A DNA stretch of 64,000 bases from Ktedonobacterales bacterium (GTDB lineage Bacteria > Chloroflexota > Ktedonobacteria > Ktedonobacterales > DATBGS01). The DNA lies in the NCBI GenBank assembly GCA_036557285.1, contig DATBHW010000042.1:59412-123411 (forward strand). The letters are read 5' to 3'. The position numbers and the translations under genes are program-made. This document shows positions 1 through 64,000 of this stretch, piece by piece; position 1 is the stretch's first letter; every line of letters begins with the position of its first letter. The notes under the pieces are model-generated. The model ran no database searches and was not told the DNA's origin. It saw only the letters and a program-made list of their open reading frames with translations.

Positions 1-1038
1 TGCGACACGCGCCGCCTGGGCCGGATTAAGCGTGAGCATGCCCACAACCTCCTGAAGCGACAAATCCCCCATCTGCACGATATTTCTAAGCGCCTGATCC
101 ATCGTCAGCACGCTGCCGGTAATCGTCCCATCGGCCAGGCGCGCAACACCATGAATCACCTGGGCTGGCTGTCCGGCAAAGGTGAAGGGACCATCGGGAA
201 TACCTGCTGCGGAGAGCGCATCCGTAATCACAATCGTGCGCCCTGGCCCCAGACTCTTCATCACGATACTCATCATGGCCGGGTGGACATGCAGGCCATC
301 TGCAATCAACTCGCCATACACCTGGCTCGCCCCGGCAATCGCGCCCAGTGGGCCTGGATGGCGATGATGAAGCGGGCGCATCGCGTTGCAGCAGTGGGTG
401 GCATGCGTAATCCCCAGTTCAATCGCTTCCTGGGTTTGTTCATACGTCGCGTCGGTGTGGCCGATACTCACGGTGACGCCAGCTTCGACGAGCCGCCGGA
501 TCATTGCCGCAGCGCCGGGCAGTTCAGGGGCCAGAGTGATGAGGCGCAAATGACCACCGGCCAGCGCCAGCACACGCTCAATCTCAGCGACATCTGGCAG
601 GCGCAGCCATGATTGCATATGCGCCCCCCGGCGTTGGGCGCTGATATATGGCCCTTCCAGGTGAATCCCCAGCGGTTCAGCGCCAGATTCCTGAGCATCA
701 ATAGCCTCAACTGCCGCCTGCAACTGCGCTTCGGGCAGCGCGCCAGGCGTCCCGACTACGCCAATTAGAAACGAAGTGACACCTGTTTCCGGCGCCCAAC
801 GCATATAAGATTGAATCTCCCCGGCATCACTGGTATGTAAGTTATAGCCCCCTCCTCCGTGTGTATGCACATCAATAAACCCCGGCATCACGATCATATC
901 CGTCGCATCAATGACCGTCCCTGCCAGCTCAGATGAAGTGCCTACCGCCTGGATGTGTGCGCCATCAAGAGAAATGTCGCCGTCGGGAAGTTCAGAAACG
1001 GCGTCCACCAGATGGACGCCATGTAACATCAATCTCAT
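1..1038 (-). CDS. nagA: N-acetylglucosamine-6-phosphate deacetylase (C-terminus lies beyond the left window edge)
   Basis: The minus-strand frame is open from ATG at 1038 to position 1. It is absent from the supplied track because there is no in-window stop. My translation reads MRLMLHGVHLVD..PGFIDVHTHGGGGYN..IHLEGPYISAQRRGAH..ITLAPE..SIGHTDA..THCCNAM..IADGLHVHP, which are the NagA amidohydrolase signature motifs. Confidence 0.9.
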   Translation of the reverse strand, partial: MRLMLHGVHLVDAVSELPDGDISLDGAHIQAVGTSSELAGTVIDATDMIVMPGFIDVHTHGGGGYNLHTSDAGEIQSYMRWAPETGVTSFLIGVVGTPGALPEAQLQAAVEAIDAQESGAEPLGIHLEGPYISAQRRGAHMQSWLRLPDVAEIERVLALAGGHLRLITLAPELPGAAAMIRRLVEAGVTVSIGHTDATYEQTQEAIELGITHATHCCNAMRPLHHRHPGPLGAIAGASQVYGELIADGLHVHPAMMSIVMKSLGPGRTIVITDALSAAGIPDGPFTFAGQPAQVIHGVARLADGTITGSVLTMDQALRNIVQMGDLSLQEVVGMLTLNPAQAARVA

Positions 1039-1112
1039 GAATGCTCTCTCCACTCGAACTGCTGCTGGTTCGCGTTATCGGGTGAAACGCTTCAGATTCC
1101 TCCCTTCCAGGC

Positions 1113-1142
1113 TTGACAGCCAGCAGATTATCTGGCATTATA
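1113..1142 (+). promoter_or_regulatory. Candidate sigma-70 promoter for the GntR-murQ operon
   Basis: TTGACA at 1113-1118, then a 17-18 nt spacer and cATTATA at 1136-1142, in the nagA/GntR divergent intergenic region. Confidence 0.4.
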
Positions 1143-1151
1143 TTAGAAGAT

Positions 1152-1169
1152 ATGTGGTCTATACAACAT
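1152..1169. promoter_or_regulatory. DasR/NagR-type (dre-like) palindromic operator
   Basis: ATGTGGTCTATACAACAT has 14 of 18 positions self-complementary. Its core TGGTCTATACAA matches 10 of 12 positions of the GntR/HutC dre core TGGTCTAGACCA. It lies just downstream of the candidate -10 element, between nagA and the GntR gene. Confidence 0.5.
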
Positions 1170-1316
1170 ACTAATTATACCACCTGCTGTAGTAGTACCA
1201 TATCGGCGCAAGAAAATCAACCCTTCAATAACTCCAGGGCCTATGCTTACCGGCTGCTATCTCATATAATGCCTGGAGAGTTTGTGAACACGCTAGAAAG
1301 GTTGGGATGAGAGAGC

Positions 1317-2063
1317 ATGAGTACTATTTACCGGCATAGCCCTGTCCCTCGCTATCATCAGTTGAAAGAAATCTTACGAGAAAAGATTCGCTCCGGGGAA
1401 TGGAAGCCTGGCGACCTCATCCCATCTGAACGCGAATTAAGCGAAACCTATGGCATCAGCCGCATGACCACTCGCCAGGCCATCACCGATCTGGTGAACG
1501 AAGGCGTCTTCTACCGCGAGCAAGGCAAAGGCACATTTGTCACCCGCCACAAGATTACCCAGCAATTGATGCGCCTCACCGGCTTTACCGAAGATATTCG
1601 CGCGCGCGGCCAGCAGCCGAGTACAAAAGTGCTTTCGGTCCAGATGCGCCCCGCCACAGAGATCACCGCCGAAAAACTCCGTGTGAGTGTGGGCCATTTG
1701 ATCTTTTGCTTGCACCGGCTGCGCCTCGCCGATGGTGAGCCGCTTGCCATCGAGCTTTCTCATATCAATTTCAAGGGCTGCGAAAAGCTGCTGGAAGAAG
1801 ATTTGGAACAAAACTCACTCTATCGGCTGCTCGAATCGAAATACGGCGTGCCGCTCATGGAAGCCGAGCAAGAACTGGAGGCCGGGCTGGCAGGCAATGA
1901 AGAATCGCAAATCCTGAAAATCCCCGTTGGCAGTTCCGTTCTGTATACCCGCCGCACCACCTTTACTGACCGCTATCAGCCCATCGAGTACGCCAAATCT
2001 GTCTACTGCGGCAACAAATATATCTTCTATACCCACCTTCGGCGCGAGCAGTTGTTCTCTTAG
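1317..2063 (+). CDS. GntR/HutC-family transcriptional regulator (NagR/DasR-like)
   Basis: 248 aa. The N-terminal winged helix (LPSERELSETYGISRMTTRQAITDLVNEGVFYREQGKGTFV) is followed by a UTRA-like C-terminal domain. The gene sits in an amino-sugar gene context. Its TAG stop (2061-2063) lies inside the MITE copy. Confidence 0.85.
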   Translation: MSTIYRHSPVPRYHQLKEILREKIRSGEWKPGDLIPSERELSETYGISRMTTRQAITDLVNEGVFYREQGKGTFVTRHKITQQLMRLTGFTEDIRARGQQPSTKVLSVQMRPATEITAEKLRVSVGHLIFCLHRLRLADGEPLAIELSHINFKGCEKLLEEDLEQNSLYRLLESKYGVPLMEAEQELEAGLAGNEESQILKIPVGSSVLYTRRTTFTDRYQPIEYAKSVYCGNKYIFYTHLRREQLFS

Positions 2064-2165
2064 AGCGCCTCACACAACCTCCGCACGAGCAGGGGCGGGG
2101 TTGTAGCGCCGTCCTTCCAGGCGGCAGGGGTGGGGCCAACCGTCGGTTGTGTGAGGCATTCTTAG
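2059..2165. repeat. 107-bp MITE-like element, copy 1
   Basis: Runs CTTAGAGCGCCTCACACAACC...GGTTGTGTGAGGCATTCTTAG with roughly 20-bp imperfect terminal inverted repeats. It is about 95% identical by eye to the copies at 42921-43027 (inverted) and 52877-52983. Its centre carries the REP core GTAGCGCCGTCCTTCCAGGCGGC. Confidence 0.85.
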
Positions 2166-2209
2166 TGAAATATCAGAGGATATTGAACGAGCAGAGAAGG
2201 GCAGGCAGC

Positions 2210-3145
2210 ATGTCAGCCGATCCGAACGCGCGTCTTTCGCAGGGGCAGCCTTATAACCAACTCGCAACCGAACAGGTTAATCAGGCGACCAGGGAGATTG
2301 ACCGCATGACGCCTCTGGAGATCGTCCGCGCCATGAATGCGGAAGACGCCAGAGTCGCGGGCGCTGTTCAGCAGGAATTGCCACAGATCGCCAGAGCCAT
2401 TGAAGCGATTGCGGCGCGGCTGAGGCGTAGTGGTCGGCTGATCTATATGGGCGCTGGCACGTCGGGCCGCCTGGGCGCGCTCGATGCCTCGGAGTGTCCG
2501 CCAACCTTCAACACGCCCTCCGACATGATTATTGGCTGTATGGCTGGCGGCCCATCGGCCCTTACCAGGGCTATGGAGGACAAAGAGGACAGCGCCGAGT
2601 CTGGTAGGGCCGACGCGGCGCAGTTCAACATCACCGAGGCAGACGCGCTGGTGGGCATCACCGCCAGCGGGCGAACGGCTTATGTCCTTGGGGCCATCGC
2701 CTACGCCAGAGAACAAGGCGCGCTGACCATTGGCCTGGCCTGCAACGCTGGCACACCGCTGGAACAGCAGGTAGACATCATCATCGCGCCAATCGTCGGG
2801 CCAGAAGTCATCAGCGGCTCGACACGCCTGAAAGCAGGCACTGCGCAGAAGATGGTGCTGAATATGCTCAGCACCGGCGCGATGATTCTGCTGGGCAAGA
2901 CGTTCGGCAACCTGATGGTAGATGTTCAGCCGACTAACCAGAAACTCCATCAACGCGCTTTAGAGATCGTGCGGCAGGCTACCGGACTGGAGCAGGATGC
3001 CGCCGAGGCCCTGCTCGTGGCTTCAGGCGGCGAGGTCAAGACCGCCATCCTCGCAGCGCGCGCCAACATCGAGCCGGAGCAGGCCAGAGCGCGCCTTGCC
3101 GCACATGGCAGCATTCTTCGCGCAGCCCTGGACGCGCGCCCATGA
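2210..3145 (+). CDS. murQ: N-acetylmuramic acid 6-phosphate etherase
   Basis: SIS-domain protein with LIYMGAGTSGRLGALDASECPPTF..ASGRT..GSTRLKAGTAQKMVLNMLST..GNLMVDV. I chose the ATG at 2210 because the longer track start (2147) lies inside the MITE. Confidence 0.9.
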   Translation: MSADPNARLSQGQPYNQLATEQVNQATREIDRMTPLEIVRAMNAEDARVAGAVQQELPQIARAIEAIAARLRRSGRLIYMGAGTSGRLGALDASECPPTFNTPSDMIIGCMAGGPSALTRAMEDKEDSAESGRADAAQFNITEADALVGITASGRTAYVLGAIAYAREQGALTIGLACNAGTPLEQQVDIIIAPIVGPEVISGSTRLKAGTAQKMVLNMLSTGAMILLGKTFGNLMVDVQPTNQKLHQRALEIVRQATGLEQDAAEALLVASGGEVKTAILAARANIEPEQARARLAAHGSILRAALDARP

Positions 3146-4122
3146 CCAGCATTTCAGCCGATAAACATCCCAATCCTCATTTCCTGGGCATTGACGGCGG
3201 CGGCAGCAAAACGCTGGCCGTGATCGTAGATGCGCAGGGCATCGAGCGCGGGCGCGCGCTGGCTGGCAGCGCAAATTACGCGGCTGTCGGCGTCGAGCAA
3301 GCCATCAAACATCTCCACGCGGCGGCTGAGCAGGCAGCAGCCTGCGCCGCCTGCCGATTGCCTCTCAAGGCCGCGTGGCTTGGCCTGGCAGGCGTTGATC
3401 GGCCCGGCGATCTGGCTCTGCTCCTCCCCTGGCTTCAGTCGCTGGCCGACTTCATCCGTCTCACTAACGACGCCGAACTCCTGCTGAGCGCCCTGGATGA
3501 CGCCGTTGGCGTGGCGCTCGTCGCGGGAACCGGCTCAATCGCCCTGGGGAGAGACGCGCGCGGCGTTATCACGCGCGCTGGCGGTTGGGGGCATATCCTG
3601 GGGGATGAAGGCAGCGGCTATGACATAGGCCGCCTGGCCTTGCAGACGGCAACACGCGCTGCCGATGGCCGGGGCGAGGCCACCGCTCTGCTGGAGCATA
3701 TCATGACCCATTGGAACCTTGATAGACCAGACGATATGATCGGGCGTGTCTATAACAACGATGACAAAGCCGAAATCGCGCGCCTCTCGTCCCTGGTCTT
3801 CCTGGCGGCCCGCGCCGGAGATCACGCGGCGCGCAAGATTACGCGGCACGCCGCAGATGAACTGGCCCTCGCAGCCATCACCGTTTGCAACGCTCTTGAT
3901 TTCTCAGGCGGGCGCGTTGCTCTGGCGCTTGGCGGAGGACTGTTCCTGCACGAAGCCGCTTTCCGCAGCCAGACGCTGCGCCGCATCCGCCGCCGCCAGC
4001 CCCTTGGCCGCGTTGCTATCGTTGATCAGCCCGCGCTCAGCGCCGCCCGCGCGGCTATCCACCTGGAAACGGCCAGCACATGGGCCAACAAGCCAGCGCA
4101 CAATGTCTCTCAAAGGAGATAA
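3142..4122 (+). CDS. BadF/BadG/BcrA/BcrD-type ATPase; GlcNAc/MurNAc kinase (MurK-like)
   Basis: FLGIDGGGSKT phosphate-1 motif plus GTGSIA and GWGHILGDEGSG. A 4-bp ATGA overlap with the murQ stop suggests translational coupling. Confidence 0.75.
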   Translation: MTSISADKHPNPHFLGIDGGGSKTLAVIVDAQGIERGRALAGSANYAAVGVEQAIKHLHAAAEQAAACAACRLPLKAAWLGLAGVDRPGDLALLLPWLQSLADFIRLTNDAELLLSALDDAVGVALVAGTGSIALGRDARGVITRAGGWGHILGDEGSGYDIGRLALQTATRAADGRGEATALLEHIMTHWNLDRPDDMIGRVYNNDDKAEIARLSSLVFLAARAGDHAARKITRHAADELALAAITVCNALDFSGGRVALALGGGLFLHEAAFRSQTLRRIRRRQPLGRVAIVDQPALSAARAAIHLETASTWANKPAHNVSQRR

Positions 4123-4127
4123 CCCAC

Positions 4128-5735
4128 ATGCCAGGAGACACCACCGGAATGACCCTTGAGCAGCAAATCGGCCAGCTTTTTATGGTTGGCTTCGACGGAA
4201 CCAGCGCCTCGCCAGGGATCATTGACCTGATTCAGCGTTACCATGTTGGCGGCGTCATATTTTTTTCGCGCAACATCGCCAGCGCCCAGCAGGTCTCGGC
4301 GCTGACTCGCAGCCTGCAAGGAGCAGCAAAGGCAGCCGGGCATCGTTATCCCCTGCTCATCAGCATTGACCAGGAAAACGGCATGGTGCGGCGGCTGGGG
4401 CCGGATATGACCGCCTTTCCGGGCAGCATGGCCCTGGGCGCCATCGGCTCAGAGCAGATAACCTATGACGTGGCCCAGGCCACCGGCGAAGAACTCAAAG
4501 CCGTCGGCATCAACATGAACCTCGCGCCAGTTGCCGATGTCAACAACAACCCTGCCAATCCGGTCATCGGCGTGCGCTCGTTCGGCGAAGACCCCCAGCA
4601 GGTGGCCCGACTCACCGCCGCTGCGGTGCGGGGCTATCGCGCTGCTGGTATTATCACTGCGATCAAGCACTTTCCGGGTCATGGCGACACCGCAACGGAC
4701 TCTCATCGCGCCCTGCCAGTTGTCCCACACAGCATGGAGCGCCTGTCTGCCGTCGAACTCGTCCCCTTCAAGCGCGGCATCGAGGCGGGCGCAGACACGG
4801 TAATGATCGCGCACATCTCCCTGCCCGCCATTATGCCGCCCGATGGGCTGCCTGCCACCGTATCGCCCGCCGTCATACATGACCTGCTCCGCGAGCAGCT
4901 TGGCTATGAGGGCGTCGTCATCTCCGACTGTATGGAAATGGACGCCATCACCAAAACCGTTGGCGCTGAACAGGGATCGATACTGGCGCTGAAGGCTGGG
5001 ACCGATCTGGTCCTGGTCTCGCATCGCTATGACCGCCAGCGCGCCAGCATCGAGGCCGCACTAGCCGGAGCCAGATCAGGCGCGCTCCCCCCGGAAACCA
5101 TCAGCCAGGCCGTAGAGCGCGTGCTGCGCCTCAAGCAGCGCCTTGTATCCTGGGATGACGCCCTGCCCGCCGCGCCGCCAGCCTGGGCCGGCAGCGAAGC
5201 ACACCAACAGCTTGCTCAGCGCGCCTACGAACAATCAACCACCCTCGTCAGAAACGAAGATGCGCTGCTGCCGCTCCGCCTGGACCCGTCAGATGCGCTT
5301 CTCGTCCTCTTGCCCAGGCCCACTACTTTTTCCCAGGCTTCAGACAAAGCGCATCATCACAAGTTCTTTGCTGAAATCATCCGCCAGCGCCACAACGCGG
5401 TAAACATCCTCTCTCTTTCTCCTCAGCCAACCGAGGCCGAATACCAGCGGGCGCTGCAAGCCGCCAGGAGTGCAAAAGCAACCATCGTGCTCACTATGAA
5501 CGCCAATCTGGACAAACACCAGACACAACTTATGCAAGCCTTGCTCCAGACAGACGCACCCGTCATAGGCGTTGCTGTGGGCAATCCGTATGATTTGCTG
5601 GCTTTTCCGGCCCTGCGCACCTATCTCGCCACCTATGAATACACCCAGCCAGCCCTGGCGGCGGCGGCGCGCGTCCTCTTTGGCGAAATACAACCGCAAG
5701 GACGCTTGCCGGTGAGCCTCCCAGGACTGGCATAG
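4128..5735 (+). CDS. nagZ: Glycoside hydrolase family 3 beta-N-acetylhexosaminidase
   Basis: QIGQLFMVGF and KHFPGHGDTATDSH motifs, with the VISDCMEM nucleophile region. AAAGGAG lies 7 nt upstream of the ATG at 4128. Confidence 0.85.
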   Translation: MPGDTTGMTLEQQIGQLFMVGFDGTSASPGIIDLIQRYHVGGVIFFSRNIASAQQVSALTRSLQGAAKAAGHRYPLLISIDQENGMVRRLGPDMTAFPGSMALGAIGSEQITYDVAQATGEELKAVGINMNLAPVADVNNNPANPVIGVRSFGEDPQQVARLTAAAVRGYRAAGIITAIKHFPGHGDTATDSHRALPVVPHSMERLSAVELVPFKRGIEAGADTVMIAHISLPAIMPPDGLPATVSPAVIHDLLREQLGYEGVVISDCMEMDAITKTVGAEQGSILALKAGTDLVLVSHRYDRQRASIEAALAGARSGALPPETISQAVERVLRLKQRLVSWDDALPAAPPAWAGSEAHQQLAQRAYEQSTTLVRNEDALLPLRLDPSDALLVLLPRPTTFSQASDKAHHHKFFAEIIRQRHNAVNILSLSPQPTEAEYQRALQAARSAKATIVLTMNANLDKHQTQLMQALLQTDAPVIGVAVGNPYDLLAFPALRTYLATYEYTQPALAAAARVLFGEIQPQGRLPVSLPGLA

Positions 5736-5840
5736 ATCAGAAACCATTTGCTGATGGGAATGGGCCTTGCCTGTTGTTGTTGAAACTGCTATACTCCCAT
5801 TACGCCGACCAGGCAAAGCTCACAGGGGAGGAAAAATGTC

Positions 5841-7859
5841 GTGGCACAAGATGGGCAAGAAATTGCTGGCTACAAGCTGCTCAAGAAAATTGGCGAAGGT
5901 GGCATGGGGCAAGTCTTCCTTGCCGACCAGCTTCGTCTGAAGCGCCAGGTTGCCATCAAACTGGTGCATCTGGATGTCAAAGCCGATGTCCCGCCTGGGG
6001 GCGCCGAACCGGCGGAAGAGTTGACACGCGAGGCCGAGGCGCTGATGGCGCTGGAGCATCCGCATATTTTATCGCTGTATGATACCGGACGCGAGGGGGA
6101 CACCGCCTATCTGGTAATGCCCTACATTCCTGAAGGCTCGCTTCAGGACGCGCTGCGTTCTGGGCCACGCCAGCAGCTTCACCTCCCCTTGCCGCCTGGG
6201 GAAGCTCTGCTGTATATCGAGCAGGCTGCATCCGCCCTCCAGTACGCGCATGACCGCAACTTCATCCACCGCGACGTGAAACCAGCTAATTTTCTGATTC
6301 GTTCGCTTTCACGCTCCAGCGGAGGCGGGCGTGGCATGAAGCGTCTGCACCTCTTTCTCGCCGATTTTGGCCTTTCCAAGTTTCTCGCCTATTCCACCAA
6401 TACCACCCACCTCTCCGGCACGCCCACCTACATGGCTCCAGAGCAGTTCCAGGGCCACGCCAGCCCTGCCAGCGACCAATATTCGCTGGCGATCCTCTTC
6501 TTTTATCTCTTGACCGGCGATCTCCCCTATCGCGGCTCGCCCGTTGAACTCATGTTTCGTCATCTAAACGACGCCCCCCCATCTGTCGCCTCCCTGGTGA
6601 AAGGCATCCCTGAATCGCTTGCCAGCATCGTCCAGCGCGGCATGGCAAAGACACCAGAGGAACGTTATCCATCCGTAGGAAGCATGGCGGAGGCTGCCCG
6701 TGAGGCGCTGGCGGAGGCCGGCCTGGTCCCTTCGCACGACTCTTTTCCCATCATGCCAGCCGTTCGAGCCGCTGACCTGCAATCGGAAAAGCCCAGGGAA
6801 AAGCCCAAAGAATCCGGGCAAGATATTCCCCTGGCCCCGACGGCTGTGCTGGGGTCTTCAGGGGTGTCCTCTGCCGCCACCATCATCACCGACGATCTGG
6901 TAACATCAAGAGACCCTGTGGAGCCGAAGGCGCAGGCTGCCGAGAGTTCGCTGCCCACGATTGCAGGAAAGGTGGACGAAGGGTCACTTCCGACGCTTCC
7001 AGTCGAAAAACCCAGTCAGCCCCCCAAAGCGCCCAAAGGCGACAAACCAGCTTCGGAGGGTCGGCCACGCCGACGCGGTTTGATGGTCGCACTGGCCGCG
7101 CTGGCTGCCGTCGTGCTGTTGGGCGCTGTCCTGGGCGGCGGAGCGTTCATGCAAATAGGCCCATTCCAAAAGAGTACGCCGCAAAATAATACACCCGTCG
7201 CTCAGATTACTCAGCAGCCGACATCTGCGCCAACCACCACAGCCACGCTCGGACCAACACCCACACCCACGCAAGTGTTGGCAGCCGACCTTCTCACCCG
7301 CATCCTCGCGCAAAGCCCATTCGTCACCGTTGATCTGAACCAGGGGTCTGGACCGTGGGACGGGCCAGCCCTGCTTGATAAAAATGGGCGTGCTGATCTG
7401 CGTACCCCACCAGGCAGAGTAAATCTTACAAATGGCATCCTGACCTACAGCGCCCGGACGTTCCCGACTCCCCTGGCTATCGCCGTTGATTTGACGGCGG
7501 CATCCGACCGAGAGTTCTATATCCTGCTGGATACCACTACTACCGGAAAGAGCGGCCATCTCTATTATCGCCTGCGATTCACCAACAGCGCAGCCCCGCA
7601 GGCCGCGCACTCAACGAATAATAGAAACTTTACTAACGATGGCACAGCCTCCGGTGGAAGCACAGCCTGGACCGATGGTAAGAAGCATACGCTTATCCTC
7701 GTACTGGACGGCACACGCCTCTTGTCCTACTTCGATAACCATCCTCTGGTGGACGCGAAGATTCCTCTGCCTAACGCGCAGGCAAGGCTCATCCTGGCTA
7801 CCCGCGACTTTGCCTCGATAACAGGGATTCGCGCCTACCGCGTTCCGCAGACGACATAA
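5841..7859 (+). CDS. Ser/Thr protein kinase with one TM segment and an extracytoplasmic beta-sandwich-like domain
   Basis: GTG start preceded by GGAGG. Kinase motifs: GEGGMGQVF, AIK, HRDVKPANFLI, ADFGLSK, GTPTYMAPE. A Pro/Thr-rich linker and the TM segment LMVALAALAAVVLLGAVLGGGAF follow. Confidence 0.9.
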   Translation: MAQDGQEIAGYKLLKKIGEGGMGQVFLADQLRLKRQVAIKLVHLDVKADVPPGGAEPAEELTREAEALMALEHPHILSLYDTGREGDTAYLVMPYIPEGSLQDALRSGPRQQLHLPLPPGEALLYIEQAASALQYAHDRNFIHRDVKPANFLIRSLSRSSGGGRGMKRLHLFLADFGLSKFLAYSTNTTHLSGTPTYMAPEQFQGHASPASDQYSLAILFFYLLTGDLPYRGSPVELMFRHLNDAPPSVASLVKGIPESLASIVQRGMAKTPEERYPSVGSMAEAAREALAEAGLVPSHDSFPIMPAVRAADLQSEKPREKPKESGQDIPLAPTAVLGSSGVSSAATIITDDLVTSRDPVEPKAQAAESSLPTIAGKVDEGSLPTLPVEKPSQPPKAPKGDKPASEGRPRRRGLMVALAALAAVVLLGAVLGGGAFMQIGPFQKSTPQNNTPVAQITQQPTSAPTTTATLGPTPTPTQVLAADLLTRILAQSPFVTVDLNQGSGPWDGPALLDKNGRADLRTPPGRVNLTNGILTYSARTFPTPLAIAVDLTAASDREFYILLDTTTTGKSGHLYYRLRFTNSAAPQAAHSTNNRNFTNDGTASGGSTAWTDGKKHTLILVLDGTRLLSYFDNHPLVDAKIPLPNAQARLILATRDFASITGIRAYRVPQTT

Positions 7860-7864
7860 ACCCC

Positions 7865-8020
7865 GTAGCGCCGCCGTCTCAGCGGCCACTCGTAGCGCCG
7901 CCGTCCCGGCGGCCCAACGCTGGCCCAGGCGCGCGCTGCCCTTTCACGCAGTTCGCCGGGCGCCTGTGCTGGCACACATGCTGCGGGAAACCACCTGTAG
8001 CGCCAGAAAGGGGGCGCTCT
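7865..8020. repeat. REP-like cluster (two tandem GTAGCGCCGCCGTC-hairpin units plus a variant hairpin)
   Basis: GTAGCGCCGCCGTCTCAGCGGC at 7865-7886 and GTAGCGCCGCCGTCCCGGCGGC at 7892-7913. The variant is GTAGCGCCagaaagggGGCGCT near 7995-8020. The cluster is intergenic. Confidence 0.8.
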
Positions 8021-8022
8021 CC

Positions 8023-8706
8023 ATGCGTGTTGTTCGCTGGCTCCTCTCCTTGCTGCTGGGGTATGCGCTTGGCTCGTTCCCTTCCGGGGTGATGATCGGG
8101 CGCTGGAAGGGCGTTGATGTGCGCCGCTATGGCAGCGGCAGAACCGGCGCAACCAACGTGCTGCGCATCCTCGACCCTCGCAGCGCCGGACTGGTCGCTG
8201 TTCTGGATATACTCAAGGGCGCGCTGCCGGTATTGCTTTCGCGCGCGCTCTTCAAGCCGCGCGACGATTGGAACGACGCAGCCGCAGGTATGGGAGCAGT
8301 TCTCGGACACACACGCTCGATCTTCCTGCGCTTCCGGGGTGGGCGCGGCGTCCTGACCGCTGGCGGCGCGATGCTGCCCATGAACCCGTTCATCACCTGG
8401 ACCGCCCTGATAGCTGCCGCTGTGCCTATCGCCCTGACGCGCTATATCTCGTTGGGATCGATGATCGGCGTCTCCAGCCAGGCGGTGATGTCACTGTCTC
8501 TGGCGCTCAGTAAACGCGACTCCTGGGCGCACTTCGCTTACGCCCTCGTCAGCAGCGCCTGGGTGGTTGCCGAGCATCATGATAACATCCGGCGGCTGCT
8601 CGCAGGCACAGAGCGCAAAGTCGGCGAGAAAGTCCAGATCAAGCTGGAAACGGCTCAAACAGGCGCCTGCTCTGATAGCTCCTCTTTGCCCACCCAGGCG
8701 CGATAA
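8023..8706 (+). CDS. plsY: Glycerol-3-phosphate acyltransferase PlsY
   Basis: LLGYALGSFPSG, GSGRTGATNV, LDILKG, GHTRSIFLRFRGGRGV and HHDNIRRLLAGTE. The ATG at 8023 was chosen after AAAGGGGG. Confidence 0.85.
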   Translation: MRVVRWLLSLLLGYALGSFPSGVMIGRWKGVDVRRYGSGRTGATNVLRILDPRSAGLVAVLDILKGALPVLLSRALFKPRDDWNDAAAGMGAVLGHTRSIFLRFRGGRGVLTAGGAMLPMNPFITWTALIAAAVPIALTRYISLGSMIGVSSQAVMSLSLALSKRDSWAHFAYALVSSAWVVAEHHDNIRRLLAGTERKVGEKVQIKLETAQTGACSDSSSLPTQAR

Positions 8707-10337
8707 GCGTTGATCTGCTCGCGTTTTTGCCCTGCCGACCAGCCAAGCTGAAGGGCCATCAGTTTCGCCACATCTCCAGCAACGTCAGCGCCTCGCTGGC
8801 GATCTTCAATCGCCAGGCGCGTGCGGCGCTCCATCATATCTTCCAGTTTCAGCGCCATCTCAGCGCGGCAGGCATACGGCGCCTCCGCCCGAATATAGGG
8901 CAGATCAGGCACAATGCGCCGCGCCAGGCTGGCATCGTGATCGATCAGATCAAGCACCGCCAGCGCCTCACCGCCATAGTACAAGCCAAGATGCTCCACA
9001 ATATCCGCGCCCAGCCCCAACGCGCGCGCCCGCCTGGAAAGCTCCTCAGCAGCTTCCGACCAGCGTTCGGCCCCCAGCAGCAGCAAATGCTCGGTGGGAT
9101 GCCGAATTGGCAGATGATCACGCCGCGCCAGGTGATCAACCGTATCCTGGCCCATCCGACGCCAGGTCGTCAGCTTCCCGCCGACAATCGAAATCAGGCC
9201 GTTAGGGTGTTCCAGAATCGCGTGGGTGCGCGACAGATTCTTGCCCTGCGTCTTATCGCGCGAACGGACCAGCGGGCGATACCCCGCAAAGGTGCTTACC
9301 ACATCATCCTGGGTCAGATGCACGTCCAGATAGCGGTTCACATGCCGGATAAGATACTCAATGTCTTCCTGGCTGGTGGTGGGATGATCGAGATCGCCAG
9401 CGCCCGTATCGGTAGTCCCGATAATCGCCCGGCCCTCCCAGGGGATCACAAACAGGATGCGGTTATCTTCCGTCTGCGGCAGAACAATCGCCATCTCCTC
9501 CAGCCGCAGGCGCTCGCGTGAAACCACCAGATGCACGCCCTTGCTCGGCTGCACCTCAATTTGGGCTGCTCCGCCCGTCAGCGCCTCAATCCGTTCTGCC
9601 CAGACACCGCCCGCATTCACAAAATGGCGCGCCTGAATCGTCAACTCGCGCCCCGTCAGCTTATCGCGCACCTGCGCGGCAGAAAGCTTACCATCGCGCT
9701 GCTGGAAACCGATCACTTCCGCGTGGTTGGCAATGGCCGCGTTCCAGCGGGCCGCCGTTCGCAGCCCCACCAGCGTTAAGCGCGCGTCATCAAGCTGGGC
9801 ATCGTAATAGGTGAAAGCATTCCGCAGCTTTTCAGGCTTCAGCGCCGGAGCCAGCCTCAGTGCTTCTGCCTGGCTGATGCGGCGGTGGCGCTGAATGTTC
9901 CGACGTCCGGCCAGCGCATCATAAAGGTGCAGGCCAATATCCAGCACCCAGCTATTGCCTATGCCGCCTGGCAGCGTCACCGGCAAGCCCACCGGATGGC
10001 GATCACCCTGATACATCGGCAGCACAAAGCCCATCGGGCGCACCAGAAACGGCACATTCTCCAGCATCAGCCCGCGCTCAACCAGCGCCTCATGGATCAG
10101 GCCAAAATCGAATTGGGGCAGATAACGGATGCCCCCATGCGCCAGCTTCGTTGATTTACTGCTGGTGCCGCTGGCAAAGTCGCTGCGCTCCACCAGCGCC
10201 ACCGAATAGCCGCGTGTAGCCGCGTCAAGCGCAACGCCTGCTCCCGTAATGCCACCGCCGATGACCAGCACATCAAAAGGTTCGCGGGCCATCCGTTCGA
10301 GATATTCGCCGCGCGCCGCAGCCGAAAAGGTTTCCAT
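8655..10337 (-). CDS. glpD: FAD-dependent glycerol-3-phosphate dehydrogenase
   Basis: FDVLVIGGGITGAGVALDAATRGYSVALVE..SGTSSKSTKLAHGGIRYL. The internal ATG at 10337 (METFS) is preferred over the track start. Confidence 0.9.
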   Translation of the reverse strand: METFSAAARGEYLERMAREPFDVLVIGGGITGAGVALDAATRGYSVALVERSDFASGTSSKSTKLAHGGIRYLPQFDFGLIHEALVERGLMLENVPFLVRPMGFVLPMYQGDRHPVGLPVTLPGGIGNSWVLDIGLHLYDALAGRRNIQRHRRISQAEALRLAPALKPEKLRNAFTYYDAQLDDARLTLVGLRTAARWNAAIANHAEVIGFQQRDGKLSAAQVRDKLTGRELTIQARHFVNAGGVWAERIEALTGGAAQIEVQPSKGVHLVVSRERLRLEEMAIVLPQTEDNRILFVIPWEGRAIIGTTDTGAGDLDHPTTSQEDIEYLIRHVNRYLDVHLTQDDVVSTFAGYRPLVRSRDKTQGKNLSRTHAILEHPNGLISIVGGKLTTWRRMGQDTVDHLARRDHLPIRHPTEHLLLLGAERWSEAAEELSRRARALGLGADIVEHLGLYYGGEALAVLDLIDHDASLARRIVPDLPYIRAEAPYACRAEMALKLEDMMERRTRLAIEDRQRGADVAGDVAKLMALQLGWSAGQKREQINAYRAWVGKEELSEQAPV

Positions 10338-10520
10338 GCTCTTTTGGGCGCGGGTACCCACTGCCGAGAGAAGTGGGAGGAAGCGCCCCCTCCTTTCGCA
10401 TAGTTGACTTTCCACCTGCGTATCCTTATCCTCATACACCAGCAACAGACTCTATTTTCCACACACCTACAACGAGCAACTCCCTTTCCCAGCCACCACG
10501 CAGCAGGAAACACAGGCCGT

Positions 10521-11504
10521 TCAGACCTCGCGGGTAGTACGGCCACGCTCCTCCATCTCAGGGCCAGCCGCTCCTGGTTGCTCTCGGACGGTTCTGCCGC
10601 GTTCTTCAAGGGCGCTCGCTGCTTGTTCGTGGCGCGCCACCAGAACCGAGTGAATGCCCAGGTCATAGACCAGCGCCCCAATGACACCGCCGACGAGCGG
10701 CCCGACAATCGGCACCCACATATACCCTCCTGGGCCGGGAATAGCGAGCAGCCCATAGCCAACGGTGAACGCGAACAAACGCGGGCCAAAATCGCGCGCC
10801 GGGTTAATCGCATACCCTGCATTCAACCCAAAGGACAGGCCAATTGCCACCACGATCAAACCAATGATAAAAGGCGCGAGGTTCGATTGCACTGGCTGGT
10901 TCAACAGATCAACCACAGCAAAAATCAGGCCCACCAGCAGCGCCGTTCCCAACACCTGATCGGCGAATCCGGCCAGGTTCGAGACGGTCGCGGGAGGATT
11001 ACCCGGAATCTGCAACGAGTTCGGGAACGTGTAGAGAATCTTCGCTGACAAAATGGCCGCGTTGTTGGCTGTCACGCCGCGAATGATATGATTCGCGGCT
11101 TCATAGTTCGAGATAAACCAATTGTAGTTGAAGTACACCATCGCCGCGCCAGCATACGCCCCCAGGACTTGAGCAATCCAGTATGGGACGACCTTCGCCC
11201 AGGGAAACTTCCTCCGCAAAGCAAAGGCCAATGTGACCGCCGGATTGATGTGCGCGCCAGTCACCGCGCCAGCCACATAGACGCCCAGCATAACACCCAG
11301 ACCCCACCCCAGGGAAATCACCATCCAGTTATTGAACAGGGGATTGTTGAACCCCGTACCGGCTCCCAGGGCGATTGCCACAGCGCCATCGCCAAAGAGG
11401 ATCAGCACCATCGTACCCAGAAACTCAGCTATGAGTTCCCCCCAGATGCTGCCCAGGAACCTGTTCGCGCGAACACGATCAATGTTGAGCAATGAGCCTT
11501 GCAT
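10521..11504 (-). CDS. glpF: Aquaglyceroporin (MIP family) with an unusual charged C-terminal tail
   Basis: Two NPA boxes (HINPAVTLAF and AINPARDFGPR). AGGAG precedes the ATG at 11504; the longer track start (11648) reads through REP units. The tail is ..ALEERGRTVREQPGAAGPEMEERGRTTREV. Confidence 0.9.
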   Translation of the reverse strand: MQGSLLNIDRVRANRFLGSIWGELIAEFLGTMVLILFGDGAVAIALGAGTGFNNPLFNNWMVISLGWGLGVMLGVYVAGAVTGAHINPAVTLAFALRRKFPWAKVVPYWIAQVLGAYAGAAMVYFNYNWFISNYEAANHIIRGVTANNAAILSAKILYTFPNSLQIPGNPPATVSNLAGFADQVLGTALLVGLIFAVVDLLNQPVQSNLAPFIIGLIVVAIGLSFGLNAGYAINPARDFGPRLFAFTVGYGLLAIPGPGGYMWVPIVGPLVGGVIGALVYDLGIHSVLVARHEQAASALEERGRTVREQPGAAGPEMEERGRTTREV

Positions 11505-11528
11505 GTCTTGTTCTCCTAAAGAAGCTGT

Positions 11529-11660
11529 ATGTATCGCCGTCTCAGCGGCCACTTGTAGCGCCGCCTTCCAGGCGTCCATCCGCCTGTACCGCCGCCGTCC
11601 CTGGCGGCGAACCGCCGCGCTCGCGCGGACGCTGCCCCCTCCAGGCAAGCGCCACGCTTG
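11529..11660. repeat. REP-like cluster between glpK and glpF
   Basis: Three core-related units: GTATCGCCGTCTCAGCGGC, GTAGCGCCGCCTTCCAGGCG and GTACCGCCGCCGTCCCTGGCGGC. A GC-rich palindrome CGCGCTCGCGCG is also present. Confidence 0.75.
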
Positions 11661-11678
11661 TTCAGCAAGTGGTATTAC

Positions 11679-13214
11679 CTAAACAGTAAGGGCCTCGCGT
11701 TTTTGCTGCTGCGGCGTCTCCCAGTTGCGGGAGCGATCCACCGCCCGCTTCCAGTTCGCGTATAGTGCTTCGCGCTGATCTTTGCCCATGCGCGGCTCAA
11801 ACACCTGATCGAGCGCCCAGTGTTCGATCAGTTCCTGCTGATTACGCCAGAAGCCCGTCGCCAGGCCAGCCAGATACGCCGCGCCCTGCGCCGTCGTCTC
11901 GGCGACCCTGGGCCGCTCCACTGGCACGCCCAGAATATCCGCCTGGAATTGCAGCAGCAGATTATTGGCAACCGCGCCGCCATCCACGCGCAGCCGCCGC
12001 AGCGGCTCCTGGCTGTCCAGCGTCATCACTTCAGCCACGTCGCGGGTCTGATAGGCTATCGCTTCCAGCGTGGCTCTGGCGATATGCCCGGCAGTCGTCC
12101 CGCGTGTCAGGCCGACAATGGCGCCGCGCGCCCGGTCATCCCAATAGGGCGCGCCCAGCCCCACAAAAGCCGGAACCAGATAGACCCCGCCATTATCCGG
12201 CACAGTACTCGCCAGACCCTCCACCTGGCTGCTGCTCTTGATAATCCCCAGGCCGTCGCGCAGCCACTGCACCGCTGCCCCGGTGATAAAAATGCTCCCC
12301 TCCAGCGCGTAGGTCACATTGGGTCTGGCCGCATCCCCCAACCCCCAGGCGATGGTTGTCAGCAAGCCGCTGGGAGAAGGGACCGGCTTGCCGCCCGTGT
12401 TCATCAACATAAAGGAGCCAGTACCATAGGTATTTTTAGCCTGGCCCGCTTCATAACACACCTGGCCGAACGTAGCCGCCTGCTGATCGCCCGCGTCCCC
12501 GGCGATCTTGATCGGCCCACCAAAGAACTCCGAGGCCGCTTCTCCGTAGACGGCGCTCGATGGCATCACCTGCGGCAGCATCTGGCGTGGCACATCCAAT
12601 TCGTTGAGGATGACATCATCCCAATCCAACCTCTGGATGTTATAGAGCAGCGTGCGCGAAGCGTTAGAAAAGTCGGTGACATGCGCCTTGCCCTTCGTAA
12701 GCCGCCAGATCAAGAAGGTATCAACGGTGCCAAACAGAACCTCGCCCCGGCGGGCGCGTTCGCGCGCGCCCGGCACATGATCCAGAATCCATTTGACCTT
12801 CGTACCCGAAAAGTACGCATCTGTGACCAGGCCAGTGCGCGCCCGAATCTCTTTATCAAAGCCCTTCGCCTTCAGTTCATCGCAGATCGGCGCTGTCAGA
12901 CGGCTCTGCCAGACAATCGCGTTGAAGATCGGCCTGCCGGTATCGCGCTCCCACACAATCGTCGTTTCACGCTGATTGGTAATGCCAATCGCGGCAATAT
13001 CCGCAGCAGACGCGCCCGCGTTGTTTACCACCTGCCGCGCCACCTGAAGCTGCGAGTTCCAGATGTCCTCCGGGTCATGCTCGACCAGCCCTGGCCTGGG
13101 GTAAATCTGCGGAAACTCCTGCTGCGCCGTCTTCACAACAGCGCCATCGTGATTAAAAAGGATCGCGCGGGAACTGGTTGTACCCTGGTCCAGCGCCAAC
13201 ACATACTGAGGCAT
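11679..13214 (-). CDS. glpK: Glycerol kinase
   Basis: 511 aa. [48 protein letters not shown], a full-length FGGY/GlpK signature. Confidence 0.95.
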
Positions 13215-13346
13215 AACAAACCCTCCTGCTTCTCAGAATCTCTCAGCGCGCCAGCGATCAAGCTGGGCGCTTCGGAAATCCGGCAAGGAGTATGCCAGGG
13301 AGTATGCCTACGAGCAGCGCCGCTTTTCGTGAGCCTCGTCGGTGAG

Positions 13347-13370
13347 GCGCCCGGAAGGCGGCGCTATCAG
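13347..13370. repeat. Single REP unit (inverted orientation)
   Basis: GCGCCCGGAAGGCGGCGCTATCAG is the reverse-complement form of the GTAGCGCCGCC core. Confidence 0.6.
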
Positions 13371-13402
13371 CGGTATCCACAAGCATTCAAGAAGATCGGG
13401 TA

Positions 13403-13870
13403 TCACCCGACGATCTCAATGCTGGTGGCGTTGATGGTCCTGCCCTGACCAGTGCAGGAGCCAACGACGTAAATCTTGGAGCCGACGACAACGGCGCTTA
13501 CCGTAGCAGAATGACCATTCTGCGTGTAGCGAGTCCTTGAGTTGATGTGGATGGTGGCGGTGCTGCCATCCGACCTGGTAACGGTGATGGTCCTGCTGTT
13601 CACCTTTGAGACGACCAGTTCGCCATTACACTGGCCCGGCGTGCCTGGTCCGACAGTTGGCATCTGGCGGGTATCCACCCCGCCGGGCTTTGCGCCCTTT
13701 GCTGCCTGGACCTGGCTCGCGCCGAGCGTTGACCCCAGGAACGCGCCCATCCCCAGGGCAAGCGTCAATGCGAGGGCGATGCCCCCCCACCGAAGACGCC
13801 TGCGACCCCTCTGGCGTGGCGCAGGCGCCTGGGCAAACGAGGACACTGCTGGCTCTCCAAAGTCTTCCAT
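13403..13870 (-). CDS. Secreted/anchored hypothetical protein (DUF5666-like beta domain)
   Basis: An Arg-rich N-terminus is followed by the hydrophobic segment IALALTLALGMGAFLGSTLGA. The C-terminal pattern is TITVTRSDGSTATIHINSRTRYTQNG..VVGSKIYVVG. The family call comes from memory only. Confidence 0.55.
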   Translation of the reverse strand: MEDFGEPAVSSFAQAPAPRQRGRRRLRWGGIALALTLALGMGAFLGSTLGASQVQAAKGAKPGGVDTRQMPTVGPGTPGQCNGELVVSKVNSRTITVTRSDGSTATIHINSRTRYTQNGHSATVSAVVVGSKIYVVGSCTGQGRTINATSIEIVG

Positions 13871-14033
13871 TCATATCCCCCTTGAAGAAGCAACTGATGC
13901 GGCGAACGTACTCACCGCATTGCCGCATCGGTCGCACATTTTACGCCTTTGTCGGGAAGAGCCGAACAACAGTGTATGGGAAAGGAGCTAGTTTTTTGAC
14001 GAAGGGTGAGGCGCTGGCAAAGACAGGCGTCTC

Positions 14034-14072
14034 TGGACAAAAACAGCGCGCTCACCTCAGAGATGAGCGCGC
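14034..14072 (-). terminator. Rho-independent terminator after the Cys-rich gene
   Basis: On the minus strand: GCGCGCTCA, a 9-nt loop, TGAGCGCGC, then TGTTTTTGT. The stem spans 14046-14054 and 14064-14072. Confidence 0.6.
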
Positions 14073-14159
14073 GTGAGGCTGCATGCTCGCTAACTCGCGT
14101 TCCTGTTTATAAATGGCTATACAGCGGTGTTATATCAAATCTGCATGAAGAGGAGCGTT

Positions 14160-14546
14160 TTATTTGTAGCGCCCGAAGAAGCGTCTCCAACCCTTGCGAG
14201 GCGCTGGCATTTCGGCGCGTTCCAGGCCCAGCAGGTCTTCAATCGTAGTGATTGCCTCTTGAGCATCGGGCAGAGTGCGCCTTGCCTCCGGCGTGAGCGC
14301 GGTGGAAGCGCCCACGTCTCCTGGCGCTTTCCGGCGGGCAGCCGAGAAAAGCGCGGGCTGCAACGCCGCGCATCGTTCACAGAGAATCTCTACGCGCGGC
14401 GCCAGCATTGGCTGCATGCCGGGGCCATGTCCGGCGTGGGTTCGCTCCTCCAGGTGGTCAATACAGCAGGCGGCCCCACAGCTTCGGCAGACCGCTGCCG
14501 CCGATGTCGAAACGCCAGCGCGCAGGCACAGGTAACAGTTCATCAA
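14160..14546 (-). CDS. Small cysteine-rich protein (DUF2180-like)
   Basis: MMNCYLC..AAVCRSCGAACCIDH..ILCERC gives a CxxC/CxxC metal-binding-like pattern. A terminator lies downstream. Confidence 0.55.
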   Translation of the reverse strand: MMNCYLCLRAGVSTSAAAVCRSCGAACCIDHLEERTHAGHGPGMQPMLAPRVEILCERCAALQPALFSAARRKAPGDVGASTALTPEARRTLPDAQEAITTIEDLLGLERAEMPAPRKGWRRFFGRYK

Positions 14547-14637
14547 CGCCTCTCCTTTCCCACGCCACGCGGAGCGAGCGATCCCGTTCTTTTCTTCTCC
14601 ACCGTTTCTGGAACGGTAACAGATGGGCTATGCGCTG

Positions 14638-15972
14638 TCAAACGTTCAGGACATTTTCCTTATCAGCCTCAGCGATGCTGCGCGCCTTCTCTTGCAGCGG
14701 ACTCGTATAGCGGCGCAGCGCGGCCCAGCGCCACGCAATCCAGCCTGTCAGCAGGAAGGTTGCCAGCCCGCCGGTCACGATAGCAAAGGGCGCGCCCAAA
14801 AAAGCCGCCACCAGCCCGGCCTCTAGCTCGCCCAGTTGCGGGCCAGCGTCTGCCAGGAGCATATGGATGCTCGACATACGCCCCCGCACGTAATCGGGCG
14901 TCAGCGTGTGGCGAATCGTCGCCCGAATAATCGTAGAGACCGTATCGCCTGCGCCCGTCAGGCCAAAGAGAAGATACGAAAGCGCGAAAAACGGCGAAAG
15001 CCCGAAAAGCGCCGTCGCCAGCCCATAGGCCGCCACACTTCCCAGCATCGTCAAGCCTTGCCGCCGAACGTCCCGACGCAGCGACAGAATGACGCCCGTC
15101 GAGACAGCCCCCACCGGCTGAGCCGTCGCCAGCAGCCCATAGCCCTGCACGCCCACATGCAGCACGCGATCCGCCACGATGGGCAGCATCGTTCGCGCCG
15201 ACGAAAAGAAGGTCGCGTAAAAGTCAACCAGCATCGTACCCCAGATTAGCCGCGTGCCCCGTACAAAGCGCAGACCCTCCGCCAGCGAGCGCCAGCTAAT
15301 CTCGGATCGCTCTACGCCTGCCTGCCCACGATAGCGCAGCGCCCACACCGCGCCAAAGACCGCCACAAACGAAAGGGCATTGAGGGCATAGACCAGACCA
15401 ATCGCCAGATGAGCGATGGTCACGCCTGCCAGCGCCGGGCCAATGATCGTGCCGATCATCCAGATCAGCGAGTTCAGGCTCACGGCGTTGGTCAGATGCT
15501 CGCGGGGGACCAGTTGAGGCACAAGCGAGTTTTGGGCAGGCTCATCGAACGCCTCGATAGCGATACCGGCTGCCGTCAGCAGATAGAGCGCGATCAGCGT
15601 AATATGCCCCGTCAATGTAATTGCTGCCAGCACAGCGGCGATAGCCACCGAGCCAATATTGCACCATAGAATCAGTTTGCGGCGATCAAAGCGATCTGCC
15701 AGCAGCCCGCCGAGCAGCGCGAAGGTGATGATAGGGAAGACGCGCACCAATCCCAGCAGGCCCAGCCCCAGCGCCCCGGCGCTCACGGATACTTGATGCC
15801 CAAAGAATGTGGGGGTATAGGTTGTCCCTTGCAGCAGTTGATAGACGTGCCAGTTGATCGCCACCACCTGCATCTGCGAGCCGGTAGAAGAGATCAGTTC
15901 GCCGCCCCAAAAGAGCCGGAAGTCCCGATGCCGCAGGGCCGCCAGGCGAGGCGTAGTCGTGTTCGCGCTCAC
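14638..15972 (-). CDS. MFS transporter (EntS/MFS_3-like exporter)
   Basis: 444 aa and roughly 12 hydrophobic helices. Starts ..RHRDFRLFWGGELISSTGSQMQVVAINWHVY; GGLLADRFDRRK loop. GTG start after GGAGGGG. Confidence 0.85.
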   Translation of the reverse strand: MSANTTTPRLAALRHRDFRLFWGGELISSTGSQMQVVAINWHVYQLLQGTTYTPTFFGHQVSVSAGALGLGLLGLVRVFPIITFALLGGLLADRFDRRKLILWCNIGSVAIAAVLAAITLTGHITLIALYLLTAAGIAIEAFDEPAQNSLVPQLVPREHLTNAVSLNSLIWMIGTIIGPALAGVTIAHLAIGLVYALNALSFVAVFGAVWALRYRGQAGVERSEISWRSLAEGLRFVRGTRLIWGTMLVDFYATFFSSARTMLPIVADRVLHVGVQGYGLLATAQPVGAVSTGVILSLRRDVRRQGLTMLGSVAAYGLATALFGLSPFFALSYLLFGLTGAGDTVSTIIRATIRHTLTPDYVRGRMSSIHMLLADAGPQLGELEAGLVAAFLGAPFAIVTGGLATFLLTGWIAWRWAALRRYTSPLQEKARSIAEADKENVLNV

Positions 15973-16105
15973 AATCGCCCCTCCAGTTCGCGCATCTCAG
16001 CGTTTGGCACGCGACAGGCGTTCTGGATAGAGCAGGGCATGCGGCAAAGTCTCCTGACTGGCAAAGTTGGCAGCGCGATGAGGAACGGGCGTTCCACAGG
16101 CTCAC

Positions 16106-16135
16106 AGCATATCATGCCCCGCGCCAGGCTGTCAA
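16106..16135 (-). promoter_or_regulatory. Candidate promoter for the MFS gene
   Basis: Minus strand: TTGACA (16135-16130), 18-nt spacer, TATGCT (16111-16106). Confidence 0.4.
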
Positions 16136-16142
16136 GCCAGTT

Positions 16143-17027
16143 TCACGGCCAGGAGAGACCCATCGGGTTCGGAATGGGAACCCCGCCCCTTTCCACGATC
16201 AGCCCGCTCAATGGCCTGACAAGCTCAAGGAGCCGGGCCAGCTTCTCTTCTCCTAAATGACGCCAGGGCGGCATAGCTAACTCGTTGGTACGCTCCTCGA
16301 TAGCATTCCGGCCAGCCCAACCACGCTCCGTGAGTTTGCCTGTTTCGTCGAGCCAGCCTCGGCTCACCAGGCGCACCTGCGCGGCTTCCCACTCCTCATC
16401 GCTCCAGCCGCGACTGGGCTGGACCGTCTCCCTGGGCGCGCTGCCAGCCCCCACCAGCGTCAGGTGCGCTTCGCAGCCATCCAGTCCCTCAGCCAGCAGG
16501 GCGGCCACATGGCCGTCGCCTCGGAACTCGCGCAGCAGCGTCGCCGCGTGCCAGAGCGCCAGATGGGCCGCCGCAGGCCAGGGCAGCGCGAGATGCGCCG
16601 CAAAAAGCGGGCGGCCAGCCACGCTGCATCCCTCAATCGCCTGGCGCGCCAGATCAGCCGCTTCAGCCATCTCAGGGGCGCTTACCCGCTCGCCCAACAG
16701 TCGGCGCAGCGCCGCGTCGGCCCCCTCGAAGCGAGCCGCAAGCACCCGCTCAGGCGTCGAAAACTGCCAGGCATCGGGAATAGCCCGCGCCACCATGCGC
16801 GGATGAAAATTAAAGAAGGTCGCGGCCACTACGTTCGCCGACACCGGCCCCATCGCCGCCGTCCGCGAAGCAAAGTAGCCCATCCAATAGCCCTTCAGGC
16901 CAGCGGCAGTATAGCCTTCGCGGGCCTCCGGGGCAAAATAAACCATCGCGTGATATGGCTCCAGCGTCTTCCACGCCAGCCGGGCGGGATGCTGCTCCCA
17001 GGTGTTTGATGCAGATATGCTGCTCAA
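16143..17027 (-). CDS. Conserved hypothetical helical protein, translationally coupled to the AlkZ-like gene
   Basis: 294 aa. LEPYHAMVYFAPEAREGYTAAGLKGYWMGYFASRTAAMGPV..FFNFHP. Shares a 4-bp overlap (17024-17027) with the upstream gene. I cannot assign a confident family. Confidence 0.6.
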   Translation of the reverse strand: MSSISASNTWEQHPARLAWKTLEPYHAMVYFAPEAREGYTAAGLKGYWMGYFASRTAAMGPVSANVVAATFFNFHPRMVARAIPDAWQFSTPERVLAARFEGADAALRRLLGERVSAPEMAEAADLARQAIEGCSVAGRPLFAAHLALPWPAAAHLALWHAATLLREFRGDGHVAALLAEGLDGCEAHLTLVGAGSAPRETVQPSRGWSDEEWEAAQVRLVSRGWLDETGKLTERGWAGRNAIEERTNELAMPPWRHLGEEKLARLLELVRPLSGLIVERGGVPIPNPMGLSWP

Positions 17028-18175
17028 GATGATGCCTCCAATCCATTTTCCATATAGACTACTTCAGCCGGAGCGCCGAGGAAGACGCCCAACCGATCAG
17101 CCTCCTCCTGGATACTCCCCTTGATGGCGGCATCCAGCGAAATAAAGGGATCAATTCGTACCACCACCCGCTGGCTGCGCTTCTCGTGCCGCCAGACTCC
17201 AGCAATGCGACCACGCGCCAGCAGCACCGGAGAAATCCAGCCCGACTGCCGGGAAATCTGATCTTTGACTGAACCAGGGAGCAGATGCTCAATATGAGGA
17301 AGGACACCAATCAGGTAGGCATCAAATCCAGGCAGCAGGCGCGCTGGTGGTGGAAGGGGCAGATTTCCCACCTGTTCGATCATCGAGGTCAACGCCCACG
17401 CTTTCCAGCCGTCAACCGAAACCTCCGTGATCTCATCACCAAGCCGACGGAATGCCTCCCGAACCTCGCGGAGATACCTCGACCCCCACCAGTGCGCAAA
17501 ATCTTCAGGCGTCGCCGGGCCATACGTGGCAAGATAACGCCGCGTAATCGTGATTAGCATCTCATCCGCATCATAATCCTGCCAGGAGCCTATCCATTGG
17601 TCAGGCCGAACAAAGGTCACATGCTGCTCTTGCTTCGGCCCGAAACAGAGATAGCCATGATACGCCGCAGGCTTGAGCAGTTCGCCCCACCCGGAGCGCA
17701 GTACCGCTTCCACCTGCGCCAGGCCGGTAACACGGGCCACTTCTGCCGCCAGTTGCTCGCGGGTCAGGCAGCGTCCATCAAGCGCGATCCTCACCCTCTC
17801 AATGATCGCCAGAAGCTCCTCGCTGCTGAGGTTGTAATATTTCAGCCACGCGCCCGTAATACGGTGGCGAGTTCGCAGCGCAGCGGCCACCAGCGGAAAC
17901 TCTGCGGCATCGAATAGATGTAGCGTCCCGCGCATAGACCACGTTTTGACGAGTGAACGCTGCTTCCAGAGCAGTGCTGACAGCGTATCTGATGGCATAT
18001 CCTGCACACGCGCCCACAGCACAAGCTCCGCTGACGAAAGCACCTGGGCCTGAATACCAATAAGCGCGCCCGCGACTTCAAGCAGACGCTCAAAGGCCAC
18101 TCGCTCGCTGAGATGGTGCTGCACCAGTCGCCAGGCGCAAACTTGCTCCCAGGTCAGTACAAAAGGGTGCTTCAC
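17024..18175 (-). CDS. Winged-helix HTH_42 superfamily protein, AlkZ-like DNA glycosylase (Q-x-Q type)
   Basis: 383 aa. LTWEQVCAWRLVQHHL..VAGALIGIQAQVLSSAELVLWARV contains the Q-A-Q catalytic-motif pattern described for AlkZ-type interstrand-crosslink glycosylases. Confidence 0.7.
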   Translation of the reverse strand: MKHPFVLTWEQVCAWRLVQHHLSERVAFERLLEVAGALIGIQAQVLSSAELVLWARVQDMPSDTLSALLWKQRSLVKTWSMRGTLHLFDAAEFPLVAAALRTRHRITGAWLKYYNLSSEELLAIIERVRIALDGRCLTREQLAAEVARVTGLAQVEAVLRSGWGELLKPAAYHGYLCFGPKQEQHVTFVRPDQWIGSWQDYDADEMLITITRRYLATYGPATPEDFAHWWGSRYLREVREAFRRLGDEITEVSVDGWKAWALTSMIEQVGNLPLPPPARLLPGFDAYLIGVLPHIEHLLPGSVKDQISRQSGWISPVLLARGRIAGVWRHEKRSQRVVVRIDPFISLDAAIKGSIQEEADRLGVFLGAPAEVVYMENGLEASS

Positions 18176-18185
18176 TCCAACCCCA

Positions 18186-18500
18186 TCAATCTACCAGATC
18201 TCCTGGCGCTTCATACAGGCCGCTTGAACACGCAGAGATACGTGGATGTCCACCTATCTTTCCAGCCCGCAGCCGGGTTAGTGATCTGAATGTCTCCATT
18301 ATCCCCACTATTACGGGCTGAATGGAGACCAACTCCCAGCCTTGCCGCCCAAAGTCATCCAACAGCGGCATCAGCGCCTGGGCAGCATACATGGGAAACT
18401 TCTGCCCAGGCCATTTCTCTTGCAGAAATGACGCCTGCTGCCTGGCATCAGCCTCCAGGTACACAACCAGATGCTCCCAGGTAACGACATCGGCTGCCAT
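18186..18500 (-). CDS. Small hypothetical protein
   Basis: GAGGAAA lies upstream of the ATG at 18500 (MAADVVTWEHLVVYLEAD...). The longer track start (18602) is a translated REP palindrome. Confidence 0.5.
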   Translation of the reverse strand: MAADVVTWEHLVVYLEADARQQASFLQEKWPGQKFPMYAAQALMPLLDDFGRQGWELVSIQPVIVGIMETFRSLTRLRAGKIGGHPRISACSSGLYEAPGDLVD

Positions 18501-18521
18501 GCTGTTTTCCTCGCTTCCCAC

Positions 18522-18635
18522 GTGTACCGCCGCCGTCTCGGCGGCCATTCGTACCGCCGAGCCTGCGCGGACGTTGCCTCTTGCAGCGCAACGTTCCGGC
18601 AACCCAACGACGGGCCGCCGAGACGGCGGCGGTAC
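18522..18635. repeat. 114-bp palindromic REP pair (MITE-like)
   Basis: GTACCGCCGCCGTCTCGGCGGCC ... GGCCGCCGAGACGGCGGCGGTAC, with a nested hairpin ACGTTGC-N10-GCAACGT. Confidence 0.8.
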
Positions 18636-18665
18636 GAGCTACAGCGACCATCCTTTTAGCATCGA

Positions 18666-21600
18666 TTACGGCGTGATGCGCACTTCCAGTGGGCCAGGGT
18701 TCCCCGCCTGCTCCTCCTTGAACATATTGCGCACCAGCACTGCCCAGTGCTGCGCAGGCACATCCTTCGCTCTCGCGCTGCCTGGCGCTGCATGCCCGTT
18801 GCCGTCTGCCATCTCCCCTGGCAGCAGCGTCGGGCCAATAGCAGCCAGCGGCACGCGCAGTTCGGTCTTTTCCGCGAAGTCCAGCGCAAAGCGTTTCACC
18901 TGGCCGCCGCCAACCACGCGCGCCAGCCCATCTGGCAGGCAGACGTGCGCCACCAGACACGGCTCGTAGCGCGGCACACGAATCACCAGATCGAGCGCGT
19001 CGCCCACCTTGAAGACCGGCGCGGGCCTGCCATCCTTCTCCAGCGAAACCTCCACGTTCAGCGCGCTCTGGAAGGTATTCCAGTCCTCCACCAGTTCCGC
19101 CGTCACCTCCACCGTCAGCACACCCTTCAGGCAGGCTACCGATTCCACTCGCTCGGTGGACTCGATGGCTTCCGCCAGCGTCATCTGCTTGCCATTCAGT
19201 TCCAGCGCGTCCGCGCTGCCGCCGGTCACGCCAATGCCCGCCTCGCGCAGACCAATCATCAGCGCCAGCATCGCTCCCGTATCAACGGTGCTATAGAGAA
19301 TGCCCGCTTCGTTAGTCTGGCTGGTCAGATAATTGGTCGCTTTGATGACCAGCGGCAGATCGCGTGGTTCGCCTCCCGCCAGCAACGCGGCAGCCGCATA
19401 AGCCGTCTCCTCGCGTGAGCCGACGGCAGCGCCATGCAGCAGATAGGACGGCTGATCGCGCGGCACACGGACAACTGTTTGCCCATCCTGCTCGCTCAAA
19501 CGGCTGCGAACATACTCAGCCGCCTGCGCCTTCTTGGCGGCGCTGGGGCTGCTTGCCAGAAGCAGATAGGCGTCGTGGCAGTCGTTCACCCGCTCCGGCG
19601 GATACGTGATTTTGTAGACTTTGGCGGCGTCGCTTGCCATGCGACGAATCTCATTGAGAGCTTCGGCCATCGCCTGGCTGATCCCGCTCAAATGCTCTGG
19701 CCTGGGCAAATTCAACTGATGCCGCGTCCCGCCCGGCGCGTAATGATGGTCTGGCCCCCTGCCGCCGCCTTCATTCGGGGGATACATCGTATAACCCCTT
19801 CCCGGCAGATACATGCTCTGAATGCGCTTGACATAGGCCAGCGACGAGCTTTCGTATTCGTCGCGCAGTTCAGGCGTATCCAGGTTGGCGACATAGCCCG
19901 CCACCATCGCCAGCAGCTTGACCGAACTCTGCTCGATGCAGCCATGCGGATACGCGCAGGCCCCCTGCACAAAGACCTGGAAGGGCCGCTCCAGCCCCGG
20001 CAGCACGCGCAGGCTTTGCGCGCCAGCCTCTGCTCTGGTCAGCGTCTCGCCCGCCGTCAGCAGGCGCGTGCGCTTCACGATAGAGCGTATCTGCCCCGGC
20101 GGCGTCACAAAGCGTTCGCTCACATCCGCCTCGCCCGTCACCGCATCCTTCACAATCGCCGTAAATGCCCCTGGCTGCGCGGGGAAGCGCACCACCGCGC
20201 CGCTCTTGACCTCTTCGCCTGGCGCAAGGCGGCGACCATCCACCCACAGCGGTACTGGCTCGCCATCGCGCTGCACCTCCACGCGCGCCCGGCCACTGGC
20301 CGCGCCAACATACAGCGTCCCCTGCGCCTGATCGCCAGGGGAGACGAACGGCGAAAGCGTCAGATCACCATAAACGGGTAGCTGCGCCTCAAGCTGCGCC
20401 TCCTCGCGCGCCCAATCCAGCCCGGCCAGCCCAAACGCCTCGATACTATACGTCGTCAGTGCGTCGCCCAGCTTCACCGCCACCTCAGCCTGCCCCTTGA
20501 CATACACGATGCTGTTGTGAATCACCTCTGGAAACTCGACGCGAATCGGCGTGAGTTCGGCCTTCGCGGCCTGGGCAGGCTCGGCAGCACTCTTCTCAGG
20601 ACTGATAGTAATAGCCCGCGCCATGACCTCGTAGGGCGCAGCCTGCGGAGCAGCCGCTACCATTGCCATAGCCCGGCCACCCATGCGACCCCATCCGCCC
20701 CTTCCCGCAGGCGCGGCGGGCGGCATGCCAGCAAATGTCATCATAGGAGGCGCGGGCGGCAGGGGCGGCTCGTAGCCAGCGGCGTAGAGACTGGCCCCTG
20801 GAGCGCCGATACCTAGCCTGCCACGCTCTGTTGTCAGCGCCGCCTTGATGCGCGCCGCCAGTTCCACCTGCGGGTCGCTTGGCGTGATCAACCGCTGATC
20901 TTTGATAATCACCTGCACCGGCACAACCTGATCAGGCCGGTTTGTGCGCAAGATGATTTTGACGCGCTCGCCCGGCTTCGCTTTGCTGGGCGCTCTCGTC
21001 TCCAGTTTCAGACCGCTGGGACGGAGAGCGGCGCACCAGCCTTCCCAGGCTTTGCCCTTCACAAACGCCCCCACCAGCAGCAGGCCATACGGCGCGGGTA
21101 CAGTGAGCGTCAGCCGCGCGCCCGACGCGATATTCGCCTGCGTCTTGATCTGGGCTGTCTCGCCTGTGGTGGGCGCAATCATCACCGCGCGCAGCAGATC
21201 AACCTGCTCGCGCGCCACCAGTTCCACCTCTTCGCCTATCACCTGGCTCACCAGAAAGGGCGACGTATTCATACCGCGCGGCGAAACGTACAGGCCCCGG
21301 CAGACCTCCGCGCCGGGCAAAGGCAGCAGACTCATCTCCTGCGCCTGCCCTAGTTCGCTGATCGTCAGCGTCTCGCGGCGCTCCTGCTCGGACCCCTTCA
21401 GAGCCACCGTCGCGGTGCGCTCGCCCGCGACCACATTGAGGGTATAGGGACCAGCCCCGGTCAGTTCAACCTTGCCGGAGCAGCGCCCCCGCGCATCGGT
21501 CATCAACTGCTGGCGTTTGCCCACGCGCTGCCCGCGCTCCTGAAGCTCAACCTCCACCGCGCCGCTGTACGGCTGCCCAAAGGCGCGCAGCAGCAACGTG

Positions 21601-22223
21601 TAACTGAGCGCGCTGCCCTCCAGCGTCTGCCCCACCAGATCAGCCGTCAACGGGGCTAGGCGATACTCAGCCACCTCAAAGCGGCATGATCCCGCCTCAG
21701 TCCCATCCAGGCTGGCCTCGTATTCGCCTTCTGGCAAGCCAGCAATAGAACGCAGGCAAACGCCATACTCGTCAAGAGCAATGGCATAGCTGGCGTAGTG
21801 ATTGCCGCTCAGCCGAAGGGTCAGCTTCAATTCCTGATTGGGGCGCTGCGGCGAGGCGATCAACAGGCGCACGGCATCTTTGCCCGCCCGATACAGCGCC
21901 TTGTCGCTGGTCAGCGAGATCAGGTCGGGGCAGATAAACGAACTGCCCGCGATTTGCGCGCCCGGCAGCGTCACCTCTTGCTCGCCAAGAAAGACTATCG
22001 CGCCGCCCCGCTTGAACTCATCAATCGTAGCCTGACTAAAACCCAATTGGTCAACGCCGCGCACTGCCTCCTCGATCCAGCCAGGCCGGAAAAAGGCGAA
22101 ACGCTTACCGACCATCACCAGATCGCCTACGCGCTGGGCCAGCCGCCAGCCATCCAGCGTCACACGCTTGTCGCGCAGCCCGGCGGATGGGGGGGTTCCC
22201 TCGTCTGTCGTCTCTGCCATCAT
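18666..22223 (-). CDS. Alpha-2-macroglobulin-family thioester-containing protein with no recognisable signal peptide
   Basis: 1185 aa. MG-domain hallmarks: DKALYRAGKDAVRL, FEVAEYRLAPL and RVEFPEV. Thioester box YPHGCIEQSSVKLL (CIEQ codons at 19929-19940; Cys at about residue 762). The C-terminal receptor-like domain carries CLPDGLARV. The N-terminus MMAETTDEGTPPSAGLRDKR is hydrophilic. Confidence 0.8.
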   Translation of the reverse strand: MMAETTDEGTPPSAGLRDKRVTLDGWRLAQRVGDLVMVGKRFAFFRPGWIEEAVRGVDQLGFSQATIDEFKRGGAIVFLGEQEVTLPGAQIAGSSFICPDLISLTSDKALYRAGKDAVRLLIASPQRPNQELKLTLRLSGNHYASYAIALDEYGVCLRSIAGLPEGEYEASLDGTEAGSCRFEVAEYRLAPLTADLVGQTLEGSALSYTLLLRAFGQPYSGAVEVELQERGQRVGKRQQLMTDARGRCSGKVELTGAGPYTLNVVAGERTATVALKGSEQERRETLTISELGQAQEMSLLPLPGAEVCRGLYVSPRGMNTSPFLVSQVIGEEVELVAREQVDLLRAVMIAPTTGETAQIKTQANIASGARLTLTVPAPYGLLLVGAFVKGKAWEGWCAALRPSGLKLETRAPSKAKPGERVKIILRTNRPDQVVPVQVIIKDQRLITPSDPQVELAARIKAALTTERGRLGIGAPGASLYAAGYEPPLPPAPPMMTFAGMPPAAPAGRGGWGRMGGRAMAMVAAAPQAAPYEVMARAITISPEKSAAEPAQAAKAELTPIRVEFPEVIHNSIVYVKGQAEVAVKLGDALTTYSIEAFGLAGLDWAREEAQLEAQLPVYGDLTLSPFVSPGDQAQGTLYVGAASGRARVEVQRDGEPVPLWVDGRRLAPGEEVKSGAVVRFPAQPGAFTAIVKDAVTGEADVSERFVTPPGQIRSIVKRTRLLTAGETLTRAEAGAQSLRVLPGLERPFQVFVQGACAYPHGCIEQSSVKLLAMVAGYVANLDTPELRDEYESSSLAYVKRIQSMYLPGRGYTMYPPNEGGGRGPDHHYAPGGTRHQLNLPRPEHLSGISQAMAEALNEIRRMASDAAKVYKITYPPERVNDCHDAYLLLASSPSAAKKAQAAEYVRSRLSEQDGQTVVRVPRDQPSYLLHGAAVGSREETAYAAAALLAGGEPRDLPLVIKATNYLTSQTNEAGILYSTVDTGAMLALMIGLREAGIGVTGGSADALELNGKQMTLAEAIESTERVESVACLKGVLTVEVTAELVEDWNTFQSALNVEVSLEKDGRPAPVFKVGDALDLVIRVPRYEPCLVAHVCLPDGLARVVGGGQVKRFALDFAEKTELRVPLAAIGPTLLPGEMADGNGHAAPGSARAKDVPAQHWAVLVRNMFKEEQAGNPGPLEVRITP

Positions 22224-22402
22224 ATCTCTCCGTTTCTCTCTCTATCTCCTGGAAGGACGACTGATTGCCACCTGTGATTCCCCAAACAACACCATGCCTA
22301 TCCAGTCTACCAGAGCAAAGCAAAGATAACAAACGAAGAAACGGAGATGCTATAATGGACTCAAGAACCACTTGCGCAGCTAGCCGAACCGAGGGAAACC
22401 CC

Positions 22403-23008
22403 ATGATGCAGCACGAGACCCTAACCCTGTGGGGCGAGGTCGTCACTGACGCCCCCTATCCAATGAGCTTTGAGGAATTCGAGCGCCTGCCAGATGATGG
22501 CTGGCATTATGAATTAGTGCGAGGGAGATTAATTCGTATGCCCCCACCAGGAGGTCAGCATGCTAAGATCGCAGCAAAATTGATGGCTGCACTGCTCACC
22601 TATGCAGAGCAATCGAACCTGGGGGACGTGCTGGGCGAGATGGGCTTTCGCCTGCAAATACCTGGTGAATCAAAGCCAATCGAACTAGAACCGGATATAT
22701 CCTTTGTGCGAACTGGACGTGCGCCAGCCCCGGATAGTCCAGAATACCCCAAAGCCTGGAGCCTGGCCCCTGACCTGACCGTAGAGATAGCTTCACCCGA
22801 TCAATACCGACCTGAGATGGCCGAGAAGGCCCGACAGTACCTGGCCGCTGGCGTGCGCATCGTCTGGGTTCTCTGGCCGAAGCGTCAGCAAGTGGATGTC
22901 TGGCGCGCTGGCTACGACATACCCATTGATACCCTGGCGCTGAACGAGGCGCTGGATGGGCTGGAAGTGTTGCCCGGCTTCTCTTACCCCCTCTCAAAGC
23001 TCTTTTAA
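22403..23008 (+). CDS. Uma2-family (DUF820) restriction-endonuclease-fold protein
   Basis: MSFEEFERLPDDGWHYELVRGRLIRMPPPGGQHAKI..EPDISFV..PDLTVEIASP..KARQYLAAGVRIVWVL. GAGGGA precedes the ATG at 22403. Confidence 0.8.
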   Translation: MMQHETLTLWGEVVTDAPYPMSFEEFERLPDDGWHYELVRGRLIRMPPPGGQHAKIAAKLMAALLTYAEQSNLGDVLGEMGFRLQIPGESKPIELEPDISFVRTGRAPAPDSPEYPKAWSLAPDLTVEIASPDQYRPEMAEKARQYLAAGVRIVWVLWPKRQQVDVWRAGYDIPIDTLALNEALDGLEVLPGFSYPLSKLF

Positions 23009-23052
23009 TAAAACAGCCCCCACTTTTGCCGAAGGAAAAGCCACACGTCATA

Positions 23053-23553
23053 TCACTCCGCATCTGCGAGCCAGACGTGAACGGCTAGAGCGTGGTCGTT
23101 ATAGTGTTCGTAGGTCTCGGAAGCGATAATCTGCTGAAGCGCCTCTCCATCCAGCCAGGCAAACTTCCTGGGGTCTTTGAGCGTCTCCTCGCTGAGCGCC
23201 TCAATCGCTTGCTTCACCTGGGCATACGTAGCGTGAAACGCGGCCCACACCTCGTTCAGCGGGCGCGCTTTCGCCGCTGCATAAAATTGCTCATCCCAAT
23301 ACCCCATCTCATCAGATACCGAATGATCATCCAGCGGCGCTGGCTCCGTCCCCTCAAGAGTCTCCCGCAGGAGCATCAAGAGATGCTTCTGCCAGACCGT
23401 AAGATGCGCCAGCAGGTCTTTGATGGACCACGCGCCGATAACCCCAGGGGTAGTCAGTTGCCACCCATCCAGCGGAGCCAGCAGATCGGCAAACGCTTTA
23501 TACTCAGTCTCTATCGTGTCGAGGATGGTCGTTTTGTCCAGCAGTGCTTCCAT
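23053..23553 (-). CDS. Four-helix-bundle protein, ClbS/DfsB-like or DinB-like
   Basis: 166 aa. WSIKDLLAHLTVWQKHLLMLL and ..ETYEHYNDHALAVHVWL resemble DUF1706/ClbS spacing. I cannot separate this from the DinB fold by eye. Confidence 0.55.
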   Translation of the reverse strand: MEALLDKTTILDTIETEYKAFADLLAPLDGWQLTTPGVIGAWSIKDLLAHLTVWQKHLLMLLRETLEGTEPAPLDDHSVSDEMGYWDEQFYAAAKARPLNEVWAAFHATYAQVKQAIEALSEETLKDPRKFAWLDGEALQQIIASETYEHYNDHALAVHVWLADAE

Positions 23554-23577
23554 TGACGCTACTCCCTGATGCTGAGG

Positions 23578-23606
23578 TTGACAGCTTCTCTCTAACCTGC
23601 TATGAT
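23578..23606 (+). promoter_or_regulatory. Near-consensus sigma-70 promoter of the CGNR gene
   Basis: TTGACA (23578-23583), 17-nt spacer, TATGAT (23601-23606). Confidence 0.55.
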
Positions 23607-23670
23607 GTTATTGATGGTTAGATTATAACAGAAAAAATCTAACCTGTCAATGGCTCTTTAGTGGTTAGAT
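23591..23670. promoter_or_regulatory. Array of four alternating GGTTAGAT / ATCTAACC half-sites (candidate operator)
   Basis: TCTAACC at 23591-23597, GGTTAGAT at 23616-23623, ATCTAACC at 23637-23644 and GGTTAGAT at 23663-23670. The array overlaps and follows the promoter. Confidence 0.45.
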
Positions 23671-23722
23671 ACATAAGGGAATCAATGCCACGTCAGAGCG
23701 GAGAACTACGCGGAGGAATATC

Positions 23723-24388
23723 ATGAGCGCATCAGAAACAGCAGAGGCGCATCTCGATCTTGTAGGAGGGCGGCTTTGCCTCGATTTCATCAACACCGCA
23801 GATTCGCACGCCAGCGATCACCCGGAAGAGCATCTGACCAGCTACGCCGAACTGGTCGCCTGGAGCCAGCGCACGAACATTCTCAGCGAAGAGGAAGGCC
23901 AGCTTCTGCTCGCTGAAGCAGCCCAGCGGCCCATTGATGCGCTCGCCATCCTTCAGGAAGCCGGAGTCTTCCGCGAGGTGCTGTTTCGCATCTTCCTGGC
24001 AGCCCTGGCGGGCAAGACGCCCGGCACAGATGATCTCGTCATCTTCAACAACACACGCGCTCAAGCCCTGTCGCGCTCAGAGATCGCGCCAACTGCCAGC
24101 GGCTTTGCCTGGCACTGGAAGGTCAGCAAGCAGACCTTGGGCTGGATGCTCTGGCCGGTGGCACTCTCGGCAGCAGAACTGCTCCTCTCGCCCGACCTGA
24201 AACAAGTGAGAGAATGCTCCAGCCCTGATTGCGGCTGGCTCTTTCTGGACACCAGCAAGAACCACACGCGCCGCTGGTGTACGATGGAAAGCTGTGGCAA
24301 CCGCGACAAGGCCCGCCGCCACTACCAGCGCAAACGCCAGAGCGTCCAGACACAGGCACGCAAGCCGCAGGTGAGCGACTACTCGTAA
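23723..24388 (+). CDS. CGNR zinc-finger (ABATE-domain) putative regulator
   Basis: LDLVGGRLCLDFINT N-terminal domain. C-terminal C..C..WLFLDTSKNHTRRWCTMESCGNRDKARRHY. Confidence 0.85.
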   Translation: MSASETAEAHLDLVGGRLCLDFINTADSHASDHPEEHLTSYAELVAWSQRTNILSEEEGQLLLAEAAQRPIDALAILQEAGVFREVLFRIFLAALAGKTPGTDDLVIFNNTRAQALSRSEIAPTASGFAWHWKVSKQTLGWMLWPVALSAAELLLSPDLKQVRECSSPDCGWLFLDTSKNHTRRWCTMESCGNRDKARRHYQRKRQSVQTQARKPQVSDYS

Positions 24389-24515
24389 CACTTGCCGTAA
24401 CGATCAGCAGACGCCAGAGCAGATAAGATGCACACATGGGAAAGCCCAATGGTACAATTACTATGAGGAGCGTATCCATAGCGCGTCTGTAAAAGAGGCG
24501 CGGGGATGAAGTGAG

Positions 24516-25463
24516 ATGAACATTGACCCCATTCGCCTGATTCGCTGGGTAACGGGTACAAATCTGCCCGACGATTTATCCCTCAGCGACACTGACCCCG
24601 ACCCTGGCATCATGGGGCCGGACTCTCTTACCTGGCGGCTTCATCAAGAGCAGTGGCTCATTCTGGGCGGCGCGCGCGCCTTTCTGATGCAGGCCGCGCA
24701 TCCCAAAGTAGCCCAGGGCGCGCTCGACCACAGCGCCTACGCCGAAGACCCCTTTGGCCGCGTCTACCGCACCGTCATGGCAATGAGCGTCTTCCTGGTC
24801 GGCACAACCCACGAAGTCAATACGACGGCGCGCTACATCAATCGCCTGCACGCGACAGTGACCGGCACAATCAACCAGGCCAGCGCCGGACGGCATCCGG
24901 TGGGCGAGCCGTACAGCGGCATGGACCCTGACGCGCTGCTCTGGGTGCAGGTGGTCTTCGTTGATAGCATGCTCAGCGCCTATCAATCCTTCGTCGGCCC
25001 GCTCTCTGAGGCCGAGCGCGAGCAATACTGGCAAGAATCCCTGCGCTATGCCCGGCGGCTGGGCCTCACCGATGCCATCCTGCCAGCCAGCTACACTGCT
25101 ATGCAAGCCTATCTGCGCGAAGCCATTGCTTCCGGCGAAGTGGCCGTCAGCCCTGGAGCGCGCACCGTTGCGCAGACCGTCCTCTATCCTCCGCTGCCCT
25201 GGTATCGCCGCCCGTTCTGGGGAGTCGTGCGCTTGATTACCGGCGGGCAACTACCGCCAGCACTCCGGCACGGCTATGGCATGCGCTGGAGTTGGACGCG
25301 CCAGATAGCATTTAAGCTGGTTTCTGGCGCGCTGCGCCTGATGCGCCGCCTCTTTCCCCGCTCGCTGGGCCGCTCCGTTTTGGTGAACTTCGCCCAACGG
25401 CGCGCGCGTGGTGAGTTAGTCAACGAGCAGACTAAAACACCCAGCAGCGTCGTTGGCGTATAA
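24516..25463 (+). CDS. MpaB/DUF2236-family oxygenase-like protein
   Basis: LTWRLHQEQWLILGGARAFLMQAAHPKVAQGALDHS..DPFGRVYRT..YINRLH. Confidence 0.7.
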   Translation: MNIDPIRLIRWVTGTNLPDDLSLSDTDPDPGIMGPDSLTWRLHQEQWLILGGARAFLMQAAHPKVAQGALDHSAYAEDPFGRVYRTVMAMSVFLVGTTHEVNTTARYINRLHATVTGTINQASAGRHPVGEPYSGMDPDALLWVQVVFVDSMLSAYQSFVGPLSEAEREQYWQESLRYARRLGLTDAILPASYTAMQAYLREAIASGEVAVSPGARTVAQTVLYPPLPWYRRPFWGVVRLITGGQLPPALRHGYGMRWSWTRQIAFKLVSGALRLMRRLFPRSLGRSVLVNFAQRRARGELVNEQTKTPSSVVGV

Positions 25464-25557
25464 ATCCGGTCTGGAAAGCTCTGTGAAGCCAGTTTTTTTA
25501 GCGGACTCTTGATGATATACTGCGGACGGCAATCATATATAAGAGGAGTCCACAGTA

Positions 25558-26112
25558 ATGAGTACCATAGAGTTCATTTCCAACTTTTTCCTAGCCGCCG
25601 TTCCTGGCGTCCTCATTGCCCTCTTCGTGCATCAACTGGAGGTCAGGCGCTATAATCAACTGGAGGAGCGGGCCAACCAGAACGCGCGCAAGTTGCTCTC
25701 CCTGGAGATCCAAAGCAACCGCGCCTCGCTTGCATCTTTCTGGCAGGAAATCAACGACCTCGACACAGAGAAAGCCGAGATCACTTCAGACGAACACCTG
25801 ACAGCTATAACCGAAGGCGGCTTTTTGACGTATCCACTGCCTCATTGGAACTTCACTCGCTGGCAGCCCGCGCAGCCTAGCTGGCTCGTGATCGTGAGTG
25901 AAAAAGAAGTCGAACTTGTTGATCGCATCTATCGCAATCTCGAACTCATCACAGACCTGCACACCCGCATGGTTACGCTCAGCCCGCAAGAGCAGGAGTT
26001 GATGGCGCATGATCGCTTCTGGGCCAGCCGCTATGCAAGCATGCGCAATCGTCTGTTTCCCAGACTAGTTGAGGTGGTCAATCAGACACTGGCCGCCCGG
26101 AACCCCCTATAG
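25558..26112 (+). CDS. Hypothetical membrane-anchored protein
   Basis: The N-terminal hydrophobic helix FISNFFLAAVPGVLIALFV is followed by a helical soluble region. GAGGAG precedes the ATG. No family recognised. Confidence 0.5.
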   Translation: MSTIEFISNFFLAAVPGVLIALFVHQLEVRRYNQLEERANQNARKLLSLEIQSNRASLASFWQEINDLDTEKAEITSDEHLTAITEGGFLTYPLPHWNFTRWQPAQPSWLVIVSEKEVELVDRIYRNLELITDLHTRMVTLSPQEQELMAHDRFWASRYASMRNRLFPRLVEVVNQTLAARNPL

Positions 26113-26155
26113 CGCAGCAATCGGTGGAGCAGCAGCATAAGACAGGAGCCAGCAC

Positions 26156-27022
26156 ATGAGCAACAACACCGAGGAGCAGATCACTCAGAATGTGCTAGAC
26201 AGCATGGCACACACGCCAAACCCCAGGCTGAAAGCCGTGATGACCAGCCTCATCACGCATCTCCACACTTTTATTCGTGAGGTGGAACCCACCCAGGAAG
26301 AATGGGCATTGGGCATCCAGTTCCTCACCAGAATCGGCCAGATGTGCGACGATAAGCGCCAGGAGTTTATTCTGCTCTCCGACACCACCGGTGTCACCAT
26401 GCTGGTAGACGCGATCAATCATCGCGTGGCCGATGGCGCGACAGAAAGCACCATCTTCGGCCCCTTCTATCGTGAAGGGGCGGCTGAGCTTCCACTGGGA
26501 GCCAACATCAGCCAGGATGAACGAGGCGAGCCTGCTGTTGTCACCGGACGTGTGCTTTCCACCGATGGCACGCCAATCCCCAACGCGCTGCTCGATATTT
26601 GGGAAACCAACGAGAACGGGCTGTATGAGCAGCAAGACCCCGAACAGCCCGACATGAATCTGCGCGGCAAGTTTCGCACCGATAGCGAAGGCCGCTTCTG
26701 CTTTGTAGCGATCAAGCCCGTCTCCTATCCCATTCCCGATGATGGTCCCGTTGGGCAGATGCTTCGCGCAGTGGGTCGGCATCCCTATCGGCCAGCGCAC
26801 ATTCACCTGCTCATTTCGGCGCAAGGCTTCGCGCCGGTCACAACGCACCTGTTTGTCAAAGGCGATCAGTACCTCGATTCGGATGCCGTCTTTGGGACCA
26901 AAGACTCGCTGGTCGTTGATTTTATTCGCCATGACTCGGCGGAAGAGGCCGCGCGCTATCACGTCAAAGCGCCTTTTTACACCGTCGAATATGATTTCGC
27001 CTTAAGACCGCTCCGCCAGTAG
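26156..27022 (+). CDS. Intradiol ring-cleavage dioxygenase (hydroxyquinol/catechol 1,2-dioxygenase)
   Basis: FGPFYREGA..LDIWETNENGLYEQQ..GRFCFVAIKPVSYPIP..GRHPYRPAHIHLLISAQGF. Confidence 0.85.
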   Translation: MSNNTEEQITQNVLDSMAHTPNPRLKAVMTSLITHLHTFIREVEPTQEEWALGIQFLTRIGQMCDDKRQEFILLSDTTGVTMLVDAINHRVADGATESTIFGPFYREGAAELPLGANISQDERGEPAVVTGRVLSTDGTPIPNALLDIWETNENGLYEQQDPEQPDMNLRGKFRTDSEGRFCFVAIKPVSYPIPDDGPVGQMLRAVGRHPYRPAHIHLLISAQGFAPVTTHLFVKGDQYLDSDAVFGTKDSLVVDFIRHDSAEEAARYHVKAPFYTVEYDFALRPLRQ

Positions 27023-27033
27023 CATCCGTCCGC

Positions 27034-27095
27034 GTGTACCGCCGCCGTCCCTGGCGGCGCCTGGCGGGGATGTGGCGCAGGCTGCGCCCGCCTTC
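27034..27095. repeat. REP unit plus adjacent hairpin
   Basis: GTGTACCGCCGCCGTCCCTGGCGGC, then GCGCAGgctGCGC. Confidence 0.7.
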
Positions 27096-27155
27096 CCATT
27101 GGCATCTTCCCCTTAATTTTTCTCATCGCTTGAATTAAAAATATGTATATAACCT

Positions 27156-27184
27156 TTGACAATCTCGCTTCGTACCAGTATTAT
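27156..27184 (+). promoter_or_regulatory. Near-consensus sigma-70 promoter
   Basis: TTGACA (27156-27161), 17-nt spacer, TATTAT (27179-27184), in an unusually AT-rich stretch. AAGGAGGG RBS lies before the ATG at 27260. Confidence 0.55.
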
Positions 27185-27259
27185 TACCGCAGCAATGAAA
27201 AGAAATGTAGAGAGTGATAGGTCCAGGAGAAGAGCAAAGCAGCCCAAGGAGGGCCAAAC

Positions 27260-28267
27260 ATGCAGCAACCGGCATTGACACCCCAACAAGAGGCGATCCG
27301 CGAGATACGCGCACGCTACGAGCAGGGCAATATCTCGTTCGACCATTTTGAATATGCTCTGAACGCCTTGATTCAGGCGCAAACCCCGGAGGAATGTCGG
27401 GGCATTGTTCAGGAATTATCCACATTAAAAAACACCGCTCTGGACGCGCTCACCCCTCCAACTGCGCCTGCGTCTGTGAGCATGCCGCGCCAGGTGCAGT
27501 TGATCACCGTCCTCGGAGAGTTAAAGCGCATGCGGCGTCCCTGGAAGATGGGGCAGCGCACCCGCGTGCTGATGGGCATCGGCTCGCTCAAGCTCGATCT
27601 CCGCATGGCAACCATCCCACCGCAAGCACTGCTGGAGGTCTATTCGCTGATTGGCGAAGCCAAAATCTATGTACCTCGCAACATCCATGTGACTGTGCGG
27701 CAGTTCATCTTGATTGGGGAGAATAAAGCCCTGGGCGAAGAACGCAATGGCATCTTTAGCATGCTCGAAGAAGAAGAGTTTCCGGCGGAAGGTCCAGACG
27801 CCGCCTCCGCGCCACATCTCACCATTCATCAGATGATGCTGATCGGCTCGGCTCAGATAATCCCCTCTGGCGGCCCAGGAACCTTGTTCAGCGGACTCGG
27901 CGCCAGGCTGAGCGGGCTGGGGGAAGACTTGCAGGGCATTGATCTGCGCGGGGCGAATCTGGAGGGCGCTGATCTCAGCGGCAAGAATCTGGAGGGCGCG
28001 AAACTGATTGGGGCCAACCTGCGCGGCGTTGATTTCCACGGAGCGAATCTGAGGAAGGCTAACCTGCTGGGGGCCAATCTGGAGGAAGCCAATCTCAGCG
28101 GGGCAGACCTGACCCAAGCGAAGCTGTTTGGGGTTAACCTGAACGGGGCAAACTTGACCGGGGCGAGCCTGGGTGGGGCTAATTTGCGCGGAACCAACCT
28201 GGAGGGCGCCATAGCATTCGGCGCGCAGAGCGCATCTGCTCCGCCTTCACTGCCGCAGCCGCGTTAA
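27260..28267 (+). CDS. Three-part fusion: DUF1707-like N-terminus, LiaF-C/DUF2154-like middle, pentapeptide-repeat C-terminus
   Basis: [27 protein letters not shown]; [28 protein letters not shown]; then about 20 A(N/D)L-type pentapeptides ([34 protein letters not shown]...). Confidence 0.8.
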
Positions 28268-29487
28268 GCCGCAGCGCGCTGATCGCGCGGCCCATACCAG
28301 ATACCCTCTATTGCGTCCCACCGCCAGCCGGGCAGCGCGAGCGACACAGCGCATTGCCGCCAGCCTCCCTGGGCTGCGCGCGCCCCTTCAGCAATGCGCT
28401 GCTGCACCACTTCCCAGGCTGGCACCGCGCTGCTCGCGTCGGCTGCTTCGACGCTGCACGCGCCCACCGCCACAGCGCCACGCAGCGCCGCCTCTGGTCT
28501 TGCGCCGTCTAGCAGACTCGCCAGGAAACCGGCGATAGTCGCGTCCCCCGCGCCCGTCGTACCCACCACATGCGCCTGGAAGCAGGGGGCAAGCAGTTCG
28601 CGCCCGCGCCACTCCTGCTGATCGCCGCTGATTCCCCGGCCCGCGCTGCCCAGCCGTTGCCGATCAGCCGTCGTGCGCAGGTACAGCCCCTGGTCGCCCA
28701 GCTTCAACGCCACAACCGCCGCGCCAAACGCCAGGCACGCCTCAGCCAGCCGCGCCAGCGTATCACCGTCCATGCTCAGGACGATGTTCCCATGAGCGCG
28801 CGCCTGCAACACTCCAAACCTGGGACGGTCCAGCATAAACAGTAACTCCTCGGCGCTCGGCAGAAAGAGAGCGACCTGGGGCAAGACCCGTCGCAAGAAG
28901 GCCGCCCAATCAACCTGCCCAGCCTCGGATGCCGGATCGGGCAGCGCCATATCCAGCGAAGTGGTCACGCCCTGGCGGCGCGCGCGCTCCAGCATCGTGA
29001 CCAACTCCCGCCCATTCTCCTGATAGATGCGCCGCATCAGCGGTGGATAGCCGAAATGCAGGAAACGCGCGCCCTCCAGGTCCGCCGCCGCCAGATCAGC
29101 CGCCGCATAGGTATCGTTGACGCCTGGGCAGTGTAAGAAGATGCGGTCCACGCCCGGCGGGCTGATGACAACGCTGTACGACGTTGGCTCGCCGGGCGCG
29201 ACGATCATCCTGGCAGCCAGTTCGGGGTCCAGGCGGCGCAGCAAGTCCAGCAGCACGCCACCCAGCAAATCGTCGCCTACTTTGCCGAAGAGACGCGGTG
29301 GCACGCCCAGGCGATGCAGCGCCAGACCCACATTGGGAACCGGCCCGCCAGTCGCAAAGCGCGCCGGGCCAACATGTGTCAGCTTCCCAGGGGTAAGGAC
29401 AGCATTCTCTTTCCCAGCGGCAGCCTCAAACGCTGGGATGATGTCCACACAGCAATGCCCGGCAATGGCTATAGGACGCTCGACCAT
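28264..29487 (-). CDS. PfkB-family carbohydrate kinase with a C-terminal extension
   Basis: [39 protein letters not shown] precedes the ATG at 29487. Its stop shares the tetranucleotide TTAA (28264-28267) with the convergent gene. Confidence 0.8.
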
Positions 29488-29522
29488 GCCTGTCCTCCTT
29501 CCTGCTGCCGCTTGAAAGCGCC

Positions 29523-30359
29523 TCACGCCTCTTTCAAGCAGGCGCGCGCCTGCTCAGGTGTCGCGCCATCATGGACAATCGCCATCAGCGCCCGCGTCAT
29601 GCTCGTCGGCGCAGCGTGCTGAAAGACGTTGCGGCCATAGACGATGCCCGCCGCGCCTTGCTGCATCAACGCAGCCGTTCGGGCCAGGACTTCGTCATCC
29701 GGCGCGCGCCCGCCGCCGCGCACCAGCACTGGAACACCGCCTGCTATCTCGACAACGCGATGATATTCGCCAACCTGGTCGCTGGGATCAGCCTTGATAA
29801 TATCCGCGCCCAGTTCCACCGCCTGACGCACCAGTGGCAACATCTTCTGAAGATCGCCTTCGACCATATAGCCGCCGCTGCGCGCATCGGCTTGCATCAC
29901 CAACGGCTCGATCATCAGCGGCATGCCAAAGCGCGCACACTCCGCTTTCAGCGCGCAGATATTGGCAATGCACTGATGATACACCTTGGATTGATCGGGC
30001 AAGAGCAGCAGGTTCGCCACCACACAGGCGGCATCCAGCCGCAGCGCCTGCTCGATGGGCGCTGCAATCAACTGGCTGAAAAGATGCGCTGGCAGCACAG
30101 AACCATAGACATTCGCCGTATCGGTGCGCAAGACCAGCGACGGCTTTCCCTTGCCGGGAAGTTCCTGAAGGTGCTGCGCCTGGCCGACGCTCAGTTGGAT
30201 AGCATCGGGCGCTGCGGCAACGACGGCGCGAATGGTGGCGGGCATCGAGTCAATGCCCGCCAGGAACGAGACCTCATTAAAGAACCCGTGATCGATGGCG
30301 ACATCAAAACACTTGCCGTCAGCGGCAAAGAGACGGTTGAGTCGGGGCTGGACGTTCAT
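29523..30359 (-). CDS. Class I (DhnA/FbaB/LsrF-type) aldolase
   Basis: FDVAIDHGFFN..LVLRTD..MIEPL..GADIIKAD (Schiff-base Lys context)..VLVRGGG..GIVYGRNVFQ. Confidence 0.8.
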   Translation of the reverse strand: MNVQPRLNRLFAADGKCFDVAIDHGFFNEVSFLAGIDSMPATIRAVVAAAPDAIQLSVGQAQHLQELPGKGKPSLVLRTDTANVYGSVLPAHLFSQLIAAPIEQALRLDAACVVANLLLLPDQSKVYHQCIANICALKAECARFGMPLMIEPLVMQADARSGGYMVEGDLQKMLPLVRQAVELGADIIKADPSDQVGEYHRVVEIAGGVPVLVRGGGRAPDDEVLARTAALMQQGAAGIVYGRNVFQHAAPTSMTRALMAIVHDGATPEQARACLKEA

Positions 30360-30383
30360 AGAAAAACCATTCCTCGATTATTT

Positions 30384-30409
30384 GCCGCCGAGGCGGCGGC
30401 GCTGCAAGT
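30384..30409. repeat. Single REP unit (inverted orientation)
   Basis: GCCGCCGAGGCGGCGGCGCTGCAAGT. Confidence 0.6.
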
Positions 30410-30517
30410 AACAAACGGGGCATCATGGTATTATTATCGTACACCGCTCAATACCTGCACAACCGGGCAGTTGAAAACGGTTCTACCAAATCTGAGGTGT
30501 TGGCAAGCGAGGCGTGT

Positions 30518-30776
30518 TACTGGGAGCGCCGCCTCCCTTCGGAGAGGGCCGCTTGCCTCCTCCTGCGGGGAGCGGCCCTTGCGGGAATTGGGTTCCCGCA
30601 TTCTCCCTCGCTGCGCTCGGTCGCGGGCCGCTGCTGTTGCCCCGTCCTCTCGCTCCCGTTGGTCGCTCGCGCGTCCCTTCTTGGCGGCCAGCGTTGGCCT
30701 GCTGGTCCGCTGGCCTGGAGGGCGAACGTTCGCCAGGGCGCAGCGTTGGCCGCCTGGAAGGCGGCGCTACAAGTGA
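30518..30776. repeat. Roughly 260-bp composite REP/MITE-like element
   Basis: The left end ACTGGGAGCGCCGCCTCCC is inverted relative to the right end GCCGCCTGGAAGGCGGCGCTACAAGT. Internal CAGCGTTGGCC(T/G) modules are shared with the elements at 7914 and 35646. Confidence 0.7.
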
Positions 30777-30859
30777 CCCCTGATAATTGGTGGAACCGTT
30801 GAGAACACGTGTTGTCTTTGCCGCGCAGCACCAGCAGCAAAGCATATTCTGGAGGCAAT

Positions 30860-31894
30860 ATGGAAAAGTACGGCTATCGCTTTTCGTTCGGTCCCTGGAA
30901 TATTCACGAGGGCGCTGACCCCTTTGGGCCGCCGGTCCGGCCTCCACGTGACTTCGAGAGCAAACTGGCGGTCTTCACAGAACTGGGCTTCGATGCCGTA
31001 CAGTTCCACGATGACGATGCCGTCCCCGGCCTGGATGACCTTTCGGCGGCGCAAATCCACGAGCGAGCGCGAGCCATGCGCCAGAAGTTGGCTGATCAAG
31101 GGCTGGAAGCCGAATTTGTCGCGCCGCGCCTCTGGGAGCATGCCATGACTGTTGACGGCGCTTTCACTGCAAACGACGCCAGAGCCAGGGAGTACGCCAT
31201 TGAGCGCGCCAAAAAAGCCATAGACATCAGCCATGTCCTGGGAACCAATCTGCTGGTGCTGTGGCTGGCCCGCGAGGGAACCTATCTGCGCGAAGCCAAA
31301 GATGCCCGCCGCGCTACAGATCAGTTGCTGGAAGCAATCAACGCTCTACTGGAGTATGACCCGCAGGTGCGCATCGCCATCGAGCCAAAACCCAACGAGC
31401 CAATGGACCTGGCCTACATCCCAACCATCGGGCATGGCCTGGCCCTGAGCGGTCAGGCAAGCGATCCCGCCAGGGTGGGCGTCTTGATGGAGTCGGCGCA
31501 TGCCATTCTGGCGGGGCTGGACCCTTCAGACGAAATCGCCTTCGCCCTGTCTTTTAATAAGCTCTGGAGCGTGCATCTCAACGATCAGAACGGCCCCAAA
31601 TATGACCAGGACCGCTCCTTTGGCTCGGTTGATCTGCGCCGGGCGTTCAATCAAGTGCGCGTGCTGGACAGCAATCGCTACTGGACAATAGGAATGGTTG
31701 GCCTGGATGTCAAAGCCATTCGCACGCAGCCCGCGCTGCTGGCGACCAAACACCTGCGCAACAGCCTGCGCGCCTTCCTGCGGCTGGTCGAAGTCGTTCG
31801 CTCGGTAGATGAGCAAACGGTGAACGCGCTCATCAAAGAACGCGACTACGAAGAGCTTGACTGGCTCATCCTCAACTCGTTGATGGGCCGCTAA
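30860..31894 (+). CDS. Xylose-isomerase-like TIM-barrel sugar isomerase (class I XylA-like)
   Basis: FSFGPWNIHEGADPFGPPVRPP..GFDAVQFHDDDAVP..LLVLWLAREG..IAIEPKPNEP..WSVHLNDQNG. GGAGG precedes the ATG at 30860. Confidence 0.75.
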   Translation: MEKYGYRFSFGPWNIHEGADPFGPPVRPPRDFESKLAVFTELGFDAVQFHDDDAVPGLDDLSAAQIHERARAMRQKLADQGLEAEFVAPRLWEHAMTVDGAFTANDARAREYAIERAKKAIDISHVLGTNLLVLWLAREGTYLREAKDARRATDQLLEAINALLEYDPQVRIAIEPKPNEPMDLAYIPTIGHGLALSGQASDPARVGVLMESAHAILAGLDPSDEIAFALSFNKLWSVHLNDQNGPKYDQDRSFGSVDLRRAFNQVRVLDSNRYWTIGMVGLDVKAIRTQPALLATKHLRNSLRAFLRLVEVVRSVDEQTVNALIKERDYEELDWLILNSLMGR

Positions 31895-31908
31895 AAGCGT
31901 GTGGTCTT

Positions 31909-33807
<1,899 letters not shown>

Positions 33808-34103
33808 AGTAATTTCCTTCTCTTCCTGTTGTATCGGCGAGGTATCATTCATTCCTTTACGCGCTCTTTGACCCCTGTCATAATACACTACGTTTCAACA
33901 GCCAAACAGTTGAGAAACAGTCTCTTTCCTATGATCGGTCAGCCTGATTTTGGCCGGAAACTTGCGCGCCGGAGGACTATAGCAGGGAATAGAGGCAGCC
34001 GAACCCATGAGAACCTCCCCTTTCTTGCAGTGAACCGCGCAGAAAGCGTGTCAAGCCTTCTTGCGCCTTTTTGCCGCCAGCGTAAAGGAGCGATCACCTA
34101 CAG

Positions 34104-35606
34104 ATGCAGCCAGATAGCGTTAAAGCGCCGTTGATCCTGACCATAGATGCTGGCACCTCATCGGTGCGTGTCCAGTTGTATGACCATCAGGGCCGCCAGG
34201 TGGAAGGCGTTGCCAGCCACGAGCCATGCCACCTGCACACTACCGCCGAGGGGGCTGTCGAAGAACATCCCGATGAGATGCTGGCGCGCATCGAACGCTG
34301 CCTGGACGCCGCGCTGGAGCAGGCAAAAACGAGGTTGCTTGCCAGCGCCGTCAGCGGGGTTGCGTGCGATACCCTCGCCGCAACCATCCTGGCGATTGAC
34401 AAAGCCGGGCGGCCAATCACTCCCCTGATTACTTACGCCGACACCCGCAACGCTCAGGATTCGGAGGCGCTGCGCCGCCAGCTTGATGAACGCGCCATCC
34501 ATGATCGCACCGGCTGTATGCTGCGTTCCAGCTATTGGCCTGCGCGGCTCGCCTGGTTTCGACGAACTCAGCCGGAAGTCTGGCGCAATGCCGCGCGCTG
34601 GATCACGCTTGGAGAATACCTGGAACTGCGCCTGTTCGGGCAGAGCCGTGTCAGCTACTCTATCGCTTCATGGAGCGGCCTGCTTGACCGCCGGACGCTG
34701 CGCTGGGACGCGCCGCTGCTCGATGCCCTTGGCCTCACGCCGGAGCAGCTCTCCCCTCTCATAGAGAGAAACGAGCCGCTGCGCAGCCTCGCCGCGCCCT
34801 ATGCCAGCCGCTGGCCCGCGCTGCGTGACGTACCCTGGTTTCCAGCGATTGGCGACGGGGCCGCCGCGAATATAGGCAGTGGTTGCGTGAGCCACGAGCG
34901 CATCGCGCTCACCATTGGGACGAGCGGAGCCATGCGCGCAATCGTTGATGAGGTGCCTGAAGTGCCAGCGGGATTGTGGCTCTATCGGGTAGACCGTCGC
35001 CGCGCCTTGCTGGGCGGCGCAACCAGCGAAGGCGGCAACGTCTACGCCTGGATGAGACAGACGCTGCAACTGGGCCAGCCAGAGGCGCTTGAGCAAGCGT
35101 TAGAAGCTATGCCGCCTGATAGTCATGGGCTAACCGTCCTGCCCTTCCTGGCTGGCGAGCGCAGCCCCGGCTGGGCTGGCGATGTAAAAGCCACTATCAC
35201 CGGCCTCAGCCTCAGCGCCACGCCTCTCGACATCCTGCGCGCCAGCCTGGAGGCCGTCGCCTACCGCTTCGCCCTGATCGCTCAGGGCATCTGTAACCGG
35301 GCCGATTGCACGCATCGCTTCATCGCCAGCGGCGGCGGGCTGCTTCACTCCTCGGCCTGGATGCAGATTTTTGCGGACGTGCTGGGGCGGCCCGTCGTCG
35401 CTTCGGCTGAGCCGGAAGCTACCAGCCGGGGCGCTGCGCTGCTGGCGCTGGAAACCCTGGGCGCTATGCCCGCTATTGAGACGGTACCGGCTGCCGATGG
35501 AGCCATTTATCAGCCGAATCCTGAGCGCCAGGAGCGTTATCGCGCGGCCATCGCCCGCCAGCAGCGCCTCTATGATCTGCTCATTCCCCACAGCGCCCCC
35601 GCCTGA
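34104..35606 (+). CDS. FGGY-family carbohydrate kinase (gluconate/pentulose kinase-like)
   Basis: LTIDAGTSSVRVQLY..SYWPARLAW..GDGAAANIG..GTSGAMR..ASGGGLLHS. Confidence 0.85.
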   Translation: MQPDSVKAPLILTIDAGTSSVRVQLYDHQGRQVEGVASHEPCHLHTTAEGAVEEHPDEMLARIERCLDAALEQAKTRLLASAVSGVACDTLAATILAIDKAGRPITPLITYADTRNAQDSEALRRQLDERAIHDRTGCMLRSSYWPARLAWFRRTQPEVWRNAARWITLGEYLELRLFGQSRVSYSIASWSGLLDRRTLRWDAPLLDALGLTPEQLSPLIERNEPLRSLAAPYASRWPALRDVPWFPAIGDGAAANIGSGCVSHERIALTIGTSGAMRAIVDEVPEVPAGLWLYRVDRRRALLGGATSEGGNVYAWMRQTLQLGQPEALEQALEAMPPDSHGLTVLPFLAGERSPGWAGDVKATITGLSLSATPLDILRASLEAVAYRFALIAQGICNRADCTHRFIASGGGLLHSSAWMQIFADVLGRPVVASAEPEATSRGAALLALETLGAMPAIETVPAADGAIYQPNPERQERYRAAIARQQRLYDLLIPHSAPA

Positions 35607-35620
35607 CGAGCGCCAGTTGA

Positions 35621-35730
35621 GTGTAGCGCCGCCGTCTCGGCGGCTCAACGTTGGCCTGGCGGAACGTGGCCCCTTAGAGCGAGCGTTTGCCCAGGCGCGG
35701 CGGGTGGCCGCCGAGACGGCGGCGCTACAG
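35621..35730. repeat. 110-bp palindromic REP pair (archetype of the family)
   Basis: GTGTAGCGCCGCCGTCTCGGCGGC ... GCCGCCGAGACGGCGGCGCTACAG, with the internal module TCAACGTTGGCCTGGCGGAACGTGGCC. Confidence 0.85.
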
Positions 35731-35889
35731 GGTTCTCCTTGACCCGGCTTTCGCGTGATAGCTCAGCGACATGGCGCGTCTAAAGAAGCAGAACACACAT
35801 GTGTACTCCATCATGAAGCGCGCTGGTAGGCTGATCCGGCCAATCAAGCGACAGCCCCCTTCATGATGCTGCCGGAGGGAACGTAACCG

Positions 35890-36597
35890 ATGGCAAAGAA
35901 AGAACGGCTGCGTATGGCGCACACATCAGCCAGGGAAGAGGCATCCGACAAACAGCCAGAGCCGACACAACCACCGGCTGATGAAACATACCAGAACGCG
36001 GGAGACCTCTCAGCCCTGGTCGAGCAGGCGCGGGCAGGCGACCACGCGGCTTTTGAGGCGCTGGTGACACGCTTCCAGACACCTGTACGGCTTTACCTCG
36101 CGCACCTGATCGGTGATGATGAGCAGGCGCGCGATTTGACCCAGGATGTCTTCTGGCAAGCATGGACTGGCCTGCCAAAGCTGCGCGACACAATGTATTT
36201 TCGGGCCTGGCTCTTTCGCGTGGCAACTAATCGCGGGCGCTCCTGGTTACGCCACCGTCGGCTGATCAACTGGGTCTCATTAGACTGGCTCAATGGGGCC
36301 AGCGAAAACCGAACCATTAATCGAGAGCGAGCCGCTCTCCCTGGCGATGCGCTGCACGCCCCGGAAAGCGGATTTGAGGAGCGGCTGGCAGAAATAGAAA
36401 CGCTCCGGCAGGCGCTTCGCCAGGTTCCGGTGGAGTATCGCTCCTGCTTGCTGCTGCATCTCAGCCTGGGCTTTACTGTACCAGAGGTAGCAGATCAGTT
36501 GAGCCTCACCACTGGCGCGGTACGTATGCGGCTCTTTCGGGGTCTGGCGCTGCTGCGTCAGACCTTCAAGCAAGAAAGCGTGAGCGGCAGTGGATAA
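35890..36597 (+). CDS. ECF (group 4) RNA polymerase sigma factor
   Basis: Region 2: DDEQARDLTQDVFWQAW..FRAWLFRVATNRGRSWLR. Region 4: VPVEYRSCLLLHLSLGFTVPEVADQLSLTTGAVRMRLFRG. Confidence 0.9.
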   Translation: MAKKERLRMAHTSAREEASDKQPEPTQPPADETYQNAGDLSALVEQARAGDHAAFEALVTRFQTPVRLYLAHLIGDDEQARDLTQDVFWQAWTGLPKLRDTMYFRAWLFRVATNRGRSWLRHRRLINWVSLDWLNGASENRTINRERAALPGDALHAPESGFEERLAEIETLRQALRQVPVEYRSCLLLHLSLGFTVPEVADQLSLTTGAVRMRLFRGLALLRQTFKQESVSGSG

Positions 36598-36651
36598 GCG
36601 CGCCTGGACCATTCCCTGAGCAAGTCTGAAGCACCAGAAAGCGAGGCATTC

Positions 36652-38493
36652 ATGTCCTCGACGATATGTGAACATAGCGATGAATTACTCACGCTGGGAG
36701 CCATGCAGCTTCTCTCAGCGGAAGAACAAACCAGACTGGAGACGCAGGTGAGCGCCTGCGCAGCCTGCCGGGCGCGCTTTCAGGAATATCGTGCGCTGGC
36801 GGGTTCAATGCCCCAACTGGCGCTGCTCGAAACCGCCCCCTCCAAAGCACTGAACGGGAAGCAGCCTCCCAGCACAAATAGCTATGCGCCGCATCTCCCC
36901 ACGTTCTTCGGAGCAGGCGCAGCGGGCAAAAAGCCAGAAGACACCGGCTTTTCTAGTTCAGAGCAACCTATCGCCATTGGCCCACAGCGGCGCCGCGCCA
37001 ACCAGCGCCTTGTCAAAGTGCTGAGCAGCCTGGCCGCAGCCGTCATCCTGGTTGGCTTGATCGGCGGCTTCTGGCTTTTGATGCTGAGCCGCGCGTCTCA
37101 TACCCATAACCAGACCATCAACCAGCCGACGCAGCAGACGGTCATCGCTTACAACCCCTGTAGCAACGAAATAGCGAAAGGCGTTAACGGCATTTTCCCG
37201 GCCTGTGGCCTGATCGTGATGGATTACTCTCAGACCCCTCCAACGCTGAAAGTCATCAACCCGTCAACGGGTGAGCCGCTCTTCGGGGTGGACCCATTGC
37301 CGGTAGGCAATGCCCTGCTGGCCTCGCTCTCCGCAGACCGTCTCACCCTGGCGCTGGGCATTATTCCTAACCCGGCCACCGACCCCATTTCTATTCAGAT
37401 GGTCGGGATAGATCCCTGGAAACTGGGCGCGAAACTGCCTCTGCGAATAGCATCAACTGAGAGCCTTCAGAGCCTGGCAATCACTTCCAACGGCACGGGC
37501 GTCTACGCGGTCATCGAAGATTACTTACAAACGCCCATACAAGCGATATTACAGTATTACACCTATGCTCGTGGGACCGATACCCTCAAGCTCGGCTGGA
37601 GTGAGCCGCTGCCGTTTGTGCCAGGCAATGGGCTGATCGGTGATGGCTCATTCGCGCTCTCGGCTGATGGCAAAACAGCTTACCTCTTTAGCGCGGCAAC
37701 CAATCCCCCGCAGCTTGCCGCTGTGCCTCTGCAAGCCAACGGCACTGGCAGTCCGCACATCCTCCAGTTGCCTTCCATTGCTACTGGCGCAGAGCCGCCG
37801 CTTGGCGATGAGCACTACACGTACCGACCTGGCGACACAATCTATCAATGGTATCGGCCTGCCGTGATATTTGCGCCGCAGCAAAACAAGCTCTATCTCG
37901 TTCATGCCCAGGCAGCAGACCCCAACAAAGATATGCTGCTCGTCATTGATCTGGCACAAATGAAGGCCAGTCCAGACATCCCCATCCACGATGCAGGCCA
38001 GGCGCTGCCTGCTCTCAGTTTGCCAGCGCAGAGCGGCGCGGCGCTGGCAGCTTTTTCGGCGTTGTTCTCACCGCAGATCGCCCCAGCAATGGGCAGCAAT
38101 CCACTGACCTTGCAGCCGCAGATAGGGGTACAACCCTATAAAGGGTGGAAACCATACAATGGGCGAAAGGAAGTGGGCGCTGTCTCGCCAGATGGCCGCT
38201 GGATTTACCTGAGCGGCTCAAGCTCCTCGCCGCAGTTCAATTCAGATGGTTCGTGGAGCAGAAGTGAGCAGGAGACCGGCCTGGGCGTGTTGAAGATTGA
38301 TACTCAGACCGGCCAGGTTGTTGGGCGCTGGCTCAAGGGTTCATTCTACGACGGGCTGACCCTCGGCGGGGATGGCCGAAACCTGTATCTTAACGCCATC
38401 AACGCGCTCCTGGTCTTTGATACGCAGCAGCAGGAACTGACACAGGCGTTTCTGAACATTCAGAGCACCTGGTTCATCCTGGCCCTGCCCTGA
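36652..38493 (+). CDS. Anti-sigma factor (zf-HC2) with a TM segment and an extracytoplasmic beta-propeller-like domain
   Basis: N-terminal H..C..CAAC zinc motif (CEHSDELL..VSACAACRARFQEY). TM segment LSSLAAAVILVGLIGGFWLLML. Repeated S.DG..(A/I)Y(L/A) propeller-like units. The gene sits 55 bp after the sigma gene. Confidence 0.75.
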   Translation: MSSTICEHSDELLTLGAMQLLSAEEQTRLETQVSACAACRARFQEYRALAGSMPQLALLETAPSKALNGKQPPSTNSYAPHLPTFFGAGAAGKKPEDTGFSSSEQPIAIGPQRRRANQRLVKVLSSLAAAVILVGLIGGFWLLMLSRASHTHNQTINQPTQQTVIAYNPCSNEIAKGVNGIFPACGLIVMDYSQTPPTLKVINPSTGEPLFGVDPLPVGNALLASLSADRLTLALGIIPNPATDPISIQMVGIDPWKLGAKLPLRIASTESLQSLAITSNGTGVYAVIEDYLQTPIQAILQYYTYARGTDTLKLGWSEPLPFVPGNGLIGDGSFALSADGKTAYLFSAATNPPQLAAVPLQANGTGSPHILQLPSIATGAEPPLGDEHYTYRPGDTIYQWYRPAVIFAPQQNKLYLVHAQAADPNKDMLLVIDLAQMKASPDIPIHDAGQALPALSLPAQSGAALAAFSALFSPQIAPAMGSNPLTLQPQIGVQPYKGWKPYNGRKEVGAVSPDGRWIYLSGSSSSPQFNSDGSWSRSEQETGLGVLKIDTQTGQVVGRWLKGSFYDGLTLGGDGRNLYLNAINALLVFDTQQQELTQAFLNIQSTWFILALP

Positions 38494-38513
38494 TGAGGCG
38501 CTGGAGCGCACTA

Positions 38514-38540
38514 CTTGCAGCGCCGCCGTCCCTGGCGGCC
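38514..38540. repeat. Single REP unit
   Basis: CTTGCAGCGCCGCCGTCCCTGGCGGCC, between convergent genes. Confidence 0.6.
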
Positions 38541-38552
38541 AGATTTCGCCAT

Positions 38553-39017
38553 TCACAACGGATCGCTCAGCTTAAACGGCGAGGCCGGATCATCGTTCAG
38601 CAGGCGCAGCAGGGTATCGGGTGGGTTCACCCGCAGCGTCTGCGCGCTGTCCAGCACCTCTCGAAGCTCATCTGGATTCAGATCAAGCCTGGGATCCCAG
38701 CCAAATCGCTTCATATCCACGCGCCCATCCGGCTCAAAGCTCACCCCATCCTCCTCCAGCAGGGTGCGCATGCGGTCTTTCGCGCCAAATGCCTTGCTGC
38801 CAGTCAAGACACCCTCTTTACTAATCACGCGATGGGCGGGAACATTCAGGTTTGCCGGAGTCGCGCTCATAATCCAGCCAATCATCCGCGCCCCGCGCGG
38901 ATAGCCCACCGCACCCGCCAGCCAGCCATACGTCGTCACGCGCCCCTTGGGGCACGCCCGCACCAGCGCGTACACCTGGGCGCTGAGCTTGCCCGTCTGA
39001 TCTTTCGTAATCGCCAT
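38553..39017 (-). CDS. Alkyltransferase-like (ATL) protein: MGMT DNA-binding domain without the acceptor Cys
   Basis: VYALVRACPKGRVTTYGWLA..NVPAHRVIS. The canonical PCHRV is replaced by PAHRV, as in Ala-type ATLs. A C-terminal extension of about 60 aa follows. Confidence 0.8.
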   Translation of the reverse strand: MAITKDQTGKLSAQVYALVRACPKGRVTTYGWLAGAVGYPRGARMIGWIMSATPANLNVPAHRVISKEGVLTGSKAFGAKDRMRTLLEEDGVSFEPDGRVDMKRFGWDPRLDLNPDELREVLDSAQTLRVNPPDTLLRLLNDDPASPFKLSDPL

Positions 39018-39098
39018 CTCCCTGCCCCTCTCTAAAGGGCTGTTAGAATTAACGGTTCTTGCTCATAATTTAATACTTCCTGCACATATTAAAACACC

Positions 39099-39392
39099 TT
39101 GCAAGAGCCTGTTTGGCAATGTGGGAAGCGGGAGCCTGCTTTCTGCTGCTCGAAAGACACGTCAGCACTCCGAGCGACGCGCGTGGTTTTTTTTACCGGA
39201 TTTGGTGGACCTGGGCAGAATCCCTCTTGGAACACCTGTTGGCCTCTCGGTGGGAGACTGACAGAACCGTTTCGGCAGGTCTGCGACCGACTCGCGCAGG
39301 CGGGCTTCGTGGCGCCCGCCCCCGACCTCTACCGTGGTAAGATGACCACCTCGGTCGAAGCACAGCACCTATACCTGATCCGTTGTCCATGA
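39099..39392 (+). pseudogene. Probable relic of a dienelactone-hydrolase-family gene
   Basis: The ORF translation ..FRQVCDRLAQAGFVAPAPDLYRGKMTTSVEAQ resembles the N-terminal third of DLH enzymes (..GFVALAPDLYHGK..). It stops after fewer than 100 aa and no catalytic Cys/Ser-His region follows. Confidence 0.35.
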
Positions 39393-39435
39393 TCTTCTGT
39401 TCAGCGATAGCGCCATGACTCTTGGAGGTGTATTG

Positions 39436-39987
39436 ATGGACCCCTTGTGGAGAACCGCCCTTTGGCAGCAGTTCGGCGCGACGATTGATATGCTCGAAAA
39501 CGCCCTGCTCGCCTGCCCCAGCACGCTGTGGACTGCACACCTTTGGAGCGACCACTCCGACCCGCCACAGCCCTCGGAAGACGCCGCCTTCTGGTCGCTC
39601 ACCCATCACACTCTCTTCTGGCTCGACTTGTATCTCACCGGCTCCCTGGAAGGCTTCGCTCCCCCCACTCCCTTCACCCAGGATGAGTTTGGGCCAGCAG
39701 GTGGCCTTCCCGAACAGCCCTACACCAGGGAGGAGCTGCACAACTATCTGGTGAAACTGCGCCAGAAGTGCCAGGCCACGCTGCGCTCGTTGTCAGACGA
39801 GCAAGCTCGCCGTCAGGTTGCTTTCCCCTGGAGATGGTGGAAGCCGATGAGCTTTTTCGAGCTTCTGTTGTACACTATGCGCCACGTCCAGGAACATGCG
39901 GCCCAACTGAGCCTCTTTCTTGGACAGCACGGCATCCCGGACGAGGCGCTCGACTGGGTCGCGCGAGCGAAGGGTGACCGAGACTGA
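39436..39987 (+). CDS. DinB-family four-helix-bundle protein
   Basis: FGATIDMLENALLACP..HHTLFWLDLYL..LLYTMRHVQEHAAQLSLFLG. GGAGGTG precedes the ATG at 39436. Confidence 0.75.
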   Translation: MDPLWRTALWQQFGATIDMLENALLACPSTLWTAHLWSDHSDPPQPSEDAAFWSLTHHTLFWLDLYLTGSLEGFAPPTPFTQDEFGPAGGLPEQPYTREELHNYLVKLRQKCQATLRSLSDEQARRQVAFPWRWWKPMSFFELLLYTMRHVQEHAAQLSLFLGQHGIPDEALDWVARAKGDRD

Positions 39988-40000
39988 GACAAGGACTTTC

Positions 40001-41236
40001 ATGGTGAAAAAAGCTTCCGGCACGATCTACCCACTTTCCGCCCTCAGAGCGATGGTGCTGCATACCCAGCTCCTCACGATGCCCAATGGGGCATCGCCTG
40101 CCCCCACTCCCGACAACATCGTCGATCTGGTGACGGCGCTCGGCTATGTGCAGATTGATACGCTGCATGTGGTCAACCGCGCTCATTACATCACGCTGTG
40201 GGCGCGCTTCGGATCGTATGGCATTGGCAACCTCCACAAGTTGATCTACACCGCCGAGCAGCGCAGACTCTACGAAGGGTGGGGCCATGCCGCCAGCATC
40301 ATCTCGCTGGAACATTATCGCTACCATAGGTGGCGGATCAGTTCCAGCCATAGCGAGTGGCTGAACAAAAATGGCAACCGCGATCTGGCCGCTCAGACAT
40401 TGGAGCGCATCCGTTCGGAGGGTGGGCTGCGCGTTGCGGATTTCGAGTATAACGGTCCGCAGCGCGGAGCGTGGTATGACTGGAAGCCCCCGAAGATGGC
40501 GCTGGAGGTGTTGTTCGCCTATGGTGATCTGATGGTGGCAGATCGGGTGAACTTCCAGCGCGTGTACGATGTCAAAGAACGTGTCCTGCCGGAGTGGGTT
40601 GATACCACGCCTGTCGCCCCCGACGAAGCGCGCCGCTTCTGTCTGGAGCAGGCGGCGAAGGCGCTGGGTGTGTTCGAGCCGCGTCACCTTACCTGGTACG
40701 CTCACATGATGGCTACGCCTGCCAGATCAATTGTCAGGACGCTCATCGAGGAAGGCGTGCTGGTCGGGATTCAGGGTGAGTCAATAAACGGCGTCAAAAC
40801 GTGGATGGTGCATCACGACAACCTGCCGCTGCTTCAGCGTGCTGCCGAGGGCGATCTCAAAGCGGAGCGCACCACCTTTCTCGCCCCCTTCGATTCCCTG
40901 TTCTGGGCGTGGGAACGGGATCAAAGGCTGTGGGGCTTCAAGCAGGTGCTGGAATGCTACAAGCCTGCTACGGATCGTGTCTATGGGTACTTCTGCTTCC
41001 CGATCCTGCACAAGAATCGGCTGGTGGGGCGCTTCGATCCGAAGCTGGATCGCAAATCGGGGGTGCTGCATTTGAATGCCCTCTACCTTGAGCCGGGCAT
41101 CGAGCTGGATGATGAGCTTGTCGCCGGGGTCGCCACCGCCATGCGCGACTTCCTCTCGTGGCATGGCGCGAAGGGTCTCAAGATTGAGAAGAGCGATCCG
41201 CCAGCGTTCGGGGAAAAACTGATGAGCGCCCTGTAG
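40001..41236 (+). CDS. YcaQ-family winged-helix crosslink-repair DNA glycosylase (Q-x-D type)
   Basis: LGYVQIDTLHVVNRAHYITLWARF contains the Q-I-D catalytic pattern reported for YcaQ. Also VYGYFCFPILHKNRLVGRFDPKLDR. Confidence 0.85.
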   Translation: MVKKASGTIYPLSALRAMVLHTQLLTMPNGASPAPTPDNIVDLVTALGYVQIDTLHVVNRAHYITLWARFGSYGIGNLHKLIYTAEQRRLYEGWGHAASIISLEHYRYHRWRISSSHSEWLNKNGNRDLAAQTLERIRSEGGLRVADFEYNGPQRGAWYDWKPPKMALEVLFAYGDLMVADRVNFQRVYDVKERVLPEWVDTTPVAPDEARRFCLEQAAKALGVFEPRHLTWYAHMMATPARSIVRTLIEEGVLVGIQGESINGVKTWMVHHDNLPLLQRAAEGDLKAERTTFLAPFDSLFWAWERDQRLWGFKQVLECYKPATDRVYGYFCFPILHKNRLVGRFDPKLDRKSGVLHLNALYLEPGIELDDELVAGVATAMRDFLSWHGAKGLKIEKSDPPAFGEKLMSAL

Positions 41237-41307
41237 AAGTGATGTGTGGTTCGGGCATAATAACTACAGGCTCCGTTGTAGGCACGATAGTGCGATGAGA
41301 GCTATCT

Positions 41308-42012
41308 CTATGATAAGTGACTGTTCGGGGCGACCTGGCTCGCAACCTCCTGCATCCAGGGATAATGTTCGCGCAAATGCTTGGTCATGCGCCGGAGCGT
41401 CTTGGCTGCGGTCCACTCGGCTTCCCCCTGGATGTAGATACGAGCGCGTTGGAAAGGCGTCAGTCCACGCAGCACAGTCTCGTAGGTTCTCCCATTCTCG
41501 ATCAGCCTGAGGGAAAGCTCTTCCTCGGGAACAGGCAGCAGTGCTTCCGGCGCCTGCTCGGAGAGACAGCCGACATAGTGCGCCTCAGCTTTGAGTATAT
41601 GCTCAAGGTGGTCCGTCAGCGACCATTCACCAGGCTTGGGCGCGCAGTTTCTTTGAGCAGGCACAACCACGTTGTACAGGTGGGCGAGCAGGGCACGGGC
41701 AATTGCGGCGACCTGTAAGGCGGTCTCCATCTCCTGATCGGTTGGCGCGGGCAGGTCGGATTCGAACCGTGGTCCAGCCGGGTTCGCACGCAGGATTTCC
41801 TTGACTACGACATTTCTCAAGGAGACAGCCCCTTCAAGGAAGCAGAGTTGGTTCTGCTTTAACCAGCGGGCATAGTCTGCGATGGCTTCTGGCGCTTGCT
41901 GAATCGCCTCCTGGGTCGTTGCTGCGCTGACGAAACAACCAGGTAATTCACGAAAGAAAACGATGCTCTCGTCGGGGTCTGACCATTCTTCAATCAAGGC
42001 ATAAAAATCCAT
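41308..42012 (-). CDS. HicB-like (UPF0150) N-terminal domain fused to a DinB-like domain
   Basis: MDFYALIEEW..FFRELPGCFVSAATTQEAIQQAPEAIADYARWL, then LTDHLEHILKAEAHY..MTKHLREHYPWM. No hicA-like gene is adjacent. Confidence 0.6.
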   Translation of the reverse strand: MDFYALIEEWSDPDESIVFFRELPGCFVSAATTQEAIQQAPEAIADYARWLKQNQLCFLEGAVSLRNVVVKEILRANPAGPRFESDLPAPTDQEMETALQVAAIARALLAHLYNVVVPAQRNCAPKPGEWSLTDHLEHILKAEAHYVGCLSEQAPEALLPVPEEELSLRLIENGRTYETVLRGLTPFQRARIYIQGEAEWTAAKTLRRMTKHLREHYPWMQEVASQVAPNSHLS

Positions 42013-42154
42013 CGGTTTCCTTCCCTCTTCGTTTCAGACTCTCAATCAGGAGACCATCCGATCCTCAATGCGGGGAACCGCCCTTTCTCTTTTTGCAGCT
42101 GAGAAGGCGCAGGACAAGCGGAAATGCTCCTCTTCTCCTATAGGCGTCGAAGTA

Positions 42155-42907
42155 TTATTCATAATATTCCGGCGCGTGCCGCAGCGTTGCCCACTGCCCC
42201 GGATCATGGCCGAAGATCACTTTTGCGCCCGTCTCCTGCGCAAGCTGCCGCAGCCGGTTCATACTCTGGCGCGCGTCCTCTTTATTGGCGCAGGCTCCCA
42301 GCGCGTCTCTCAGCCAGAGCGCCTCTGTATACACCGCATCCACCGTCAGCAGCAGCGGCCCGCTTTCCGGCAGCCGCACCAGGAGCGAGTGATGGCCCGG
42401 CGTATGCCCAGGCGTTGCCAGCAGCCGCACATTCGGAGCCAACTCGTAATCGCCGCCAAACGTCTGAAACTGCACGCCTGGCCCCTCGAAAACCGGCAGA
42501 TAGCCTTCAGAAGTGCGCGCGGTCTCCAATTCCCGCGCATCAACCAGGATGGGGCGATGGGTTATATGCTGATTGCCGCCGCAGTGATCGAAGTGCAGAT
42601 GGCTGTTGACCACCATATCCAGATCGCCTGGCTTCAGACCAAGCAGCGCCAGTTGCCCAGGGATGGTTTGATGCTGGCCCATATCGGGAGCCATCTCTGG
42701 CGGGTTTGCCTCGCCTTCATCGGCCAACGCGCGCGGGTTGTCCACGCAATAATCCGGCAGCCCGGTATCAATGAGAATATGCTTCCCATCCACTTCCAGC
42801 AGCATTGCCGGAACTGGCAGCCGGAGACGATCCCCTTTTGGGGAACCCGGCATGATAACACTTGTCTCCAGATCAAGCGAACCGCAGTGCAGAAAGTAGA
42901 GGCGCAT
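42155..42907 (-). CDS. MBL-fold N-acyl-homoserine-lactonase-like hydrolase
   Basis: HLHFDHCGGN (HxHxDH), TPGHTPGH and FGHD. GGAGG RBS. Confidence 0.8.
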   Translation of the reverse strand: MRLYFLHCGSLDLETSVIMPGSPKGDRLRLPVPAMLLEVDGKHILIDTGLPDYCVDNPRALADEGEANPPEMAPDMGQHQTIPGQLALLGLKPGDLDMVVNSHLHFDHCGGNQHITHRPILVDARELETARTSEGYLPVFEGPGVQFQTFGGDYELAPNVRLLATPGHTPGHHSLLVRLPESGPLLLTVDAVYTEALWLRDALGACANKEDARQSMNRLRQLAQETGAKVIFGHDPGQWATLRHAPEYYE

Positions 42908-42920
42908 ACTTTTCCTCCCT

Positions 42921-43027
42921 CTAAGAATGCCTCACACAACCGACGGGTGGCCCCACCCCTGCCGCCTGGAAGGACGGCGCTCCAACCCCGCCCCTGCTCG
43001 TGCGGAGGGTGTGTGAGGCGCTCTAAG
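42921..43027. repeat. 107-bp MITE-like element, copy 2 (inverted)
   Basis: CTAAGAATGCCTCACACAACC...GGTGTGTGAGGCGCTCTAAG. It lies 14 nt upstream of the lactonase start codon. Confidence 0.85.
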
Positions 43028-43080
43028 AAGGGCCGCTTGCCTCGGCCCGGCAAGCTTTCAGAAACGGCAAGCGAGCGCGA

Positions 43081-43998
43081 TCAGCGATAGTGACGGCGCA
43101 ACTCGGAGGCATATTTCGCCCCCACTTCATCCGCGTGCGCCGCCAACCAATCGCTCAGGCGCGTCGGCGCAGTTGGAGGCTGGGCAGAAATGAGCAGATT
43201 CGCCATCAGCCCCCTGATCTCATCGCGTGTCAAAATCACATCGCCCAGCAGCAAACCCATCACTTTGCTGATCGCCAGCATCAGCCCAGGGCTGATGTAC
43301 ACGAGCCTGGCCTTGCGATGCAATGTTCGCGCCACCAGGCGCACCAGATCATCAAAGCGATAGGTCTCCGGGCCAACAGCGTCCATCAGCACCGGTTCTT
43401 GCTGCTCGCCAACCTTCACCATCAGATCAGCCAGGTCTTCTACGTAAATAGGCTGAAGCTGATAATCGCCTGCCCCCATAATAGCAAACAGTGGGAAACG
43501 TCGCACCAGCCAGGCGATATTGTTGATCAAAATCCCCTCCGGCCCAAACAGCACCGTTGGCCGCAGAATCGCGTAGGACAGCCCCGACTCCATCAGCGCG
43601 CGCTCCAGCCCGGCCTTGCCCTTGAAATAGGGCAGGGAAGAATCCTCTGAAGGATTGGAGATGCTGATATAGACCACGCGGCGCACGCCAGCCTCTTTGG
43701 CCGCCCGAAAGAGCGTCCAGGTATTCTCGACAGCGCGATCAAACGTCATCGGCCCATGCGCAAAACGAATCCAGTAGCTGATATAAAACGTGCTGGCCCC
43801 TTCCAGGCTTTTCACCAGCGCGCCAAAGTCATCAAAGTGATAGGGGAACGAGGTCACCTGATCGCCAAACGGGTTGGGGCTATGGGGGTGGCCGGTCAGC
43901 GTGCGAACCCGCTTGCCCTTTGCCAGCAGGCGTTCTGTCAGATATTTGCCGGTGAAGCTAAACGCTCCGGTTACGACGTTTATTTCAGGATCAGCCAT
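43081..43998 (-). CDS. NAD(P)-binding SDR/NmrA-like oxidoreductase
   Basis: INVVTGAFSFTGKYLTERLL Rossmann motif. GGGAGG precedes the ATG at 43998. Confidence 0.75.
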   Translation of the reverse strand: MADPEINVVTGAFSFTGKYLTERLLAKGKRVRTLTGHPHSPNPFGDQVTSFPYHFDDFGALVKSLEGASTFYISYWIRFAHGPMTFDRAVENTWTLFRAAKEAGVRRVVYISISNPSEDSSLPYFKGKAGLERALMESGLSYAILRPTVLFGPEGILINNIAWLVRRFPLFAIMGAGDYQLQPIYVEDLADLMVKVGEQQEPVLMDAVGPETYRFDDLVRLVARTLHRKARLVYISPGLMLAISKVMGLLLGDVILTRDEIRGLMANLLISAQPPTAPTRLSDWLAAHADEVGAKYASELRRHYR

Positions 43999-44074
43999 CA
44001 ATGCGCCTCCCAAAAAAAATTCGCCTTTTAGTCTGTGTCGCCTGCGTGCAGCGCCGACGTCAGAGGCGGCGTTG

Positions 44075-44788
44075 CTAATCTGCCAGCCGTACTAATCCAG
44101 CGTCGCGCAGATGGCAGATGTCATTCAGCCCCAGCAGCACACGCATGCCATCCTTCACACGCACCACATTCACCGAGGTATTAACCACCGGGAAAAAGAA
44201 ATCGCGCTCCAGCCCCAGTGTCACAGCGAGGTAGGTGTTAATCACACCGCCATGCGAAAAGACAGCGAGGCGCTGCCCCACGTGGCGCGCCGCCAGGCCA
44301 TCAATCGCCGCCAGCACCCGCGCGCGGAACTCACTGCCCGGCTCGCTCCCCGGAATCGAAGACCAGTAGCCAGAGCGCGCCACCATGCGCACAATTGTAT
44401 TCAACCGCTCGCGCAGAGCAGCCGCGTAGGCATCCGGCGACACCCCTTGAGGCAACCCATCTCCAATCTTGCCCAGGCGAATCTCGCGCACCTCCGGCTC
44501 AATCCCTACCTCCAGACCCTGCGCCCGCGCCAGCGCCTCGGCGGTTTCGCGCGCCCGGCGATAAGGGCTGCTGTAGATCGCATCGAAGGGCGTCTCCTTC
44601 AGCCGGGCAGCCAGCGCCTCAGCCTGCTGCCGACCAAGGCTGCTTAGCGGCTGCTCGTCATACGTCCCCCCCGGCACAATCTCGTCGCCCGCTGGCAAGG
44701 CGTCCCCATGACGAATCAGAAAGATTTCAGTCGCCCCATACTTACGACTCAAAAATGGCTGCTCAATCGGCGTTTCAGCACTGCTCAA
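44075..44788 (-). CDS. Histidine phosphatase (phosphoglycerate-mutase-like) family protein
   Basis: EIFLIRHGDA (RHG motif), SSPYRRARETA and VFSHGGVI. Confidence 0.85.
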   Translation of the reverse strand: MSSAETPIEQPFLSRKYGATEIFLIRHGDALPAGDEIVPGGTYDEQPLSSLGRQQAEALAARLKETPFDAIYSSPYRRARETAEALARAQGLEVGIEPEVREIRLGKIGDGLPQGVSPDAYAAALRERLNTIVRMVARSGYWSSIPGSEPGSEFRARVLAAIDGLAARHVGQRLAVFSHGGVINTYLAVTLGLERDFFFPVVNTSVNVVRVKDGMRVLLGLNDICHLRDAGLVRLAD

Positions 44789-44888
44789 ACGTTATCGCTC
44801 CTTTTAGCGTCAGGGATAGATTAGCGTCAGGATTTCAGCAGATTCATCCTAGATGATAGCAACAGACGAGCGCCCAGATCAACCGCGC

Positions 44889-46088
44889 TCAAACCTCCTC
44901 TGCTGTACCAAGCACAAACTTGAGATAGCGGCCCTCCGGGAAATGCGCCGGAACAGGATGATCGAGCGGCTGCCCCGCTTCGTGCAAAATCAGGAAGCGC
45001 CTGCCCAGGCTGGCCGCCGCCTGGCTCAGCGTCTCCTTGAACATATCAGGCGATACGTAACTCGTGCAGCTTGCCGCCGCCAGCAGCCCCCCTGGCCGCA
45101 CGCAGCGCAGCGCCAACTGATGCAGGCGGATATAGCCGCGCAATGCCGCGTGCAGATGCTTCTTGCTGTGCGCGAAGCTCGGCGGGTCCAGAATCACCAG
45201 ATCAAACAGCCGCCCCTCGCGGGCAAAGCGCGCCAGCAGGGCAAAGCAATCCTCTACCAGAAACTCGTAGCTGTCGGGATCAAAGCCATTAAGGGCAAAG
45301 TTGGCCGCTGCTTCGCTGGCGCTGGCCGAGGCAACATCGCAGCTCGTGATGGCGCTTGCCCCGCCGCGCGCCGCGTACAGCGAAAACGCGCCGGTATACG
45401 AGAAGCAGTTCAACACCGTTCGCCCCGCGCACCAGCCTTCTAAAAAGCGTCGGTTCTCACGATGGTCCAGAAAGAGGCCCGTCTTCTGCCCAACAAACAG
45501 GTTGGCATGGAAGCGCAGCCCATGCTCCTCAACGATCAGATCGCGTGGGGGCAGCGCGCCCCACAGCCGCTCGATCTTGCCCACTGCTTCTGGCTCATCC
45601 TCCGCGCTTGCACCTGCGGCGGCAGGCGCTTTCCTCCGCAGCACAATCCCCCGCAGCGGAGCCGCCGCTCGCAGCCCATCGGTCAGCCAGGGCAGCAGCG
45701 CCTCCGCGCTCTCACAATAGGTATGCAGGGCCGCGAACGCGCCATACAGATCAACCGTCACGCCGGGCAGCCCATCGGCCTCGCCAAATATCCAGCGATA
45801 GGCGCTGATTCGCTGCTCGCGCAGCGGCGCGCGCAGTTCCCAGGCGCGCTGCACCCGCCCGCGCAGCCACGCAGCATCAGGCACTTGGCGCGGCGAAAAA
45901 AGGCGCAGCGCAATCTGGCTTCTGGCATCCCAGAGGCCATAGGCGCTGAAGCCCCCGCAGCGCACGCGCACCCACGCGCCAGAAGGCAGCGAGGGAGGCG
46001 CGTCAATCTGATTGCGATACACCCAGGGGTGGCCCGCTGCCAGCCGGGGCTTCAGCGCCGAAGGTAAGGTTATTTCAGGAAGTTTCAT
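44889..46088 (-). CDS. Class I SAM-dependent rRNA methyltransferase (RlmI-like, PUA domain)
   Basis: GHPWVYRNQI, NCFSYTGAFS and LDPPSFAHSKK. Confidence 0.8.
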   Translation of the reverse strand: MKLPEITLPSALKPRLAAGHPWVYRNQIDAPPSLPSGAWVRVRCGGFSAYGLWDARSQIALRLFSPRQVPDAAWLRGRVQRAWELRAPLREQRISAYRWIFGEADGLPGVTVDLYGAFAALHTYCESAEALLPWLTDGLRAAAPLRGIVLRRKAPAAAGASAEDEPEAVGKIERLWGALPPRDLIVEEHGLRFHANLFVGQKTGLFLDHRENRRFLEGWCAGRTVLNCFSYTGAFSLYAARGGASAITSCDVASASASEAAANFALNGFDPDSYEFLVEDCFALLARFAREGRLFDLVILDPPSFAHSKKHLHAALRGYIRLHQLALRCVRPGGLLAAASCTSYVSPDMFKETLSQAAASLGRRFLILHEAGQPLDHPVPAHFPEGRYLKFVLGTAEEV

Positions 46089-47052
46089 GGCTCCCCAAAA
46101 AGGCTATTAACATCTCGTTAAACTGATCAGTCGCCTCTAAATAGGGATGATGCCCGCACTGAGCATACACCTCCAGCCGCGCGTCGGCGCGCAGCGCCCG
46201 CAGCGTCTCCGAATCCTGCGTTGGTACCGTCCTATCCTCTTCGCCCCAGATCGCCAGTGTCGGCAGCTTCAGTTCCGCGTAATCTTTGCGCACCCGCTGA
46301 TCGGTCCCGCCGATCAAACCCACAACGGCGCGGCCCGTTCGCACCAGACCCCGCACCATGTTTTGCTGCTGAAACAGCAGATGCGCGCTATCGGCCCAGG
46401 CCAGCGCGCCCTCCGGGCTGGCCCGTCCGGCGAAGCGCCAGTTGGCGCGTTCGATCAGCTCCTCTCGCGTAGGTGGCTGAAAGCGATAGCGAGCAAGCGC
46501 AGCCGAGAAGCCGGATGGCGTCAAAACACGGCGCCAGGGCAGCTTCACTCCCTCTGGCCTGGGGCGGCGAAAGCGCAAACCGGCGACAATCAGGGCCATT
46601 CCTGGGAGAGTCGCAAGGCGCATCAGGCGCACATCGCGCTTCGCTCCAAAACCCAGCGGCGCCACCAACACCAGCTTTGCCACGCGCTCCGGGCAGCGGC
46701 GCGCCAGCCGCACCGCAACCGCGCCGCCCATCGAATGCCCCACTACAAAAGTCTGCTGCATGCCCAGGCTATCCATCAGGCCGATCAATTGGTCCACCCA
46801 GCGGTCCAGGCTATAGCGCCCATGCGGCTTTGCCGAGCGGCCCATGCCCCATAATTCAGGCGCAACCACGCGAAAGCCCGCCTGCTCCAGCGGCCCAATA
46901 TTCAGCGTAAAATTACGCGCCGTCCCCCCAAACCCATGCACGAACAAGACCGGCTGGCCGTCCAGCGGCCCGGCCTCAAAATAAAACGTCGCCCGATCTT
47001 GCTCCCCCAGCAGCCGACCAGGAAACGCCTCTGATGGCAACGAAGCGGTCAT
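46075..47052 (-). CDS. Alpha/beta-fold hydrolase
   Basis: VLFVHGFGG, VGHSMGG nucleophile elbow, and C-terminal CGHHPYLE. 14-bp overlap with the downstream gene. Confidence 0.8.
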   Translation of the reverse strand: MTASLPSEAFPGRLLGEQDRATFYFEAGPLDGQPVLFVHGFGGTARNFTLNIGPLEQAGFRVVAPELWGMGRSAKPHGRYSLDRWVDQLIGLMDSLGMQQTFVVGHSMGGAVAVRLARRCPERVAKLVLVAPLGFGAKRDVRLMRLATLPGMALIVAGLRFRRPRPEGVKLPWRRVLTPSGFSAALARYRFQPPTREELIERANWRFAGRASPEGALAWADSAHLLFQQQNMVRGLVRTGRAVVGLIGGTDQRVRKDYAELKLPTLAIWGEEDRTVPTQDSETLRALRADARLEVYAQCGHHPYLEATDQFNEMLIAFLGSHETS

Positions 47053-47269
47053 ACCTCATCCTCACTTTGGCTGTTTCATGCCCCTATTCTAACATTGCTC
47101 CTTCCCTTTCGCCACCCCCGTTTTAGTCGGTCCCTGGCGGCGCTCCAACGCGCGGTGCGTTTCTTTGTGTACTACTACAATCACCGCCAACGCCTGTATC
47201 TGTCCCATCCAGCCTATTGCGGACGCTTGCCTCTACTTAATTAGCCACTCCCAAGCTTCGAGAAGCCCC

Positions 47270-47298
47270 TTGACGGCCTGATAGTGATATGCTAGGAT
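47270..47298 (+). promoter_or_regulatory. Candidate sigma-70 promoter
   Basis: TTGACG (47270-47275), 17-nt spacer, TAGGAT (47293-47298). Confidence 0.45.
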
Positions 47299-47367
47299 GC
47301 TGGCACCGAATAAGGGTTGAGGGTTGGTCGGCAAGGATTGAGTCTGGAGGGGCAAGAGGAGAAAACA

Positions 47368-47802
47368 ATGCCGCGTGCTGGTTCGGCTTTTCGTCTCACA
47401 GAGCGACAATTCGCGCGACTTCAGGCCATCATCCAGTCAGAATATGCCGCCTTTGGCTGGCAATTGCCACTCTCGCAATTGGATATACTTGCCACCAGCG
47501 TGGCCCGCACCTGCGCGGGCATGAATGGATACTACAGCGAAGCCGGCGCCCGCCGGGTAGCGCGCACCTGGGCATGGCTGCGCGCGGATGTCTTCCCTGG
47601 CGACCCCCTTATTGCCTACACACAAGCCGTCATCGAGCGCGAGCGCCGCACCTGGAAACTCTCCGCGCTTGCCACCCATGATATGCGCCGCATGGCCCTG
47701 GATTCACTCTACTTTACTTATATCCATAAAGGCAGCTATTCCCTGAACGATGTCTGGGAAAATGCCCGAGCCTTCGCGCGCGGCGTCACGCCTGGCCGCT
47801 AG
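47368..47802 (+). CDS. Hypothetical protein
   Basis: AGAGGAG precedes the ATG at 47368 (MPRAGSAFRLTERQFARLQAIIQ...). No family recognised. Confidence 0.5.
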   Translation: MPRAGSAFRLTERQFARLQAIIQSEYAAFGWQLPLSQLDILATSVARTCAGMNGYYSEAGARRVARTWAWLRADVFPGDPLIAYTQAVIERERRTWKLSALATHDMRRMALDSLYFTYIHKGSYSLNDVWENARAFARGVTPGR

Positions 47803-47812
47803 AAGTAGGATA

Positions 47813-47870
47813 CCAGTTGCAGCGCCACCTTTCAGGCGATTTGCTACCTGAAAGGTGGCGCTGCAACTGG
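47813..47870. repeat. Perfect 24-bp inverted repeat (REP-variant hairpin) between convergent genes
   Basis: CCAGTTGCAGCGCCACCTTTCAGG, 10-nt loop, CCTGAAAGGTGGCGCTGCAACTGG. No flanking T-tract, so it is not a canonical intrinsic terminator. Confidence 0.85.
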
Positions 47871-47907
47871 TGAGCGCGCTGCCCATGCCGCATGCAGATT
47901 TACAGAA

Positions 47908-50229
47908 TCATATATTGCCGCTTGTATTGCCGCTGCCGTTATGAAGCGCCTGGAAAACGCGCTCCGGTGTCATCGGAATCTGCGTCACCCGCGCGCCAGT
48001 GGCATTGGCAATAGCGTTGGCAATCACAGCAGCCCCCGGAATGACTGGTGGCTCGCCAACGCCCTTCGCCCCAAAGGGACCATTCGACGAAGCCACCTCA
48101 ACCAGCATCGTATCAATCTTCGGCGCAACTCTCGCGCCCGGAATGGCATATTCCATGAAGCTGCTGTTCAATAACTGGCCCTGCTGATCGTAGAGCATCT
48201 GCTCGTAGAGCGCCCAGCCCAACCCCTGCACAATCCCGCCCATCATCTGCCCCTCCACTTCGGCAGGGTTGATAGCAAAGCCGACATCCTGCGCCGCCGC
48301 ATACTCCAGCACCGATGCCTGCCCAGTCTCAGAGTCCACCGCCACCCGTGCTACATGCGCTGTGAACATCGGCGCGCCACCTGTGATCGCCACCGAGCCA
48401 CGTCCAAAGACCGGCTCATAACGTGCGCCAAAGCTCATCGTCTGGGTAGCAATATCGCTGAGATCGATGCCCCGCGCAGCCGCGCCGCGCACCTGAACAC
48501 GCCCTGGCAGCAGTTCTAGATCGCCCGTCGCGGCTTCCAGCCTGTCTGCGGCAATGTCCAGAATCTGGCGGCGAGCATCTTCGGCGGCCTGTTTGACAGC
48601 AGCCCCAAGCGTATAGGTCACTTTGCTGCCGCCCGTTGCCCCCATAAACGGGGAGGCGTCGGTATCGGCATGCACCAGGCGAATTGATTCAGGAGACTGG
48701 TTCAGGATTTCAGCGGCAATCAGCTTCAGCGTCGTATCCGAGCCGGTAAGGTCCACCGACCCCACCACCAAGGTCAGCGTGCCATCACCATCCATACGGC
48801 AGGCAGCCGAAGCAGGCTCCAGACCACCGGGCCAGCCACCCACCGCCACACCGACCCCAATCTTGCGGCCCAGCGCGTCGGTCTCATTGGCGCGGCGATT
48901 CTTCCAGAGCGGATGCTCAGCAACCTTCTCCAGACATTGGCGCAGGCCAATCGCTGGAAAGGCCGGGCCGTCAGGCCGCTTATCGCCCTCGACAATCGCG
49001 TTGTGCAGGCGAAACTCCAGCGGGTCCAGCCCCAGCGCGTGCGCCAGAGCGTCCATATGTGATTCGATGGCAAAGGTCGCTTGTGGCGCGCCAGGCGCGC
49101 GATAAGCCCCTGATCCTGGCTTATGGGTAAGCACCTCATACCCGCGCAGGTCGAGATTGGGGCAGCGATAATAGCCGCCAACCATAATAGCCGCGATGCC
49201 AGCAGGCGCGCCAGGATACGCTCCGGCGTCAAAGACCAGCCGAGCCTGAAGCGCCGTTAGCGTGCCATCGCGTTTTGCCCCCGCCTTGATCGTAATGATG
49301 CTCTGTGGTGCAGGATTGCCCGCCAGAAAATCGTCGCTGCGCGTAAAGCTAAGCAGCACCGGCTTGCGCACCGCCACCGCCAGCGCAGCCACCAGCGGCT
49401 CCAGCAGAATAAACTTGCCGCCAAAACCACCACCTACCGGCATCGCCACCACCCGTATTTGATGCTCTGGAAGTTTGAGCGCGGCAGCAACCTCAGAGCG
49501 CGCGTAAAACATCGCCTGAGTGCTTGCCCACACCGTCACCTGGCCCAGCGGGTCTATCGCCGCTGCCACCGCCTGCGGTTCTATGTAGGTCTGATGAACC
49601 ATACTCGTGCGATAGGTCTCTTCCAGCACCACATCAGCCTCGCGGAATCCTTCTTCTACATCCCCGCGCTTGAAACGCGGATGAGAAGCAACATTGACGG
49701 AGAGGTCTTCTTTTTCGGCGTCCGCGTCCTCGGATTGCGCCACAGCAGCGTGCATCCCGGCTTCGGCATCGGCAGCCTCATGTGAAAGGTGCGGATGCAC
49801 AGGTGGCGCTCCAGGCAGCATAGCCACCAGCGGATCACTCACAGCGGCCAGCGGCTCGTAATCAATAGCCACCAGATCAGCCGCATCCTGGGCAACCGCC
49901 GGATCAGAAGCCAGGGCCATTGCTACCGGCTGCCCCCGGAACAGCACATAGTCATGAGCCAGCGGCGAGCGATGGCGCGAGGATTCATCCTCTCTGCTGC
50001 GGGTCATCGGCAGGTCATCAGCCGTCAGCACAGCAAAGACGCCAGGGAGCGCCAGCGCGGCGCTCTTATCAACGCTGCGAATGCGCGCGTGCGCATAGGG
50101 GCTGAGAATCGGGCGAGCATACAGCAGCCCATCAAGAGGGAGATCGGCGGTATAGCGGGTCTGCCCCGTGAGCTTTTCTGGCCCATCAACCCGGCGCACA
50201 GAATGTCCAAGGTAGGTATACTCTGGCAT
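47908..50229 (-). CDS. Xanthine-dehydrogenase-family molybdopterin-binding large subunit (aldehyde oxidase/CoxL-like)
   Basis: VRRVDGPEKLTGQTRYTADL, PVGGGFGGKF and GVGEPP. GAGGAA precedes the ATG at 50229. No [2Fe-2S] or FAD subunit gene is adjacent. Confidence 0.85.
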   Translation of the reverse strand: MPEYTYLGHSVRRVDGPEKLTGQTRYTADLPLDGLLYARPILSPYAHARIRSVDKSAALALPGVFAVLTADDLPMTRSREDESSRHRSPLAHDYVLFRGQPVAMALASDPAVAQDAADLVAIDYEPLAAVSDPLVAMLPGAPPVHPHLSHEAADAEAGMHAAVAQSEDADAEKEDLSVNVASHPRFKRGDVEEGFREADVVLEETYRTSMVHQTYIEPQAVAAAIDPLGQVTVWASTQAMFYARSEVAAALKLPEHQIRVVAMPVGGGFGGKFILLEPLVAALAVAVRKPVLLSFTRSDDFLAGNPAPQSIITIKAGAKRDGTLTALQARLVFDAGAYPGAPAGIAAIMVGGYYRCPNLDLRGYEVLTHKPGSGAYRAPGAPQATFAIESHMDALAHALGLDPLEFRLHNAIVEGDKRPDGPAFPAIGLRQCLEKVAEHPLWKNRRANETDALGRKIGVGVAVGGWPGGLEPASAACRMDGDGTLTLVVGSVDLTGSDTTLKLIAAEILNQSPESIRLVHADTDASPFMGATGGSKVTYTLGAAVKQAAEDARRQILDIAADRLEAATGDLELLPGRVQVRGAAARGIDLSDIATQTMSFGARYEPVFGRGSVAITGGAPMFTAHVARVAVDSETGQASVLEYAAAQDVGFAINPAEVEGQMMGGIVQGLGWALYEQMLYDQQGQLLNSSFMEYAIPGARVAPKIDTMLVEVASSNGPFGAKGVGEPPVIPGAAVIANAIANATGARVTQIPMTPERVFQALHNGSGNTSGNI

Positions 50230-50587
50230 GTTGCGCTTGTTCCTCACTTTACCAAAAATTGCCTGTCTTTTTTCCTTGACAGAAGGCATTGTAGTCCATG
50301 ACTTCGGGTGATCGCTAGCAGTTCATTCTACTGCAAGAACTGACACTATTGCCAGCGTTTCTTGCGGTTGCCCGTAAATGGGCGCAATCTGGCCGCCAAA
50401 TTACCCCCTTGTGCTTGCTCAGTAGCTCTGCTAAGATTTTGCCCGAAGCAGACGCGCAAGCCTCGGACGGACCTGGGGGGCAGCGCGCGGTCAGGGCGTG
50501 GAAAAGGATCACGCGCCGCCTTGAGCGCGGCACGCTTCGCCTCTATTGAACATACTGTTGCCTGCAACGCAGGAAAGGAATGCGGCA

Positions 50588-52279
50588 ATGGCCAGCAAAA
50601 ATCCAGAGAAGGATGCACAGGAAAGCACAGCGGATACCAAGATAGAGGTAGCCGTGCTGGCGGATAACAGCGGAGCGGAGGGGCAGGCCGAAGTGGTCGT
50701 GGATGAGGCTGGGGAGCATGCGGAGCAGCTAGAAATAGATCGTCCTGAGGCGACGGCAGAGGAGGCAGCGAGCGCAGAGAGCGGTGAGCAGGAAGCGCCC
50801 GATGAAGCTGAAGCCAACGTCCTCGTTGTCAGCGCCGCTGCAAGTGGCGAAGACGAACAATCAGAAACATTAGCGGAACTCGCGGACGAACTGCCCGCCG
50901 ATGCGTCTTCAGACGAAGAATCCCATGCTGAACCCGAAGGCGCTGAAGCGGAACCCAGCGAGGCCGCTGAAGCAACAGAGGAACAGGCTGCCGAAGAGCC
51001 AGCAGCCGAAGAAGCAGCAGCGGTAGCTGAGGCAGAGAGCGCAGCCGCAGAGGCGGAAGCGCCCAGCATGGAAGCTGAAGCCGCCGAAGCGAGCGAAGAA
51101 GCAGCAGCGGCTGAGGAAGCTGCCGAAGCAGTGGCTGAAGTATCTGCTATGGAGGAAGCCCCTGCGGAAGCTGAGGCTGCCGAAGTTGAAGCGGAAGCCC
51201 CTGCGGCAGAAGCCGAAGCGGCTGAAGCAGCCGAGGAGGCGCCTGCGGCTGAGGAGGCTGAAGCCGTTGCGGCGGCTGAAGAAACTCCTGCGGCTGAGGA
51301 GGCCGAAGCTCCTGTCTCCGAAACCGAAGCGGCTGCCGAGGCTGCAACACTGGAGGAAGCGGCTGAAGTCTTTGAGGAGGCCATCGCAGAAATCAGGGAA
51401 GCGATAGAGGCAGCCGAGGAGGCACACGCCGAGGCCGAAGCGGAAGCCGCCCCGGAAGCAGCGGCTGAGATGGAAGCCGAGTCTGCCGAAGCAGCGGCTG
51501 AAGTCGAGGAGGCAGCCGAGGCTGTAGCCGAAACTGAGGAAGAAGCCGAAGCAGTAGCCGAGGTCGAAGCTGAGGAAGAAGCCGAAGAGGTAGCCGAGGT
51601 AACTGCTGAAGCCGAAGCCATCGCTGAAGAAACAGCAGTGGTAGCTGAGGCCGAAGCCGTCGCCGAGGCCGCTCAAGAGGCAATAGAGGAGGCCGAGGTC
51701 CAGACCGAAGCCGCCCAAGAAGCAGAGGCCGAAGCTGAGGTTCCTTCAGCAGAGGCAGAGGAAGCAGAGGCAGTGGCCGAAGCGCCCGCAGCGGAAGAAG
51801 CCGCCGCTGAAGCCGAACCTGCCGCTGAGGCAGAGGAAGCGCCAGCAGAAGAGCCTGCCCCCGCAGCAGCGAGCGCAGAGGCCGCGCGAGAACCCGTCAC
51901 GATTGTTGCCCATCAATTGATCGCCGTCGGGCCGAACCGCGAACCCCGTATTCTGCTGCACCGTTATCACGGGCGAACCGGTCAGCCCCTGGGTGGAGCG
52001 CCTATGCTCTGGGATACCGCCCGCGCCGCTCGCTTCTTCCATCAAAAAGCGGTCAGCGGCCAGGCAAGCGGGCATGAAACGCTCGTGCATATCCCTGAAG
52101 AGCAAACTGTCGTCATCATGGCTGGTGATGGCGACATCATCAGCGTCCATGAAGAGGTTGCCAGAGCCATCTTCCCAGCCATCGCGCAGCATCGCGCGTC
52201 CTGGGCAGAAGAGCAATGGGACATCCCAGCCGAATATCACCAGGCATCCCCCGCCCTCTCATTCGATGATTGGGCATAA
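50588..52279 (+). CDS. Polyanionic Glu/Ala-rich low-complexity protein with a globular C-terminal domain of about 130 aa
   Basis: ATG at 50588 after GGAAAGGAA. Roughly 430 residues are almost only E, A, plus some V/P/T/S (..AEAEAAEVEAEAPAAEAEAAEAAEEAPAAEE..). After the first ~50 residues I see only one basic residue (R in EIREAI). The C-terminal part begins EPVTIVAHQLIAVGPNREPRILLHRYHGRTG... Confidence 0.7.
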   Translation: MASKNPEKDAQESTADTKIEVAVLADNSGAEGQAEVVVDEAGEHAEQLEIDRPEATAEEAASAESGEQEAPDEAEANVLVVSAAASGEDEQSETLAELADELPADASSDEESHAEPEGAEAEPSEAAEATEEQAAEEPAAEEAAAVAEAESAAAEAEAPSMEAEAAEASEEAAAAEEAAEAVAEVSAMEEAPAEAEAAEVEAEAPAAEAEAAEAAEEAPAAEEAEAVAAAEETPAAEEAEAPVSETEAAAEAATLEEAAEVFEEAIAEIREAIEAAEEAHAEAEAEAAPEAAAEMEAESAEAAAEVEEAAEAVAETEEEAEAVAEVEAEEEAEEVAEVTAEAEAIAEETAVVAEAEAVAEAAQEAIEEAEVQTEAAQEAEAEAEVPSAEAEEAEAVAEAPAAEEAAAEAEPAAEAEEAPAEEPAPAAASAEAAREPVTIVAHQLIAVGPNREPRILLHRYHGRTGQPLGGAPMLWDTARAARFFHQKAVSGQASGHETLVHIPEEQTVVIMAGDGDIISVHEEVARAIFPAIAQHRASWAEEQWDIPAEYHQASPALSFDDWA

Positions 52280-52339
52280 CGCACAAGAACACAATATCGG
52301 CCCAGTAGCGCATCTTTTTTAGTGCGAACAACGCTCATC

Positions 52340-52656
52340 TCTTGCCTCCTGCAAAGCACAACGGCGTGCTATACGCAGCGCAAAAGAGAAGCACCAAGTC
52401 GGTGAGGAGCAGGAAAGCGCCCGGCGGCTCTATGCCCAACGGACGCCGATAGATGAGAGCTTCGGCTGATAAGACACCGGGGCGCAACCTCGCGCCAGGG
52501 ACATCTATGTCGTACTGCGCTGCGGCCCAAACACACCGCACCAGACGAGCATGAGGCAGAAACGCCTGCCCAACCGGGCGACGAAGCGCCACCGGCGCTC
52601 AGTTGTAAGAAGCGTATCTCTATCCAGAACCAACCGGAATGAAACAGAAGACAAAA
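52340..52656 (+). ncRNA. Candidate structured noncoding RNA or long 3' UTR (unclassified)
   Basis: About 320 nt with no credible ORF on either strand. Many local hairpins: AGCACaacggcGUGCU, AGCuucgGCU, GGCGCaaccucGCGCC, AGCGCCaccGGCGCU. It ends at a strong terminator hairpin. Confidence 0.25.
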
Positions 52657-52699
52657 ACGGCAGCAGTGTTTCCACGCCCGCACTGCTGCCGTCTTTTTG
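52657..52699 (+). terminator. Strong bidirectional-looking intrinsic terminator
   Basis: ACGGCAGCAGTG, 12-nt loop, CACTGCTGCCGT, then CTTTTTG. An A-run (ACAAAAA) lies upstream. Confidence 0.65.
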
Positions 52700-52713
52700 C
52701 AAGTAATTTCTTC

Positions 52714-52743
52714 TTGACGTTTTGTTGGCCGGTGTGATAGAGT
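52714..52743 (+). promoter_or_regulatory. Candidate promoter of the aspS leader
   Basis: TTGACG (52714-52719), 18-nt spacer, TAGAGT (52738-52743), about 20 nt before Stem I. Confidence 0.4.
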
Positions 52744-52762
52744 CACATTACAAGAAAGAAAC

Positions 52763-53147
52763 GGCTGTGATGGGGACGGGTTCGGAGGCTACACAGCGTT
52801 CAGAGAGCGATGTCCTGGCTGAGAACAGCGCCGCTGCTCCTCTCGAATGACCCCCCTGAGCCAACCAGTGAACTGGCTTAGAGCGCCTCACACAACCTCC
52901 ACACGAGCAGGGGCGGGGTTGTAGCGCCGTCCTGCCAGGCGGCAGGGGTGGGGCCAACCGCCGGTTTTGTGAGGCATTCTTAGCTGCGCCATAGTAACTG
53001 GCTTCGGCAGCGCCCGTTATCGCGCGATGGTTTCTTGCTTCCCCTTGAACAGAAGCATCAACCGCTGAGGCCCCACGTTGGGGCAAATGGTGGTGGTACC
53101 ACGATACGGCTGTACGCCCTCGTCCTCCAAACGGACGAGGGCTTTTT
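52763..53147 (+). promoter_or_regulatory. T-box riboswitch leader of aspS, interrupted by a MITE
   Basis: Stem I spans 52763-52862. It has a K-turn (GGC-UGU-GA-UGGGG ... CCCC-U-GA-GCC), an AG bulge AGAGAG at 52802-52807, a distal loop CCUGGCUGAGA and specifier-loop sequence GAAUGACC. The T-box sequence AAAUGGUGGUGGUACCACG is at 53085-53103. The terminator GCCCUCGUCC/GGACGAGGGC plus U5 is at 53116-53147. Confidence 0.7.
52877..52983. repeat. 107-bp MITE-like element, copy 3 (inside the T-box leader)
   Basis: CTTAGAGCGCCTCACACAACC...GGTTTTGTGAGGCATTCTTAG. It starts 15 nt after Stem I. Confidence 0.85.
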
Positions 53148-53289
53148 GTCGCTCGCACAGAGCTGGAGCAACGATATGCGTGACAACGATCTTCGGGAAG
53201 GCGTCTAACGCCCTGCCTGGCCTGCCCAGGACGCCCTTCCCAATCACTCCAGGGCAGGCAAACATCACTGAAGACAGGGAGGGATTTGC

Positions 53290-54597
53290 ATGCAGCGTAT
53301 TCGCACAACTGAGGCTCGCGCACACCAGGGCGAGCGCGTTTCTGTCGCTGGCTGGCTCCATTCACTCCGACGCCTGGGAGCCGTGAACTTTCTCGTCATT
53401 CGTGACGGCTGGGGGACCATCCAGGCCGTCGCAGAGAGCGAAGCTGAATTAGCGCCGCTCCTGGCAGAAGAGGCAGGCGTAGAAACTGTTCTGGCAATCG
53501 AAGGGCTGGTTGTCAGCAATGCGCAGGCTCCTGGCGGCTGTGAATTGCACGAATTGTCCATCAAGCTGATCGCGCCGGTCACTGAAGCGCCTCCGGTAAC
53601 GATCAGCAAGCGCGCCGTCAAGGCCAGCCAGAGTACCATCCTCGACCATGCCGTCGTCACAAACCGCCATCCAGAGCGGCGCGCCATCCTTCAACTCGGC
53701 GCAGGCGTCCTGGCTGGCTTCCGGGCTGCCCTGGGAGAGCAAGGCTTTACCGAGATACAAACGCCCAAGATCGTTGCCTCCGCCACCGAAAGCGGCGCAA
53801 ACGTCTTTTGCCTCGACTATTTTGGGCGGCCAGCCTATCTGGCACAAAGTCCGCAGTTTTACAAGCAGATCATGGTGGGCGTCTTCGAGCGCGTCTTCGA
53901 GGTTGGCCCAGTCTTTCGCGCAGAGCCACATGATACCGCGCGCCATATCAACGAATATGTGAGCCTGGATGTGGAGTTTGGCTTTATCGAAAGCCATCAT
54001 ACCGTGATGGCGCTTTTACGCGACCTGCTGGCGAGCATCTTTACAACATTGGCACAGCGCCATGCTGACGAGCTAGCCCTACTGGAGACGAAGCTGCCCG
54101 CTGTGCCTGTCGAGATTCCCAGCATTCACTTCAGCGACGCCCAGGAACTCATCTACCAGCGTCATGGCGCCGACGTGCGTGGCGAACCCGACCTTTCGCC
54201 CCAGGACGAGCGCCGACTTGGCGAATGGGCGCGTGAACAATTCGGCAGCGATTTCCTGTATGTGATCGGCTACCCGATGCGCAAACGCCCATTCTATACA
54301 CATCCAGACCCATCGCGTCCAGAATATTCCAACTCATTCGACTTGATCTTCCGGGGCATGGAACTGGCTACAGGTGGGCAGCGCCTGCATCGCTACGCCG
54401 ATTACATTGCGGCGCTGGAGGCAGCGCATTTGCCCATCGAACCATTCGAGGCGTATATCGAAGCGTTCCGTTACGGCATGCCGCCACATGGAGGGTTTGC
54501 CTTCGGCCTGGAGCGTTTGTTGATGCAGCTTACTGGCGTCTCAAACATCAAGCTGGCTGCACTCTTCCCCCGCGACCTTGCGCGGCTTACACCCTAA
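53290..54597 (+). CDS. aspS: Aspartate--tRNA ligase, type 2 (archaeal/eukaryotic-like; possibly non-discriminating)
   Basis: 435 aa. OB-fold N-terminus VSVAGWLHSLRRLGAVNFLVIRD. Motif 2: VGPVFRAEPHDTARHINEY. Motif 3: GGFAFGLERL. GGGAGGG RBS. Confidence 0.9.
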   Translation: MQRIRTTEARAHQGERVSVAGWLHSLRRLGAVNFLVIRDGWGTIQAVAESEAELAPLLAEEAGVETVLAIEGLVVSNAQAPGGCELHELSIKLIAPVTEAPPVTISKRAVKASQSTILDHAVVTNRHPERRAILQLGAGVLAGFRAALGEQGFTEIQTPKIVASATESGANVFCLDYFGRPAYLAQSPQFYKQIMVGVFERVFEVGPVFRAEPHDTARHINEYVSLDVEFGFIESHHTVMALLRDLLASIFTTLAQRHADELALLETKLPAVPVEIPSIHFSDAQELIYQRHGADVRGEPDLSPQDERRLGEWAREQFGSDFLYVIGYPMRKRPFYTHPDPSRPEYSNSFDLIFRGMELATGGQRLHRYADYIAALEAAHLPIEPFEAYIEAFRYGMPPHGGFAFGLERLLMQLTGVSNIKLAALFPRDLARLTP

Positions 54598-54691
54598 CCA
54601 CTCAGAACAAGGATGCCAGACGTTGCGCGCGCCTGGTATCCTCTTTTGTAGAGAGCGTGATACCCTGTCAGAAGGGAGATGAGAGCGAGCC

Positions 54692-55129
54692 ATGAAACCC
54701 TCAAGGCAAGGAACAGACAGCCGCGCGAAAAAGGGGCTGCTCTGGTTGTGGACACTGGCCGCCGGATTGGTAGGCGTGGGCGTCGGGCTGCTGGTGTTGA
54801 TCTTCGAGCATGCCCCCATGAACGACACCCCTGCAACCCCCCAGGAAATCTTTGTCTTTATGCAAGCCGCGCTCTTGCTGGGCTTTGGGGCGGGCCTGGT
54901 CTCACCCTCCGCCTGGGTCGGCAAGCGCGGCTCAGCCGCCCTGGCTGGATTGCTAGGCAGCGCGGCGCTCTTCCTGATCGTCGCTGTACAGGTGGTAGAC
55001 GCTGGCAATGGCACTGCGCTTTTCTTTGGCTGCTTCACTCTGCCCTTCCTGCTGGTCAGTGTCCTGGGCGGAATCTTCGGCTCCTGGATTGGCGCGCTGC
55101 TGGCCGATATGCGCAGAGGCGAAGGATAA
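54692..55129 (+). CDS. Small integral membrane protein (about 4 TM segments)
   Basis: Four hydrophobic segments (LLWLWTLAAGLVGVGVGLLVLIF, FVFMQAALLLGFGAGLV, ALAGLLGSAALFLIVAV, FFGCFTLPFLLVSVLGGIFGSWIGALL). Confidence 0.6.
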   Translation: MKPSRQGTDSRAKKGLLWLWTLAAGLVGVGVGLLVLIFEHAPMNDTPATPQEIFVFMQAALLLGFGAGLVSPSAWVGKRGSAALAGLLGSAALFLIVAVQVVDAGNGTALFFGCFTLPFLLVSVLGGIFGSWIGALLADMRRGEG

Positions 55130-55252
55130 CGAAGAGTGAAGGCTTCCAGGGCGCCGTCCAGACAATCTCTTGACCTCCTGTGTATCAATATGATAGGCTC
55201 TGTCCTGTAATCAAGCGGCTATGCTTGCACCCCACAGCAGAAAAGAAGGCAT

Positions 55253-55963
55253 ATGTTGATGCTCAAAGGTCTCGATCAAGACGATCTGGCCCACTGGAAC
55301 CCTGTCCAGCTTGCCCAGCGGTGCGCTGTCGAGCAGCAGCACTATCACCAGCATGTTCCTTCTGATGATCGCTACTGCCTTGAGCTATTTCTACGCGCCA
55401 TCCACCAGCGCGATGAGCTTGCCTGGAAACTGATTGCCGATCAATTCAGCGGGACAGTGCTGGGCTGGCTGCGTCAGCATCCCTGCGCCAGCCGGCTCCG
55501 AAATCAAGAAGAACCAGATGCCTACGTGAGCGCCGCCTTCAGCAAGTTCTGGCTGGCAACTGCCTCTCCTGGGGCCACCACCCCTGACTTTCGGACACTG
55601 GCAAGCGTCCTCGCCTATCTGCGTAGTTGTCTCAACAGCGTCGTGCTGGACGAAATGCGGCAACTCAAGACCCGCTCGCGCGAAGGGCCGCTGGAGGATA
55701 TGAGCGACACAGCAGTAGATGAACCTTTGCGCCAGTCGGTTCAGGAACTCTGGACCGTCATCGAGCGCGCCCTGCCAGACCGGCGGGAACAGCGTCTGGT
55801 CTATCTCCTCTTTGTGCTTGACCTCAAACCGCGCGACGTGGTACGAATAGCTCCACAAGATTTTCCTACCGCGCAAGAGGTATACCGGCTGACGCGCAAC
55901 GTCCTTGATCGCTTGCGCCGTAATCCCGCCCTGCGCGCCTGGGTGGAGGCTGATGATCTATAA
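55253..55963 (+). CDS. Sigma-70-family (ECF-like) sigma factor with an N-terminal extension
   Basis: Region-2-like: CLELFLRAIHQRDELAWKLIADQFSGTVLGWL..AFSKFWLA..AYLRSCLNSVVLDEMR. Region-4-like HTH: LPDRREQRLVYLLFVLDLKPRDVVRIAP..AQEVYRLTRNVLDRLRRN. Confidence 0.75.
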   Translation: MLMLKGLDQDDLAHWNPVQLAQRCAVEQQHYHQHVPSDDRYCLELFLRAIHQRDELAWKLIADQFSGTVLGWLRQHPCASRLRNQEEPDAYVSAAFSKFWLATASPGATTPDFRTLASVLAYLRSCLNSVVLDEMRQLKTRSREGPLEDMSDTAVDEPLRQSVQELWTVIERALPDRREQRLVYLLFVLDLKPRDVVRIAPQDFPTAQEVYRLTRNVLDRLRRNPALRAWVEADDL

Positions 55964-56173
55964 TATTCAGAAACCAGATGCAAAAAGAACGGGAGTGGCT
56001 CGTTCTTCTCAATACTGAGAGAGCGCGATACCTGGGCGCGTTTAGCCACCGCGCCGCTAGTGCGCTTTCTACCAGGAAGGATACGCGCCTCCGTCGGCAC
56101 CACGGCAGCCATAGGTAGCGATTCTACGAGGGGTTGTATCTTCCTCATATTTTGAGAAAAGGAGTACCCGACA

Positions 56174-56956
56174 ATGGATGGTCCTAGCCCCCATATACTC
56201 AATGAGGATGATCTGGTCGCTGCTGCCTTAGACTCCGATGCTTTGACTGCTGAGGCCAGGCAGCATCTTGCCCAATGCCCGACCTGTGCCAAACAGGCTG
56301 CGTCATATCAACGATTCATGTCTGCGCTCACCTCCAAACTCTATCGTTGGGACTGCCCCACTACCCAGGAGATCAGCGACTACGCTGCGGGACGACTACG
56401 CGGCAAGCGCCGCCACACGCTCGCCCTGCATTTCAAACGCTGCCCACACTGCACCGAGGAACTGGAGATCAGTCGGCAATTCCTGAGTCCAGCCCCACAG
56501 GCAGCAGCTGCACCAGGCTTGCGATCCCCAGCAGCCAATCTTCAACCACTTCCCCCACGCCAACGCCTCGTAGCGCGGCTGCTGCCGCACCGCACGGCAG
56601 GCGCGGCGCTGGCAGGCATCCGTGGAAGCAGCAGCCAGGGCAACGAAGGCTGGCCTCGCCAATATCAATTCGATACGATCTCCCTCTCCCTGCATCGCGC
56701 TGTTCCGCCAGCAGGTGGAAGTGGCTCCATGCTGCTTGGCCTGATTTCACGCGCCGAGGCCCCGCCCGATGCGTTCAGCAACATAGAGATACATCTGCTC
56801 CTTTCAGATGCTCCAGATAAGCCGCCCCTTGCCACTGAACAGATTGACGATCTTGGCAACTTTGTCCTCAGCCCTGTCCCCACTGGCCGTTTCGACCTGC
56901 TTATTGTGCTGCCAGAGGGTGATCTGGTCATCGAAGGGCTTGAACTCAGTGGATGA
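56174..56956 (+). CDS. Soluble zinc-finger anti-sigma-like protein
   Basis: AAAGGAG RBS. Two H/C..CxxC units (HLAQCPTCAKQ and HFKRCPHCTEE). An Ala/Pro/Gln-rich linker and a C-terminal beta-sandwich-like segment (GNFVLSPVPTGRFDLLIVLPEGDLVIEG) follow. No TM segment. Confidence 0.65.
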   Translation: MDGPSPHILNEDDLVAAALDSDALTAEARQHLAQCPTCAKQAASYQRFMSALTSKLYRWDCPTTQEISDYAAGRLRGKRRHTLALHFKRCPHCTEELEISRQFLSPAPQAAAAPGLRSPAANLQPLPPRQRLVARLLPHRTAGAALAGIRGSSSQGNEGWPRQYQFDTISLSLHRAVPPAGGSGSMLLGLISRAEAPPDAFSNIEIHLLLSDAPDKPPLATEQIDDLGNFVLSPVPTGRFDLLIVLPEGDLVIEGLELSG

Positions 56957-56963
56957 ACCGTCA

Positions 56964-59900
56964 ATGAACGCTCACACATTTGTCTCTGGCCTGTTACCCT
57001 TGCAAGGGGAGGCCATCACACGCTATTTCGCAGAGCATGCTCCCGCAGCAGATGACCTGGACACCATCGCCCAACTCCTCAAAGACGAAGCCCAGGCCCA
57101 GGAGACCCGCGACCTGGAACAGTCGCTCATCATTGCCGATCAGCTATTGGCATTCGCTGATTGGACAGGCAGCCCTCGCCATCGTGCGCTGGGCCTGCTG
57201 GAGCGCGGCAACGTCCTCATGCTCCAGGGCCACCACCGCGAAGCCATCGACTGCTTCGATACCGCCGGAGCCGATTTCCTCAAGGCAGGCGATGAAATTG
57301 GCTGGGCGCGCACCAGAATAAGCTACCTTTTCTGCGCCTCGCGCATTGGCCTGGCTGAGCAAGCCCTTCAACATGTTGAGCGGGCACGCGAGGTTTTTCT
57401 CTCCCATGATGAGTATGGACGCGCCGCCGATCTGGAGACGAATCTGGCAATTGCCTTGTCAGGCGTTGGGCGTTACCAGGAAGCCCTGGCAGCCTATGAC
57501 CGAATTCTGCTGATCATTAGTTCCAGGGAAACGGGCGATATGCTGAGCCGCAAAGCACGGGTGCTCACAAACAAAGCATTTGTTTTAGAGATGCAGGGCG
57601 ATTTACACGGCGCTATCACCTGTCTTCAGGAAGCTCGCGCCATCTTTGCTGCACAGCAACAGCTCCGCGCAGGTGCCGCCGCTGATCTTAATCAGGCTTG
57701 GTTACGGGCGAGTCTGGGCCAATATAGCGCAGCCTTACATCTCTACCATCAGGCAAGGGAATATTATCAGCAGCATGCTATTCCCAACGCCCTCGCTGCT
57801 GTGAATGCCGATATGGCCCATTGCCTTTTGCGCCTGAATCGCCCAGTCGAAGCACTCAAACTGGCCGAAGAAGCGGTTGCCCTCTGTCAGACGTTGGATG
57901 AAACCTCGGAACTCGGCACCATGCTTGTCTATCTCGCACGAGCGCAGGCAGCTTGCAACAAACCTGAAGCAGCACTGCTGACACTGAAAGAAGCTCGTCG
58001 GCAGTTTGAAAGTGTTGGCAATCTTCCTTCAGCCGGGTTAGCAATACTCACGGTAGCTGAGCTTTTGATTCAGTCAAGAGACCAGCTAGCCCAGGCCCTC
58101 GAAAGTGCTAAAGAAGCGATGAGCATCTTCTATGCTCATCACATGGAACATTTAATTGCTGAAGCTCATCTGCTCCAGGGGCGGGCCTACGAACTATCAG
58201 ATAATGTCGTTCTGGCAGCAGAGCTAGGCAATAAAGCCCTGAAGGAAGCCCGGCAGGCTCACATTCCCTGGCTGGAATTTGGCTGTGAACTCCTGCTTGG
58301 CCGATTAATGCAGCGGCAAGGGAACCTGGAGGCAGCAGAGCAACACTATCAGGCCGCGCTCACCTTACTTGAAGGCTTGATGACCTGGCTCGTGCGCGAC
58401 CAGCGCAGCACGTTCTTGACCGACAAAGAAGATGTTTTTAGCGCCCTGATCAGCCTCTCGCTGAAGCGCAGCAACCCCAACAGGGCGCTGGAGTATCTGG
58501 AACGCATGAAATCCCAAGTGCTGCGCGAATATCTGACGCGCTCCTCTGAGATTCGGCTCAAAGCAAGCGATCCCGAAGAAGCGCGCCTCTTGCAAGAACT
58601 GCAACGGCTGCGCCAGGAACTGCATGTCTCTAGCGCCCAAGTAGTTCTAACGGAAAAGACTGTCCAAAGCTCCACACTTGCCGAGCAAGCAGCAGCAGCC
58701 AGAGGAGCGCCAACCGATGTCATTGAGACAGAAAAAGCCCAACAAAACACCCTCCTGAATCAGCAGAAGGCCGAGCAGCGCCGCCGCGAGCAGGCCATCA
58801 GCGAATTATTAGAGCGGGCTTATCTCCAACACGAGAGTTCCCGCTTTACCCTCTTTGCCACTGGGCAAGGAGGGCATCAGGCCCATAGCCCACTTTCAAT
58901 TGAACACCTGTCTGACCTGATGCCAGAAGGCAGCGTCCTGCTGGAATACTTCACTCAAGGCGATGATCTGCTCATCTTTACCCTTCATGCCCGGCATCGC
59001 CGCACTGAAATAACGCATGTTCCTGGCGCGGCCAATCGGATCAGCCGGATGCTCCCGCTTTTTCGTACCAATGTTGATCTGGTCGCTCAGCATCTCATGA
59101 GCCAGCCCGCCGGGGCAAACATTGATCCCATGCTCACCGTCAATATCCAGGGCCTTGCCCGCAGACTCTATGATCTCCTGCTGAAACCCATTGAAATCCA
59201 TATACCAACCGATGGACGGCTCATCATCGTGCCTTATGGCCTGCTCCATCTGCTGCCCTTTCATGCGCTGCACAGCGAGGTGGGCTACCTGATCGAGCGG
59301 TGCGAAGTGGCCTATCTGCCCGCTGCTGCCATGCTCGCGCTCCAGGAGAGCCAGCGCGCAGCACTACCGCGCACCAGCGATGGGCAGGGGAACATTCTGG
59401 TGCTGGGGCACTCTCATGGCGGGCTGCTGCCCCACGCGCTGCACGAGGCACACAGCGTCGCACATTTATTGGGAGCAAGCCCTTTCCTCGACGAGCAGGC
59501 AACTATTGAGCGATTGAGCGGCGCAGCCGGGAGCTACAACATCATCCACATTGCTGCGCATGGGCAGAATCGCGCCGACGCGCCCGACTTCTCCTATCTG
59601 CAACTGGCCGATGGGCAACTAAGTATGATTGATGTCTTCAACCTGGATTTACCCGCTGAGCTTATTACCTTGAGCGGCTGCGAAACCGGGCTGGTTGTCA
59701 TCGGTGGCGGCGATGAACTTCTGGGATTGGGGCGCGGCTTTCTTTACGCCGGAGCGCGCTCGCTTCTGATGAGCCTCTGGCGCGTGGAAGATGCCAGCAC
59801 CGCTCTATTGATGGAACGCTTTTATCAAGGGCTTCTGGCCGGGCAGTCACGGGCAGGCGCGCTGCGTGGCGCCCAGCAGGCGCTTCTGGCAGACGCTCGT

Positions 59901-59987
59901 GCTGGCAAAAGCCCGGCTGCCTGGCAGCATCCGTATTTCTGGGCGCCCTTCCGCCTGCTCGGCGCCTCCGACCCCGTCGCACTCTAA
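56964..59987 (+). CDS. TPR-repeat + CHAT-domain (caspase-like) protease
   Basis: ATG at 56964, 8 nt after the upstream stop. About 650 aa of TPR-like helical repeats and a coiled-coil segment are followed by a CHAT domain. The His-Cys dyad sits in IIHIAAHG (His codon 59559-59561) and LSGCETG (Cys codon 59679-59681). Confidence 0.85.
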   Translation: MNAHTFVSGLLPLQGEAITRYFAEHAPAADDLDTIAQLLKDEAQAQETRDLEQSLIIADQLLAFADWTGSPRHRALGLLERGNVLMLQGHHREAIDCFDTAGADFLKAGDEIGWARTRISYLFCASRIGLAEQALQHVERAREVFLSHDEYGRAADLETNLAIALSGVGRYQEALAAYDRILLIISSRETGDMLSRKARVLTNKAFVLEMQGDLHGAITCLQEARAIFAAQQQLRAGAAADLNQAWLRASLGQYSAALHLYHQAREYYQQHAIPNALAAVNADMAHCLLRLNRPVEALKLAEEAVALCQTLDETSELGTMLVYLARAQAACNKPEAALLTLKEARRQFESVGNLPSAGLAILTVAELLIQSRDQLAQALESAKEAMSIFYAHHMEHLIAEAHLLQGRAYELSDNVVLAAELGNKALKEARQAHIPWLEFGCELLLGRLMQRQGNLEAAEQHYQAALTLLEGLMTWLVRDQRSTFLTDKEDVFSALISLSLKRSNPNRALEYLERMKSQVLREYLTRSSEIRLKASDPEEARLLQELQRLRQELHVSSAQVVLTEKTVQSSTLAEQAAAARGAPTDVIETEKAQQNTLLNQQKAEQRRREQAISELLERAYLQHESSRFTLFATGQGGHQAHSPLSIEHLSDLMPEGSVLLEYFTQGDDLLIFTLHARHRRTEITHVPGAANRISRMLPLFRTNVDLVAQHLMSQPAGANIDPMLTVNIQGLARRLYDLLLKPIEIHIPTDGRLIIVPYGLLHLLPFHALHSEVGYLIERCEVAYLPAAAMLALQESQRAALPRTSDGQGNILVLGHSHGGLLPHALHEAHSVAHLLGASPFLDEQATIERLSGAAGSYNIIHIAAHGQNRADAPDFSYLQLADGQLSMIDVFNLDLPAELITLSGCETGLVVIGGGDELLGLGRGFLYAGARSLLMSLWRVEDASTALLMERFYQGLLAGQSRAGALRGAQQALLADARAGKSPAAWQHPYFWAPFRLLGASDPVAL

Positions 59988-60107
59988 GCAGCGCCTTCAT
60001 CTGCAAATAGCTGTTTACAAATCGTTTTCTTTGATAGGTGGCTTACAGAGACCGACACCCCGGCGCTATGTGAATGCAACCAGGTTCCTTGTATCAGGAG
60101 GACTTTT

Positions 60108-61943
60108 ATGGTGAATCGCCCCAGACCGCCAGCGCATCCAGCTTTTAAAGGCGCTCTCCCAGCCCTCGATGGGCGCATCATTGAGCCGCTCTATTGGATT
60201 CCGAACGAACTGGCCGTGACGGTTCGTTCTCCAATGGCGCCAACGCTGGAGCAGCTACAAACCCTCAGCGCCCGCCTGAAACGGCTGCTCAGCGAAGTCG
60301 GCATCAGCGTTGTTCCTTTTTACGCTGGCGGCCAGCGACTCTCACGCCAGGGCGCAAAGCGTGATCTCTCAGAGCCGGAAGAAACAGTTACCGAGCAAAA
60401 GTATGTTCAGGTGGGGATAGAGGTTGGACGGATTGGACGGACCTCTGCTCAAACCCTGGTGGAAGTTGAGCTTGAGGAGCAGTGGCAGGCTGAGTACAGG
60501 CGTCGTCCCAACCGACTTCCCGGCGTTCATTCCTTTGGCAATGGCCCAACAGGCATTGCTGTCGTCTTTTATACCCTGCTCACTCATCGCCAGCGCCGAG
60601 GAGACCAGAGGGACAGCGTACAGATAGCGGTTGATCACATCAACCAGAACCTGCACCTGCGCAACCCTGGAGAAAATGCGCTGCGCGTCCTGGCCGCCAT
60701 GCCGAACTGGCTGACATATGGCTCAGGGCAAATTCCAGAGCCAGCCACTGGACCAGGCGCGCCACCGATGTGGTCCCCAGACGCGCCCCCTCCCAGCGGC
60801 TCCTGGGTTTTTAAGCAGCCGCACTTTGCCGCTCTGGTTCAGCAAAACAAGCAGCAGCCAGCGGGACACGTTACCGTCATCATTCTGGATACCGCGCTCG
60901 GAGATAACAACGCGGTCATCACACGCGCCCAGCAGGTTCCAGATTACGCAAACAATCTGTTGCTGAAGCAGATTGTGGGCGATCTCAATCAAGGCAAGAT
61001 GCTTATTGATACGAGCATTCCCACTTATATGCTGCCTGGCAACCAGTTCGGCGCGGGCCAGGATGACCTGGGGCGGCCTTTCGTCTATAATATGGTTGAT
61101 CATGGCCTCTTCATCGCGGGCATCATTTACAGCATCGCCCCACAAGCGGAGATAAAACTGGTGCGCACCCAGAATCCCTATGGCGCGGGAGATATGAACG
61201 TTTTCTTGCATGCTCTCGACGAAGTGGGCCAGCGCCAGGACACACAACAGATCGTGTTGAATCTCAGCATGGGCGCGCTGCCACCCCTGGAGGAACTCCA
61301 TCAAATCTGGTTTGGCTCTGGCTGCTGCTGCGATGCGCCGCCTTTTGCTGATGCTTTGCAAACCCTCGAAAAATTGCATCTGGGGCTGCGTATTGCCATT
61401 CGCTCACTGGTGGAAAAAGGGGTCGTGATCGTTGCCGCCGCTGGCAACGACTCGATAGGTAAGAATCCGCCACATGGGCCACGCTATCCGGCTCGCTATG
61501 AGGACGTGCTGGGGGTTGCAGCTGTGAACCGCCACGAACAAGCCGCCGCATATTCCAACCAGGCCAATGTAGACCATTGGGGCAGCGGCATTGCCACCTT
61601 TGGCGGCGAAGAGCCGAACGACGACAGCGATACGCTCGCCTGGTATCTGGGTACATCGCCGAATCAACCTGGCCCACCCGATGCCGTCCATAGCCTCTAT
61701 CTGAATCCAACCTATCCGCCGCTCAATGCAGATGATTCTGGCGCTGGCGGCTCAAACAACTCTGGCTGGGCCTGGTGGTCGGGGACATCGTTTGCCACCG
61801 CCGTCGCCAGTGGGCTGGCAGCGCATCATGTGCTGGCTGGCATGCACGGGCAGCAGGTCATCCAGGCCATCTTAAATGGTCTGGCTTCCGCTCCCTACTC
61901 CCAACGGCTACAGGCTCCTATTCTGGAAGTAGCGGAAGAATAG
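60108..61943 (+). CDS. S8-family subtilisin-like serine peptidase with an unknown N-terminal domain of about 250 aa and no signal peptide
   Basis: AGGAGG RBS. Triad: VIILDTALGD (Asp codon 60887-60889), DHGLFIAGII (His codon 61101-61103), GTSFATAVASG (Ser codon 61788-61790). Oxyanion NLSMGA. Confidence 0.85.
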   Translation: MVNRPRPPAHPAFKGALPALDGRIIEPLYWIPNELAVTVRSPMAPTLEQLQTLSARLKRLLSEVGISVVPFYAGGQRLSRQGAKRDLSEPEETVTEQKYVQVGIEVGRIGRTSAQTLVEVELEEQWQAEYRRRPNRLPGVHSFGNGPTGIAVVFYTLLTHRQRRGDQRDSVQIAVDHINQNLHLRNPGENALRVLAAMPNWLTYGSGQIPEPATGPGAPPMWSPDAPPPSGSWVFKQPHFAALVQQNKQQPAGHVTVIILDTALGDNNAVITRAQQVPDYANNLLLKQIVGDLNQGKMLIDTSIPTYMLPGNQFGAGQDDLGRPFVYNMVDHGLFIAGIIYSIAPQAEIKLVRTQNPYGAGDMNVFLHALDEVGQRQDTQQIVLNLSMGALPPLEELHQIWFGSGCCCDAPPFADALQTLEKLHLGLRIAIRSLVEKGVVIVAAAGNDSIGKNPPHGPRYPARYEDVLGVAAVNRHEQAAAYSNQANVDHWGSGIATFGGEEPNDDSDTLAWYLGTSPNQPGPPDAVHSLYLNPTYPPLNADDSGAGGSNNSGWAWWSGTSFATAVASGLAAHHVLAGMHGQQVIQAILNGLASAPYSQRLQAPILEVAEE

Positions 61944-61948
61944 GAAGC

Positions 61949-62014
61949 AGCGGCACAGCGAATGGCGCTACAGGCAGCGGCCTATTGTCGGTAGCGCCAC
62001 TCGCTGTGCTGGCG
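61949..62014. repeat. REP-variant long hairpin directly after the S8 gene
   Basis: GCACAGCGAatGGCGCTAC, 19-nt loop, GTAGCGCCacTCGCTGTGC. Confidence 0.6.
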
Positions 62015-62174
62015 TAGCGTCGGCCCACGCTCGTCAGCTTCTCCGCTCCATTGACAGACACGCCTGCCGGGTATATCCTGCTGCCATCAGCTCCACGCTC
62101 CTGGCTATCATGCAATCTGCGCCATCCACGTGCTCAGATGCTCATGCTCAGGTTCTAAGGAAGGAGTTTCCTTG

Positions 62175-64000
62175 ATGGCTACCACCGAACTTACCTCCGC
62201 CTCTCAGACCATCTTTAGCGAAAGCGAATTTGCAACCCTCCGCGCCATCTGCGATACCTTTGTTCCCGCCATCCAGGCAGAAGACGACCCCCATCGCTTC
62301 TACGCGACATCGGCCAGCGACCTCAAAGTCCCCGACCTGATCGCCGCAACTGTTGCCCAGCTTCCCGAAGAGGCCCGCGCACAATTGAGGCAATTGCTTG
62401 GCCTGCTGGATAAACCGCTGGTGAACCTGCTCTTCTCCGGCCAGTTTGCGCACTTTCGCACACTCAACCAGGATCAGCGCGAAGCTGTGCTGCGAAGCTG
62501 GGCGGCCAGCGGCATGCAGATGCGGCGGCAGGCGTTTGCGGCGCTCAAGCGCGCAGCAGTTGTCACCTATTACGCCGCTGTTGGCGAAGACGGCAAAAAT
62601 CCTGCCTGGAAAGCTATTAACTATCCTGGCCCTTTCAGCCCGCCTCCCAGCGTACCCAAGCCGATCAAACCCACCGAAATCACCGCCGCTACCACCCTGG
62701 ATTGTGATGTGGTCGTGATCGGCTCTGGCGCGGGCGGCGGAGTAGTAGCGGGCGAATTGGCGGCTGCGGGCAAAGCGGTGATCGTGCTTGAGATGGGCGG
62801 TTATTATAACGAATCCGATTTCATCCACTACGAAGGCGCAGGCTATCAGAAACTCTATCTAGGCGGCGGCGCGCTGACCACCAGAGATCAAGGCGTAACG
62901 CTCGTTGCTGGAAGTTGCCTGGGTGGTGGCACCGTCGTCAACTACTGCACCAGCTTCCGCACTCCCGACGACGTGCGCGAGGAATGGGCCACAAAGCACA
63001 AGCTTCCCGCCTTCACCACCAGAGACTACGACGACAGTATGGATGCCATCTCCCAGCGCATCAACGTCAACCGCGACCAGAGCAAGCCTTCCAGACACGA
63101 AGAACTGATGAGCAAGGGCCTGGAAAAACTCGGCTGGCACGTGGACAGGCTGCCACGCGATGTACGCAACTGCCCACAGGATCATGGCTGCGGCTACTGC
63201 ATGTTTGGCTGCCAGCGCAGCGCCAAGCAATCCACGCTTATCACCTATTTGCAGGATGCCTATCAGCAAGGCGCGAAGATGATCGTCAACTGCCGCGCTG
63301 ACCGCATCTTGATCGAGCAAGGGCAGGCTGTTGGCGTGGCTGCCACTGCCACCACCCCTTCTGGCGAGCGACACGCTCTGACCGTGCGGGCCAAAGTCGT
63401 AGTTGCCGCCGCAGGCTCGCTCCAGACGCCCGCGCTGCTCCTGCGCTCCGGCCTGACCAATCCGGCCATCGGGCGCTACCTGCGCCTGCACCCGGCCACT
63501 GGCGTCTGGGGCGTGCTGCGCGAGGACGCTGAGCCATTCGGTGGGCCGCTGCAAGCGTTGTATTCCGAGCAGTTCGCCAACCTTCAGGACGGCTACGGCT
63601 TCAGATTCGAGTGGGTACCCATCCACCCAGGCACGCTCTCGCTCAGCATGCCCTGGACCTCTGGCCGCCAGCATAAAGACGTGATGCGCCGCTATCGGCA
63701 TATCGTCCCCCTGGGCATTTTGCTGCGCGACCACGAAAGCGGTCAGGTGACGATTGATAAGCGCGGCGAATCGATAATTGACTATCGCCTGGCTCCTTAT
63801 GACCGCGCCCATATGCGCAAAGGGATTGAGGCGGCCACCCAGGTGCTAGAAGCCATCAATGTCGAAGAGATCATCGCGCCGTCGCCTCAGTGGATCAGCT
63901 ACCGCCCCGGCGCATCGGGCAGCCGCGCCGACTTCCTGCGCCGCGTAGAAGCTACCGGCTATCGCCCAAACTACTTTGGCCTGATTACCTATCACCAGAT
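62175..64000 (+). CDS. GMC-family FAD oxidoreductase (long-chain alcohol-oxidase-like); C-terminus beyond the right window edge
   Basis: AAGGAG lies 8 nt before the ATG at 62175. The frame stays open to the window end, so the gene is absent from the track. My translation includes DCDVVVIGSGAGGGVVAGELAAAGKAVIVLEMG and GSCLGGGTVVNY. Confidence 0.85.
   Translation, partial: MATTELTSASQTIFSESEFATLRAICDTFVPAIQAEDDPHRFYATSASDLKVPDLIAATVAQLPEEARAQLRQLLGLLDKPLVNLLFSGQFAHFRTLNQDQREAVLRSWAASGMQMRRQAFAALKRAAVVTYYAAVGEDGKNPAWKAINYPGPFSPPPSVPKPIKPTEITAATTLDCDVVVIGSGAGGGVVAGELAAAGKAVIVLEMGGYYNESDFIHYEGAGYQKLYLGGGALTTRDQGVTLVAGSCLGGGTVVNYCTSFRTPDDVREEWATKHKLPAFTTRDYDDSMDAISQRINVNRDQSKPSRHEELMSKGLEKLGWHVDRLPRDVRNCPQDHGCGYCMFGCQRSAKQSTLITYLQDAYQQGAKMIVNCRADRILIEQGQAVGVAATATTPSGERHALTVRAKVVVAAAGSLQTPALLLRSGLTNPAIGRYLRLHPATGVWGVLREDAEPFGGPLQALYSEQFANLQDGYGFRFEWVPIHPGTLSLSMPWTSGRQHKDVMRRYRHIVPLGILLRDHESGQVTIDKRGESIIDYRLAPYDRAHMRKGIEAATQVLEAINVEEIIAPSPQWISYRPGASGSRADFLRRVEATGYRPNYFGLITYHQ

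What the first reader, a model, noticed from the sequence alone, without database searches (positions are those of the whole stretch)
55253..61943. Sigma factor + soluble zinc-finger anti-sigma-like protein + TPR-CHAT protease + leaderless S8 subtilase: a CRISPR-free, Craspase-style protease-gated transcription module?
Seen in sequence: four co-directional genes with short gaps (211, 8 and 121 nt). They encode an ECF-like sigma factor, a cytoplasmic protein with two CxxC zinc-finger units, a 1007-aa TPR-CHAT protein with an intact His/Cys dyad, and a 611-aa S8 protease with an intact Asp/His/Ser triad and no export signal. Established knowledge: in type III-E CRISPR loci the TPR-CHAT protease Csx29 (Craspase) cleaves Csx30, which sequesters an RpoE-type sigma factor. 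Zinc-finger (zf-HC2) proteins are the classic ECF anti-sigma module. Inference: the same parts (TPR-CHAT, a sigma factor and a sigma-binding partner) occur here without gRAMP/Cas7-11, a CRISPR array or csx30/31. A second, cytoplasmic protease is present that could act as an amplifier or effector. I propose a ligand- or peptide-sensing (TPR) protease switch. It would release the sigma factor by cleaving the zinc-finger protein, possibly as a stress, abortive-infection or developmental circuit. I do not know of a described system with exactly this four-gene architecture.
Basis: partly seen in the sequence, partly recalled or inferred. Interest (0 to 1): 0.85.

Follow-up and report, generated by a model that had tools for sequence, protein, structure and literature searches.

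The report
Sigma/anti-sigma cassette with two proteases
A soil Chloroflexota bacterium carries a conserved four-gene cassette (a cryptic sigma factor, its zinc-binding anti-sigma partner, a caspase-like TPR-CHAT protease and a subtilisin-like protease) that probably switches transcription on by proteolysis. The same gene neighbourhood was already noted in Actinobacteria (group ECF54), but nobody has tested how it works.

Summary
Four co-directional genes at 55253-61943 encode a sigma-like protein, a soluble zinc-finger protein, a 1007-aa TPR-CHAT protease and a 611-aa S8 protease. The CHAT His/Cys dyad and the S8 Asp/His/Ser triad are intact. None of the four has a membrane or export segment. 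The window holds no CRISPR array and no Cas-sized gene with a Cas-like match.

Pfam and NCBIfam do not recognise the sigma-like protein. Profile searches, signature residues and an AlphaFold model all point to an ECF-type sigma2+sigma4 protein.

The zinc-finger protein is a zinc-binding anti-sigma domain (invariant C61/H86/C90/C93, plus a second HxxxCxxC). A disordered linker follows, then a carboxypeptidase-regulatory-like beta-sandwich.

All four genes are present in 9 of 13 distinct Chloroflexota loci, with changing flanks and two gene arrangements.

It is not unprecedented. The ECF classification describes the same neighbourhood for actinobacterial group ECF54 (CarboxypepD_reg at +1, subtilase, TPR-CHAT), described there as lacking an anti-sigma. 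DdvA fuses a zinc anti-sigma domain to TPR-CHAT.

New here: the phylum, the cryptic sigma family, the +1 protein identified as an anti-sigma, an invariant Arg in its linker, and a conserved ECF-like promoter motif before ZF-CHAT and S8.

The Craspase-like cleavage mechanism is plausible but untested.

The parts
55170..55199 (+). Candidate housekeeping-type promoter of the sigma gene: TTGACC (55170-55175), an 18-nt spacer, then TG-extended TAGGCT (55191-55199)
   Evidence: The block is conserved upstream of the sigma gene in L001, L003, L006 and L007, and in similar form in L009, L011, L014 and L015. It is below the threshold of the consensus scan. This is an inference from conservation only.
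55253..55963 (+). Cryptic ECF-like sigma factor (236 aa; the start may be 55259)
   Evidence: No Pfam or NCBIfam hit. The family profile hits only sigma factors in the PDB: FliA, R. sphaeroides SigE and SigF, at E 0.02-0.2. The AF2 model has pLDDT 86 and two helical domains joined by a disordered linker at 146-160. The listed Foldseek PDB hits are almost all sigma factors or RNA-polymerase complexes, including AlgU, RpoE, SigL and BldN, with probabilities up to 0.99 but E >= 0.03 and TM-scores of 0.2-0.4. hhalign against a canonical ECF gives E 1e-4, colinear over regions 2 and 4. A family member has a sub-threshold Sigma70_r2 match at 3e-4.
55981..56005 (+). Candidate sigma-dependent (ECF-type) promoter P(ZF-CHAT): CAAAAAGAACGGGAGTGGCTCGTTC, about 170 nt upstream of the ZF start
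   Evidence: The bipartite motif C[AG]AA[AT]-N14-17-CGTT[CT] is found in 7 of 7 sigma-ZF intergenic regions. These include L010 and L016, which were examined after the motif was defined; the per-region shuffle probability is 0.0025-0.012. A hairpin is possible in the window copy but is not conserved elsewhere (sequence inspection, output).
56174..56956 (+). Soluble anti-sigma factor (260 aa). It has an N-terminal helical region with two HxxxCxxC zinc motifs, a disordered linker of roughly residues 105-160 with invariant R150 (codon 56621-56623), and a C-terminal carboxypeptidase-regulatory-like beta-sandwich
   Evidence: zf-HC2 matches 27 of 27 homologues, best E 3e-12, and CarboxypepD_reg matches 8 of 27, best 2.5e-5. 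C61, H86, C90, C93 and R150 are invariant in 29 sequences; H31, C35 and C38 are present in 28 of 29. The AF2 model (pLDDT 82) has helices at 11-104, pLDDT below 50 at 109-124 and 141-153, and a beta-sandwich at 162-258. The profile's best PDB hits are the zinc anti-sigma domains RslA, DdvA N-terminus and ChrR. The RsrA model of NCBIfam scores 1.6e-7, below its cutoff. The gene is adjacent to the sigma gene in 13 of 13 loci.
56964..59987 (+). Soluble TPR-CHAT caspase-like protease (1007 aa); catalytic H866 (59559-59561) and C906 (59679-59681)
   Evidence: CHAT 1.7e-63 and TPR_12/TPR_1/TPR_2. H866-G867 and S904/C906/T908/G909 are invariant in 9 loci. The best solved-sequence relatives are Csx29 chains, with the His and Cys aligned. 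The NCBIfam Csx29 model gives 66.8 bits against a cutoff of 300, so this is domain-level similarity only.
60004..60027 (+). Second copy of the candidate sigma-dependent promoter, P(S8): CAAATAGCTGTTTACAAATCGTTT, about 80 nt upstream of the S8 start
   Evidence: The same bipartite motif occurs at the same relative place, 17-20 nt after the CHAT stop codon, in L001 and L003, with a near match in L007. The rest of this gap does not align.
60108..61943 (+). S8 subtilase zymogen without export signal (611 aa). An N-terminal region of about 190 aa looks like a propeptide, followed by the catalytic domain with D261, H332, N447 and S561
   Evidence: Peptidase_S8 7.4e-15. The triad and the oxyanion Asn are invariant in 18 homologues; the conserved PNWL...GGPG..PP...W block lies where mature subtilases begin. 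H332 and N447 align with subtilisin BPN'. The propeptide reading is an inference from sequence pattern only.

Best explanation
This is a self-contained cytoplasmic sigma/anti-sigma signalling cassette of the 'ECF54-type' neighbourhood, found here in a Ktedonobacterales (Chloroflexota) genome.

What the parts are (shown):
- Gene 1 is a highly divergent ECF-like sigma factor.
- Gene 2 is its anti-sigma. It has a zinc-binding anti-sigma domain (CHCC ligands C61/H86/C90/C93, preceded by a second HxxxCxxC unit), a disordered linker, and a carboxypeptidase-regulatory-like beta-sandwich.
- Genes 3 and 4 are catalytically intact proteases that travel with the pair.

How it most likely works (inferred):
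1. The sigma gene is transcribed from a housekeeping-type promoter, and the sigma is held inactive by the anti-sigma.
2. A signal read by the TPR array activates the CHAT protease.
3. CHAT cuts the anti-sigma in its exposed linker. The invariant Arg150 in the motif A-G-(L/I)-R-G is the best candidate site.
4. The anti-sigma is destabilised and the sigma is released.
5. The free sigma transcribes from C(A/G)AAA-N15-CGTT(C/T) promoters that precede ZF-CHAT and S8.
6. This re-supplies the anti-sigma (negative feedback), raises CHAT (positive feedback), and induces the S8 zymogen. S8 acts either as a second-stage protease that finishes off the anti-sigma fragment or as the output protease.

Shown: gene content, domain identities, catalytic residues, solubility, conserved linkage, conserved DNA motifs. 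Inferred: sigma-anti-sigma binding, who cleaves whom, the cleavage site, promoter function, and the signal.
For: Domain identities.

Catalytic residues are invariant.

Conserved linkage:
- The sigma and ZF genes are adjacent in all 13 distinct loci seen.
- TPR-CHAT is next to them in 12.
- S8 is present in all 9 loci whose contig reaches that far.
- This holds down to 22-35% ZF identity and 27% sigma identity, with unrelated flanks.
- Two arrangements occur: co-directional in Ktedonobacteria-type loci, and sigma-ZF divergent from CHAT-S8 in L009, L014 (Roseiflexaceae) and L015.
-.

R150 is invariant in 29 sequences although it lies in a linker with pLDDT below 50.

The promoter-like motif is conserved before ZF and before S8.

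Precedents in the literature:
- DdvA fuses a CHCC zinc anti-sigma domain to TPR-CHAT and is proposed to self-cleave.
- Csx29 cleaves Csx30, which controls an RpoE-type sigma (PMC10028731, listed; the Craspase mechanism itself is from my own knowledge).
- ECF54 is listed under 'proteolysis' in a review and described in the ECF classification supplement.
Against: - No interaction or cleavage was tested, and no multimer model could be run.
- The promoter motif before ZF-CHAT and S8 equally fits a model in which the proteases are the regulon rather than the trigger.
- In the compact operons L011 and L012 the internal motifs are absent. In the Roseiflexaceae-type loci the motif is not evident.
- One locus (L010) has the sigma-ZF pair without adjacent proteases.
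- The S8 of L011 carries a lipoprotein-type signal. This argues against a universal cytoplasmic role of S8 on the anti-sigma.
- Soluble zinc anti-sigma factors such as RsrA are classically redox switches that need no protease.
- Known CHAT specificities vary (after Leu or Met in Craspase, after Arg in separase), so Arg150 is only a guess.
Confidence: 0.45

Rival explanations
1. The proteases are the output, not the gate. The zinc anti-sigma domain senses thiol oxidation or metal loss, as RsrA and ChrR do. It releases the sigma, and the sigma then induces the TPR-CHAT and S8 proteases (and its own anti-sigma) for protein turnover, developmental remodelling or cell death.
For: - The ECF-like promoter motif lies directly upstream of ZF-CHAT and of S8, while the sigma gene itself has a housekeeping-type promoter.
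- The best NCBIfam match of the ZF protein is RsrA.
- The protein is soluble with fully conserved Cys/His ligands.
- The S8 in L011 appears to be exported, which suits an effector.
- The ECF classification itself leaves open 'regulation or response'.
Against: - This does not explain why a TPR sensor array is always attached to the CHAT.
- It does not explain why the anti-sigma keeps a long disordered linker with an invariant Arg and an extra beta-sandwich.
- In L014 and L015 the CHAT gene sits behind its own housekeeping-like promoter and not the motif.
- The DdvA fusion of a zinc anti-sigma domain with TPR-CHAT argues for a direct functional coupling.
- The two models are not mutually exclusive.
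Confidence: 0.3
2. This is an anti-phage or abortive-infection switch. The TPR-CHAT would recognise a phage protein and trigger sigma release and/or a toxic protease cascade in which CHAT activates the S8 zymogen.
For: - Analogy with Craspase, DdvA-DdvS and the SAVED-CHAT-to-PCaspase cascade.
- One member of the sigma family is fused to TIR and TPR domains (P0232).
- L010 lies next to JetD/SMC-like and NB-ARC genes, and L012 next to a phage-sheath-like gene.
Against: - PADLOC gives no defence-system match for any of the four proteins.
- The window and L003/L004 keep the module in the same housekeeping context of tRNA synthetase, molybdopterin oxidoreductase and an acidic protein. That looks like vertical inheritance, not a variable defence island.
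- No other defence genes were found near the module in the window.
Confidence: 0.12
3. The 'sigma' is not a transcription factor at all. It could be a sigma mimic or decoy like the PhyR sigma-like domain, or an unrelated helical protein, and the cluster would be a proteolytic maturation system with no transcriptional role.
For: - No Pfam or NCBIfam model recognises the protein.
- NCBI names one related Ktedonobacteraceae cluster 'hypothetical protein', and JGI names most homologues the same way.
- Foldseek E-values are weak: none reaches 0.001.
Against: - Every weak sequence hit is a sigma factor, and the listed structural hits are almost all sigma factors or RNA-polymerase complexes.
- The alignment to a canonical ECF is colinear over regions 2 and 4.
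- Signature positions of region 2 (D54, A57, W58, F99, W100, D133, R136) and region 4 are invariant or nearly so.
- The protein is always paired with a zinc anti-sigma domain protein.
- A conserved bipartite promoter-like motif sits inside the cluster.
Confidence: 0.07

Closest known systems
ECF54 gene neighbourhood of Actinobacteria (Huang et al. 2015, not held; Casas-Pastor et al. 2021 supplement; review PMC8999054)
   Same: An ECF-type sigma is followed at +1 by a carboxypeptidase-regulatory-like domain protein, with a subtilase and a TPR-CHAT protein within +/-3 genes. Both co-directional (+2/+3) and divergent (-1/-2) layouts occur. Regulation by proteolysis has been proposed for it but never tested.
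   Different: - ECF54 is reported as 100% Actinobacteria; this module is in Chloroflexota.
- The sigma here is not recognised by Pfam or NCBIfam sigma models.
- The ECF54 promoter GTATCAG-Xn-CTCC is absent. A different motif, CRAAA-N15-CGTTY, is conserved instead.
- ECF54 is described as lacking an anti-sigma, whereas here the +1 protein clearly carries zinc anti-sigma motifs.
- Sequence relatedness to ECF54 could not be tested, because no ECF54 sequence was available.
DdvA-DdvS of Myxococcus xanthus (PMC11506125; PMC6061681)
   Same: An ECF sigma is bound by a CHCC-type zinc anti-sigma domain that is functionally tied to a TPR-CHAT module with a His/Cys dyad. CHAT-mediated cleavage of the anti-sigma is the proposed trigger. 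The DdvA N-terminus is among the top PDB matches of the ZF profile.
   Different: - DdvA is a single transmembrane polypeptide with a periplasmic TPR-CHAT. It is followed by RseP intramembrane proteolysis and controls a CBASS/CRISPR island.
- Here the anti-sigma and the TPR-CHAT are separate soluble proteins.
- Here a subtilase is added, and there is no defence island.
Type III-E CRISPR Craspase: Cas7-11/gRAMP-Csx29 with Csx30, Csx31 and RpoE (PMC10028731)
   Same: A TPR-CHAT protease with the same catalytic dyad; Csx29 chains are the closest solved sequences. The logic is a protease that cleaves a sigma-controlling protein.
   Different: - There is no Cas7-11 and no CRISPR array.
- The Csx29 model is missed by a wide margin (66.8 bits against a cutoff of 300).
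- The sigma partner is a classical zinc anti-sigma domain protein, not Csx30.
- Activation cannot be RNA-guided.
Protease-released sigma factors and protease cascades in type III CRISPR signalling: CalpL-CalpT-CalpS (from my own knowledge), and SAVED-CHAT to PCaspase (bioRxiv 10.1101/2023.06.23.546230, listed)
   Same: Soluble proteases cleave an anti-sigma-like protein to free an ECF-like sigma, or one protease activates a second one. This is a precedent for a CHAT-to-S8 cascade.
   Different: - Those systems are triggered by cyclic oligoadenylates through SAVED domains, and none is present here.
- The protease families differ: Lon and caspase there, S8 here.
RsrA-SigR and ChrR-SigE soluble zinc anti-sigma systems
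   Same: A soluble anti-sigma with the HxxxCxxC zinc motif is encoded next to its ECF sigma. RsrA is the best NCBIfam match and ChrR is among the PDB matches.
   Different: - Those systems respond to redox or singlet-oxygen signals without dedicated proteases.
- They have one zinc motif, no CarboxypepD_reg domain, and no linked CHAT or S8 genes.

Membership tests
ECF (group 4) sigma-70 family | Match to the Sigma70_r2 and Sigma70_r4 / ECF profile models | tested here: not met
   No Pfam or NCBIfam hit even at E=10. One family member reaches a sub-threshold Sigma70_r2 match (3e-4, 20.9 bits against a cutoff of 24).
ECF (group 4) sigma-70 family | Two-domain sigma2 + sigma4 architecture without region 3, with conserved region 2 and region 4 signature residues | tested here: met
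   The AF2 model (pLDDT 86) has two helical domains and a disordered linker. The listed Foldseek hits are almost all sigma factors or RNA-polymerase complexes, including ECFs, though E-values are no better than 0.03 and TM-scores are 0.2-0.4. The profile hits only sigma factors in the PDB. hhalign to a canonical ECF is colinear over regions 2 and 4, E 1e-4. Invariant or nearly invariant residues are D54, A57, W58, F99, W100, D133 and R136.
ECF (group 4) sigma-70 family | Binds core RNA polymerase and directs promoter-specific initiation | not testable with these tools
   Only an indirect hint: a conserved bipartite CRAAA-N15-CGTTY motif inside the cluster.
ECF54 group and its neighbourhood | CarboxypepD_reg-domain protein at +1, and subtilase and TPR-CHAT within +/-3 genes | tested here: met
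   CarboxypepD_reg PF13620 is found in 8 of 27 homologues of the +1 protein, with a beta-sandwich model. CHAT is at +2 and S8 at +3. The ECF54 definition was read.
ECF54 group and its neighbourhood | The sigma classified into ECF54 by sequence; Actinobacteria only | tested here: not met
   The organism is Ktedonobacterales / Chloroflexota, whereas ECF54 is reported as 100% Actinobacteria. Sequence classification against the ECF54 model could not be run. The lack of any generic sigma-model hit makes membership unlikely.
ECF54 group and its neighbourhood | Predicted target promoter GTATCAG-Xn-CTCC | tested here: not met
   The motif is absent from the window module and from the intergenic regions of the module in 11 related loci.
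Zinc-binding (ZAS, class I) anti-sigma factors | HxxxCxxC motif with an upstream fourth ligand, and a zf-HC2 profile match | tested here: met
   zf-HC2 scores 27.8 bits against a cutoff of 22.2 and matches 27 of 27 homologues. C61, H86, C90 and C93 are invariant, with the spacing seen in RsrA and ChrR (the spacing comparison is from my own knowledge). A second unit, H31/C35/C38, is present in 28 of 29 sequences.
Zinc-binding (ZAS, class I) anti-sigma factors | Encoded next to, and binding, its cognate sigma | tested here: inconclusive
   Adjacency holds in 13 of 13 loci. Binding was not testable because no multimer prediction was available.
DdvA-type TPR-CHAT anti-sigma | Zinc anti-sigma domain, transmembrane helix and periplasmic TPR-CHAT in one polypeptide | tested here: not met
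   The anti-sigma and TPR-CHAT are separate genes, and neither protein has a hydrophobic segment long enough for a membrane helix.
Type III-E CRISPR Craspase | Cas7-11/gRAMP and a CRISPR array next to csx29, csx30, csx31 and rpoE | tested here: not met
   No array. The ORFs sampled across the window are metabolic, housekeeping or without a Pfam match. The Csx29 NCBIfam model gives 66.8 bits against a cutoff of 300.
CHAT (caspase-like, clan CD) peptidases | CHAT fold profile and the His/Cys catalytic dyad | tested here: met
   PF12770 at 1.7e-63. H866 and C906 are invariant in 9 loci and align to the Csx29 dyad.
Peptidase S8 (subtilases) | Asp/His/Ser triad in subtilisin order plus the oxyanion Asn | tested here: met
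   PF00082 at 7.4e-15. D261, H332, N447 and S561 are invariant in 18 homologues. H332 and N447 align with subtilisin BPN'.

The most novel reading that the evidence does not exclude
A free-standing, CRISPR-independent, fully cytoplasmic TPR-CHAT protease, possibly acting through or with the S8 zymogen as a two-step cascade, cleaves a tandem-zinc-motif anti-sigma at an invariant Arg in its linker. This releases a member of a large sigma family that current profile libraries miss (about 2,400 clusters at 50% identity). On this reading, the 'anti-sigma-less' ECF54 group and this Chloroflexota module are one ancient protease-gated sigma switch, and Craspase and DdvA are specialised derivatives of it.
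Probability: 0.3. Interest if true: 0.8.

Novelty: new variant of a known kind. Interest (0 to 1): 0.58.

Why it matters
Caspase-like CHAT proteases that control sigma factors are so far known only from CRISPR type III-E (Craspase) and from the membrane protein DdvA. In neither case is the natural non-RNA signal understood.

This cassette is a minimal, soluble version made of four proteins, with candidate promoters on the same DNA. It could be rebuilt in E. coli or in vitro to ask three questions: what a TPR-CHAT senses, what it cuts, and how a second protease fits in.

The analysis also suggests that the +1 'carboxypeptidase-regulatory-like' protein of group ECF54 is the missing anti-sigma of that group.

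Finally, it shows that a sizeable sigma-like family escapes Pfam and NCBIfam, and at least some of its members are labelled 'hypothetical protein' in public records. This affects counts of the regulatory capacity of Chloroflexota.

Tried and rejected
- **The search for related loci with the sigma alignment** failed because no stretch was conserved enough.
- **tblastn against plasmids.** The sigma and S8 queries found nothing. The CHAT domain found many cyanobacterial and proteobacterial CHAT proteins. A Nonomuraea locus that I hoped was an ECF54 example turned out to be a different LuxR/AAA-TPR/caspase/CHAT cluster, so I dropped it.
- **Huang et al. 2015** could not be read. The ECF54 description comes from the Casas-Pastor supplement.
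- **The conserved motif as an intrinsic terminator.** The window and L003 copies can form a short hairpin. L001, L006, L007 and all the CHAT-S8 copies cannot, so I rejected this in favour of a promoter reading (sequences).
- **Other motif matches.** Matches in the window at 10274, 44750 and 53824 lie in or against coding regions and were not pursued. The L009 match upstream of S8 is not significant in that AT-rich gap.
- **ECF54 promoter motif** was searched for and is absent.
- **RiPP or peptide-maturation reading of the S8.** The weak PatA/QhpE/mycosin matches cover only the conserved active-site block, and no precursor or modifying genes are nearby.
- **The 1059-aa start of the CHAT ORF** was rejected on homologue lengths.

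Full report

Yes. The + strand carries four ORFs:
- sigma-like, 55253-55963 (236 aa)
- ZF, 56174-56956 (260 aa)
- TPR-CHAT, 56964-59987 (1007 aa; a longer 1059-aa ORF from 56808 is not supported by homologue lengths)
- S8, 60108-61943 (611 aa)

The gaps are 210, 7 and 120 nt.

Pfam finds CHAT (1.7e-63) with several TPR families, Peptidase_S8 (7.4e-15) and zf-HC2 (2.8e-6, above its gathering score).

The CHAT dyad is H866/C906. It is invariant in nine loci and aligns with the catalytic His and Cys of Csx29, the closest solved sequences. The S8 residues D261/H332/N447/S561 are invariant in 18 homologues and align with subtilisin.

None of the four proteins has a hydrophobic segment compatible with a membrane helix or signal peptide.

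The window has no CRISPR array. The ten large or flanking ORFs I sampled elsewhere in it give housekeeping, metabolic or no Pfam matches: glycerol kinase, glycerol-3-phosphate oxidase, GH3, a Ser/Thr kinase and an AlkZ-like glycosylase. PADLOC recognises no defence system.

The organism is a Ktedonobacterales bacterium, phylum Chloroflexota.

**2. The sigma factor is the weak point of the observation, but it holds**

Neither Pfam nor NCBIfam gives any hit, even at E=10. The PDB sequence search with the single protein is also empty.

I aligned 29 homologues (A1). With that profile, the only PDB matches at E<10 are three sigma factors: FliA, R. sphaeroides ECF SigE and SigF.

An AlphaFold model from that alignment (pLDDT 86) shows two helical domains joined by a disordered linker. 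The listed Foldseek PDB hits are almost all sigma factors or RNA-polymerase complexes, including the ECFs AlgU, RpoE, SigL and BldN. Probabilities reach 0.99. E-values are weak (none reaches 0.001) and TM-scores are 0.2-0.4, which is expected for a two-domain protein with a free inter-domain angle.

hhalign against a canonical ECF from a related genome is colinear over regions 2 and 4 (E 1e-4).

Invariant or nearly invariant residues fall on classical signature positions: D54, A57 and W58 in region 2.1/2.2, F99 and W100 in 2.3, and D133 and R136 in 2.4. The mapping of these residues to regions is my own reading.

An exhaustive HMM search finds 2,369 clusters (at 50% identity) at E<=0.001 and 793 at E<=1e-30. 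Of ten sampled members, none reaches the gathering score of a Pfam sigma model, and one has a sub-threshold Sigma70_r2 match. NCBI and JGI label the members of one related Ktedonobacteraceae cluster 'hypothetical protein', and JGI labels most of the homologues the same way.

So this is a real but cryptic ECF-like sigma family.

**3. The zinc-finger protein is an anti-sigma factor with an extra domain**

All 27 homologues scanned match zf-HC2 (best 3e-12), and 8 of 27 match CarboxypepD_reg, PF13620 (best 2.5e-5).

In 29 aligned sequences, C61, H86, C90 and C93 are invariant. This is a CHCC zinc-binding anti-sigma arrangement with the same ligand spacing as RsrA and ChrR (my knowledge). A second HxxxCxxC unit (H31/C35/C38) is present in 28 of 29.

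The profile's best PDB matches are the zinc anti-sigma domains of M. tuberculosis RslA, M. xanthus DdvA and R. sphaeroides ChrR. The best NCBIfam model is RsrA, below its cutoff.

The AlphaFold model (pLDDT 82) has three parts:
- helices at 11-104
- a low-confidence region, with pLDDT below 50 at 109-124 and 141-153
- a beta-sandwich at 162-258, which resembles Ig/FN3/CarboxypepD_reg-type folds

Inside the disordered linker, one residue, R150, is invariant in all 29 sequences, in the context A-G-(L/I)-R-G. I take it as the best candidate protease site. This is inference only.

**4. Conserved linkage**

I examined 13 distinct loci with the sigma-ZF pair. They were reached from sigma, ZF or S8 homologues:
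- the window
- L001/L002
- L003/L004
- L006
- L007
- L009
- L010
- L011
- L012
- L014
- L015
- L016/L017
- a JGI contig of 8,124 nt, listed without DNA

What they show:
- The sigma and ZF genes are adjacent in all 13.
- A 950-1009-aa TPR-CHAT gene is next to them in 12.
- The S8 gene is present in all 9 whose contig extends far enough.
- Flanking genes differ in nearly every case. The exception is L003/L004, which shares the window's context.
- The association persists down to 22-35% ZF identity and 27% sigma identity (hhalign probability 99.8).
- In Ktedonobacteria-type loci the four genes are co-directional. In L009 (Chloroflexi bacterium AL-W), L014 (Roseiflexaceae) and L015, sigma-ZF is transcribed divergently from CHAT-S8.

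Exceptions and outliers:
- L010 has only sigma-ZF.
- A more distant sigma homologue (L005) stands alone.
- An S8 paralogue (L008) stands alone.

That criterion is not met, so the module is real.

**5. DNA signals**

Upstream of the sigma gene is a conserved TTGACC-N18-(TG)nTAGGCT block at 55170-55199. It looks like a housekeeping, extended -10 promoter.

A different bipartite motif, C(A/G)AA(A/T)-N14-17-CGTT(C/T), lies shortly after the sigma stop codon. In the window it is at 55981-56005, about 170 nt before the ZF start. It occurs in all seven sigma-ZF gaps of Ktedonobacteria-type loci. Two of these, L010 and L016, were inspected only after the motif had been defined; the per-region chance there is about 0.003.

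The same motif lies shortly after the CHAT stop codon, in the window at 60004-60027, about 80 nt before the S8 start. It occurs in three of four such gaps, with a near match in the fourth, and the rest of those gaps does not align.

A -10-like CGT(T/C) is typical of ECF promoters (my knowledge). A hairpin or terminator reading fails because the possible stem is not conserved.

I therefore propose that the sigma drives ZF-CHAT and S8, while its own gene is expressed independently. This is an inference. The motif is absent from the compact operons L011 and L012 and is not evident in the Roseiflexaceae-type loci.

**6. What is known**

It is described, as a domain list.

The ECF classification states that ECF54 sigma factors (100% Actinobacteria) have:
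- a carboxypeptidase-regulatory-like domain protein 'always in position +1'
- a subtilase at +2 or -1
- CHAT at +3 or -2
- TPR at +2 or -2
- no recognisable anti-sigma
- a predicted promoter GTATCAG-Xn-CTCC

[quoted passage not shown] A 2022 review files ECF54 under 'regulated by proteolysis'. No member has been studied experimentally, according to those texts.

The module here matches that neighbourhood, including the alternative divergent layout. It differs in four ways:
- It is in another phylum.
- Its sigma escapes the standard sigma models.
- It lacks the ECF54 promoter motif.
- Its +1 protein is demonstrably a zinc anti-sigma domain protein.

The second close relative is DdvA-DdvS of Myxococcus. 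A CHCC zinc anti-sigma domain, a membrane helix and a periplasmic TPR-CHAT are fused in one protein, and CHAT self-cleavage is proposed as the site-1 step. That fusion is a Rosetta-stone argument that zinc anti-sigma domains and TPR-CHAT work together.

Craspase (Csx29-Csx30-RpoE) shares the protease family and the logic. It does not share Cas7-11, the array, Csx30 or the RNA trigger. The Csx29 family model is missed by a wide margin (66.8 bits against 300).

**7. Mechanism**

My preferred model (confidence 0.45) is regulated proteolysis of the soluble anti-sigma. The TPR-CHAT protease cuts in the exposed linker. Sigma-dependent induction of ZF, CHAT and S8 follows. The S8 zymogen acts as a second-stage or output protease.

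The main rival (0.30) keeps the same parts but makes the zinc domain the sensor, by a redox or metal switch as in RsrA, and makes the proteases the regulon. The promoter motifs support this rival, and so does the fact that the S8 of L011 has a lipoprotein-type signal peptide. The two models can coexist through feedback.

A phage-defence role (0.12) has no specific support beyond analogy and a few suggestive neighbours.

The idea that the protein is not a sigma at all (0.07) is contradicted by all the remote-homology evidence.

**8. Verdict**

This is a new variant of a known but uncharacterised kind. It is the Chloroflexota counterpart of the ECF54-type sigma/CarboxypepD_reg/TPR-CHAT/subtilase neighbourhood.

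It adds three concrete, testable points:
- the +1 protein is the anti-sigma
- an invariant linker Arg
- candidate sigma-dependent promoters in front of the protease genes

Interest is moderate to high (0.58). It offers a compact soluble system for studying how a TPR-CHAT protease gates a sigma factor outside CRISPR. The idea itself is not unprecedented, and nothing mechanistic is shown.

Noticed in passing
window 52758-53130 (+): A T-box leader match (RF00230, 56.3 bits, E 3e-10, below the gathering score of 93, full-length model) lies directly upstream of the class II aspartyl/asparaginyl-type tRNA synthetase gene at 53290-54597. It is probably a divergent T-box riboswitch of Chloroflexota.
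   Followed up: no
window 50546-52279 (+): A 577-aa protein with an extremely acidic Ala/Glu-rich repetitive region (tandem repeats of 18-45 nt) and no Pfam match. A 692-aa counterpart without a Pfam match occupies the same position in L003/L004.
   Followed up: no
proteins P0232, P0229, P0227, P0224, P0330, P0234: The cryptic sigma family (2,369 clusters at 50% identity) includes fusion proteins:
- TIR + TPR + sigma-like (P0232)
- an N-terminal HxxxCxxC zinc-motif region fused to the sigma-like part (P0229; weak match to the first ZF motif, hhalign E 1.6e-3)
- sigma-like proteins with beta-rich C-terminal extensions of 70-240 aa

   Followed up: partly
L011 11651-13339: In this compact four-gene operon, on a 4.5-Mb metagenomic contig, the S8 protease starts with a lipoprotein-type signal (…WLALLLIGALLAAC…, hydropathy 2.18). 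It is the only one of the 36 proteins checked across the nine complete modules that looks exported.
   Followed up: partly
L016 4221-4537: The ZF-CHAT gap of this locus is filled with four or five copies of a palindromic unit of about 35 nt (…GGATCGATAAATCGCGGA…), flanked by a long inverted repeat. It looks like a small repeat or mobile element inserted between the two genes.
   Followed up: no
window 54692-55129 (+): A 145-aa hydrophobic protein (hydropathy 2.38, no Pfam match) lies immediately upstream of the module. It is conserved at that position only in the syntenic loci L003/L004, so it is probably not part of the cassette.
   Followed up: partly
window 18666-22223 (-): The largest ORF of the window (1185 aa) has no Pfam match at E<=1e-5. 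I did not examine it further.
   Followed up: no
L013 (Nonomuraea gerenzanensis, NZ_LT559118.1 7207732-7226412): This is a different CHAT-containing cluster: a caspase-domain protein, an AAA-TPR-LuxR regulator, a small LuxR-type protein and an 1149-aa CHAT protein in a row. The 11.85-Mb record is filed among plasmids but is chromosome-sized.
   Followed up: partly
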